The position numbers were made by a program, and so were the translations under genes. Below are positions 1 to 34,075 of a stretch of DNA of 34,075 nucleotides, piece by piece. Positions within the stretch are counted from its first letter, which is position 1, and each line of letters opens with the position of its first letter. Source of the DNA: ANME-2 cluster archaeon (GTDB lineage: Archaea; Halobacteriota; Methanosarcinia; Methanosarcinales; Methanocomedenaceae). The stretch spans positions 1-34,075 of the forward strand of contig JAMJFQ010000003.1 in the NCBI GenBank assembly GCA_023544605.1, written 5' to 3'. The notes under the pieces are model-generated. The model did not search any database. It had not been told where the DNA came from and was given only the letters and a program-made list of their open reading frames with translations.

Positions 1-13
1 AGTTTGGGAATGA

Positions 14-89
14 AAACAGATTCTGAATTTTGATGTAATAGATCAACAAACAGATTCTGAATTTTGATGTAATAGATCAACAAACAGAT
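14..89. repeat. 34-bp perfect tandem repeat, 2.2 copies
   Basis: AAACAGATTCTGAATTTTGATGTAATAGATCAAC at 14-47 and 48-81, plus partial AAACAGAT at 82-89; no spacers. Confidence 0.95.
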
Positions 90-130
90 CACTGCGGTAA
101 ACATTGTATTATATCACATAACTGGATTAC

Positions 131-308
131 GGCACAATACCAAAATCCAGTTATACAGTGAATATATCTTAAATAGATACGACTACAAATCTGTGTTAAT
201 CAGTGAAATCCGTGTCTTTTTATATTTCCAGACACTGATTAACACCGATTCACACAGATTTTACCTAAAGTCGGTGTCAACAAAATAACTGATTTTTGGA
301 ACAGTGCC
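131..308 (-). mobile_element. MITE-like hairpin element, 178 bp; inverted copy of 22744-22919
   Basis: Imperfect 24-bp terminal inverted repeats GGCACAATACCAAAATCCAGTTAT (131-154) and ATAACTGATTTTTGGAACAGTGCC (285-308); internal ~31-bp-arm hairpin 187-261; about 85% identical by manual alignment to the reverse complement of 22744-22919; no ORF; no target duplication visible. Confidence 0.85.
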
Positions 309-670
309 TTAGCACATATCATCTGCTAATCCGATCCCTCCTTCAGCTCTCCTGCCGCCCCTTTTGGTTCACTTATACAGGGTACGCCGTTCTGATTTGC
401 TCTCGACCGCCCTTGTGGTGTGGGGGGCTGGCTAGTGCTTTTCAATTAATCTGGTAATTTATTTTATGGAATTCGAAACATTATTACTGAACTAATTTTA
501 TGGATAAGTCCTTCATTTCCAATGGAGACAGCCCTTCTCAAGATACTCTCCGCCGCCCGTCCTCTTCACTCCTAGGCACTGTCCCTCTATCACTCAAAAG
601 ACCGCCCTGACTTATGCTACCGCCACCCTTTACCACAAGTAGCTACACCCGGTGCATCAGAATAGTGGGA

Positions 671-1153
671 TTACCCTTCGCCCCATCTTTTTGCCTCAAT
701 CCTGTAGAGTCCATCTACTCGCTCTATTTTCGGGAATTCCCTTATCTCATCCACCCGGAACCCCTTCCCATCCGCTTCGAATCTCTCGGCCACAACGTTC
801 CAAGGAATAGCAAAGGCAACCCGCCCCTTGCCTACACCCTGCCGCAGTTCCACTGCTAAAAACCCTTTCCTGCCTGAGAGCCTGAGGAAATCCGACATCC
901 TGTCCACCTGGTGCGCTCCCTGTTTGTCTGTTGTGAAATGCTGGGTGAAATACAGTGCTTTCGTTCCCTTGTCAGTAGAGATGCTCTTGCATTCGATACC
1001 AAGGTAGTAGTCAGGGTGGAGGGAATCCACAATAACATCCAGGAACTGGTGGGTGAACCTGTGCTGTTTGAGTCTGAAAGAGATTCCTTTGATGCCGTTT
1101 TCCTGGAAAAATATGTTGAATGATCTTACAAGCTGTCGTTCGAACTCTGTCAT
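671..1153 (-). CDS. PD-(D/E)xK nuclease, Holliday-junction-resolvase-like
   Basis: N-terminal FER helix, D...IECKS catalytic motif (FLDVIVD...GIECKS), GFLAVEL strand; start set at MTEF (1153). Confidence 0.65.
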   Translation of the reverse strand: MTEFERQLVRSFNIFFQENGIKGISFRLKQHRFTHQFLDVIVDSLHPDYYLGIECKSISTDKGTKALYFTQHFTTDKQGAHQVDRMSDFLRLSGRKGFLAVELRQGVGKGRVAFAIPWNVVAERFEADGKGFRVDEIREFPKIERVDGLYRIEAKRWGEG

Positions 1154-1300
1154 ATCATGCACCGCGTTGTACGTGGTGTAGTGTTTTCGTCATAACCATT
1201 TTAATGTTGCTATCAGTATTGCTATTATGTATCATCATATTCAATCAGGCACTATCAGGAACCATCAGGTTTAACTTCAATGAAATCTTATCAGGGGTCA

Positions 1301-1483
1301 ATGAAAAAGATATATCTGGAGATAGGTTCTTCAGTGGGCCTGGTACTTTTATTCATCATTGCCCTGGTCATTGTTAACACAACATTTGTGGCTCATTCCG
1401 CTTATGGTAATGTTGCATTGCTCTTAGTTTTCGTAATCGTCGCTGGGATAATTGGTCTCAAGCTGGCTGAAATTCAAGATTAG
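1301..1483 (+). CDS. Small two-TM membrane protein of unknown function
   Basis: 60-aa ORF with two hydrophobic helices; start set at MKKIY. Confidence 0.65.
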   Translation: MKKIYLEIGSSVGLVLLFIIALVIVNTTFVAHSAYGNVALLLVFVIVAGIIGLKLAEIQD

Positions 1484-1504
1484 CTGTTTCCCAAAAACCC
1501 GGGG

Positions 1505-1520
1505 GAAAGGTTTTTATATA
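1505..1520 (+). promoter_or_regulatory. Putative archaeal BRE/TATA promoter for the roadblock gene
   Basis: GAAAGG followed by TTTTTATATA about 40-50 bp upstream of ATG 1561. Confidence 0.5.
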
Positions 1521-1560
1521 AGATACTCTTACATTTAATTATTTAAACAGTGAAACAGGC

Positions 1561-1929
1561 ATGTCTAAAAGCATAAATATGGACATATTGTTCAAAAAAG
1601 TACAAAAAGACCTGTCGAACCTAAAGGGAGTGAAAAAATCCCTGGTTGCCAGTCAAGATGGATATATCTTCAGCAATACTGCCGAGTCAATGTTAGAAAT
1701 GTATGCAAAGGCATCGGCAGCACTGTTAAGGACAGCAGATACAGCCACAGCAAAAGTGGGTAGGAATTGTTCAAAACGGGTGGTCATAGACTACCCTAAT
1801 GAAAGGCTTATAGCCATACGTGCAGGCCCCAAAGCCCTTGTGGCAGTCATTGCAAGAACCGGCACCGGACTGGATCCCCTCATAATAGAACTCGACAAAG
1901 CTGCAGATAAGGTCCGAGAGATAATATAG
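1561..1929 (+). CDS. Roadblock/LC7 (MglB-like) domain protein
   Basis: 122 aa; GVKKSLVASQDG motif, central helix, three beta strands and a C-terminal helix typical of roadblock domains. Confidence 0.75.
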   Translation: MSKSINMDILFKKVQKDLSNLKGVKKSLVASQDGYIFSNTAESMLEMYAKASAALLRTADTATAKVGRNCSKRVVIDYPNERLIAIRAGPKALVAVIARTGTGLDPLIIELDKAADKVREII

Positions 1930-1998
1930 TCCTTCAAACTAAATATTTAAGGGTCTTGAAAACTGTCTGAGCTGACAGCATTTAACAGAGGTATACCC

Positions 1999-3006
1999 TT
2001 GACAAACACGTCAGGACCCATTATTCTCGGAATAGAAGGCACAGCATGGAACCTGAGCGCAGCCATCGTGGATTACAACGATGTAATAACAGAGACCACA
2101 GCTACTTATTCTCCACCCACTGGCGGCATTCATCCCAGGGAAGCATCCCAGCACCATGCCGACCACATAGGATCAGTAATCACAAAGGTATTTTTAGAAG
2201 CAGATGGTAAGGGAATCAATCCTTCTGACATTGATGCAGTGGCATTCTCCCAGGGTCCGGGTTTAGGACCATGCCTGCGTACTGTAGCTACTGCTGCCAG
2301 GGCACTATCCCTTTCGTTGGACATCCCGCTCATAGGTGTTAACCACTGCATCGCCCACATCGAGGTCGGGCGCTGGAAAACTGATGCCGTCGATCCGGTG
2401 GTGCTGTATGTAAGTGGAGCCAATTCACAAGTACTGGCATACAGGAAGGGGCGGTACCGGGTATTTGGGGAGACCCTGGATATAGGCATTGGTAACGCTC
2501 TTGATAAGTTTGCAAGAGGCGCGGGACTTTTGCACCCGGGTGGTCCCAGGATAGAGGAACTGGCCAAAGGAGCCACATCGTACATCCATTTGCCCTATGT
2601 TGTCAAGGGCATGGACTTCTCCTTCACTGGCATGTCCACGGCAGCATCTAACGCCCTTCAATCGTCCCTGTTGGAAGATGTATGTTATTCCCTGCAGGAG
2701 AATGCATTCGCAATGCTGGTAGAGGTGACCGAGCGAGCCGTAGCACATACGGGTAAGGACGAGGTACTACTGGCCGGGGGCGTGGGCGCTAATATGCGGT
2801 TACAGGAGATGTTGAAAATTATGTGCCGTGAGCGTGGTATCAAGTTCTATGCGCCCGAGCGTCGGTTCATGGGAGATAACGGCACTATGATCGCATATCT
2901 GGGACTAATAATGTACCAGCACCATACCTTCACGTCCATATCGCAATCCCATGCGTGGCCCAATTACAGACCTGACGATACGCCCGTGACCTGGCGCCAG
3001 GACTGA
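1999..3006 (+). CDS. kae1: tRNA N6-adenosine threonylcarbamoyltransferase Kae1 (not fused to Bud32)
   Basis: LGIEGTAW, GGIHPREA, SQGPGLGPCL, HCIAH metal motif, LYVSGAN, GGVGAN, DNG, NYRPD..VTW. Confidence 0.97.
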   Translation: MTNTSGPIILGIEGTAWNLSAAIVDYNDVITETTATYSPPTGGIHPREASQHHADHIGSVITKVFLEADGKGINPSDIDAVAFSQGPGLGPCLRTVATAARALSLSLDIPLIGVNHCIAHIEVGRWKTDAVDPVVLYVSGANSQVLAYRKGRYRVFGETLDIGIGNALDKFARGAGLLHPGGPRIEELAKGATSYIHLPYVVKGMDFSFTGMSTAASNALQSSLLEDVCYSLQENAFAMLVEVTERAVAHTGKDEVLLAGGVGANMRLQEMLKIMCRERGIKFYAPERRFMGDNGTMIAYLGLIMYQHHTFTSISQSHAWPNYRPDDTPVTWRQD

Positions 3007-3129
3007 ACACAATCTATCCATTTGAAATCGTGGGGTAAACTACGTATAACTATGGTGATTTATGCTCATATTCCGACAACAAAAGCAAAAAGGAATACTT
3101 ATTTTATGCCTGCCATCGTCATAGGGCTG

Positions 3130-4593
3130 ATGAATGCCAAACCTTTGGAATGGGCAGAAAAATATCGACCCCGGGTGTTGACAGAATTAGCAGGGCACCC
3201 TAATATTGTAAAAGAACTACTTGGGTGGGGGCAGGGCTGGGAGAAGGGTATACCTAAGGACAGGGCGCTGATACTGTACGGCAAACCTGGTATCGGCAAG
3301 ACCTCTGCAGCCTTTGCATTGGCAAACCAGATGGAATGGGATGTAATAGAACTCAACGCCAGTGACCAGCGCACGGCAAGTATCATCCAGAAAGTAGCCG
3401 GTTCTGCAAGTATGATGGGGACCTTTGATGGCACTTCCGGACGGCGCCTCGTCATACTGGATGAAGCCGATAACCTGCACGGCAACTATGACCGGGGCGG
3501 TGCCAGGGCCATCATCAATGTTGTCAAGAACACAAAACAACCTCTCATCCTGATAGCCAACGAGTTCTATGACATGGACTCTGCGCTGCGCCTGGCATGT
3601 AAACCGGTACAGTTTCGGGTAATGAACAACACTACCATGGTGAATGTACTCAAATCTATCTGCAGGCAAGAAGGTGTCATGGCGGGTGTTGGCGTTATAG
3701 AGCAGATCGCCGACAATGCCGGTGGAGATCTGCGAAGCGCTATTAATGACCTGCAGGCTATCGCTATAGGGAAACATGAACTTGATGTGGATGATATCGT
3801 CACTGCTCCAAGAGATACCAGGGAAACAGTTTTTAGGGCAATGGACAAGATATTCAAAGCCTCTGACATGAGGTCTGCCCAGGAAGCTGCATGGCATGTG
3901 GATGAGAGTCCTGATAATCTTATCAACTGGATAGACGAGAACCTGCCTGTAGGATATACGGATGAGAGGGATATGTCGGCTGGTTTTTGCCAGTTGTCCA
4001 GGGCAGACCAGTTCCTTGGTCGGGTAAGGATCAGGCAGAACTACAGGCTGTGGCGGTATGCCAGCCTGTTCATGACAGGCGGTGTGGCTGCTGTTAAGAC
4101 CCGGAACTATACAGGTTATAACAAATACCAGGCTCCTCAATTCTGGAAGAAACTTGGACAGACCAGGGCAAAACGCAATATAAGGGATTCCCTTGCCGGT
4201 AAGATTGGGGGTATATGCCATGTATCCAAGAGATATGCACGCTCAGACCTTATCTGGTTCTTTAAGCATATGATGAATAGTAAGGAACATGCTGTTGATG
4301 TGGCTGCTGAATTGGAAATGAATCCTGATGAGATAGCGTTTTTACTTGATACCAAGGCATCCACCAAGAAGGTCAAGACTATTTATGAGTCAGCCCAGCA
4401 ATTGATTCAGGCACGAGTGGAACATGATATAGAGGTGTTCGGCGGATTTACACATACAGCGCCGGTAGATGAACATCAGCTTGAACTGGACTTAATTGAA
4501 GCAGACAATAATGGCGATGCAGATGAGCCACTGGAAGATAACATTGCCAGCAAAGGAGATACAAAAAACCAGAGTTCGTTATTCGATTTTTGA
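3130..4593 (+). CDS. rfcL: Replication factor C large subunit
   Basis: WAEKYRP, Walker A GKPGIGKT, IELNASDQR, Walker B ILDEAD, GDLRSAINDLQ, C-terminal PIP box QSSLFDF; start set at MNAKP. Confidence 0.96.
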   Translation: MNAKPLEWAEKYRPRVLTELAGHPNIVKELLGWGQGWEKGIPKDRALILYGKPGIGKTSAAFALANQMEWDVIELNASDQRTASIIQKVAGSASMMGTFDGTSGRRLVILDEADNLHGNYDRGGARAIINVVKNTKQPLILIANEFYDMDSALRLACKPVQFRVMNNTTMVNVLKSICRQEGVMAGVGVIEQIADNAGGDLRSAINDLQAIAIGKHELDVDDIVTAPRDTRETVFRAMDKIFKASDMRSAQEAAWHVDESPDNLINWIDENLPVGYTDERDMSAGFCQLSRADQFLGRVRIRQNYRLWRYASLFMTGGVAAVKTRNYTGYNKYQAPQFWKKLGQTRAKRNIRDSLAGKIGGICHVSKRYARSDLIWFFKHMMNSKEHAVDVAAELEMNPDEIAFLLDTKASTKKVKTIYESAQQLIQARVEHDIEVFGGFTHTAPVDEHQLELDLIEADNNGDADEPLEDNIASKGDTKNQSSLFDF

Positions 4594-4604
4594 GGATTAC
4601 ACAG

Positions 4605-5210
4605 ATGACGGGAAAACTGATAACACTTGAAGGTATTGACGGTTCAGGCAAATCCACGATGAGAAAACGCCTGGAACATCATTTCAGGGATGACCCTGGC
4701 GTGATATTTACCAGGGAACCCACCAGGGATTGGACAGGTGAGGCAGTGAACCGGGCCATAAGGGAAGAAACTGACCATTTGGCAGAGTTATTCTTATTTG
4801 TTGCAGACCATGCAAACCACCTGAGCAGGACAATAAGACCTGCCCTTGAAAATAATAAGACCGTGATATCTGACAGATACTCGGACAGCAGGTATGCATA
4901 CCAGGGTGCCACGTTAAATGGGATCATCAATAAGCCCATGGAATGGGTTATAGAAATTCACAAAGGTTGGACTGTGGTCCCAGATAGTACTATCCTGTTC
5001 GATGTCAGCCCGGAAGTGGCAGTTTCCAGGGTGGGGAACCGTGACCATCAGACCAAGTTCGAGAAGATCAGTTTCCTGGAGCAAGTGCGCTCAAATTATC
5101 TTAGACTGGTAGATATACAGCCGGAGCGTTTCATTATTGTGGATGCTGAGCAACCATTTAGTAAGGTAGAACAAGCAGTGTTCAAAGCTGTAAAAGATAA
5201 TATGGCTTAA
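4605..5210 (+). CDS. tmk: Thymidylate kinase
   Basis: LITLEGIDGSGKST P-loop, TREP, DRYSDSRYAYQG. Confidence 0.96.
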   Translation: MTGKLITLEGIDGSGKSTMRKRLEHHFRDDPGVIFTREPTRDWTGEAVNRAIREETDHLAELFLFVADHANHLSRTIRPALENNKTVISDRYSDSRYAYQGATLNGIINKPMEWVIEIHKGWTVVPDSTILFDVSPEVAVSRVGNRDHQTKFEKISFLEQVRSNYLRLVDIQPERFIIVDAEQPFSKVEQAVFKAVKDNMA

Positions 5211-5235
5211 CAAATCACCAAAATAATAAAAATGA

Positions 5236-5525
5236 ATGGTGGGCTGACCCTCCAGATTTTGGAGGGCTCCCGGTTAGGGACTTACGCTTGCATTCACCCA
5301 CTCCTGCGCACGTACGTACATCGTACACATGCACCAACGTTCTTGAAATGAAGGAGGGAGGTCTGACCCTTCAAGACTATGTTCTGTCTTGTGCCTCTCA
5401 CGGCAATGTCAGTCAGCTCCGATATGTTATCGGAAGCATATACCTTCACTCTTTCATTGCTAGCCCACGTAGCATGCACTTCAGTGGTGTCAGTTCTATT
5501 TCTGACCTCGAAATACTGAAGCATG
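5236..5525 (-). ncRNA. Candidate large structured non-coding RNA (~290 nt), family unknown; overlaps a 76-aa ORF with no recognisable motif
   Basis: About ten nested helices by eye, including long-range GUGGGCU/AGCCCAC (5468-5462/5245-5239); TATA-like AAAAAATATAAT about 25 nt upstream; U-rich tract downstream. Confidence 0.55.
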
Positions 5526-5655
5526 GTTTATGTTGTTCTATACTCTATTATATTTTTTGGTAAATAACCAGATAACACCATTGAATATAAAATTGATAAC
5601 AATTACGATAACAATTAGGGTAATGAATAGAATAACTGGCCCGACAATAACGAAT

Positions 5656-6399
5656 TTAAATTGCCCTTGCAAATGTAATGAAACCAGTATGCCCTACCCT
5701 GCTCGTGGATGGGCGTGTCCCCCTTTCGCTGAATGATATTTCTCTCTGGGTACACTCCAGGGTGACCACCTCTTCAAATTTTGCAGAATTTATAGCCATG
5801 CGAACATCCCTGGCTTGCTCTATAAAAGGTGAGAACACCACAAGATATCCACCGGGTTTGAGCACCAGTAGGACATAGGGCACAACTTCAGCTGCTGTGT
5901 GCATATCAAGGGTTACCACATCAAAGGTCTCATCCAATGAACGTATTTCCTCAACTAAATCGCCCCCCCTGACATCCACGTTATCAAGTCCTGCTAGTGC
6001 AATGTTTGACCTTGCCACCTCTGCAAAATCCTCCCTTACCTCAAAGGTCACAACCTTCCTGGCAACAAGCCCCAGATAGATGGCAAGGATACCTGAACCC
6101 GTACCAGCATCCAATACAGTATCCTCTTTATTGAGACCAGTGTGGCCCATTATCATCCCGATATCTTTTGGACTAATAGGAGCCCCGGTTCGTTTTATAG
6201 AATTGAAAAGATCAATAGCCCTCAGGCGATATATCTCCATTTCAAAACCAAGGTGGGATGCGATAATGTCTCCATACTCCTTTTCCAGAAGTTGACCCAA
6301 CTTGAAAACTCCCACTTCGGTATGAAGGTCTTCATTACCTGCACTAACAATATATTTCTTACCGCCCCCTTTAAGCAGTACAGCCACTCCCTGTTTCAA
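5656..6399 (-). CDS. trmI: tRNA (adenine-57/58-N1)-methyltransferase TrmI (GCD14 family)
   Basis: PKDIG, VLDAGTGSG SAM motif, FEVREDF, LDM, FSPFIEQ, TRP...GHTGFITFAR. Confidence 0.93.
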   Translation of the reverse strand: MKQGVAVLLKGGGKKYIVSAGNEDLHTEVGVFKLGQLLEKEYGDIIASHLGFEMEIYRLRAIDLFNSIKRTGAPISPKDIGMIMGHTGLNKEDTVLDAGTGSGILAIYLGLVARKVVTFEVREDFAEVARSNIALAGLDNVDVRGGDLVEEIRSLDETFDVVTLDMHTAAEVVPYVLLVLKPGGYLVVFSPFIEQARDVRMAINSAKFEEVVTLECTQREISFSERGTRPSTSRVGHTGFITFARAI

Positions 6400-6495
6400 A
6401 ATCTATCACACTCAATTGATACTATCCGTGTAATTGGTTTTATCACGGGACAGGTTTCTTCATTAACGTATTTGATAAATTACCCTCCTACTATT

Positions 6496-8046
6496 TCAAG
6501 CAGTCTGATTATTGCGAACCAGCAAGGAATGCCCGGTCATCTGGGGTGGGATATCCAGGTGGAGCAGCTCCAGCATGGTGGGGACAATATCCGCAAATAT
6601 CCCTTCCAGCAGGCTTACATTTTCCATTTGTGATACAAAGACCAGCGGCACCCGGTTAGTAGTATGCGCCGTATGTGGGCTGTTATCATCATAGTATATC
6701 ATCTGCTCGCTATTACCGTGATCAGACGTTACCAGTGCTGCACCACCGCAGGACTTTATTGCATCCAGCACCCTGCCCAGGCATTCATCCACAACTTGTG
6801 CAGACTGCACAGCAGCATCCAGCATACCGGTATGTCCCACCATATCCAGATTAGCATAATTAGCTATAATAACATCATAATTCCCGGACGTTATCCTGTT
6901 TTGCAATATTTCGGTCACTTCATAGGCACTCATCTCTGGTTGCAGGTCGTAGGTGGGTACTTTTGGTGAAGGGACAAGCACCCGTTCTTCTCCTGGATAT
7001 GGTTTTTCGACACCTCCATTGAAGAAGAATGTTACATGGGCATATTTTTCTGTCTCAGCAATGTGAAGCTGCCTTTTATTGCATTTGCTCAGATATTCGG
7101 CCAACGTATTTTCAATATGCGCATGGGGGAATGCAAGGGGCAGGTTAAAGGTCTCGTCATACTGGGTCATACAGACAAAATAGATGTCTGGCACCTGTTT
7201 TCGTTCAAAGCCGGAAAAATCATTTAACGTCACGGCGCCTGTCAGTTCCCTTGCCCTATCAGGTCTGAAATTGAAGAAAATCACAGCATCGCCATCATTT
7301 ATAGTGGGAGTGGCCTCTTTTCCTGACAACATCACAGTAGGTCTGATGAACTCGTCGTTCTCACCCCTCTCGTAAGCAGACGTCACGGCCTCCTGTGCAC
7401 TGGATGCCTTCTCACCTTCACCCAATGTCAGTGCATTGTATGCCAGGCTGACCCGCTCCCACCTCTTGTCCCGGTCCATGCTATAATACCGGCCACTTAC
7501 TGTGGCTATCTTCCCAACACCAAGTTCTTGCATTCGGTTTTCGGTCCGCATGATATATTGCAGGGCGGACCGGGGCGGTACATCCCTGCCATCCAAAAAA
7601 GCATGAATAAATACCCTGTCAAGTCCTATCTGCTTAGCCATCTCCAGCAACGAGAACAGATGGTCAATATGACTGTGGACGCCTCCATCAGACAACAAGC
7701 CCATAAGGTGAAGTGAGGACCCCATCTCCAGCGCATGATTAAAAGCACTTCTTAATACCTCATTGGAAAAAAAATCACCATTACCTATAGAATTATTTAT
7801 CATGGTAATGTCCTGGTATACCACCCTGCCCGAACCCAGGTTCAGGTGTCCAACCTCGCTATTCCCCATAAGACCTTCTGGGAGACCCACCGATTTACCA
7901 GAAGACTCTAGAGTAGTATTAGGATATTCACTCAACAGCCGGTCCATCACTGGTGTATGAGCTAGAGCTACTGCATTTCCCTCAGCTCGCTGATTAATGC
8001 CCCAACCGTCAAGTATTACCAGAACAATCGGTTTTGGAACTACCAT
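6496..8046 (-). CDS. gpmI: 2,3-bisphosphoglycerate-independent phosphoglycerate mutase (bacterial-type iPGM)
   Basis: LVILDGWG, MGNSEVGHLNLG, SDGGVHSH, DGRD, GRYYSMDRD, AETEKYAHVTFFFNGG, DMVGHTG, SDHGN. Confidence 0.97.
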   Translation of the reverse strand: MVVPKPIVLVILDGWGINQRAEGNAVALAHTPVMDRLLSEYPNTTLESSGKSVGLPEGLMGNSEVGHLNLGSGRVVYQDITMINNSIGNGDFFSNEVLRSAFNHALEMGSSLHLMGLLSDGGVHSHIDHLFSLLEMAKQIGLDRVFIHAFLDGRDVPPRSALQYIMRTENRMQELGVGKIATVSGRYYSMDRDKRWERVSLAYNALTLGEGEKASSAQEAVTSAYERGENDEFIRPTVMLSGKEATPTINDGDAVIFFNFRPDRARELTGAVTLNDFSGFERKQVPDIYFVCMTQYDETFNLPLAFPHAHIENTLAEYLSKCNKRQLHIAETEKYAHVTFFFNGGVEKPYPGEERVLVPSPKVPTYDLQPEMSAYEVTEILQNRITSGNYDVIIANYANLDMVGHTGMLDAAVQSAQVVDECLGRVLDAIKSCGGAALVTSDHGNSEQMIYYDDNSPHTAHTTNRVPLVFVSQMENVSLLEGIFADIVPTMLELLHLDIPPQMTGHSLLVRNNQTA

Positions 8047-8067
8047 TATATAGCAACCTTCATTGAG

Positions 8068-8550
8068 CTATTTCTTCTTTCCGAAGAGTTCATTCATGGT
8101 AATAATACTTCCAATTACCAATACAATTACAGACGCAATATTGAACATTAAGGAAGTATTATAATCCTGCCATATCTCACCCGTACGGTTGGTGCCCAAT
8201 GGAATAACTAACGGCTCAAGCAGTGTCATATCCATTTTAGTATACAGGTAAATGGTAATTCCAACAATGATAAAGAACACCCCAAATACCAGATCAGGTG
8301 TATATAGGGTATGTCTATACTCGATCTTCTTCAGCGGTATCTGGAATTCGCCAAGGATCTCATCTTCTACTATCCTTCCCTCTACCCTGGCCAACAATTC
8401 CCTGTACTTAGTACTAAGACTGTTTTTGGTATGTTCAGATATCTCCTGATTCTGGTACTTCTCTTCTATCCTGATAAGAGCTCCTTCAATTTTAGTTTTG
8501 ATGCGATTTAGCTGAAAGATCATCTGTTCTTTTTGGACCATACTCTGCAC
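8068..8550 (-). CDS. Hypothetical membrane protein (N-terminal coiled coil, two C-terminal TM helices)
   Basis: 160-aa ORF filling the gap on the same strand as its neighbours; two hydrophobic segments. Confidence 0.75.
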   Translation of the reverse strand: MQSMVQKEQMIFQLNRIKTKIEGALIRIEEKYQNQEISEHTKNSLSTKYRELLARVEGRIVEDEILGEFQIPLKKIEYRHTLYTPDLVFGVFFIIVGITIYLYTKMDMTLLEPLVIPLGTNRTGEIWQDYNTSLMFNIASVIVLVIGSIITMNELFGKKK

Positions 8551-8610
8551 CTTCTAAATTAATATATGATATTAATAATTAAGATATATAGCAATATATC
8601 TTTTACTACC

Positions 8611-8650
8611 ATAAAAAAGAATAAGAGTACATGAAACTGTTCATGCACTC
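8611..8650 (-). terminator. Hairpin plus U-tract after the cytochrome gene
   Basis: Inverted repeat GAGTACATGAA/TTCATGCACTC (8625-8650) followed on the minus strand by TTATTCTTTTTT. Confidence 0.5.
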
Positions 8651-8660
8651 ACGTTCATTT

Positions 8661-9782
8661 TTATTTTACTTCCGGGAAACCCAGATTGTGTGCACTCTGG
8701 TGGCAAGTAGTACATCCACTTGACATCCCGTGCTTTGAACCATGACATGTGGTACATGAAGGGATATGTCCATGTTGTGGATGACAGTATGCACAATTCT
8801 TGTTGGTATGGCCTGTGACCTTTTCTATAAGATGTCTTGCATTCTCTTCATGACATCCTGCACATAGGGTCGAAGGCGTATCTGCCGGATAGTCCACCTG
8901 GGTTGGGATGTGGCCTTGCAAATGACACTGCTTACAGTCTTGTTGAGTCATTGTCTCATCATGGCCTTTATGACAGCTGGTACAATCCAGCCAGTCCCCA
9001 TGAACCGGGTGACATAGTGTGCAATCAAGCTCTGCATGCCTGGTTGGTTTGGTTTCAAATGTTGTCTCTATCACTGGAGAATGGCATTTAGCGCATTCAT
9101 TCTCGCTGACCAAAGAAGAGAACTCAATATCCCTTGGAGCATGGGCATTTATGTGACATTGTGAACAATCCTCAAATCCTGACGGATGATACACACCATG
9201 ACAGTCAGTACATTTTGGTTTATAACCATGCTGTGGATGACAGAAAGCACAACCTTTCTTGGAATGTTTACCTCCTTCCAGGTTTAATGATGCCACAGGT
9301 TTTACATGACATTCACCGCATGTCTGTTCAGACATGCCCCGTTCGTGTCCCTTATGACACGAATTACAATCTGTCACATCTTCATGAGGATTAATTAACC
9401 GCCGGCTGGTCCGTGAAATATAGTCTTCATGACATTTCAGGCAGCGCAACTTATTCTCAAGCGTCACTACCTCTTCCGGAGCCGGAGGTGCATCCAGGCC
9501 GGTCACATCATAAATGAGCATTTTTCCGATTTCTTTCTTGAATAACACTGTACCTAAACTTCCGGTTTCTTCATGGCACTGGGTGCATGTGATACCATGT
9601 TCATTGTGGAGAAAATCAAGGGAATCACCAGGAGTTATATATTTTTCATATTCAATTCCATGGCACATCTCACAGAATTCGGTTTTTGTTACGAAGTTCC
9701 AGCCTTCGGTTGCACTGAACACTACGATCAATGCCATTATTGCAATCAGTATTACTATCGTAATTCTTGTAGATAGTGCCAT
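8661..9782 (-). CDS. Membrane-anchored multiheme cytochrome c, 16 CxxCH motifs
   Basis: N-terminal TM helix, NapC/NirT-like opening (FCEMCH...HxxHGITCTQCH), 16 CxxCH counted; start set at MALS after GGAG. Confidence 0.93.
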   Translation of the reverse strand: MALSTRITIVILIAIMALIVVFSATEGWNFVTKTEFCEMCHGIEYEKYITPGDSLDFLHNEHGITCTQCHEETGSLGTVLFKKEIGKMLIYDVTGLDAPPAPEEVVTLENKLRCLKCHEDYISRTSRRLINPHEDVTDCNSCHKGHERGMSEQTCGECHVKPVASLNLEGGKHSKKGCAFCHPQHGYKPKCTDCHGVYHPSGFEDCSQCHINAHAPRDIEFSSLVSENECAKCHSPVIETTFETKPTRHAELDCTLCHPVHGDWLDCTSCHKGHDETMTQQDCKQCHLQGHIPTQVDYPADTPSTLCAGCHEENARHLIEKVTGHTNKNCAYCHPQHGHIPSCTTCHGSKHGMSSGCTTCHQSAHNLGFPEVK

Positions 9783-10005
9783 ATCAATATCTCCATCCAT
9801 TATTCAAAATTATACAACGCTTAGTTAATGATTGACTTTTTTGTGGTGTTAAACCTTCTTAACCTTTACGATAATGGTTGAATTGTTATTGCATTATTTC
9901 TGAATGGTAATATTTTTTTGCATAGATAACTGGCATCATACATTTACAATCAGAAAGTATCCAATGATTTATATTGTTCAAATCTATAGTAAGATATGAA
10001 TTTGT

Positions 10006-11214
10006 ATGAAAGCAGTCATTCTTGCAGCAGGAGAAGGTCTCAGATGTAAGCCTCTAACGCTTACTCGTTCAAAGGTAATGCTTTTCGCTGCAAACAAACC
10101 AATTCTGGAACATGTGATCAATGCCCTTGTACAGTGTGGTATTACTGATATCATAATGGTTGTGGGATATAAGAAAGAGCGCATCATGGATTATTTCCAG
10201 GATGGGGTGGAATGGGGAGTGAACATCATATATGTTGAACAAAAAGGTCAGCTTGGGACCGCTCATGCCATTAAACAGACCTCAACGTATCTGGATGATG
10301 AGTTTATTGTGTTAAATGGCGATAATATCGTAGAATCAGGTACAATCTCCGATATTTTGGAAAATCGTTCAGGTGATGCAACGATCTTGACAGTCACACG
10401 CGAGCAAACCAGAGGCTATGGCGTGGTTGTACATGATGACCATCACGTGCTGAGGATAGTGGAAAAACCTGTGGAAGACCTTAGTCATAATGTGAATACA
10501 GGTATATACATCTTCAAACCTGATATCTTCGAATTTATTAAAGCAACTTCCGTATCTGATACCGGGGAATATGCAATAACCGATACTCTGCAGGATATGA
10601 TAGATGCAGGAAAGAACATTAGTTTTGTGCATTCAGAATCTACGTGGATTGACGCTGTACATTCATGGGACCTGCTGCGTTCCAATGCCTACTTGCTGGA
10701 GCGTTGTGAAAAGTCGGTAATGGATGGCACCATTGAAGAAGGGGCTGTGGTCAAAGGCAATGTCATTATCGGAACCAATACCATTATTCGTTCAGGATCA
10801 TATGTAATAGGGCCGGTAGTAATTGGAAAGAATTGTGAGATCGGGCCCAATGCCGTAATACTCCCTTCAACAACCATAGGTAATAATTCAACTGTGGAAT
10901 CATCGGTGCAGATCAAGAATAGTATTATTATGAACGATGTAAGGATAGGTCCGTTCTCATATATATCCAACTCCATTATTGGTGCAAATAACACTATTGG
11001 GTCACATTTTATTACGCAAACAGGCGAGAATATTTTAATCGAATTAATAGGTATACTTCACTGGGCTGAAAAACTAGGGACCGTGATCGGCGACGGGAAT
11101 GATATCCAGCATAGGGTACTTACCGAACCTGGAAAGATGATATCCACCGGGTGCAGTATCTCATCTGGGGTCATTATCTCAAAGGACCTGCCAAGAGATT
11201 CCATAGTAATTTGA
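10006..11214 (+). CDS. Sugar-1-phosphate nucleotidyltransferase with hexapeptide-repeat domain (GlmU paralog)
   Basis: MKAVILAAGEG, QLGTAHA, LNGD, EKP, left-handed beta-helix repeats. Confidence 0.9.
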   Translation: MKAVILAAGEGLRCKPLTLTRSKVMLFAANKPILEHVINALVQCGITDIIMVVGYKKERIMDYFQDGVEWGVNIIYVEQKGQLGTAHAIKQTSTYLDDEFIVLNGDNIVESGTISDILENRSGDATILTVTREQTRGYGVVVHDDHHVLRIVEKPVEDLSHNVNTGIYIFKPDIFEFIKATSVSDTGEYAITDTLQDMIDAGKNISFVHSESTWIDAVHSWDLLRSNAYLLERCEKSVMDGTIEEGAVVKGNVIIGTNTIIRSGSYVIGPVVIGKNCEIGPNAVILPSTTIGNNSTVESSVQIKNSIIMNDVRIGPFSYISNSIIGANNTIGSHFITQTGENILIELIGILHWAEKLGTVIGDGNDIQHRVLTEPGKMISTGCSISSGVIISKDLPRDSIVI

Positions 11215-11243
11215 AAGAATATATTTGGGATGAACTAAAAACA

Positions 11244-13073
11244 ATGTGCGGCATAGTCGGTTATATAGGGGAGGGGGATGCGGTCAGTATCCTCATCGAA
11301 TCCTTAAAGAAACTGGAGTACAGGGGATATGATTCAGCGGGCTTGGCCCTTCTGGACGATGAAGGCAAACCACAGGTGTTCAAGAGTGAAGGGGAGATAT
11401 CCCAGCTTGAATCGATCCTGCCAAAACTATCGTCATGCGTGGGTATAGGTCATACCAGGTGGGCAACCCATGGCAAACCCAGTACCGTAAATGCACATCC
11501 TCATGTTTCAGGGAGTATTTGCGTAGTACATAACGGAATCATTGAAAATTACCAGGAGTTAAAGGAAGCACTTGAATCAGAAGGTTTTATTTTTGTTTCA
11601 GATACTGACACGGAAGTACTGGCCCACCTGATAAACAAGTATCACACAGAACATCCGGGTGACCTCGCTGGTGCCCTGAAAAGCGCCTTGGAAGTAGTAC
11701 GTGGTTCTTATGCACTGGCTGTGCTTAGCGAAGAGCATCCCCATGAACTTGTGGCTGCCAGGAAGGACAGCCCCCTTATCATCGGGTTGGGTGAGAATGA
11801 GAATTTTATTGCATCTGATATACCTGCCATTCTGAAATATACTAACAGGGTCATATACGTGGACAATCTTGAGATGGTCACGGTCAAAAAGACTTCGGTC
11901 CAGGTGTTCGACCTTGAAGGTAATCCTAAAACCAAGGAAGAACATATCATCCAATGGGATCTGGAGGCGGCTGAGAAGGCCGGATATCCCCATTTCATGC
12001 TCAAAGAGATCCATGAACAGACCAGTTCAATTCATGAGACACTGGCGGGGAGGCTGCAAGAACTCGAAGGTGATGTTACCTTCGAAGAACTTGGCCTGGA
12101 TAAGGAGCAGATACGCAAACTTCAGAGAATCGAGATAATTGCCTGCGGGACCTCATATAATGCGGGTCTGGTGGGCAAGTACCTTTTTGAAGGGCAGACT
12201 GGCATTCATACAGATGTGGATAATGGTTCCGAGTTCAGGTATTCAAATCCCGTATTAGCACCTTCTACTTTGGTAATAGCCATCACCCAGTCAGGTGAGA
12301 CCGCAGATACACTGGCAGCAGTACGTGAGGCTGCATCCTATGGTTGTAAGACCCTGGCTATTACTAATGTAGTGGGCAGTACCATGTCCAGAGAGGCATC
12401 TAACACTATCTATACCAGGGCCGGGCCCGAAATTGGGGTAGCTGCTACTAAATCATTCATTTCACAGCTTGTGGTACTTTATCTTTTAGCTATTCACTTT
12501 GCACGGGTATGCTCGATGATGGATGCTGACAGGGTGCGAAAGCTCTTATCCGAACTTCGCAAAATACCTGGGCATGTGGACCGCATCCTGATGGATAAGG
12601 AGAGGATACAGAAATGTGCTGCCAGATTCTCAGCATCAAAAGATTATTTCTTTATCGGGCGTAATATCAATTACCCTATAGCTCTTGAAGGAGCACTGAA
12701 ATTAAAGGAGATATCATATATACATGCCGAAGGATATGCCGCCGGAGAATTAAAACACGGACCGCTTGCCTTATTATCAAAAGATGTACCAGTGGTGGCT
12801 ATTGCCCCCCAGGGTCATACGTATGATAAGATACTCAGCAACATCAGGGAAGTAAAATCACGGGAGGCCTCTGTCATTGCCATTGCCGATTCAGATGACA
12901 ATGAAATATCCAAGTACGTGGATGTGGTCATACCCATTCCGAAGACTGATGTAATATTATCACCCTTGCTCACTACCGTGGTTGTCCAGTTACTGGCTTA
13001 TTATACTGCACTGGAGAGGGACTGTTCCATTGACAAACCCAGGAATCTTGCCAAGAGCGTGACTGTGGAATAA
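11244..13073 (+). CDS. glmS: Glutamine--fructose-6-phosphate transaminase (isomerizing)
   Basis: MCGIVG N-terminal nucleophile start, LEYRGYDSAG, GHTRWATHG, QSGETADT, PRNLAKSVTVE. Confidence 0.98.
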   Translation: MCGIVGYIGEGDAVSILIESLKKLEYRGYDSAGLALLDDEGKPQVFKSEGEISQLESILPKLSSCVGIGHTRWATHGKPSTVNAHPHVSGSICVVHNGIIENYQELKEALESEGFIFVSDTDTEVLAHLINKYHTEHPGDLAGALKSALEVVRGSYALAVLSEEHPHELVAARKDSPLIIGLGENENFIASDIPAILKYTNRVIYVDNLEMVTVKKTSVQVFDLEGNPKTKEEHIIQWDLEAAEKAGYPHFMLKEIHEQTSSIHETLAGRLQELEGDVTFEELGLDKEQIRKLQRIEIIACGTSYNAGLVGKYLFEGQTGIHTDVDNGSEFRYSNPVLAPSTLVIAITQSGETADTLAAVREAASYGCKTLAITNVVGSTMSREASNTIYTRAGPEIGVAATKSFISQLVVLYLLAIHFARVCSMMDADRVRKLLSELRKIPGHVDRILMDKERIQKCAARFSASKDYFFIGRNINYPIALEGALKLKEISYIHAEGYAAGELKHGPLALLSKDVPVVAIAPQGHTYDKILSNIREVKSREASVIAIADSDDNEISKYVDVVIPIPKTDVILSPLLTTVVVQLLAYYTALERDCSIDKPRNLAKSVTVE

Positions 13074-13082
13074 GGTGATGCA

Positions 13083-14396
13083 ATGAAACTGTTCGGCTCA
13101 TCAGGAATTAGGGGACTGACCAATGTTGATGTTACACCCCAACTGGCATTGAATGTGGGGAAGGCTGTCGGGAAGGGGCGCTCCTCGGCAGTGATCGCCC
13201 AAGACCCGAGGGTGGCGGGGAAGATGATAGAGGAAGGAGTATCGGCAGGGCTCATGTCAGCCGGGGTTTGTGTGACCCGGCTTGGTGTGGTACCGACTCC
13301 TACCCTTGCCTATGCTGCAAGGAACTTTGATGTGGGAGTAATGGTTACGGCTTCCCACAATCCAGCCAGGGATATCGGTATCAAGTTATGGAACCCTGAT
13401 GGAATGGCCTTTGACAGTCGTCAGCAACAGAAGATAGAACAGGCAGTTGAGACGGCTGGATACATAACGGCAGATTGGGACTGTATCGGCACCACCAGCA
13501 TGTATGAAAGGGGTGTTAAAGACCATATTAGTGCTATCATCGATAGGGTCGTACCACCTGATAACTCACCTAAGGTGGTGGTGGACTGCGGCAGCGGTGC
13601 CGGTTCAGTTATCACACCCCTACTACTGAGGAAGATAGGATGCAAGGTACTTGCATTGAATTCGCAGTTAGATGGCCATTTTCCGGCCAGGGACCCCGAA
13701 CCCAAGGAAGTGAACCTGGGACTTCTTATGAGGACGGTGAAGGACTGGGGTGCTGATATGGGCATAGCTCACGATGGTGATGCGGATAGGATGATGGCAG
13801 TGGATGATAAGGGCAGGTTCGTAGGCGGGGACCAGTTGCTGGCCATATTTGCGGCCCATGAGGACGCAAAGAGCATTGTTGTACCTGTGGATACTTCCCT
13901 GGTAGTGGATGACGCCCTGCCTGATGCAAAGGTCATACGGAGCAGGGTGGGTGACGTCTATGTTGCAGAGGCAATGAAAAAGGACGGGGCCAAATTTGGC
14001 GGAGAACCATCAGGAAGCTGGATATTCCCGAGGCTGTCATTCTGTCCTGATGGTATTTATGCCGCAGCCAGGCTGATCGAGATAGTAGGCAGCGGGAAAC
14101 TGTCGGAAATGGTGGACGTACTGCCCACTTACCAGACCAGGAGGACCGGAACTGCCTGTTCCAATGAACAAAAGGCAGAGGTAATGGCAGCAGTTTACGC
14201 CGAATTATCCTCATTGGGTAAGGTCAGTGACATTGACGGCATAAGGGTAGAACTGGATGAGGGCTGGGTTCTGGTGAGACCGTCCGGCACCGAGCCTAAG
14301 ATAAGGATAACTGCCGAAAGCAGGTCGGGTGTGGATGATATATTTCATACAGTCTGCCGTATCGTAAAGTCGGCAACTGGCTCGACATGTGAGTAA
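13083..14396 (+). CDS. glmM: Phosphoglucosamine mutase
   Basis: [34 protein letters not shown]; position between glmS and glmU. Confidence 0.93.
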
Positions 14397-14439
14397 AGTA
14401 AACATCTTTTTATTGTAACAGATATAAAACAGGAACAGT

Positions 14440-15648
14440 ATGAAAGCCGTTATCCTCGCTGCCGGAGAAGGGACACGCATGCGCCCCCTTACCAGGCATT
14501 GTCCCAAAGTGATGCTTCCTATCGGGAACAAGCCCTTGCTGCAGCATGTCATAGAACAGGTAAAAGACGCTGGTGTAGACCACTTTGTCCTGGTAATAGG
14601 ATACCAGGGTGATACTATTATCGAACATTTCGGGGAAGGGGACCGGTTCGGTATCAAAATTGATTATGTGATACAGGAGGAACGCTTGGGTACTGCTCAC
14701 GCTATCGGCACTGCCCGTTCTTTGATCGATGAGCGGTTCCTTGTGTTGAACGGTGATGTGATGGTCACCACAGCACAGGTCAGGACCCTGCTTGAGCGGG
14801 ATGAAGTGGCGGTAATGGCTGCTCTGGAAGTGGATGACCCTTCACAGTTCGGCGTGCTTGAAGTGCATGGAGGGCTGGTTGTCAAACTCCATGAAAAACC
14901 TGACAACCCCCCCACCAATCTTGCCAATGCAGGTATCTATGTATTCGAACCCGAGGTATTCGGAGGTATTGACAACACGTCCCTGTCATCCCGGGAAGAA
15001 TATGAGATAACCAGGACCATCCAGGATATGATAGATAGCGGCATCCATGTAGGATACCAGGTACTGTCCGGCACATGGCAGGACGTAGGCAGGCCGTGGG
15101 ACCTGCTGGATGCGAACAGGGAATGTCTTAAGACCATCAGCAATGATATCAAGGGCGAGATCGAGGATGATGTACACATCCACGGCCCGGTAATGATAGA
15201 AGCGGGTGCCAGGGTCCGAAGCGGTGCATATATTGAAGGGCCGGTCATTATCGGGCCTGACTGCGATATCGGGCCCAACTGTTATATCAGGCCATATACC
15301 AGCCTGGGCAGAGGTGTGCGTATTGGCAATGCCGTTGAGGTCAAGAACTCGATAATCATGGACCGCACACATGTTGGCCATCTATCTTATGTGGGTGACA
15401 GTGTTATTGGCAGCGGCTGCAATTTCGGTGCAGGGACAAAGGTAGCGAACCTGAGGCATGATGGCGGCAATATCAAGATCATGATAAACGGCAGTAGGAT
15501 TGATTCCGGGCGCAGGAAACTGGGCACTATTATGGGTGATAACGTGCATACTGGCATCAACAGTATGTTGAACGTTGGTTCGGTCATTGAGCCAGGCAGT
15601 ACTATCAAGCCAGGTGAATTTGTAAGGGATCATTATCCTCATGAATAG
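14440..15648 (+). CDS. glmU: Bifunctional GlmU (GlcNAc-1-P uridyltransferase / GlcN-1-P acetyltransferase), archaeal type
   Basis: GEGTRMRPLT, NGD, EKP, EVKNS, GHLSYVGDS, NFGAGT..ANLRHD, GRRKLG. Confidence 0.92.
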   Translation: MKAVILAAGEGTRMRPLTRHCPKVMLPIGNKPLLQHVIEQVKDAGVDHFVLVIGYQGDTIIEHFGEGDRFGIKIDYVIQEERLGTAHAIGTARSLIDERFLVLNGDVMVTTAQVRTLLERDEVAVMAALEVDDPSQFGVLEVHGGLVVKLHEKPDNPPTNLANAGIYVFEPEVFGGIDNTSLSSREEYEITRTIQDMIDSGIHVGYQVLSGTWQDVGRPWDLLDANRECLKTISNDIKGEIEDDVHIHGPVMIEAGARVRSGAYIEGPVIIGPDCDIGPNCYIRPYTSLGRGVRIGNAVEVKNSIIMDRTHVGHLSYVGDSVIGSGCNFGAGTKVANLRHDGGNIKIMINGSRIDSGRRKLGTIMGDNVHTGINSMLNVGSVIEPGSTIKPGEFVRDHYPHE

Positions 15649-15673
15649 AACTTGAAAAATGGGTGAATGAAAG

Positions 15674-16963
15674 TTGAAAGTATCTGTTATAGGTTCCGGT
15701 TATGTGGGTACGGTTACAGCAGCGTGTTTTGCTGAACTGGGTCATAGTGTGGTATGCATAGATATCGACCCTGAAAAGGTGGATATGATAAACAGGGGCG
15801 AGCCCCCGATCTATGAAGAGGGGCTAAAAGAGTTACTGAAAAAACATGCTGCTAAGACGCTCAGGGCCACTGCAGATTATGATGATGCCATATCCAACAC
15901 TGATATATCGTTCATCTGCGTGGGCACGCCGTCTGATGATGAAGGCAATATAGAGCTGTCCATTGTACGCGCAGCCAGTGAGAGCCTTGGTACCGCACTG
16001 GCAAAAAAAGAAGGATATCACGTAGTTGTGGTCAAAAGCACGGTGGTTCCCCAGACCACGGTAAAAGTAATAGTACCTATAATTGAGAACGTATCAGGTA
16101 AAAAAGCTGGTGTGGATTTCGGTGCTGCCATGAATCCCGAGTTCCTGCGTGAAGGAAAAGCAGTCTATGACTTCATGCATCCTGATAAGATAGTTGTGGG
16201 TGCTGTAGACCAGAGGTCAGATGATGCCGTATCCGCACTCTATGCAGGTCTTGATCGTGAGATAACCCATACTGATCCAAGCACTGCAGAGATGATAAAA
16301 TATGTCAATAATTCGTTCCTTGCCACAAAGATATCCTTCTCCAACGAGATAGGCAATATCTGCAAGCAACTGGGTATCGATACATATCAGGTTATGGAAG
16401 CCGTTGGCAAGGATTTCAGGATTTCACCGTATTTCCTGAACTCCGGTGCTGGTTTCGGGGGTTCATGCTTTCCTAAAGATGTAAAAGCGCTGATAGGAAA
16501 AGCCAGGGAGCAGGGATATGAGCCTATATTGCTTGAATCCGTGGTCAAGATCAATGAGGCTCAACCCCTGTTGATGATCGACCTGCTGGAGTCAAGGCTG
16601 GGAGAGCTGAGCGGCCTGACAATATCTGTGCTGGGTCTTGCTTTCAAGAACGATACTGATGATATCAGGGAGTCCAGGTCTATACCGGTTATCAGGACAC
16701 TACTTGATAAAGGCGCAATTGTAGCTGCTTATGACCCCATGGCTGCTGATAATATGCGCCGGTTGTTCGATGGTGATAGTATCCGGTACTGTGATAGTGC
16801 GGCACAGGCCCTGGAAGGCGCCAATGGCTGCCTGGTGATGACCGAGTGGGATGAGTTCAGGTCACTATGCAGCGAGTTTACTAAAATGGAGAGGCCGCTT
16901 GTGATCGATGGTCGTAATGTCGTGCATTGTGATGATATAGAATATGTGGGCCTCTGCTGGTGA
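15674..16963 (+). CDS. ugd: UDP-glucose/GDP-mannose 6-dehydrogenase
   Basis: GSGYVG Rossmann motif, ICVGTP, KSTV, NPEFLREG, GFGGSCFPKD, GLAFK..TDDIRES. Confidence 0.93.
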   Translation: MKVSVIGSGYVGTVTAACFAELGHSVVCIDIDPEKVDMINRGEPPIYEEGLKELLKKHAAKTLRATADYDDAISNTDISFICVGTPSDDEGNIELSIVRAASESLGTALAKKEGYHVVVVKSTVVPQTTVKVIVPIIENVSGKKAGVDFGAAMNPEFLREGKAVYDFMHPDKIVVGAVDQRSDDAVSALYAGLDREITHTDPSTAEMIKYVNNSFLATKISFSNEIGNICKQLGIDTYQVMEAVGKDFRISPYFLNSGAGFGGSCFPKDVKALIGKAREQGYEPILLESVVKINEAQPLLMIDLLESRLGELSGLTISVLGLAFKNDTDDIRESRSIPVIRTLLDKGAIVAAYDPMAADNMRRLFDGDSIRYCDSAAQALEGANGCLVMTEWDEFRSLCSEFTKMERPLVIDGRNVVHCDDIEYVGLCW

Positions 16964-18120
16964 GTGAGTTTCGCATGACCTCAAAACGTTGTGAATATTT
17001 TGGTGAATCAGTGATAAGGGATATGACCAGATTGGCCTTGCGTCATGATGCCGTGAACCTTGCCCAGGGATTTCCCGATTTCCCTGCACCCGAAGAACTT
17101 AAAAAAGCTGCCTGTGAAGCGATAATAGCCGACCATAACCAGTACGCTATTACCTGGGGCGCCAGGGAACTGAGAGAAGCGATAGCGAACAAGTCCGCCC
17201 AGTTCAATGGTATCCAGGTAGACCCTGAGAAGGAAGTGACTGTGACCTGCGGCACCACTGAGGCTATGATGGCATCAATGCTGGCGGTTATCGATTCGGG
17301 AGATGAGGTCATCATCTTTGAACCGTTCTATGAGAATTACGGGCCTGATGCCGCAGTTTCCGGTGCAGTGCCCAAGTTCGTGCCCCTGGAAGGAGATGAT
17401 TTTACTTTTGATCATGATGATCTGGCGGCGGCGTTCAATCACCGGACCAAGGCACTGGTACTGAACACACCGAACAACCCCACCGGGAAGGTATTTGGTA
17501 AAGAGGAACTTTCGATCATAGCCGACCTTGCATTTGATCATGATATAACGGTGATCACAGATGAGATATACGAGCATATCATCTATGATGGGGCACAGCA
17601 TACCAGCATTGCCTCTATGGGTGATATGGATCAGCGCACCATTACCATAGGTGGTTTCAGTAAAACATACAGCGTTACCGGTTGGCGGGTGGGGTATGCG
17701 CTTGCACCGTCCCACCTTACAGGTGCCCTGCGCAAAGTGCATGATTTTCTCACAGTAGGTGCACCTGCTCCATTGCAGCATGCTTGTGTTGCAGCCCTCA
17801 ACCTGCCTCCAATGTACTATGAAGAATTGGTCAGCATGTATGATAAAAAGCGACATATGCTCTACAATGCACTTCAAAACAACGGCTTTAAGTGCACACT
17901 TCCCCAGGGGGCGTATTATATACTGGCTGACATTTCAGGTTTTGATCTGGGAGATGATGTCTCCTTTGCTCATTACCTGGCTTCTGAGATCGGTGTGGCG
18001 GCAGTGCCTGGTAGCAGTTTTTATAAAGTAGCTGAGATGGGAAGCAGTACGGTCAGGTTCACATTCTCAAAGAGTGATTCAACTCTCCAGGAAGCTGTCA
18101 TCAGGCTGGAAAACCTGTAA
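16960..18120 (+). CDS. PLP-dependent aminotransferase class I/II (YbdL/MtnE-like)
   Basis: AVNLAQGFPDF, NTPNNPTG, DEIYE, SKTYSVTGWRVG. Confidence 0.9.
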   Translation: MSEFRMTSKRCEYFGESVIRDMTRLALRHDAVNLAQGFPDFPAPEELKKAACEAIIADHNQYAITWGARELREAIANKSAQFNGIQVDPEKEVTVTCGTTEAMMASMLAVIDSGDEVIIFEPFYENYGPDAAVSGAVPKFVPLEGDDFTFDHDDLAAAFNHRTKALVLNTPNNPTGKVFGKEELSIIADLAFDHDITVITDEIYEHIIYDGAQHTSIASMGDMDQRTITIGGFSKTYSVTGWRVGYALAPSHLTGALRKVHDFLTVGAPAPLQHACVAALNLPPMYYEELVSMYDKKRHMLYNALQNNGFKCTLPQGAYYILADISGFDLGDDVSFAHYLASEIGVAAVPGSSFYKVAEMGSSTVRFTFSKSDSTLQEAVIRLENL

Positions 18121-18183
18121 CATTCGCTCCAATATCGATGTACTTATTTACAAGGAGTTACTAATTGAAATTTTGGTGAGACT

Positions 18184-18936
18184 ATGCCAGGTGATGAAAG
18201 ATCTCAATATGGAGAAAACGTTACAATCATTACTAAGCCGATATCACTTGAAAATCCGATTATTGTAGAAGGTTTTCCTGGAATTGGGCTAGTGGGGAAT
18301 ATTGCCAGCCAGCATCTGATAGATGAACTTGAGATGGAATATATGGGAAGTATTGAATCGAGATATTTCCCGCCAATTGCAGTGCTGTTCAATGGTATTA
18401 TCAATATGCCTGTGCGCATATATGAGAGTGTTGAACATAACATTTTGGCCGTCATTTCAGATATTCCTATTCATCCAACTATTTCATACGAGGTCAGCAA
18501 GGTCCTGATAGACTGGGCCCAGTCGGTCAATGTGAAGGAGATCATCTCAATTGCCGGGATAGCTACCATGTCTGCTGAAAATAAGGTCTTCGGGGCAGCT
18601 ACCAACGATACGATGCTTGAGAAGATAAAGGAACATGTTGAGGTGTTCCAGGTGGGTACTATTAGCGGCATTTCCGGTAGTGTGATGACCGAATGTTATA
18701 TGCGCAACATTCCTGCCATAAGCCTCTTAGGTGAGACAAACAGCCCGAATCCTGATCCCAGGGCATCGGCTATGGTTATCAAGATACTTAACAAGATCTA
18801 TGACCTTTCCATTAACACTGAGAATCTAATAGACCAGGCCGAACAGATAGAAATTGAACTGCATAAACTGGCTGAACAGGTCAAGTCTTCAGAGGAGGGT
18901 GACCAGCCCAGACGTGAGTTCCCTATGTACGGGTAA
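18184..18936 (+). CDS. Proteasome assembly chaperone PAC2 family protein
   Basis: EGFPGIGLVGNIA, PVRIY, PDPRAS, C-terminal MYG (HbYX-like). Confidence 0.9.
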   Translation: MPGDERSQYGENVTIITKPISLENPIIVEGFPGIGLVGNIASQHLIDELEMEYMGSIESRYFPPIAVLFNGIINMPVRIYESVEHNILAVISDIPIHPTISYEVSKVLIDWAQSVNVKEIISIAGIATMSAENKVFGAATNDTMLEKIKEHVEVFQVGTISGISGSVMTECYMRNIPAISLLGETNSPNPDPRASAMVIKILNKIYDLSINTENLIDQAEQIEIELHKLAEQVKSSEEGDQPRREFPMYG

Positions 18937-18959
18937 TATGAAATATGGGAGTGTAGTGA

Positions 18960-19349
18960 ATGCAATATGTAGCGATTACAGGTATATCATCCCAGGTACT
19001 CAAGGACCTTCAGGAGAACCGTATACGTACTATTGAGATACACAGTCCCCACAATTTTTTCTCGGTATATTCTACTGATGTTGGAGACCTTATTTTCCTG
19101 ACAAAATCCAGTTACGATGACATTAAGGCAGGTACAATAGGCATGTTGGCCAGGATAAAGGAACGGCAAGTAGCTATGCATCGTCTTGTTCACAGATCGG
19201 GTGAGATGTTTGAAGAGGGTGAAACTTTTGCTGCAAGGCTTCAACTGGAATTGCAGGGGATTGGCAGGGTGCGCACGGTCAATAAGGCTGTGATGGGACA
19301 GCCTTTCCTGGTAGATGCTGATAGTGTTACTTACCTGGAAGCAAGATGA
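18960..19349 (+). CDS. DUF473 family protein
   Basis: AITGIS...RTIEIHSPHNF...GDLIFLT...GTIG pattern of the archaeal DUF473 family; follows PAC2. Confidence 0.8.
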   Translation: MQYVAITGISSQVLKDLQENRIRTIEIHSPHNFFSVYSTDVGDLIFLTKSSYDDIKAGTIGMLARIKERQVAMHRLVHRSGEMFEEGETFAARLQLELQGIGRVRTVNKAVMGQPFLVDADSVTYLEAR

Positions 19350-19446
19350 TGTCGGGATGACCCTGTTGTATCTGCAGTAGTACCAAAGAGTTTTTATGGT
19401 TAGAATACTATTTTGAAGTCCACTGGTCAAATCGGTAAACGCCTGT

Positions 19447-19524
19447 GGGCTCGTGGCTTAGCCAGGATATAGCGCCGGGCTTCTAACCCGGATGTCGAGG
19501 GTTCGAATCCCTCCGGGCCCGCCA
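19447..19524 (+). tRNA. tRNA-Arg(UCU) with encoded CCA
   Basis: Acceptor GGGCTCG/CGGGCCC, anticodon arm CCGGG-CTTCTAA-CCCGG, T arm GAGGG-TTCGAAT-CCCTC. Confidence 0.97.
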
Positions 19525-19548
19525 GTTGATAATTGATCAAAAAAGAGT

Positions 19549-19654
<106 letters not shown>

Positions 19655-19793
19655 TAATTTTTTGTGTATAGTACACAACACTGTGGTCCTGATGGGTAAA
19701 AACCCGGTTTAATAATTTAAATTCGCATTAAAATAAAAATAGATATATAAGTTATTTATATGTTAATGTATTAAACCTAAATTAGGTGAATAA

Positions 19794-20153
19794 ATGTCTG
19801 ACATTTATGATTTAGTATCAATATTTTTCAATCTGGCCTCAATTATCCTGGGATTGCTCGGATTATATTTTGTTATCAAGAATTGGCAAACGTGGCAAAA
19901 AATAGGTGTGGACCTCATAAAAGCCAGGGCATTCCTTGATAAGAAATTTTTAGAAAAAAATTGGCTTTACCTGGTGATAGTTGGTGGAATAATCATGTTC
20001 CGTAGAATTTACCGGTATCTGGAACTTTATTCCACCGAATTTCCCGGGGTCGGAGTAATTGAGGTTTTGTTTGACTTTTTAGGTTTTTTAGTAATATTAA
20101 TCCTTGTGTTAATGGCATATCAGTGGTATAAGATCATCCAGTCTCATATCTGA
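19794..20153 (+). CDS. Hypothetical membrane protein (3 TM)
   Basis: 119-aa AT-rich ORF with AGGTGA ribosome site and three hydrophobic helices. Confidence 0.75.
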   Translation: MSDIYDLVSIFFNLASIILGLLGLYFVIKNWQTWQKIGVDLIKARAFLDKKFLEKNWLYLVIVGGIIMFRRIYRYLELYSTEFPGVGVIEVLFDFLGFLVILILVLMAYQWYKIIQSHI

Positions 20154-20255
20154 AAAATACTATTATCTTGTCACAGACCTGTTATTGGATTAATACCACC
20201 CTCACATCAAAACCTTTATGAACATCGATAACTACAATAATCAATGGTGAACAAT

Positions 20256-20654
20256 ATGGTCAAATTATCCCCTGACGTTAAGGAAGTAATCCAAAAACAG
20301 AAACCTCTGCCTATTGCAACAGCAGATAGTACCGGTAAGCCTAATGTGGTTTTTGTTGGTACGTGGAAGTTCATTGATGATGAGACTATAATGATCGTGG
20401 ATAATTTCTTTAAAAAAACCGCAGTAAATCTCAAAGCCAATCCCAGGCTGTCCATTGTGGCTTATGATAGTGAATCCAAGCAGTCATATCAGGTCAAGGG
20501 TTCGGTAGATTATCTTGATGAGGGCGACCGTTTCGATGAAGCCAAAGCCATAGCACAAGCAAAGAACCTACCAGGCAAGGCTGTTGTAATATTCCACATT
20601 GAAGAGGTCTATGATGCCGTGTACGGAAAACATGCCGGTGAACAAATAGCTTAA
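20256..20654 (+). CDS. Pyridoxamine 5'-phosphate oxidase-family FMN-binding protein
   Basis: IATAD..GKPNV, DNFFKKT..NL..NP, SYQVKG; start set after GGTGA. Confidence 0.88.
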   Translation: MVKLSPDVKEVIQKQKPLPIATADSTGKPNVVFVGTWKFIDDETIMIVDNFFKKTAVNLKANPRLSIVAYDSESKQSYQVKGSVDYLDEGDRFDEAKAIAQAKNLPGKAVVIFHIEEVYDAVYGKHAGEQIA

Positions 20655-20691
20655 TAGTAATAATTATCGAATAAAATCTTTTGGTGATCAA

Positions 20692-21045
20692 TTGACAGAA
20701 ACAGCATCGAAAAAACAGAATGATAAAGACGTATACATTGGTGATGAATTCTCTGAAGAAGAGGATTCACAGGGAGAACAGGAGGTCAATGAACTGGAAG
20801 GCTTGTATGACCTTTTAATACCGCCTGGAGTACCTGAATCATTGATAGTGGAACTGGTGGATGAGTTTGATCTGGAACCGGTGACCAGACTTGCCAATGT
20901 TGACATCGTTGAAGTTGACCCTCGCGAACTTATGGCACTGCGCGGTGATTTGGAAATAGTAAACGAGGCCCACGATTACATGGTCAAGCGAATGCATGAA
21001 ATAACGAATGGTGGATATAAAAGCCCGTGGGTAGATAACGATTGA
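20692..21045 (+). CDS. Acidic hypothetical protein
   Basis: 117-aa ORF with YDLLIPPGVP and LRGDLE motifs; GGTGA upstream of the TTG start. Confidence 0.75.
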   Translation: MTETASKKQNDKDVYIGDEFSEEEDSQGEQEVNELEGLYDLLIPPGVPESLIVELVDEFDLEPVTRLANVDIVEVDPRELMALRGDLEIVNEAHDYMVKRMHEITNGGYKSPWVDND

Positions 21046-21047
21046 AC

Positions 21048-21761
21048 CTATCTGCTGCTATTTGATCTTTCCCTGTACAGAGCTGCACCCAGGGCATTGA
21101 CCAGCTGGGGTGCAATCGGTACTTCTATTTTTGAATCCAGCACAGCATTTACTGCATCGACTATACCTGTGTTCTGTACCGTACCACCAATGAGCATTAC
21201 CTTATCGGCAGGCGGGACCATCTGGGCGATACGCCGTGCAAAAGCCTGGTGCAGTCCGTATATGACGTCTTCCATAGTGTATCCCCCAACAAGCTGAGAG
21301 ATCATCTCAGATATAGCGAACACGCCACATGTGTTGTTTATCTGTACTTCTTTTGTTGCCCGTTGGTGCATATCGCCCAGAGAGTCGACAGGTATGTCAA
21401 AATAGCGTGCGGCCAGTTCTAAAAAAGCGCCTGTGCCTGCACTGCACTTATCGTTTATAATAAAGGTATTACTGCGCAGGTCGATGACTTTTGTGTCCTG
21501 CCCGCCGATATCAATAATAACCTGTGCCTCTGGGTCATGATATCTGGCACCCAGTGATGCAGCGGTTATTTCAGTTATTGCAGTAAAGTGGGGTACTTTC
21601 TTCCTGAAATAGCCGGTGGATATAATGCGCTTTTCATCCTGTCCATCATCTATCAGTTCCCTCCAGCGATGGCTCGGCACAACTTCTGAGAAAATTATCT
21701 CTCCTGTTTCCATATGCACTATTTTGGCAGTGGTACTGCCCACATCAAGCCCTATATTCAC
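21048..21761 (-). CDS. ATP-dependent [4Fe-4S] activase (HgdC/BadF/BcrA-D family, ASKHA ATPase)
   Basis: GLDVGSTTAK, ISTGY, EITA, IDIGGQDTK, NDKCSAGTG, TCGVFA; overlaps the upstream gene by 4 bp. Confidence 0.92.
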   Translation of the reverse strand: MNIGLDVGSTTAKIVHMETGEIIFSEVVPSHRWRELIDDGQDEKRIISTGYFRKKVPHFTAITEITAASLGARYHDPEAQVIIDIGGQDTKVIDLRSNTFIINDKCSAGTGAFLELAARYFDIPVDSLGDMHQRATKEVQINNTCGVFAISEMISQLVGGYTMEDVIYGLHQAFARRIAQMVPPADKVMLIGGTVQNTGIVDAVNAVLDSKIEVPIAPQLVNALGAALYRERSNSSR

Positions 21762-22699
21762 GGCATTACCTCCAGCATCTCTGCAAAGGCTTCCAGCCTG
21801 AGCTTGAGCTGTTCAGAAGACGGGCGGGGCAGGTCGCCCTGGACGGTCAAGATGGGGTAATCAAGGTGCTGTCTGAATATTTCATCTTCCAGGGTATGAT
21901 GGCAGGCAAATTGGGTATAATGTATGACTCCATCTACACGCCTCTGGCGCAGTTCATCCTGTATGAACCATACCCTGGTCTCAATGGGCCCGGCAAATGA
22001 GTACTTTGTATAATTACGGGCCAGGGAATCAAGGTCACACCCCCCCAGACGTATGAACTCGTACGGCAGTTCATCATATACTATATGCAATCCGAAACCT
22101 TCAGCCACCTCATGGAAGTCCGGATATATGGGCGGGACACCAATAAGTGCCACCCTGCTGGTATATTCTACATCTGCTTCGGGTATGCTGTCAAGTGTTC
22201 TTTCAAATGCATCCAGGTCTCCTGCCAGGTCACTGAACGATATCAGTGCTGAGAACACATCACTTGCCCGTGCACGGTCATTCACCCTTTGTTCATCCAG
22301 TGCCTTGCCCCTGGATTTCAGGTCAGTGATGCGGGTAATTATTCCGTCATCTTGTACGCCGCCAAGAAACAAGCTGAGTTTTTCCAGTTGTGATCTAAAG
22401 TAATCTGTATCCCCATCAAAGGGATAAAAGAAATAATGAGTAGGCTTACCGCTCAGCTCTGCTTTTTGCCCATCCACCAGTGCGTTGTGGCAGTCACCGC
22501 CGGCAACCACTACCAGCGAATCAATGTCCAGTTCACCGCTCAGGATCATATCCCTCCACACAGCGGTCCAGGCACACAGTTTACTAGCCGGACTTGAGGA
22601 GGAGCCAGGTACTACATTGTTCACATCCAGGGGGCGCTTACCGCATGCATAAATGAGTTCAGGCGGCACCAGGGCAGTTATACCGACCGTATCTTTCAT
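21758..22699 (-). CDS. 2-hydroxyacyl-CoA dehydratase-family (HgdA/B, FldB/C-like) Fe-S protein, single subunit
   Basis: VPPELIYACG, three cluster cysteines (KLCAW, GGDCH, QFACH), VDGVIHY, EQLKLRLEAFAEML; start set at MKDTV because the track's start lies inside a MITE end. Confidence 0.88.
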   Translation of the reverse strand: MKDTVGITALVPPELIYACGKRPLDVNNVVPGSSSSPASKLCAWTAVWRDMILSGELDIDSLVVVAGGDCHNALVDGQKAELSGKPTHYFFYPFDGDTDYFRSQLEKLSLFLGGVQDDGIITRITDLKSRGKALDEQRVNDRARASDVFSALISFSDLAGDLDAFERTLDSIPEADVEYTSRVALIGVPPIYPDFHEVAEGFGLHIVYDELPYEFIRLGGCDLDSLARNYTKYSFAGPIETRVWFIQDELRQRRVDGVIHYTQFACHHTLEDEIFRQHLDYPILTVQGDLPRPSSEQLKLRLEAFAEMLEVMP

Positions 22700-22743
22700 C
22701 GGGTGACAATAGATTTGTTCACTATTATCTCTTACCCCCAACA

Positions 22744-23112
22744 GGCACTGTACCAAAAATCAGTTATTTTGTTGACACCGACTTAGGGTAAAATCTGTGT
22801 TAATCAGTGAAATCTGTGTCTGAAAAATAAATAGACACAGATTTCACAGATTCACACTGATTTGTAGTCGCATTTGCATCTGATATATTCGCTGTATAAC
22901 TGGATTTTGGTATTGTGTCATTCGTATTCATTGCCAAATCCACTGAAAACGTTATGAAAGATTGGGATTTCGGAAAAGTTATTAAGGGTGCTGTTTATTG
23001 TTGTCATGTTTGATGCAAAGTAATATCATCACTTTATATTACAAATAAATTATGTATTTATTGTGATGATATTACAACTTTGTATTACATAACTGGATTA
23101 TGGGACTGTGCC
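22744..23112 (+). mobile_element. Composite non-autonomous element (MITE), 369 bp, with 9-bp target site duplication
   Basis: Ends GGCACTGTACCAAAAATCAGTTAT and ATAACTGGATTATGGGACTGTGCC (19/24 inverted match); CCCCCAACA on both flanks (22735-22743, 23113-23121); extra internal end at 22896-22919; hairpins at 22791-22863 and 23020-23075. Confidence 0.9.
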
Positions 23113-23158
23113 CCCCCAACATAAAGATTTAATCATATGAATCCTATGGGGGACTGGC

Positions 23159-24199
23159 ATGAAACTATCGGATTTTGATTACCACCTACCACAGGATATG
23201 ATAGCCCAGAAACCTGCCGACCCACGGGATTCTTCAAGATTGATGGTGCTCGATGAAAACGAGCGGCATCACAGTACTTTTTCTGAACTTCCCCATTTAT
23301 CGCATTCCCAAGATCTGTTGATATTGAATGACAGCAGGGTGATACCGGCCAGGTTATACGGTACCAAAAATACAGGTGGGAAAGTAGAAGTGCTACTGGT
23401 TAAACGGCTTGAGGATAAGTACTATGAATGCCTGGTCAGGGGTAGGGTAAAGGTGGGGGGGAAACTCAATTTTACGACTCTATCAGGCACAATAGAGGAA
23501 CGTGTAGACTCCCATACAGGATACCGTTATAATATCAGGTTCCAGTGTGATGAGGATTTCATGTCCTGTCTCTTCGTGGATGGAGTCATGCCAGTACCGC
23601 CCTATATTAAAGAGCATCTGGATGATGGAGAGAGGTACCAGACAATTTATTCAAGGGATGAAGGCTCTATTGCGGCACCCACTGCCGGACTGCATTTTAC
23701 AGCACAGTTACTTGACAGGATTAAGAAGATGGGAGTAAGGCTGGCATTTATCACACTGCACGTGGGTGTAGGCACATTCATGCCGGTTCGTGCCGAAGAT
23801 GTGGAAGAGCATACCATGGAGAGCGAATATTATACCATTGACGAAGATACCGCTCGTGCCATTAATGATACCATAAAGGGGGGAGGCAGGATAATCGTGG
23901 TCGGTACAACCACGGTCCGGGCGCTGGAAAGTGCGAATTGGCACAATGGCAACATTGCACCATCCCGGGGCTGGAGTGAGATATTCATACATCCCCCTTA
24001 CCAGTTCAAGACACCCATCAGTGGTCTGATCACCAATTTCCACCTTCCAAGATCAACACTGCTAATGCTGATCAGTGCCTATGCTGGCAGGGATGTGGTG
24101 CTGGCGGCATACAGCGAGGCCATTGCTAAGGGTTACAGGTTCTACAGTTTTGGAGATGCGATGTTCATTATGGGTAACAAGGAGGGGAAGAATGTTTGA
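23159..24199 (+). CDS. queA: tRNA preQ1(34) S-adenosylmethionine ribosyltransferase-isomerase
   Basis: MKLSDFDYHLP..IAQ.P, NDSRVIPARL, PPYI, YQT, AAPTAGLHFT, TLHVG.GTF.PV, VGTT..RALES, TNFHLPRSTLLML, YRFYSFGDAM. Confidence 0.98.
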   Translation: MKLSDFDYHLPQDMIAQKPADPRDSSRLMVLDENERHHSTFSELPHLSHSQDLLILNDSRVIPARLYGTKNTGGKVEVLLVKRLEDKYYECLVRGRVKVGGKLNFTTLSGTIEERVDSHTGYRYNIRFQCDEDFMSCLFVDGVMPVPPYIKEHLDDGERYQTIYSRDEGSIAAPTAGLHFTAQLLDRIKKMGVRLAFITLHVGVGTFMPVRAEDVEEHTMESEYYTIDEDTARAINDTIKGGGRIIVVGTTTVRALESANWHNGNIAPSRGWSEIFIHPPYQFKTPISGLITNFHLPRSTLLMLISAYAGRDVVLAAYSEAIAKGYRFYSFGDAMFIMGNKEGKNV

Positions 24200-25307
24200 G
24201 ATAGTGCGCCAGGAAAAAATGTCTGGAGCAAGGGTGGGAAAACTGACCACACCTCACCAGGTTGTAGATACCCCGGCATTCATGCCTGTGGCGACCAAGG
24301 CCACGATCAAGACGCTTACTCCCAACGAGATACGTGAGATGGGAACCCAGGCCATCATAAGCAATGCCTTCCACCTCTATCTTAGCCCGGGTTACGAACT
24401 GATCCAGGAGGCAGGTGGCCTGCATACATTCATGGATTGGGACGGTGCCATTTTCACGGACAGCGGCGGGTTCCAGATATTGCGCAAGGAGTTCAGGTTC
24501 AAACTGAACAACAAGGGTATAAGTTATGTAAATTCCAGGGACGCAAAGCGATATATGTATACCCCTGAGCTGTGTATGGAAATACAGGGTGCCCTGGGTT
24601 CTGACGTGGCAATGGTGCTGGATGACTGCCCGCCCTGGGGCAGCACCCGTGATGAGGTCATGGAGTCGGTTTGCAGGACAGTGAACTGGGGGCAGCGCAG
24701 CCTTGATGCCAGGTGCAATAAAAACCAGCTGGTCTTTGCCATATTGCAGGGGGGGACATATCCTGAGATGCGGGAAGCCTGTGCCAGTCGATTAGTGGAT
24801 ATGGACTTTGACGGTTATGGTATCGGGGGATTGAGTATTGGCGAGCCAAAAGATGTCATGCATGAGACTATCAGGCTGAACCTGACCCAGATACCGCCTG
24901 AGAAGCCCCGCTACCTGATGGGAGTGGGCTCGCCCGTGGAACTGCTGGAATCCATATCATTGGGGGTTGACATCTTTGACAGTGCATTCCCCACCCGCAA
25001 CGCCCGGCACCAGACCGTGATGACCCGATACGGGCAGATGGATCTGCGGCGCTCATCCCTGGTTAGGGATTTCAGACCCATTGATGAGAAATGCGGCTGC
25101 TATACCTGCAGGCATTTTTCCAGGGCATATCTGTACCACCTGTTCAAGGAATCAGAACTGCTGGCCATGCGGCTTGCATCCATACATAATGTCCATTTCC
25201 TGCAAGAGTTGATGAGAGAGGCAAGGAATGCTATTTCAGAGGAGCGGTACAGTGAGTTTCGGGAACAGTTCAAGCGTGAATATTCAAGTCCGGCCAATAC
25301 AGCCTAA
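24192..25307 (+). CDS. tgt: Bacterial-type tRNA-guanine(34) transglycosylase
   Basis: TPAFMPV, NAFHL, TDSGGFQ, LDDC, QGG, GGLSIGE, PRYLMGVG, GVDIFD, PTRNAR, CxCxxC...H Zn site; 371 aa with no PUA domain; overlaps the queA stop. Confidence 0.95.
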   Translation: MFEIVRQEKMSGARVGKLTTPHQVVDTPAFMPVATKATIKTLTPNEIREMGTQAIISNAFHLYLSPGYELIQEAGGLHTFMDWDGAIFTDSGGFQILRKEFRFKLNNKGISYVNSRDAKRYMYTPELCMEIQGALGSDVAMVLDDCPPWGSTRDEVMESVCRTVNWGQRSLDARCNKNQLVFAILQGGTYPEMREACASRLVDMDFDGYGIGGLSIGEPKDVMHETIRLNLTQIPPEKPRYLMGVGSPVELLESISLGVDIFDSAFPTRNARHQTVMTRYGQMDLRRSSLVRDFRPIDEKCGCYTCRHFSRAYLYHLFKESELLAMRLASIHNVHFLQELMREARNAISEERYSEFREQFKREYSSPANTA

Positions 25308-25531
25308 GTCTTCTGGAGAGTTATCCTGAAAATACTGTTCTCATTTACCCATTTCAATACCCTGCACCGCTTATGGAATATGGACATAAGGTCAGGCAGT
25401 AGGGAAGCACAATCAGAAACCACTTCCAGTCTTTCACCGTGGGACATCTGCTTTAACCTTGAATTTGTCAAGAACAACGGGATAGGGCAGGTTTTTCCAA
25501 TAGTATCGAGGAACTGGATATTCATTGTCAT
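25304..25531 (-). CDS. TusA/SirA-family sulfur carrier
   Basis: LDTIGKTCPIP motif, GERLEVVSD, ~75 aa; start set at MTMNIQ. Confidence 0.75.
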   Translation of the reverse strand: MTMNIQFLDTIGKTCPIPLFLTNSRLKQMSHGERLEVVSDCASLLPDLMSIFHKRCRVLKWVNENSIFRITLQKT

Positions 25532-25763
25532 ATCTCTTTTCTTCCTGTAATATTCTTTGCCAAAATACCGGACCTTTATTCTCATTATTTGGAATGAAAA
25601 ATACATATTTAATAGTTTCCGTATTTGCATGGATAATGGTCTAATTGTGACAATATTGAACAAACATTATACAAATCGGTAATTATTGATTTAAAATAGT
25701 CGTATAAAAAAGCTTCACTGGCTGTGAGTTAAGTATTGTTTACATTAGCATTATACGGGATTT

Positions 25764-26177
25764 TCACACTATGTGCTTAGCCACTTCCCCGGCAAGTTCC
25801 TGGAACTCTTCCTGTGACGGTGTGGTCCCATCATATTTGTATTCAATGCCATCCCCGGTGTTTCGCGGTACAATATGGCAGTGGAAGTGGTGAATAACCT
25901 GGCCTGCCACTTCTCCGTGATTGATAACAAGATTGAACCCTTCAGGTCCTATAACTGCCTGTAAGCCATTGACAACCTTTTTTACCGTCCTGAACACTGC
26001 CGCAACATCATTGTCATCCAGATCGGTGATCTTTTCACCATGCTTTTTTGGTATGACCAATGTATGGCCCCGGTTGTTAGGGTTTATGTCCAGAAATGCG
26101 AGGGTATCATCGTCCTCGTATATGGTATAGCTCGGTATCTCTCCAGAGATTATTTTACAAAATATGCAATCTTCCAT
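25764..26177 (-). CDS. HIT family nucleotide hydrolase
   Basis: CIFCKI, AFLDINP, GHTLVIPK, AGQVIHHFHCHIVPR histidine triad. Confidence 0.95.
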   Translation of the reverse strand: MEDCIFCKIISGEIPSYTIYEDDDTLAFLDINPNNRGHTLVIPKKHGEKITDLDDNDVAAVFRTVKKVVNGLQAVIGPEGFNLVINHGEVAGQVIHHFHCHIVPRNTGDGIEYKYDGTTPSQEEFQELAGEVAKHIV

Positions 26178-26183
26178 TACAAA

Positions 26184-27347
26184 TCACCTTTTATGATTGT
26201 TCTGTGGAATATTCATGTGTTTGAACTGCATATTCCTCATTATATCCTTCATTGTTACGATCCCTTTTATCCTGCTATCCTGGATGACCAGAAGCCTACC
26301 GATATTATTTTTAGCAATGGTCTGGAGGGCATGATATGCCTCATGTTCAGGACGTACTGAAATAATATCCTTTGTCATAATATCCCTCACATGGACAGTA
26401 TTGTGCAGTTCCATTGACACTTTTTGCACATCTTCGAAGGTTACAACTCCCATTGGGGGCTTATCCAGGTCTTCCTGCACTGGATATCCCATATGCTTGA
26501 ACCTGAACATAACATCCACAAGCTGGGATATGGTCCAGTCCGGGGGTATATATATTAAATCCGGCGCATGGGTCATGACATCTTTCACCTTGATCCCTTC
26601 AAGGCTTATGGCAAAGAACGTTTCCCGCTCTTCACCCTGCGCACCATAGTACACAAATAACGCTATTAAGACAAGTATTATGTTTATTGTGAGCAAACCG
26701 AAAATTCCCATTAAGAATGCAAAGGTCTTACCTATCGAAACTGCCATGCGGGTGGCATCCATGTACGGCAGCCATAATGCCAGAAATGCCCTTAGGACAC
26801 GGCCCCCGTCCATGGGAAAAGCTGGCAGCAGGTTGAATATACCCAGTACCAGGTTGTAGAAGGAAATGATCCCGGCTGTTATAAGTACCGCATTTTTAGC
26901 GTTCATCCCCATCTCGCCCATGTCCGCAGGACCATAATACATATAGAAAGCATAGGTCACTATACCTATAACCAGGCTTATGCCCGGACCTGCGGCAGCC
27001 ATTTTCAGTTCAAGCTTTGGGTCGCGGGGTATTTCCTCCATCTGGGCCACTCCTCCGAATACAAAAAGGGTTATGCTCTTGATATCCAGTCCATTTCTTT
27101 TTGCAACGAATGAATGGCTTATCTCATGCAGCAGGATAGTAGAGAAGAACAGGATAGATGCAATGGTACTGAAAACAAGTTTTTCCATCAATGATATGTC
27201 CATGCCGTAGAAACCCAGTACGAGTGTACCTATCTGGAATTCAAATGATGAAAAGTAGTAAATGAACAATAGTAGTATAAAGAGGAAAGTGATGTGTAGT
27301 TGTATAGGAATCCCGATGACTTTTCCGATCTGTACTGACCATTTCAC
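26184..27347 (-). CDS. Site-2 protease (M50) with CBS domain pair
   Basis: LHEISH, AAAGP, FNLLPAFPMDGGR, two C-terminal CBS repeats. Confidence 0.95.
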   Translation of the reverse strand: MKWSVQIGKVIGIPIQLHITFLFILLLFIYYFSSFEFQIGTLVLGFYGMDISLMEKLVFSTIASILFFSTILLHEISHSFVAKRNGLDIKSITLFVFGGVAQMEEIPRDPKLELKMAAAGPGISLVIGIVTYAFYMYYGPADMGEMGMNAKNAVLITAGIISFYNLVLGIFNLLPAFPMDGGRVLRAFLALWLPYMDATRMAVSIGKTFAFLMGIFGLLTINIILVLIALFVYYGAQGEERETFFAISLEGIKVKDVMTHAPDLIYIPPDWTISQLVDVMFRFKHMGYPVQEDLDKPPMGVVTFEDVQKVSMELHNTVHVRDIMTKDIISVRPEHEAYHALQTIAKNNIGRLLVIQDSRIKGIVTMKDIMRNMQFKHMNIPQNNHKR

Positions 27348-27484
27348 TGTGCTACCCCCTGTTTAAGTGATAGTAATCTTATTTTAACTATATTTAATAC
27401 TTTACAATGGATATATTCAACGTATTTTTTTCTGCTGCAGAAGCATTAATAGAACCAAATAATACAAAATATAATACGAACGCG

Positions 27485-27925
27485 TCATTTCTTGTTAACA
27501 GTAGACTTAGTTTGGTGTATCTTTTCATGGCATTGTGAACACAATGAAGTAAGGTTTTCAGGCTTGTTCCGGCCACCGTTTGACCTTGAGGTCTGGTGGT
27601 GCACTTCATCGGCAGGCCGGCCGCACATGGTACACACAAATCCATCCCGCACCCTGGTCCTTTGTCTTTGCTGATGGGAAAGTGGTCCTGTGGGTGCCCC
27701 TCCCACAAAGGGCCAGCGCTCAAGCAGATCGATCCACCCGTCCAGTGCCTTCTCCTGCCCGCGCTCGGTAATGCCCCACCGCTGGCAATGGTCTACGAAC
27801 CCGAGCAGTTCATGATAACCCTGGTAACCGGCGGACAGTTCGGCTTTCTTGCTCTGGAACAGGCGGGTGAGCCGCTGTATTTTGGTGCGGTGTTTCATGC
27901 TCCTTTTCAGGTCGGTATCCTTCAT
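27485..27925 (-). CDS. HNH endonuclease (Zn-binding) with an unrecognised N-terminal domain
   Basis: RDGFVCTMCG...EVHH...GG.N..ENLTSLCSQCHEKIH; start uncertain (27925 or 27943). Confidence 0.85.
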   Translation of the reverse strand: MKDTDLKRSMKHRTKIQRLTRLFQSKKAELSAGYQGYHELLGFVDHCQRWGITERGQEKALDGWIDLLERWPFVGGAPTGPLSHQQRQRTRVRDGFVCTMCGRPADEVHHQTSRSNGGRNKPENLTSLCSQCHEKIHQTKSTVNKK

Positions 27926-28019
27926 GCGGGCATAACAGGTCAATCAGCACATAAAAATGTTATCCAATATCCCGATATTTCCCAAAAGATTAATAAAATA
28001 AAATCAATAGTCCTTTACT

Positions 28020-28715
28020 ATGGGGGACTTTACCGGTTCGGATTATACAAAGAAAGAACGTTTCCGCTGCCAGCTGATAACCTGGGGTGAGGCGGCAGGG
28101 ATGTCACGTGAACTGGCACGTATGGTATATGCCTCCCGATTTGAACCTGATATTATTATTGCCATCGGCCGGGGAGGTTATGTACCTGCACGTGTGGTAT
28201 CCGATTACCTGTTGTTCCGTGACCTGACTACCATCAAGATGGAGCACTGGGGTGTAGCTGCCACCATTGATGAGCAGGCTCACATACGGTTCGGCCTGTC
28301 CACCGACATATCAAATATGCGGGTGCTGCTCGTGGACGATATCACTGATACTGGTGATACACTGCAGGTCGCCCTTGACTATATCAAGGATCTTAATCCG
28401 GCTAAGGTGTGCACTGCTGTCCTCCAGCACAAAACCTGCTCATCCTTTATACCTGACTTCTATGTGCACCGGATACTCAAATGGCGCTGGATCATCTATC
28501 CCTGGGCTATGTTCGAGGATATCTCAGGGTTCATAAAGAGGATAGTGGGAAATGGATGGATGTCAGTGCAGGATATTCAGCAGCGTTTGTCACATGATTT
28601 CCAACTTTCAATAAGCATCGGGAAACTTGCAGGCATCCTTGAAGATATGGAAATGCAGGGTTTGATCGGGAGAAGTGGAAATGAGGGACGAAGTGTCTAC
28701 AGGGATGTAGATTAA
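28020..28715 (+). CDS. Type I purine phosphoribosyltransferase with a C-terminal winged-helix-like extension
   Basis: IAIGRGGYVPAR, VLLVDDITDTGDT PRPP motif, WIIYPW. Confidence 0.9.
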   Translation: MGDFTGSDYTKKERFRCQLITWGEAAGMSRELARMVYASRFEPDIIIAIGRGGYVPARVVSDYLLFRDLTTIKMEHWGVAATIDEQAHIRFGLSTDISNMRVLLVDDITDTGDTLQVALDYIKDLNPAKVCTAVLQHKTCSSFIPDFYVHRILKWRWIIYPWAMFEDISGFIKRIVGNGWMSVQDIQQRLSHDFQLSISIGKLAGILEDMEMQGLIGRSGNEGRSVYRDVD

Positions 28716-28727
28716 TACTGCCCGAAC

Positions 28728-29795
28728 TTAAGGAATTTTATATATCCAGCCATTTGTATCAGGTATTTCGCCGTACTGTATGCCTGATATCTCATCGAAC
28801 AACCGGTTTGCAACTGGACCTATCTTGCCATCATTGATATTGATGTTGGTATCTTTATATTGTATCTCACCCACAGGTGATATGACGGCTGCAGTACCAG
28901 TGCCAAAGACTTCCTGGAGGCGACCCTCATTTGATGCCTCTATGACCTCGTCTATTGAGATGCGTTTCTCCTGCACATCCATACCCCATGACTTAGCAAG
29001 AATGATGGCTGTGTCCCTGGTAATACCAGGCAGGATGGAACCTTCCAGTGGTGGGGTTATTATCACATCATCGATGACAAAGAAGATGTTCATGGTACCC
29101 ACTTCGTCGATGTACTTGTGCTGCTCGCCGTCCAGCCACAGTACCTGGGTAAAGCCTTTTTCCTGTGCGATCTTTGCGGGCAGCAGGCTGGCGGCATAGT
29201 TACCGGCGGTCTTTGCCTCACCCACACCCCCCTTTACTGCCCTGACATATTCATCAGGGACAAGCAGGCTTACCGGATTGAATCCTTCTTTGTAGTAGGC
29301 GCCTACCGGGGAGAGGATTATCAGGAAGCGGTAGGTGCTGGACGGATGAACACCAAGGAAATTATCTGTTCCAAAGACGATGGGGCGAATGTACAGTGAG
29401 TATCCTTTTGAGGTAGGTACCCAGTTGCGGTCCTGTTTTATCAGTTCGGTCATGGCCTCCAGGAATATATCCAGATCGATCTGCGGGATGCACATCCTTT
29501 CGTTGGACCGGTTCATTCGTTCCAGATTTTTCTCGGGGCGGAATATGTTGATGCTTCCGTCTTTGGTGTGGAAGGCCTTGAGCCCTTCAAATACTGCCTG
29601 TGCATAGTGCAGTGTGCACATGGCAGGTTCGAACTCGATCTTCCCATAGGGTTCTATCCTGGGATTGATCCATTTTCCATTATCGTAATCCATACTGAAC
29701 ATGTGATCGGTAAAAACATCACCGAAGCCCAGTGTATCAAAGTCCACTTCAGATATATGGCTGTTCTGGGTCTTTGTGATCTTGATGTTTGACAT
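28728..29795 (-). CDS. ilvE: Branched-chain amino acid aminotransferase (group II)
   Basis: LGFG..FTDHM, LHYAQAVFEGLKA, LYIRP, AKTAGNYAASL, EVGTMN, ILPGITR, GTGTAAVISP; start MSNIK. Confidence 0.95.
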   Translation of the reverse strand: MSNIKITKTQNSHISEVDFDTLGFGDVFTDHMFSMDYDNGKWINPRIEPYGKIEFEPAMCTLHYAQAVFEGLKAFHTKDGSINIFRPEKNLERMNRSNERMCIPQIDLDIFLEAMTELIKQDRNWVPTSKGYSLYIRPIVFGTDNFLGVHPSSTYRFLIILSPVGAYYKEGFNPVSLLVPDEYVRAVKGGVGEAKTAGNYAASLLPAKIAQEKGFTQVLWLDGEQHKYIDEVGTMNIFFVIDDVIITPPLEGSILPGITRDTAIILAKSWGMDVQEKRISIDEVIEASNEGRLQEVFGTGTAAVISPVGEIQYKDTNININDGKIGPVANRLFDEISGIQYGEIPDTNGWIYKIP

Positions 29796-30024
29796 GATTG
29801 ATTTCCCGTGTAATATTCGGTATTTCCGATACCCTATTACCGATAACCTATAATAAATATAATGGATAGGTAATTGTGTTAAGGCAACAATTTTCAAATC
29901 CATTATTGATCGGGCTGTCCTTAACTAAATCGATACGAGAATCCTAAAATCTGAAAAGACTTTTATTCTATTATCTTCAATAAAGCTGACAATTGAATAT
30001 TAAATGTATCATAAAGGGAATTCT

Positions 30025-31305
30025 ATGTTCACAATAAAGAATCATCTTGAAAAGCGGGACGGTCACCTTACCATCGGAGGGATTGACACTGTTGACCTTG
30101 TTGAAAAATATGGGACGCCGCTGTACGTGACGAATGAGCAGCGTGTCCGGGACAATTTCCGACGTTACAGTGAGGCTTTTCCCGATGCTGATTTGTATTA
30201 TGCGGCTAAGGCGAACGGAAACTTCACCATCCTGCGTATACTGGCACAGGAGGGGGCTGGCGCAGATGTGTTCGGAGATGGTGAGCTTTACATGGCATTG
30301 CTTGCTGGTATCCCAAAAGAAAAGATACTGTTCAACGGCAATTCCAAGAGCGACAGGGAACTGGCAATGGCTGTGGAGACCGGTGTCAGGGTATCAGTGG
30401 ACTCACGTGATGAGTTGAATACCTTAAGCCGCATTGCCACATCGCAGAACAAGATTGTGGATATAGCCTTCAGGGTCAACCCGGATGTATCCCCTGATAC
30501 TCATCCCAAGATAAGTACCGGACTTCGGACATCCAAGTTCGGAATACCACACAAGGAAGTGGTTGCCGCATATAAGGAGGCAGTGGAACTGGGAGGGGTA
30601 AATCCAGTGGGAATGCACTGTCATATTGGTAGCCAGATACTGGATACGTCCCCATTCGACGAAGCTGTCAACCGTATGATGGACCTGGTGGAACAGGTGA
30701 AAAGGCTTGGCGTGGAGCTTGAGTTCCTGGATATGGGGTCGGGACTGGGTATACCGTATAAGAAGGGTGAACATGCACCTACACCTAAGGACCTGTCAGA
30801 AGTGATACTCCCCATCTTTGAGATGCGTTCAAAGGCTATAGGCGTAAATATTAAATTAATAATCGAACCTGGCAGGTACATTATGGGAGATACCACCATA
30901 CTGCTGACAACGGTTAATACCATGAAGCATGCTGCCAAGAAGTTCGTTGGCGTGGATGCAGGATTCAACCTGTTGATAAGACCTGCCATGTATGACAGTT
31001 ATCATCATGTAGTAGTGGCCAACAAGGTAGATGCCAAGGTCTCAAGCCTGTACACGGTGGTAGGTCCTATTTGCGAGACCGGAGATATACTGGCACATGA
31101 CAGGGAACTGCCAGAGGTTGCAAAGGATGATATCATAGCCATACTTGATGCTGGTGCCTATGGTTTCAGTATGAGCAGCCAGTATAACGGGCGGCCCAGG
31201 TGTGCCGAGTTGCTGGTCAATGGGGCATGGGTGGATGTAATAAGGAAGGCTGAGACCTATGATGACCTGTTGGCGAACCAGCTCGTACCCGAGAGATTAC
31301 TTTAG
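30025..31305 (+). CDS. lysA: Diaminopimelate decarboxylase
   Basis: YGTPLYV, YAAKAN, SKFG, HCHIGSQ, EPGRY, GPICETGD, GAYG.SMSSQYN.RP. Confidence 0.96.
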   Translation: MFTIKNHLEKRDGHLTIGGIDTVDLVEKYGTPLYVTNEQRVRDNFRRYSEAFPDADLYYAAKANGNFTILRILAQEGAGADVFGDGELYMALLAGIPKEKILFNGNSKSDRELAMAVETGVRVSVDSRDELNTLSRIATSQNKIVDIAFRVNPDVSPDTHPKISTGLRTSKFGIPHKEVVAAYKEAVELGGVNPVGMHCHIGSQILDTSPFDEAVNRMMDLVEQVKRLGVELEFLDMGSGLGIPYKKGEHAPTPKDLSEVILPIFEMRSKAIGVNIKLIIEPGRYIMGDTTILLTTVNTMKHAAKKFVGVDAGFNLLIRPAMYDSYHHVVVANKVDAKVSSLYTVVGPICETGDILAHDRELPEVAKDDIIAILDAGAYGFSMSSQYNGRPRCAELLVNGAWVDVIRKAETYDDLLANQLVPERLL

Positions 31306-31444
31306 GAGGGTTGATGGGTGGTCTGTAGCGCGGTCTCTTTCCTGAACCAGAAGCGATTACGACAAATATAAATGTATAAAAAGGAATTGTGGTTAGCATA
31401 TTTTGGGGTTTAGAACAAAATCACATGTATTGGAGAGAAAATCT

Positions 31445-31618
31445 TTGACAGTAAGTGTAGACAGATTCAAATGCGGATATTGTGGTGCATGTGTCAGTGT
31501 ATGCCCTACAGGTGCCCTTGAGTTGATGGAGACCTGGATAGAAGTGGACGGATCATGTAATGATTGTGGGATATGTGCAAAGATATGTCCTGTGGGTGCG
31601 CTGGAGGTATCCAAATGA
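31445..31618 (+). CDS. 2x[4Fe-4S] ferredoxin (GGR-associated)
   Basis: [12 protein letters not shown] and [12 protein letters not shown]; overlaps the GGR start; TTG start inferred. Confidence 0.9.
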
Positions 31619-32841
31619 AAGACCGCTATGATGTAATCGTGGTGGGAGCGGGACCTGGGGGTTCTATGACTGCCAAGACAGCAGCCCTTGAAGGGCTAGA
31701 TGTCCTGCTTATCGAGAAGCGTCAGCAGATAGGTGACCCTGTGCGGTGTGCCGAGGGAGTGAATAAGGAATACCTTAAGGAGTATATCGAGCCTGACCCT
31801 GCCTGGATATCTGCCGAGGTCAAGGGTTCTAAAATATACTCACCTGACGGCACCATGATAGAGATGAGTGAAGAACTTTCGGGTGCTGAAGTAGGATATG
31901 TACTGGAGCGTAAGGTATTTGACCGGGCACTGGCCAGGGAAGCTGCATTGGCAGGTGCCGAGGTGATGGTCAAGACCAGGGCAACAGGACTGTTGATCGA
32001 AGATGGTTTTGTGAAAGGTATAAAAGCAGAACATATGGGTAAGAAGTATGATATCAGGGCAAAGATCGTGGTGGGTGCTGACGGTGTTGAGTCGAAAGTG
32101 GGACGCTGGGCCGGCATTGACACGACGTTAAAACCAAGCGATATGTGTACCTGTGCCCAGTATCTCATGACCGATATTGATATTGACCCGGATTTTTGCG
32201 AGTTCTTCCTGGGAAATGAGATCGCTCCTATTGGTTATATCTGGGTATTTCCAAAGGGCAATAATATGGCCAATGTAGGGATAGGTATCACTGGAAATGC
32301 ATCGGGTAAAGTCAGGGCAATAGAACTGCTGGATGATTTTGTGCAGGAACATTATCCCGGCGGAAAGGCCATTGAACTGGTGGTAGGAGGAGTACCTGTT
32401 TGTGGTACAATTGAGAGGACGGTTGCCAACGGGCTCATGCTTGTGGGGGACGCTGCCCGTCAATCAGACCCGGTGACCGGTGGTGGGATATTCAATTCCA
32501 TGTGGGCCGGGGATATGGCGGGTAAGGTGGCAGCCAGTGCCATCAGGCGCTCGGACGTGTCTGCTGAGTCCCTGGAAGAATATGAGAAGAAATGGCGTGC
32601 TGAACTGGGGCGTGATATAAATATGAGTCTGGTGGTCAAGCAGCGGTTTACCAGATTAAGTGATCATGAGTTGAATACACTGGCCCATTCCCTGGAAGGT
32701 ATCGACCTGGGAAGTGCTACTCTTATCGGGCTGTTGTGGGCCCTATTCAAGGCCAATAAGAAACTTTTATGGGATTTGAGGAGCATATTCAAGGGGATAA
32801 AGGATATCGAGATGGAAGTAAGTGCGGAGGTAGGATCATGA
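31615..32841 (+). CDS. Digeranylgeranylglycerophospholipid reductase (geranylgeranyl reductase family)
   Basis: [27 protein letters not shown]...PVTGGGI; adjacent ferredoxin as in Methanosarcina. Confidence 0.92.
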
Positions 32842-33977
32842 GCGATACAGATTTTAAGCCAAAACCCGGTTCTTTGTTGTTTAACAACTTGAAAGATAAG
32901 GATACTATTATACTTGCAGCCAATCCCAGGATAGCCCTGGTGAACAAGGGTATTTTCCAGGCAGCTAAGGATATGGATGCGGCGCTGATAGTTGAGCTTG
33001 CCAGGTCTGAGTGTGACCTGATGGGTGGTTATTCGGGGCAGAAACCTGCTGATTTTTCGCGAATGGCCGGTGAAGCGGCCCGGGAGGTCGGGTTTGATAT
33101 ATGGGCACTGCATGCTGACCATATCGGCATCAAGAAGGGTACACCCGAGGATATCCAGGCTACCAAGGAACTGGTGAGCGGGCAGATAGATGCGGGTTAT
33201 ACGTCCTTTGCCATTGATGCGTCACATCTGTTCAATTTCCAGGGTGGGGATCTGAGGGAGGAACTGGCTGATAATATCAATGCTACTACTGAAATTGGCA
33301 AACATATACAACAACAGATGGCTGGTAAGGAGTACGGCCTTGAAGTTGAAGTAGGTGAGATAGGCAGGGAGGACGAGTCGGGCAGGGTGCTGACCAGGCC
33401 CGAGGAGGCAGTTACTTTCATTACGGCGCTGAACAAGAATGGCATCCGCCCTCACGTGTTGGCTATCGCAAACGGCAGCGCCCATGGCAATACGTATGAC
33501 GCCTTGGGTAACCTTATCGAGCAGGTGTCCATCGACATCCCCCAGACCATAGCTGTGGCAAAGGCGCTGAGGGACAACAAGTTGGATGTGAGGATAGCCC
33601 AGCATGGTATTACGGGTACGCCCAGAGACCTGATACATAATCATTTCCCGCGTGGGGATATTATCAAGGGCAATGTGGCCACGTTCTACCAGAACATGGT
33701 GTGGGACCTGTTCAAGGTGTACGAGCCTGAACTGTACAGTGATATCTGGAACTGGACAATGGAGAACTATAGAGAGCAGGCGAAGGGCAAGGCTGACAAT
33801 GAGGTGTTCGGTAAGTTCAGCAAGTTTGCTATCAAGCAGTTCTACGACAGGATATATTCTGTAGGCGGGGATACGAGGCAGGCCATTGATGCCCTGGCGT
33901 ATGCCGAGACGCTGATATTCTTGAAGGCGTTCAATGCCAAGGGCTCTGCGCAGTTCGTCAGGGATGCGATGAGGTAA
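32838..33977 (+). CDS. fba: Class II fructose-bisphosphate aldolase
   Basis: [51 protein letters not shown]; start MSDTD. Confidence 0.92.
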
Positions 33978-34075
33978 GGGTTGTTTTTTAGAGGGCCTAT
34001 TTATCAGGGCTTATAAGAGATAATCCGACAATCTCACTGTAGCTATACAAATACTTTTATTCTACCTTACTTTTT

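What the first reader, a model, noticed from the sequence alone, without database searches (positions are those of the whole stretch)
21048..25307. Lone dehydratase-like Fe-S protein plus ATP-driven activase head-to-head with queA-tgt: candidate new reductase of queuosine synthesis
Seen: a translationally coupled pair (a single ~313-aa HgdB-like subunit with three cluster Cys, and an HgdC-like activase). There is no second dehydratase subunit, CoA transferase or acyl-CoA dehydrogenase nearby. Removing the MITE and one target copy leaves only ~80 bp between its start and the queA start, i.e. a shared divergent promoter. Established: Q synthesis needs two reductions, preQ0 nitrile to preQ1 (QueF) and epoxyqueuosine to Q (QueG/QueH). 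Archaea make preQ0 for archaeosine but generally lack a nitrile-reducing QueF. This enzyme superfamily uses ATP-driven low-potential electrons, and its double-cubane relatives reduce triple-bonded small molecules. Neither queF nor queG/H is in the window. Inference: the pair is a non-orthologous replacement for QueF (preferred) or for QueG/H.
Basis: inference. Interest (0 to 1): 0.85.

Follow-up and report, generated by a model that had tools for sequence, protein, structure and literature searches.

The report
Candidate new preQ0 reductase in archaea
A small iron-sulfur protein and its ATP-driven helper, next to queuosine tRNA-modification genes in a methane-oxidising archaeon, most likely replace the missing enzyme QueF, which would make them a second, unrelated kind of biological nitrile reductase.

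Summary
An ANME-2a-like archaeon carries a translationally coupled pair: a 313-aa HgdB-like protein and an HgdC-type activase. The pair lies head-to-head with queA-tgt and is separated from them by two MITE-like insertions.

The alternative, a QueG/H replacement, is rejected because a canonical QueH is present in the genome.

- **Own genome:** it has QueC, QueD, bacterial Tgt, QueA and QueH. No QueF and no YhhQ/QueT transporter was found.
- **Methanosarcinia sample:** of 251 genomes, all 27 with queA carry this subfamily. None of the 222 without the subfamily has queA.
- **Phylum sample:** of 161 genomes, the same 5 hold both.
- **Thermoplasmata:** of 56 genomes with a canonical queA, 36 have QueF, 7 have this protein and 0 have both.
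- **Gene neighbourhoods:** the pair sits beside queA-tgt in 14-15 of 80 loci from several lineages, and beside folE2 in 22.
- **The queA-less exception:** in the one complete genome that has the pair but not queA, it lies in an island with a DpdA-like transglycosylase.
- **QueF co-occurrences:** the two cases examined are viral or mobile DNA-modification cassettes.

Nothing is shown biochemically. Confidence in preQ0-to-preQ1 reduction is about 0.65. My literature searches found no such proposal in print.

The parts
21048..21761 (-). HgdC-type ATP-dependent activase (237 aa, GTG start), translationally coupled to the upstream gene
   Evidence: PF01869 1.7e-36. TIGR00241 182.4 bits, cut-off 125.4. 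GTGA stop/start overlap with a GGAGG upstream. C106 and C145 invariant in 65 of 65 aligned activases, together with the D6/G8/S9/K13 nucleotide motif.
21758..22699 (-). Lone HgdB-like [4Fe-4S] protein (313 aa), proposed catalytic subunit of a preQ0 (nitrile) reductase
   Evidence: PF06050 2.5e-26. Invariant C42, C70 and C266. AF2 model with pLDDT 96.4. Fold matches HadBC, BzdNO, MbdON and DCCP with TMq 0.73-0.84. Only PF06050 gene found in the genome. Homodimer model scores 0.77 against a best control of 0.00.
22700..22743 (.). Left part of the ancestral ~81-bp divergent intergenic region, ending in the 9-nt target copy at 22735-22743
   Evidence: Alignment with L015-L017 and the sequence.
22744..22920 (.). 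MITE-like element A (~177 bp)
   Evidence: At least 20 further copies at 79-100% identity in G000, several at contig ends. Terminal and internal inverted repeats. Absent from L015-L017.
22920..23112 (.). MITE-like element B (~193 bp) that shares the terminal repeat with element A
   Evidence: One further 100% copy at C124:7714-7906. Inverted repeat I2, 22744-22767 with 23089-23112.
23113..23158 (.). Right part of the ancestral intergenic region: second target copy at 23113-23121, then a block conserved with relatives just upstream of queA
   Evidence: That the conserved A/T-rich block is a promoter is my inference and was not tested.
23159..24199 (+). queA (tRNA preQ1(34) S-adenosylmethionine ribosyltransferase-isomerase)
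   Evidence: PF02547 2.6e-122. NF001140 426.8 bits, cut-off 324.
24192..25307 (+). Bacterial-type tgt (tRNA guanosine(34) transglycosylase); start inferred at ATG 24192, overlapping the queA stop
   Evidence: TIGR00430 443.3 bits, cut-off 306.75. Translation. A separate archaeal tgtA-like gene lies at C25:384-1358.

Best explanation
The pair is a two-component, ATP-driven iron-sulfur reductase. It converts 7-cyano-7-deazaguanine (preQ0) to 7-aminomethyl-7-deazaguanine (preQ1). In archaea that acquired the bacterial queuosine (Q) pathway, it would take the place of the NADPH-dependent nitrile reductase QueF.

**Proposed mechanism (inferred, not shown)**
- The activase dimer carries a bridging [4Fe-4S] cluster on C106 and C145. 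It takes an electron from ferredoxin and, on ATP hydrolysis, injects it at very low potential into the [4Fe-4S] cluster of the HgdB-like protein.
- The HgdB-like protein probably works as a homodimer.
- Its cluster is held by only three Cys (C42, C70, C266). This leaves one iron free to bind the nitrile nitrogen.
- Four successive electron and proton transfers reduce C≡N through the imine to CH2-NH2. As in benzoyl-CoA reductases and the double-cubane protein, the electrons are consumed, not recycled.
- preQ1 is then inserted at position 34 by the neighbouring bacterial-type Tgt. QueA converts it to epoxyqueuosine and the genome's QueH converts that to Q.

**What is shown**
- Gene content, fold, conserved ligands, gene linkage and phyletic patterns.

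**What is inferred**
- Substrate, reaction, electron donor, stoichiometry and oligomeric state.
For: **1. Pathway hole in the own genome (97% complete)**
- QueC is present (203 bits), as are QueD/PTPS, archaeal tgtA-like and bacterial Tgt, QueA and QueH.
- No QueF, no QueG over cut-off, no YhhQ/Vut_1 and no QueT were found.

**2. Co-occurrence with queA**
- Of 50 archaeal genomes that hold an orthologue, 45 have queA (42 near full length), 44 have QueH and 2 have QueF over cut-off.
- In a class sample of 251 genomes, orthologues (E<1e-100) are in 29 and queA in 27. All 27 lie within the 29. None of the 222 other genomes has queA.
- QueF is in 3 of those 251.
- In a phylum sample of 161 genomes from 26 families, the orthologue is in 5 and queA in the same 5.

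**3. Exclusion with QueF (Thermoplasmata sample, 251 genomes)**
- All 8 genomes with the orthologue have queA (one only as a fragment) and none has QueF.
- Of the 56 genomes with a full-length canonical queA (E<=1e-100), 36 have QueF, 7 have the orthologue, 0 have both, 2 have only a 32% paralogue and 11 have neither.

**4. Gene linkage in 80 loci**
- The activase is adjacent in 64-66 loci.
- queA-tgt lies divergently adjacent in 14-15 loci, from ANME-2a, Methanocellales, Thermoplasmata and others.
- A FolE2/GCHY-1 gene lies directly upstream on the same strand in 22 loci.
- QueH lies within 10 kb in 6 loci.

**5. The exceptions also point to 7-deazaguanine chemistry**
- G227 is a complete genome with the pair but with no queA and no bacterial Tgt.
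- There the pair ends a same-strand island. The island begins with a DpdA-like transglycosylase (phrog_887 2e-11; PADLOC DpdA 8.8e-6; PF01702 25.4 bits, just under the 26.3 cut-off) and includes a HerA/mad8-like ATPase.
- The G227 copy nests inside the archaeal clade.
- The QueF of G005 sits in FolE-QueC-QueF-DpdA-like (phrog_887 1.6e-45)-sliding clamp, which is a viral-type DNA-modification cassette.
- The QueF of G021 (the same genome as G245) sits with QueC and a DUF932 gene (phrog_1221).

**6. Enzyme class**
- The fold is that of the ATP-dependent HAD/BCR/DCCP reductases.
- The three Cys are invariant and the activase Cys pair is invariant.

**7. Homodimer model**
- Score 0.77, best of 3 controls 0.00. 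The runs agree in at least 94% of contacts and the partner pLDDT is at least 92.
- In the tool's calibration, the mark was reached by 20 of 30 proteins solved as pairs of one chain and by 1 of 23 solved as single chains. These counts hold only roughly here, because my own alignment was used.
- The interface surrounds C42, C70 and C266.
- Like complexes (HadBC, DCCP) have been solved, so this pass may reflect likeness to them.
Against: - **No biochemistry.** Nitrile reduction has never been reported for this superfamily. A review of Nov 2026 calls QueF the only known enzyme family for direct nitrile-to-amine reduction (passages read).
- **Some queA genomes have neither enzyme.** 11 of 56 canonical queA-bearing Thermoplasmata have neither QueF nor the orthologue. 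Either queA can persist without both (salvage, a third enzyme) or these MAGs are incomplete.
- **The genomes are related.** The number of independent events is small. On the QueA tree the HgdB-type label needs between 1 (the least that well-supported branches force) and 6 changes. Block transfer of a Q island could produce much of the co-occurrence.
- **The sister clade is not linked to que genes.** In the nearest clade (mostly bacterial, 30-37% identity), 80 metagenome loci show queA, tgt, queC, queF and folE2 in none and one QueH in one. Its neighbours are a MurI-like racemase, RtcA and RNase PH/Ham1.
- **The activase is not always adjacent.** It is missing from the locus in about 14 of 80 cases. 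Of 4 such genomes tested, one holds an unlinked orthologue (58% identity) and three hold only 34-43% paralogues.
- **The folE2 link is ambiguous.** The linked GCHY-1 gene is the only copy in the 4 Methanoperedens genomes tested, so it may serve methanopterin synthesis as well.
- **QueE was not found.** It was not recognised among 10 radical-SAM candidates in the own genome. De novo preQ0 synthesis is therefore not fully documented.
- **Two genomes have the orthologue but no queA.** G279 (93% complete) and G227.
Confidence: 0.65

Rival explanations
1. Same chemistry on a different substrate. The enzyme reduces the nitrile after preQ0 has been inserted into nucleic acid: preQ0-tRNA made by the bacterial-type Tgt, or dPreQ0 in DNA in the DpdA-like island. 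The free base is not its substrate.
For: All the phyletic and linkage evidence fits this equally well. The G227 island couples the pair to a DNA-type transglycosylase. From my own recollection, not tested here, bacterial Tgt accepts preQ0 in vitro.
Against: The orthologues are acidic to neutral (pI 4.7-6.7, net charge -21 to -1 in 12 sequences), which is unusual for a nucleic-acid-binding enzyme. No RNA- or DNA-binding domain is detected: PF06050 is the only Pfam hit. The family is a compact 313-aa protein, and its solved relatives bind small molecules.
Confidence: 0.12
2. The pair serves the Q pathway at another point. It might supply low-potential electrons to QueH or repair it, act as a second epoxyqueuosine reductase, or modify Q further.
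For: It co-occurs and clusters with queA, tgt and QueH.
Against: A canonical QueH is present in the own genome and in 44 of 50 orthologue-bearing genomes, so that step is filled. Mutual exclusion is with QueF specifically: 0 of 56 canonical queA genomes have both. G227 keeps the pair without queA or bacterial Tgt, next to a DpdA-like gene; no epoxyqueuosine can exist there.
Confidence: 0.07
3. The pair has an unrelated function, such as an unknown small-molecule reductase or dehydratase. It travels with queA-tgt only because they were transferred together among archaea as a block.
For: The sister clade has no que linkage. On the QueA tree the HgdB-type genomes are strongly clustered and a single origin is not excluded. 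The superfamily is functionally diverse.
Against: In Methanoperedens the pair is unlinked from queA-tgt, yet in the class sample 18 of 19 genomes of that family keep both. Hitchhiking does not predict exclusion with QueF. It also does not predict independent association with folE2, QueH and a DpdA-like gene in different lineages. No second dehydratase subunit was found in the own genome, and no CoA-transferase among the window neighbours scanned.
Confidence: 0.12

Closest known systems
2-hydroxyacyl-CoA dehydratases (HgdAB/HadBC) with their activators (HgdC/HadI)
   Same: Same fold (3o3n_B, E 1.6e-15, TMq 0.74). Same Pfam family, PF06050. A three-Cys [4Fe-4S] site. A partner ATPase of the TIGR00241 family encoded immediately downstream.
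   Different: One subunit gene instead of an alpha/beta pair. It is shorter, 313 aa against about 375-400 aa for the matched chains. No CoA-transferase or acyl-CoA genes nearby. Linked to tRNA-modification genes. The proposed reaction consumes four electrons rather than recycling one (inference).
Double-cubane cluster protein DCCP and its reductase DCCP-R (PDB 6ENO, 7YYL)
   Same: Best PDB match by sequence profile (2.3e-6, C-terminal ~75 residues only). Fold TMq 0.81. A homodimer is predicted, and DCCP is a homodimer (recalled). ATP-driven reduction of small unsaturated molecules such as acetylene (recalled).
   Different: Fails the NCBIfam equivalog (33.6 bits, cut-off 350). Has three invariant Cys, whereas I recall six for the [8Fe-9S] cluster. 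It is 313 aa against 421 aa.
Class I benzoyl-CoA reductase catalytic subunits (BzdNO, MbdON)
   Same: Highest structural similarity (8s02_B, TMq 0.84, rmsd 3.2). Electron-consuming, ATP-coupled reduction.
   Different: 15-17% identity in the Foldseek alignments. Those enzymes are heterotetramers with CoA-ester substrates. None of the other subunits is present here.
QueF (NADPH-dependent 7-cyano-7-deazaguanine reductase, T-fold)
   Same: Proposed to catalyse the same pathway step. Complementary phyletic distribution among queA-bearing archaea. In viral or mobile cassettes QueF sits with DpdA-like genes, as the pair does in G227.
   Different: No homology: neither protein matches PF14489. Different cofactors (Fe-S clusters, ATP and ferredoxin against NADPH and a catalytic Cys) and different mechanism (inferred).
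Bacterial queuosine pathway previously noted in archaea (Castelle et al. 2021, PMC8204110)
   Same: That paper reports co-localised QueA, QueH-like and Tgt in 34 archaeal genomes, including some Methanosarcinales (passages read).
   Different: Its main text does not contain the words QueF, preQ, dehydratase or activase. Its Supplementary Table 5 lists neighbouring genes and could include this gene; I could not see it.

Membership tests
HAD/BCR/DCCP superfamily (Pfam PF06050 HGD-D) | Sequence match over the curated cut-off | tested here: met
   93.5 bits against a cut-off of 28.4.
HAD/BCR/DCCP superfamily (Pfam PF06050 HGD-D) | Characteristic fold | tested here: met
   AF2 model with pLDDT 96.4. 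The top 16 PDB matches are all HadBC, BzdNO, MbdON or DCCP, with probability 1.00 and TMq 0.68-0.84.
HAD/BCR/DCCP superfamily (Pfam PF06050 HGD-D) | Conserved Cys ligands for an Fe-S cluster | tested here: met
   C42, C70 and C266 are invariant in 53 sequences that span both clades. Metal content itself cannot be tested here.
HAD/BCR/DCCP superfamily (Pfam PF06050 HGD-D) | Dedicated HgdC/BcrAD-type ATPase partner | tested here: met
   TIGR00241 at 182.4 bits, cut-off 125.4. Adjacent in 64-66 of 80 loci. C106 and C145 invariant in 65 of 65.
2-hydroxyacyl-CoA dehydratase proper | Heterodimer of two paralogous subunits (alpha/beta) | tested here: not met
   A single PF06050 gene was found in a 97%-complete genome. 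A homodimer is modelled instead.
2-hydroxyacyl-CoA dehydratase proper | Context of CoA-transferase and acyl-CoA metabolism | tested here: not met
   None among the window neighbours or among the recurrent neighbour clusters of 80 loci that were annotated.
Double-cubane cluster protein (NCBIfam NF040772 equivalog) | Score over the equivalog cut-off | tested here: not met
   33.6 bits against 350, and only the C-terminal 86 residues match.
QueF (PF14489) | Homology to the T-fold nitrile reductase | tested here: not met
   Neither protein matches PF14489 and there is no hit in the genome. Any relation would be functional analogy only.
QueF (functional class: preQ0 reductase) | Converts preQ0 to preQ1 | not testable with these tools
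   Only indirect support is available: the pathway hole, co-occurrence, exclusion with QueF and gene clustering.
Epoxyqueuosine reductase replacement (QueG/QueH analogue) | Absence of QueG and QueH in genomes that carry the pair | tested here: not met
   QueH is present in the own genome (203 bits) and in 44 of 50 orthologue-bearing genomes.

The most novel reading that the evidence does not exclude
This archaeal clade is a second, evolutionarily unrelated class of biological nitrile reductase. It would be an ATP-driven, ferredoxin-fed [4Fe-4S] enzyme of the HAD/BCR/DCCP superfamily that makes preQ1 from preQ0. It would have displaced QueF when methane-cycling and other anaerobic archaea adopted bacterial queuosine. 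At least once it would have been recruited into a DpdA-type DNA-modification or defence island to make a preQ1-derived DNA base.
Probability: 0.6. Interest if true: 0.9.

Novelty: new variant of a known kind. Interest (0 to 1): 0.85.

Why it matters
- **A second route to nitrile reduction.** QueF is described in a Nov 2026 review as the only known enzyme family that reduces a nitrile directly to a primary amine. Its strict substrate range limits its use in biocatalysis. A second, mechanistically different route would matter for enzymology and green chemistry.
- **A new reaction type for the superfamily.** It would add a new reaction to the ATP-driven Fe-S reductases. It would also give a function to a lone-subunit branch of that superfamily; related lone-subunit proteins are also widespread in bacteria.
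- **The missing step in archaeal queuosine.** QueA, QueH and Tgt have been noted in archaea since 2021 without a source of preQ1 being discussed in the main text of that paper.
- **A testable prediction.** Methanoperedens, ANME-2, some Methanocellales and some Thermoplasmata should carry both archaeosine and queuosine in their tRNA.
- **A link to defence biology.** The DpdA-like island suggests a connection to 7-deazaguanine DNA modification.

Tried and rejected
**Readings rejected**
- QueG/H replacement. QueH is present.
- preQ1 salvage through known transporters in the own genome. No PF02592 or PF06177 hit was found.
- A preQ1 riboswitch or other Rfam element near the pair. Rfam finds only two tRNAs in the window.

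**Searches that found nothing or were inconclusive**
- Fused forms of the archaeal clade: none found among longer proteins (weak evidence).
- Viral contigs: 87 pattern matches, none a relative.
- Bacterial sister clade as independent support: no que linkage in 80 metagenome loci, so it neither helps nor refutes.
- Paralogue in two queA+/QueF- Thermoplasmata (G421, G334). In the G421 locus, the only one of the two I inspected, the neighbours are SAH hydrolase and MoeA with no activase. Uninformative.
- QueE in the own genome: 10 radical-SAM candidates scanned, none over a QueE cut-off. Inconclusive.
- Expression: no RNA holder listed.
- QueA phylogeny, meant to distinguish in-place displacement from block transfer: poorly resolved. 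One row (G039) was mis-translated by my script, gave a branch length of 10 and should be ignored.
- DpdA-like genes were not found in the other 160 loci.
- PDB sequence search with the G227 DpdA-like protein: no hit.

**Literature**
- Searches found no paper that links this family to queuosine or preQ0.
- These searches cover only the held library. Supplementary tables, notably Table 5 of PMC8204110, were not visible.

**Unpublished genomes**
- The count of queA in 100 of 251 Thermoplasmata includes two unpublished genomes, G393 and G506. No other claim rests on them. They are not among the 56 canonical queA genomes.

Full report
**What is there**

The window is contig C23 of a 1.63-Mb, 129-contig genome that is 97% complete. 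Its closest relatives are ANME-2a-type Methanosarcinales, 'Ca. Methanocomedens'.

On the minus strand lie two genes:
- A 313-aa HgdB-like gene at 21758-22699: PF06050, 93.5 bits.
- A 237-aa activase at 21048-21761: PF01869; TIGR00241 at 182.4 bits against a cut-off of 125.4.

Their stop and start overlap as GTGA, and a GGAGG lies upstream.

Divergently, on the plus strand, lie queA (23159-24199) and a bacterial-type tgt. Both score far above the NCBIfam equivalog cut-offs. The tgt probably starts at 24192, overlapping the queA stop.

The 459-bp spacer holds two MITE-like elements at 22744-23112.
- They have 24-nt terminal inverted repeats.
- They are flanked by a 9-nt target duplication (read).
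- They are absent from three close relatives, whose spacer is about 98 bp.
- The first element has at least 20 further copies in the genome.

**What kind of protein it is**

- The HgdB-like protein is the only PF06050 gene found in the genome.
- Three Cys (C42, C70, C266) are invariant in 12 orthologues and in 53 wider relatives.
- An AlphaFold2 model is very confident, with pLDDT 96.4.
- By fold, the model matches only catalytic subunits of the ATP-dependent Fe-S reductase/dehydratase superfamily: HadBC, BzdNO, MbdON and DCCP, with TMq 0.68-0.84.
- By sequence it is remote from all of them. The best PDB profile hit is 2.3e-6 over about 75 C-terminal residues, and the double-cubane equivalog scores 33.6 bits against a cut-off of 350.
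- A homodimer is supported by the complex model. The score is 0.77 and the best of 3 controls is 0.00. The runs agree in at least 94% of contacts and the partner pLDDT is at least 92. In the tool's calibration the mark was reached by 20 of 30 proteins solved as pairs of one chain and by 1 of 23 solved as single chains; these counts hold only roughly, because my own alignment was used. The interface surrounds the three Cys.
- Similar complexes have been solved, so this pass may reflect likeness only.
- The activase keeps C106 and C145 and its nucleotide-binding motifs in 65 of 65 sequences.

**The pathway hole**

The own genome has:
- QueC and QueD.
- An archaeal tgtA-like gene and the bacterial Tgt.
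- QueA and QueH (203 bits).

It shows no QueF, no QueG over cut-off and neither known preQ0/preQ1 transporter family.

The single unfilled step is preQ0 to preQ1. QueA chemically requires that step's product.

**Phyletic evidence**

Orthologues (50-98% identity, 307-351 aa) are confined to archaea in the collections searched. In a family tree they form a clade separated by a long, fully supported branch from a mostly bacterial sister clade at 30-37% identity.

| Sample | Orthologue | queA | QueF over cut-off |
|---|---|---|---|
| Own class, 251 genomes | 29 | 27, all within the 29 | 3 |
| Own phylum, 161 genomes, 26 families | 5 | the same 5 | not searched |
| Thermoplasmata class, 251 genomes | 8 | 100 (56 full-length canonical) | 44 |

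Further points from these samples:
- QueH is present in 44 of the 50 orthologue-bearing genomes.
- In the own-class sample, none of the 222 genomes without the orthologue has queA.
- Thermoplasmata are the sharpest test, because queA is common there.
- All 8 Thermoplasmata with the orthologue have queA (one only as a fragment), and none has QueF.
- Among the 56 Thermoplasmata with a full-length canonical queA, 36 have QueF, 7 have the orthologue, none has both, 2 have only a 32% paralogue and 11 have neither.

This complementary pattern is what non-orthologous displacement of QueF predicts. Mere co-transfer does not predict it.

**Gene-neighbourhood evidence**

I clustered all neighbours in the 80 loci without prior bias.
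- The activase came first, in 64 loci.
- A FolE2/GCHY-1 gene, directly upstream on the same strand, came next, in 22 loci, mostly Methanoperedens.
- tgt (13 loci), queA (11) and QueH (6) also recur.

By tblastn, queA-tgt lies divergently next to the gene in 14-15 loci. These come from ANME-2a, Methanocellales, several Thermoplasmata and unclassified archaea.

In Methanoperedens the pair is unlinked from queA-tgt, yet both are retained. In the class sample, 18 of 19 genomes of that family have both.

**The exceptions**

- **G227.** This is a complete 4.6-Mb Methanosarcinaceae-type genome. It has the pair but no queA and no bacterial Tgt.
  - The pair closes a same-strand island. The island opens with a DpdA-like transglycosylase (phrog_887 2e-11; PADLOC DpdA 8.8e-6; Pfam TGT 25.4 bits, just under its cut-off).
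  - The island also holds a HerA/mad8-like ATPase and a weak PglZ-like match.
  - This is a second, independent association with an enzyme that inserts 7-deazaguanines. No epoxyqueuosine can exist in that setting.
- **The QueF co-occurrences.** Three genome handles hold both the orthologue and QueF, but G021 and G245 are the same genome. The two distinct cases were examined.
  - In one, QueF lies in FolE-QueC-QueF-DpdA-like-sliding clamp.
  - In the other, it lies with QueC and a DUF932 phage-family gene.
  - Both look like viral or mobile DNA-modification cassettes. Neither looks like a tRNA-pathway QueF.
- **G279.** This genome has the orthologue but no queA. It is 93% complete and the gene sits on a 2.7-kb contig.

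**Evidence against, and limits**

- Nothing here shows activity. No member of this superfamily is known to reduce nitriles.
- The sister clade shows no que linkage in 80 metagenome loci. Its neighbours are a MurI-like racemase, RtcA, RNase PH/Ham1 and MetH.
- Eleven canonical-queA Thermoplasmata have neither enzyme.
- Related genomes are not independent. The QueA tree is poorly resolved and does not exclude few origins.
- About 14 of 80 loci lack an adjacent activase. Of four such genomes tested, one has an unlinked orthologue and three have only 34-43% paralogues.
- The folE2 neighbour is the sole GCHY-1 copy in the four Methanoperedens genomes tested, so it may be a shared housekeeping gene.
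- QueE was not identified in the own genome.
- No RNA data were available.

**Comparison with what is known**

- Archaeal QueA/QueH/Tgt clusters, including some in Methanosarcinales, were reported in 2021 (PMC8204110; passages read). That paper's main text mentions neither QueF nor preQ0/preQ1, nor any dehydratase or activase. I could not see its supplementary neighbour table.
- Six full-text searches found no paper connecting this protein family with queuosine or preQ0.

**Verdict**

- The pair almost certainly belongs to 7-deazaguanine metabolism; my estimate is about 0.85.
- The most likely specific role is an ATP-driven preQ0 reductase that replaces QueF (0.65).
- The main rivals are reduction of nucleic-acid-bound preQ0 (0.12), another role in the Q pathway (0.07), and an unrelated function that hitchhikes with the Q genes (0.12).
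- It is a new functional variant of a known enzyme superfamily, and it can be tested directly by complementation and anaerobic assays.

Noticed in passing
window 22744-22920; also window 133-308 and at least 18 other places in G000: A ~176-bp MITE-like family with at least 20 copies at 79-100% identity. Several copies sit at contig ends, so the element probably breaks the assembly.
   Followed up: partly
L095 (G227:C1:3192566-3212500), 495-11661: Same-strand island in a Methanosarcinaceae-type genome. In order: GNAT, DpdA-like TGT, 269-aa, 163-aa and 1296-aa unknown ORFs, a weak PglZ-like match, a HerA/mad8-like ATPase, then the HgdB-like/activase pair. It may be a 7-deazaguanine DNA-modification or defence system of a new composition.
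   Followed up: partly
L177 (G005:C258:41000-52000), 4046-8987: FolE-QueC-QueF-DpdA-like TGT (phrog_887 1.6e-45)-sliding clamp on a 100-kb contig of an ANME-2 MAG. It looks like a viral or proviral dPreQ1-type DNA-modification cassette.
   Followed up: partly
Thermoplasmata genomes, e.g. G476:C9:62908-63921 and G369:C27:41687-42694: About 33 genomes carry a divergent QueA-like gene (E 1e-36 to 1e-74, often matching model positions 19-322). Some lie in open frames of up to 783 aa. They are distinct from canonical QueA, and two of them root the QueA tree on a long branch. The list includes the unpublished genomes G393 and G506.
   Followed up: no
L097-L176 (metagenome loci): The mostly bacterial sister clade of lone ~325-aa HgdB-like proteins occurs in Geobacteraceae, Planctomycetota, Nitrospirota and others. 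It recurs next to an activase, a MurI-like racemase, RtcA (RNA 3'-phosphate cyclase), RNase PH/Ham1 and a 112-aa unknown ORF. Its function is unknown, and the RNA-processing neighbours are suggestive.
   Followed up: partly
L035 (G019, complete 3.2-Mb Methanomassiliicoccales chromosome): queA is reduced to a fragment of about 80 residues beside an intact HgdB-like gene. No tgt or activase lies in the 20-kb locus. This looks like a decaying Q locus.
   Followed up: no
window 19447-19521 and 19549-19652: Two tRNA genes. The first is tRNA-Arg(TCT). The second is 104 nt, found by Rfam but not by ARAGORN, and probably contains an intron.
   Followed up: no
G000, whole genome: No PF02649 (MptA/FolE2) hit in the own genome, although four Methanoperedens genomes have one each. 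This is odd for a methanopterin-dependent archaeon. The gene may lie in the unassembled 3%.
   Followed up: no
window 20244-21045: A PNPOx-like flavin/F420-type protein (20244-20654) and an unknown 117-aa ORF (20692-21045) lie convergent to the activase. They stay syntenic with the pair in 11-12 ANME-2 loci, even where queA-tgt is elsewhere.
   Followed up: partly
window 8661-9803 (-): An ORF of about 380 aa with repeated CxxCH-type motifs, probably a multihaem cytochrome. Similar ORFs occur on C63 and C41.
   Followed up: no
window 25304-27347 (-): A TusA-like sulfur carrier (convergent with tgt), a HIT-family protein and an M50 peptidase with CBS domains lie downstream of tgt. tblastn found HIT and M50 each in only 1 of the 80 relatives' loci and TusA in none.
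   Followed up: partly

Follow-up and report, generated by a model that had tools for sequence, protein, structure and literature searches.

Queuosine genes in archaea are an oddity, since textbooks place only archaeosine there. Bacterial-type queuosine (Q) genes have already been published for Methanosarcinales, and their presence there is not a new finding. In 34 archaeal genomes, 12 of them of DPANN, Castelle et al. (2021, Front Microbiol; PMC8204110) described QueA, QueH and Tgt from DPANN and Methanosarcinales and interpreted them as the three final steps by which bacteria make Q. The main text of the paper mentions QueF, preQ0 and preQ1 0 times, and in its passages on these genes the source of preQ1 and an HGD-D-like neighbour are not raised; its Supplementary Table 5, covering seven neighbours each way, may include the HGD-D gene. 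QueF chemistry has been termed 'a unique class of biocatalysts' in a passage of PMC13740343 and 'a biologically unique reaction' in a passage of PMC7317782. YhhQ/QPTR and QueT are the only known precursor-transporter families in the relevant passages of PMC11130926.

The locus described here lies in a window of 34,075 nucleotides, the whole stretch that was analyzed, and its genome shares with the published cases the same three genes and the same archaeal order (PMC8204110). Divergently beside queA, the window carries an HGD-D-like gene and an activase gene. Our main reading is a queuosine pathway in which the HGD-D-like protein would reduce preQ0, and we give this whole chain a probability of about 0.42.

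The queA-tgt genes and their products

The first gene, queA (23159..24199, plus strand), is an ATG-initiated ORF of 346 aa annotated as tRNA preQ1(34) S-adenosylmethionine ribosyltransferase-isomerase. Its product scored 426.8 bits with NCBIfam NF001140 (cut-off 324), where residues 1-338 matched profile positions 1-343 of 346, and 397.3 bits with TIGR00113 (cut-off 267.45), and Pfam PF02547 was matched at full length (positions 1-322 of 322). By these sequence matches the protein is QueA, and SAM-dependent conversion of preQ1-tRNA to oQ-tRNA is its predicted activity. The second gene, tgt (24192..25307, plus strand), encodes a bacterial-type tRNA guanosine(34) transglycosylase of 371 aa. The end of queA and the start of tgt have 8 nt in common, the overlap reading ATGTTTGA, and direct reading of the sequence locates a Shine-Dalgarno-like AAGGAGGGG (24179..24187, plus strand) within the end of queA, before the tgt start. 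The true start is the ATG at 24192 and not the GTG at 24075 of the listed ORF. These coordinates agree with the initial annotation, which had described a full-length QueA overlapping a bacterial-type Tgt of this length. In a search of the window with Rfam at the gathering threshold, neither a preQ1 riboswitch nor any other known RNA was detected except two tRNAs.

Tgt scored 443.8 bits with the bacterial G34 model TIGR00430 (cut-off 306.75) and just 163.5 bits with the archaeal G15 model TIGR00432 (cut-off 350), and it has no C-terminal extension, consistent with the bacterial signatures and the lack of a PUA extension noted before. The motifs DSGGFQ, LDDC, GGLSIGE, YLMGVG, the aspartate of FDS..PTR and CxCxxC...H were all found, and their columns align with a GGLAVGE-type chain (10fb) and with the Thermotoga maritima TGT (2ash; own motifs DHC and GGLSIGE), the best solved relative (E 2e-103). 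The catalytic and pocket residues (the Asp of DSGG, LD-x-C, GGL-x-[VI]-GE and the nucleophile Asp of FD...PTR) are conserved across 28 aligned homologues, and the Zn site, CGCYTC with the downstream IHN histidine, occupies the same columns as in solved TGTs. The pocket Cys (LDDC) and Ile (GGLSIGE) are presumably the counterparts of Cys158 and Val233 of the Z. mobilis enzyme. According to passages of PMC11570991, queuine-salvaging TGTs have the signature GG[LS][AS]G and the E. coli type has GGLAVG; the window Tgt reads GGLSIG, with a bulky Ile where the queuine salvagers have GG[LS][AS]G. T. maritima, which has the same GGLSIGE motif, matched QueF models in our control runs. Judged from these residues, the pocket is of the preQ1 type and not of the queuine type, as had been proposed, and exchange of G34 for preQ1 in GUN tRNAs is predicted.

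Residence of the locus in the archaeal genome

The host is an ANME-2a-like metagenome-assembled genome (MAG), 97.2% complete. Because the genes are bacterial in type, the source is a MAG of 129 contigs, and MITE-like repeats adjoin queA and break the assembly elsewhere, we considered whether queA-tgt might stem from bacterial contamination or from chimeric joining of the contig. The repeats are two adjacent elements (22744..23112; ~22744-22920 and 22920-23112) with terminal inverted repeats (I2/I3), and they are inserted in the spacer that separates queA from the divergent HGD-D-like gene; in four congeners this spacer spans just 34-52 bp between the two matches. The first element has matches on 30 further contigs of the genome with 79-100% identity, full-length on ~16 of them and on the others only at a contig end, and a 100% copy of the second element is found on contig C124.

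The flanks are archaeal and encode Kae1, an RFC-type AAA+ ATPase (3022-4593), PAC2, DUF473, a digeranylgeranylglycerophospholipid reductase and a multihaem cytochrome c. The neighbors of queA-tgt recur in the same order in other species-level genomes of the family, with HGD-D, activase and PNPOx on one side and TusA-like, HIT, M50-CBS and HNH genes on the other, and the estimated contamination of the MAG is 0. Tgt identity is 77-90% in sister archaea and does not exceed 50% in the nearest bacterial sequence, and in the Tgt tree a 100* branch separates the 25 archaeal sequences from the 59 sampled bacteria. Conserved synteny and phylogeny thus lead us to reject contamination or chimerism, the probability of which is practically nil. 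The initial annotation had argued against contamination from the archaeal flanks and had suggested a Tgt tree; the neighbors proved archaeal, their order is kept in related genomes, and the tree separates archaeal Tgt from the sampled bacteria.

Queuosine and archaeosine genes of the host and the absence of QueF

A genome search, also suggested in the initial annotation, recovered arcTGT (628 bits) and ArcS (673 bits), both over curated cut-offs, QueC (198 bits, cut-off 150.3), a QueD-like PTPS gene and QueH, the last with 203 bits on PF02677 (cut-off 23.5) on contig C126, unlinked to queA-tgt. The QueD-like gene scored 75.5 on PF01242 (cut-off 22.4), but 72.9 on TIGR03367 (cut-off 89.25); the ORF beside it, on the opposite strand, is an FtsJ/TRAM methyltransferase. 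In the same genome, TIGR00276 gave no match for QueG, and TIGR03365 did not identify a QueE. A sister genome has a radical-SAM gene close to queA-tgt, which was rejected as QueE because it is NrdG; another TIGR03365 match was rejected because it is AhbC. QueH is present in 9 of the 10 HGD-D-type genomes outside the order. The substrate tRNA genes recovered from this 97.2%-complete MAG are tRNA-Asp(GTC) and tRNA-Asn(GTT); no gene for tRNA-His or tRNA-Tyr was found. Since arcTGT, ArcS and QueC are encoded in the same genome, a preQ0 pool shared with archaeosine, as proposed earlier, is plausible.

For QueF, no match at E<=1 was obtained in the host genome with TIGR03139, TIGR03138 or PF14489. 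Three models were tried and the controls were positive, so that we rejected the possibility that QueF was overlooked by one model; the same search did recover QueF from control genomes and from 54 of the 331 Thermoplasmata. Above the PF14489 cut-off, QueF occurs in only three of 284 Methanosarcinales genomes, and in 0 of 10 genomes that carry HGD-D outside the order; two of these are closed chromosomes. All of the 14 sampled PF14489 ORFs, Thermoplasmata included, passed the preQ1-synthase equivalog TIGR03139 with 107-162 bits (cut-off 86.9) and contain E-[LS]-K-S-L-K, which we take to be the NADPH motif; the possibility that the Thermoplasmata matches are QueF-like archaeosine synthases was rejected for these 14 ORFs on both grounds. 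As QueF is absent, the encoded pathway cannot run without some source of preQ1. The operon had been called intact, which holds for both genes and not for the pathway, where QueF and the known precursor transporters were not found.

One such source would be uptake, in which preQ1 comes from bacterial neighbors (e.g. syntrophic partners) via a transporter of an unknown family, and the HGD-D pair has an unrelated function and just shares its ancestry and a transferred block with queA-tgt. ANME-2a live in consortia with bacteria, QueF is absent, and preQ1 salvage by bacteria that possess only tgt, queA and queG/H is a pattern known from the passages of PMC11130926. However, YhhQ/QPTR and QueT are missing from the host genome and from 13 of 13 further HGD-D-type genomes, 9 of them at least 90% complete. 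Moreover, these archaea make their own preQ0, and it would be strange if members of two phyla, from very different habitats, all depended on importing its reduced form.

Spread and selection of queA-tgt in archaea

QueA was found above cut-off in 64 of 284 Methanosarcinales genomes and in 75 of 331 sampled Thermoplasmata genomes, so the earlier view that Q genes occur in only a few archaeal lineages was an understatement. The wide Thermoplasmata spread shown here is absent from the passages of PMC8204110. When any match at E<=0.001 was counted, the tallies per Methanosarcinales family were 15/19 (f1), 1/1 (f2), 1/6 (f3), 0/27 (f4), 49/53 (f5) and 0/177 (f6). Bacterial-type Tgt is above cut-off in 16 of 20 genomes of the host family, the four misses being 57-82% complete, and queA-tgt adjacency is retained in 13 of 15 examined loci. 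QueA orthologues are 79-84% identical within the genus and 51-53% in Methanoperedens-type genomes. Q genes are thus near-universal in two methane-oxidising families and frequent in Thermoplasmata, and because they are so widespread, Q34 may be normal in the translation of environmentally important archaea.

With the required QueF missing, it is conceivable that no queuosine is made, that position 34 receives preQ0 from Tgt, or nothing at all, and that QueA and QueH are unused relics or serve some other purpose; bacterial Tgt accepts preQ0. Against this, both genes of the pair are intact and evolve under purifying selection (dN/dS 0.12 for queA and 0.08 for tgt, i.e. ~0.1), they are kept with queH across families and phyla, and comparison of the Tgt pocket between QueF-type and HGD-D-type archaea showed no key-column difference, which would have hinted at preQ0 insertion. 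Relics would not persist in this manner; intactness, purifying selection, joint retention and the unchanged pocket therefore make idle genes unlikely, and we consider this explanation very improbable. It is highly probable that queA-tgt is genuine, long-resident and selectively maintained and that, with queH, these genes, which are present as such, serve the predicted conversion of G34 in GUN tRNAs to queuosine.

The HGD-D-like protein and its activase

The gene divergent from queA (21758..22699, minus strand) encodes an HGD-D-like Fe-S protein of ~313 aa, the candidate preQ0 reductase. It starts at Met20 of a 332-aa ORF extending to 22756; the closest homologues have a length of 313 aa in public gene calls and cover 94% of the ORF, and the Atlas record begins at residue 20. 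The family bears only generic names in public records. The protein scored 93.5 bits with PF06050 (cut-off 28.4), and in a Foldseek search its AF2 model (pLDDT 88.4) matched BzdNO (TM 0.80), DCCP (0.77), HadBC and also MbdON, with TM 0.70-0.80 and E values of 1e-11 to 1e-14. Four Cys are invariant among 14 orthologues. As far as the profile match and the modeled fold can tell, the protein is a member of the 2-hydroxyacyl-CoA dehydratase / benzoyl-CoA reductase / double-cubane superfamily. It fails the DCCP equivalog NF040772 (33.4 bits, cut-off 350, C-terminal part only), and in the window and related loci a single HGD-D ORF stands beside the activase, with no alpha and beta subunit pair.

The activase gene (21048..21761, minus strand; 237 aa), of the BcrAD/BadFG-type ATPase family, has a start that overlaps the HGD-D-like stop by 4 nt, and its product scored 182.4 bits with TIGR00241 (cut-off 125.4) and 126.6 with PF01869. 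In 55 of 65 loci, the HGD-D match is followed immediately downstream by an activase homologue. An HGD-D protein with an activase is a textbook pair, and this fold and partner ATPase are those of ATP-driven low-potential reductases. We know of no nitrile reduction among the activities of the superfamily. The HGD-D-like protein does not belong to the QueF family, as no PF14489/TIGR03139 match exists anywhere in the genome; our suggestion, made from sequence, is that it may work like QueF and not that it is a QueF. Together with its activase it is a tentative candidate for replacing QueF in the step from preQ0 to preQ1, with chances we would put somewhat short of even.

Linkage and distribution of HGD-D, QueA and QueF

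Among the 284 Methanosarcinales genomes, counting any QueA match at E<=0.001 (67 genomes), QueA and HGD-D occur together in 65, QueA only in 2, HGD-D only in 8 and neither in 209; relatedness inflates these co-occurrence counts. On the QueA tree only two contrasts on well-supported branches (five in all) differ in HGD-D, too few independent contrasts for any test to reach significance. The arrangement tgt<-queA / HGD-D->activase is found in all seven genomes of the genus of the window that have both genes, and the same order occurs in seven Thermoplasmata-type MAG loci (six titled Thermoplasmata, one Methanobacteriota) whose Tgt is only 47-53% identical. In five Methanoperedens-type and three Thermoplasmata-type loci, queH is 3-7 kb from HGD-D. 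HGD-D therefore adjoins queA-tgt or queH in three lineages, ANME-2a, Methanoperedens-type and Thermoplasmata, and the HGD-D tree and the Tgt tree recover the same main clades. In most Methanoperedens-type and ANME-2a loci outside the genus of the window, HGD-D is not within 10 kb of queA, and HGD-D was within 6 kb of bacterial Tgt in 0 of 74 loci. The whole pattern could come from one ancestral package spread by transfer.

In the 331 Thermoplasmata genomes, all 13 HGD-D-positives had a QueA match, full length in 12, five of the 13 being distant paralogues (the one checked is 25% identical). The 75 QueA-positive genomes divided into 46 with QueF only, 12 with HGD-D only, 17 with neither and 0 with both. 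This exclusion of QueF and HGD-D gave p = 2e-6 by Fisher's test with genomes counted irrespective of kinship, and p = 8e-4, likewise irrespective of kinship, when only the seven close orthologues were used. Two genomes, G009 and G065, carry QueF together with HGD-D.

Several genomes have HGD-D without QueA, as would be expected if preQ1 were taken up and the pair had nothing to do with it. G218, a complete Methanosarcinaceae genome, has neither QueA nor QueH, and its HGD-D and activase stand beside a HerA-like ATPase; in the closed genome G285, an intact HGD-D is next to an 84-residue queA remnant. Co-pseudogenisation of HGD-D with queA in G285 was rejected, because the stop codon precedes the start of HGD-D, which is an intact gene. 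The 17 QueA-positive Thermoplasmata with neither gene point in the same direction, either to another preQ1 source or to incomplete genomes. Uptake, however, leaves unexplained both the siting of HGD-D by queA-tgt or queH in three lineages and its mutual exclusion with QueF, and on balance we regard it as unlikely, though as the most serious alternative.

The linkage to queH as well as to queA-tgt would also suit a function in another Q step, with the HGD-D pair as an extra or alternative epoxyqueuosine reductase, a reductive QueH activator or a maker of a further Q derivative, and with preQ1 from another enzyme. The dehydratase branch of the superfamily classically serves to remove oxygen by radical chemistry, and the fold match to HadBC equals that to DCCP. 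The gene excluded by HGD-D is, however, QueF, and since QueH is present in the host and in most HGD-D-type genomes outside the order, the epoxyqueuosine step is already covered. We therefore consider a role in another Q step improbable.

Proposed pathway

In the pathway we favor, the divergently encoded HGD-D-like protein, with a [4Fe-4S] cluster, and its ATP-driven activase would convert preQ0 to preQ1. The activase would feed low-potential electrons to the HGD-D-like protein, and the nitrile would be bound at the cluster and undergo a four-electron reduction to the aminomethyl group, the substrate being either the free preQ0 base or preQ0-tRNA. Tgt would then swap G34 of GUN-anticodon tRNAs for preQ1, QueA would form oQ by adding the epoxycyclopentanediol supplied by SAM, and the reduction of oQ to Q would fall to QueH. 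Archaeosine at G15 would be made in parallel by arcTGT and ArcS, both modifications drawing preQ0 from the QueC/QueD route.

QueF would have been replaced in this way in ANME-2a/b, Methanoperedenaceae, some Thermoplasmata and a Methanocellales MAG. The Q module (HGD-D, tgt-queA and sometimes queH) would travel between archaeal phyla and plug into the preQ0 supply of archaeosine. That the HGD-D/activase pair is a new ATP-driven Fe-S nitrile reductase unrelated to QueF, and that it moved between phyla in a module with tgt-queA, is a possibility we put forward as speculative.

The genomes thus supply a specific candidate for the preQ1 step. If correct, a second nitrile reductase, mechanistically unrelated to QueF, would carry out the same reaction, a result of interest to those who study tRNA modification, Fe-S enzymes or biocatalysis. 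Within the dehydratase / benzoyl-CoA reductase superfamily, a branch that is widespread but unannotated would then gain a function. To our knowledge, this would be the first physiological substrate for the short single-subunit branch of the superfamily. If the candidate fails, the gap stays and points to an unknown transporter or to metabolite sharing in methane-oxidising consortia.

Comparison with known systems

Our literature search found no work linking queuosine with Methanoperedens, and among the matches listed only a general gut-metalloenzyme review joined queuosine or preQ0 with the HGD-D superfamily. The locus shares with canonical queA-tgt operons the adjacency, the translational coupling and a Tgt pocket like that of Thermotoga maritima TGT (GGLSIGE). 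With the canonical de novo pathway (FolE-QueD-QueE-QueC-QueF-Tgt-QueA-QueG/QueH) its genome shares QueC, QueD-like, Tgt, QueA and QueH; it differs in having no QueF, in using QueH in place of QueG, and in that preQ0 also serves archaeosine. The late Q steps and the lack of QueF are shared with preQ1-salvaging bacteria (tgt + queA + queG/H), which, in the passages of PMC11130926, have no preQ0 synthesis and have a known transporter (QueT/QrtT or YhhQ/QPTR). Unlike them, these archaea make preQ0 and are without both transporter families.

The HGD-D-like protein has in common with HadBC (3o3m), BzdNO (8s02), MbdON (9g87) and DCCP (6eno) the Pfam HGD-D domain and the fold, the conserved C-terminal cluster cysteine and the adjacent BcrAD/BadFG-type activase. 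It differs from them in an identity of only 14-20% and in being a single 313-aa subunit and not an alpha-beta pair, and its locus has no CoA-ester pathway genes nearby. QueF is its proposed functional equivalent, in that both would supply preQ1 to Tgt, and the two are distributed in a complementary manner among QueA-positive Thermoplasmata. QueF is an NADPH-dependent preQ0 nitrile reductase of the T-fold, with no relation to HGD-D in sequence or fold, and it acts through a covalent thioimide on Cys with 2 NADPH, whereas the candidate would be an Fe-S protein fed by an ATPase.

The queA and tgt genes

The queA gene is an ATG-initiated ORF at 23159-24199 on the plus strand, encoding 346 aa. It is followed on the same strand by tgt, whose frame is listed from GTG 24075 and whose start at ATG 24192 gives a protein of 371 aa. 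As read from the sequence, AAGGAGGGG lies ahead of this ATG and ATGTTTGA is the overlap of the tgt start with the queA stop. QueA scored 426.8 bits against NF001140 (cut-off 324), while Tgt scored 443.8 bits against TIGR00430, the bacterial G34 equivalog (cut-off 306.75), and only 163.5 against the archaeal G15 model (cut-off 350). Pfam matches span the full length of both proteins. The nearest solved structure to Tgt was the Thermotoga maritima TGT (2ash, E = 2e-103), and on alignment with solved TGTs the columns agree at the Asp of DSGG, the Cys of D-x-C, GGLSIGE, the Asp of FD..PTR and the CxCxxC...H zinc site. The full-length QueA overlapping a 371-aa bacterial-type Tgt, as described in the initial annotation, is thus borne out by ORF coordinates, family scores and motif alignment. 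Within the family, dN/dS was 0.12 for queA and 0.08 for tgt, at a dS of about 0.9-1.9 that is near saturation.

The pocket had been assigned to the preQ1-inserting rather than the queuine-inserting type, with reference to Z. mobilis Tgt residues Cys158 and Val233. GGLSIGE is also the motif of the T. maritima TGT. The signature given in PMC11570991 is GG[LS][AS]G for queuine salvagers versus GGLAVG for the E. coli type; judged by this motif, the window Tgt, GGLSIG with a bulky Ile, belongs with the predicted preQ1 type, and the assignment holds.

Residence and spread among archaea

The genome to which the window belongs is 1.63 Mb in 129 contigs, 97.2% complete and 0% contaminated, and the window is the whole of contig C23. 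The remaining gene content of the window is archaeal (Kae1, an RFC-type AAA+ ATPase at 3022-4593, PAC2, DUF473, a lipid reductase and a multihaem cytochrome). Among species-representative genomes, the closest Tgt proteins came from six MAGs named 'Methanosarcinales archaeon' or 'Candidatus Methanocomedens' (77-90% identity), followed by one Thermoplasmata MAG (53%) and then bacteria (43-50%). Bacterial-type Tgt was over cut-off in 16 of the 20 own-family genomes, the four misses being 57-82% complete, and queA and tgt were adjacent in 13 of 15 loci examined. Because the same synteny recurs around queA-tgt, a contaminant or chimeric join is ruled out for practical purposes.

Trees of QueA and Tgt had been proposed as a guide to donor and spread. 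In a quick maximum-likelihood tree of Tgt, a branch with an SH-aLRT of 100 separated all 25 archaeal sequences from the 59 bacterial ones; the sample, picked for similarity to the query, does not allow a donor to be named. QueA was over cut-off in 64 of the 284 genomes of the order Methanosarcinales. With all matches at E ≤ 0.001 included, the families gave 15/19 (f1), 1/1 (f2), 1/6 (f3), 0/27 (f4), 49/53 (f5) and 0/177 (f6); judged by the titles of matching loci, f1 corresponds to ANME-2a/b and f5 to the Methanoperedens family. In a sample of 331 Thermoplasmata genomes (G284-G619), QueA was over cut-off in 75, of which 46 also carry a bona fide QueF. Restriction to only a few archaeal lineages, as formerly stated, does not agree with these counts.

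A complete or partial bacterial queuosine pathway was described by Castelle et al. 2021 (PMC8204110) for 34 genomes of archaea, of which DPANN account for 12. The legend of Fig. 4 of that paper names 'some Euryarchaeota (Methanosarcinales)', and its main text has 0 occurrences each of QueF, preQ0 and preQ1. The presence of queA-tgt in this order is already known, and is more widespread than the initial annotation held. By the profile matches, the canonical QueF-dependent pathway seems common in Thermoplasmata, well beyond the 34 genomes of the 2021 paper. We found no paper on queuosine in Methanoperedens, although the limited literature coverage makes this no proof of its being unpublished.

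Several individual loci deserve mention. The top QueA score of the Thermoplasmata sample, 432.8 bits (L184, G575:C74 13641-14660), groups in the tree with Megasphaera-type bacterial QueA; either its contig is a contaminant or the gene was acquired recently in a transfer of its own. At another Thermoplasmata locus (L124:7705-9939, minus strand), a simple ORF finder read queA and tgt as one frame of 744 codons, which could be a QueA-Tgt fusion; by a second search, the frame holding this QueA is just 400 aa long. In the Methanoperedens-type genome G085 (L096:9321-10100, f5), queA is immediately preceded by a gene for SAM hydroxide adenosyltransferase (DUF62), and tgt is followed by an AIR-synthase-related gene; neither neighbor was seen at other annotated f5 loci. 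Downstream of tgt in the window, all on the minus strand, are a TusA-like sulfur-carrier ORF (25304-25663), a HIT hydrolase (25764-26177), an M50 protease with CBS domains (26184-27347) and a small ORF for an HNH endonuclease that weakly matches IscB-like proteins (27485-27943). The order HIT, M50-CBS, HNH is kept in both annotated sister genomes (L102, L103), and the TusA-like ORF is again beside tgt in L103 and L015; none of the four has an evident tie to queuosine.

The gap between preQ0 and preQ1

Profile searches of the own genome, which the initial annotation had suggested, found arcTGT (628 bits), ArcS (673 bits), QueC (198 bits), a QueD-like PTPS gene and QueH (203 bits, PF02677), the last on contig C126 between ribonucleotide reductase and aminotransferase genes. 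QueG gave no match, and QueE was not found with one model, whose weak matches were identified as AhbC and NrdG. Genes for tRNA-Asp(GTC) and tRNA-Asn(GTT) are present; those for tRNA-His and tRNA-Tyr were not found in this genome, and MAGs often miss tRNA genes. The window itself carries tRNA-Arg(TCT) at 19447-19524 and then tRNA-Thr(GGT) at 19549-19652, both found by Rfam and neither a queuosine substrate; tRNA-Thr has a 32-nt anticodon-loop intron and is detected by ARAGORN only with intron search on.

QueF was not found in the own genome with TIGR03139, TIGR03138 or PF14489 at E ≤ 1. In the order, PF14489 was over cut-off in only three of the 284 genomes (G009, G065 and G186), two of them QueA-positive. 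Failure of the search is rejected as the explanation, since the same search was positive in 54 of the 331 Thermoplasmata. All 14 PF14489 ORFs sampled (12 from Thermoplasmata, with those of G009 and G065) scored above the cut-off of TIGR03139, the preQ1-synthase equivalog (107-162 bits vs 86.9), and are therefore true QueF rather than QueF-like archaeosine synthases. YhhQ/QPTR (PF02592) and QueT (PF06177), described in PMC11130926 as the only known families of queuosine-precursor transporters, were likewise not found in the own genome. As predicted from these matches, the genome encodes the late queuosine steps and a preQ0 supply, without the link between them. The initial interpretation was right as far as stated, but it had been published (PMC8204110), its spread is wider, and the pathway, without QueF and the known salvage routes, is not intact.

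A gene pair divergent from queA

Divergent from queA is an ORF of 332 aa at 21758-22756 on the minus strand, which encodes an HGD-D-like Fe-S protein (hereafter HGD-D) of about 313 aa if started at Met20, as judged from public gene calls and an Atlas record. The gene for a BcrAD/BadFG-type activase ATPase (21048-21761, minus strand, 237 aa) follows, and its start overlaps the stop of the ORF. We nominate this adjacent ATP-dependent Fe-S pair as a candidate for the missing preQ0 reductase, with a probability of roughly 0.4, because of its gene neighborhood, its linkage across phyla and a distribution that excludes QueF, all described below. The main rival, uptake of preQ1 through an unknown transporter, is to us somewhat less probable; YhhQ and QueT were absent from all 13 further HGD-D-type genomes searched, nine of them at least 90% complete.

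Searching the 284 genomes with the window protein (E ≤ 1e-10) gave HGD-D in 17/19 (f1), 1/1 (f2), 2/6 (f3), 0/27 (f4), 50/53 (f5) and 2/177 (f6), a distribution that nearly repeats that of QueA. When every QueA match at E ≤ 0.001 was accepted (67 genomes), 65 genomes had both and 209 had neither; two had QueA only (G076 and G094, 81% and 63% complete) and eight HGD-D only (G002, G010, G025, G054, G088, G095, G218 and G232). The clearest exception to co-occurrence is G218, a complete Methanosarcinaceae genome with an HGD-D orthologue (56% identical) and activase (L196, C1 3202563-3204200) without QueA or QueH. There a HerA-like ATPase and two large ORFs without annotation lie upstream of the pair, which may be a transferred island.

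The two genes are divergent neighbors in all seven genomes of the window genus that hold both, with 34-52 bp between the matches in four of them, roughly 0.4 kb in the window and 1.8-2.5 kb in two. At 22744-23112 the window spacer contains a side-by-side pair of MITE-like elements bearing terminal inverted repeats; since the spacer is so short in the four congeners, these are taken to have inserted into the promoter region that both genes share. Thirty further contigs carry sequence 79-100% identical to the first element (about 177 bp), about 16 of them in full and the remainder just at a contig end, so it is probably a cause of the assembly's fragmentation. Contig C124 has a copy 100% identical to the second (about 193 bp). 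A MITE-like element is also found at 133-309 of the window and on contigs C35, C96, C124, C129 and others of the genome.

Among 65 loci retrieved with the HGD-D protein, a full queA was within the flank in 10 and a fragment in one. Seven of the 10 belong to Thermoplasmata-type MAGs, of which six bear the title Thermoplasmata and one Methanobacteriota, and have the same tgt<-queA | HGD-D(->activase) layout as the window, at identities to it of only 47-53% for Tgt and 55-60% for HGD-D. A queH gene was 3-7 kb from HGD-D in five Methanoperedens-type (L153, L158, L161, L163, L164) and three Thermoplasmata-type loci (L123-L125). Two results on linkage weigh against the candidate: most Methanoperedens-type loci have no queuosine gene near HGD-D, and HGD-D was within 6 kb of tgt in none of 74 bacterial Tgt loci. 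The main clades of the HGD-D tree are those of the Tgt tree, and in both, one Thermoplasmata group falls outside a weakly supported group (81-84) of other Thermoplasmata and Methanosarcinales; these matching shapes fit joint transfer. On a closed chromosome labelled Methanomassiliicoccales (L150, G285:C1 ~1972279-1974055), an intact HGD-D lies beside an 84-residue N-terminal queA remnant, with no tgt within 10 kb and an intact QueH elsewhere, which looks like a recent loss of queA-tgt.

HGD-D and QueF outside the order

QueF was found in none of 10 HGD-D-carrying genomes outside the order, nine of which have full-length QueA and nine QueH. In the 331 Thermoplasmata, 54 were positive for QueF and 13 for HGD-D (profile A1, E ≤ 1e-30). 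The 75 QueA-positive genomes comprised 46 with QueF only, 12 with HGD-D only, 17 with neither and none with both (Fisher p = 2e-6, relatedness ignored; 8e-4 with the seven close orthologues only). Five of the 13 HGD-D matches were far weaker, about 170 bits vs 448-555 with profile A1, and the one checked was 25% identical to the window protein on a very long branch. These distant proteins of about 322 aa occur in G327, G415, G573, G597 and G603 (e.g. L187:10518-11483), all QueA-positive and QueF-negative. The G597 copy is separated from queA by 5.6 kb and lies behind genes for pyruvate and indolepyruvate oxidoreductases; in the 14 kb covered there, no homologue of the activase turned up.

The p-values ignore relatedness. 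The whole pattern may instead derive from one ancestral QueF-less package spread by transfer. In the QueA tree, QueF-type and HGD-D-type Thermoplasmata are interleaved, and one clade (SH-aLRT 98) unites four distant-HGD-D genomes with three QueF genomes. An independent-pairs test on this tree had only two contrasts on well-supported branches (five in all), too few for any test to reach significance. The reading of HGD-D as a preQ0 reductase is weakened by the eight HGD-D-only genomes, by G285, by G009 and G065, which have QueF and HGD-D together, and by the 17 QueA-positive Thermoplasmata with neither. The Tgt pocket did not differ between QueF-type and HGD-D-type archaea, and thus gives no hint whether preQ0 would be reduced as free base or on tRNA.

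The HGD-D-like protein and its relatives

The window protein scored 93.5 bits against Pfam HGD-D and the activase 182 bits against TIGR00241; public records hold only generic names for the HGD-D-like family, and bacterial HGD-D clusters of 330 aa are hinted at in Chloroflexota and Bacillota. For HGD-D, a dN/dS of 0.11 indicates purifying selection. Invariant among orthologues are C38, C61, C89 and C285 (ORF numbering) and several histidines, C285 being aligned to a cysteine conserved in DCCP and HadC. In 12 ANME-2a-type loci (L108-L117, L121, L103), even with queA elsewhere, the activase gene adjoins a gene for a PNPOx/FMN-binding-split-barrel protein, which is absent from Methanoperedens-type and Thermoplasmata loci. 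In the window it lies at 20244-20654 (plus strand, 136 aa, weak F420-PPOX-class match), separated from the activase by an acidic ORF without family (20692-21045, plus strand, 117 aa). In the own family, this flavoprotein might assist the HGD-D system in electron transfer.

Among the best-matching literature, no paper save a general review joined queuosine or preQ0 with the dehydratase/benzoyl-CoA reductase superfamily, which is no proof of novelty. Nitrile reduction is, to our knowledge, not a documented activity of this superfamily; acetylene is among the reported substrates of DCCP. An AlphaFold model built with 14 orthologues as input (pLDDT 88.4, pTM 0.86) had its structural matches, at 14-20% identity, in 2-hydroxyisocaproyl-CoA dehydratase, BzdNO, MbdON and DCCP. 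The HGD-D-like protein is a single subunit, with no alpha-beta pair. The predicted fold is common with the double-cubane cluster protein DCCP (TM 0.77), although the score against the DCCP equivalog is far below cut-off (33 bits vs 350), and it is likewise shared with the class I benzoyl-CoA reductase BzdNO (TM 0.80).
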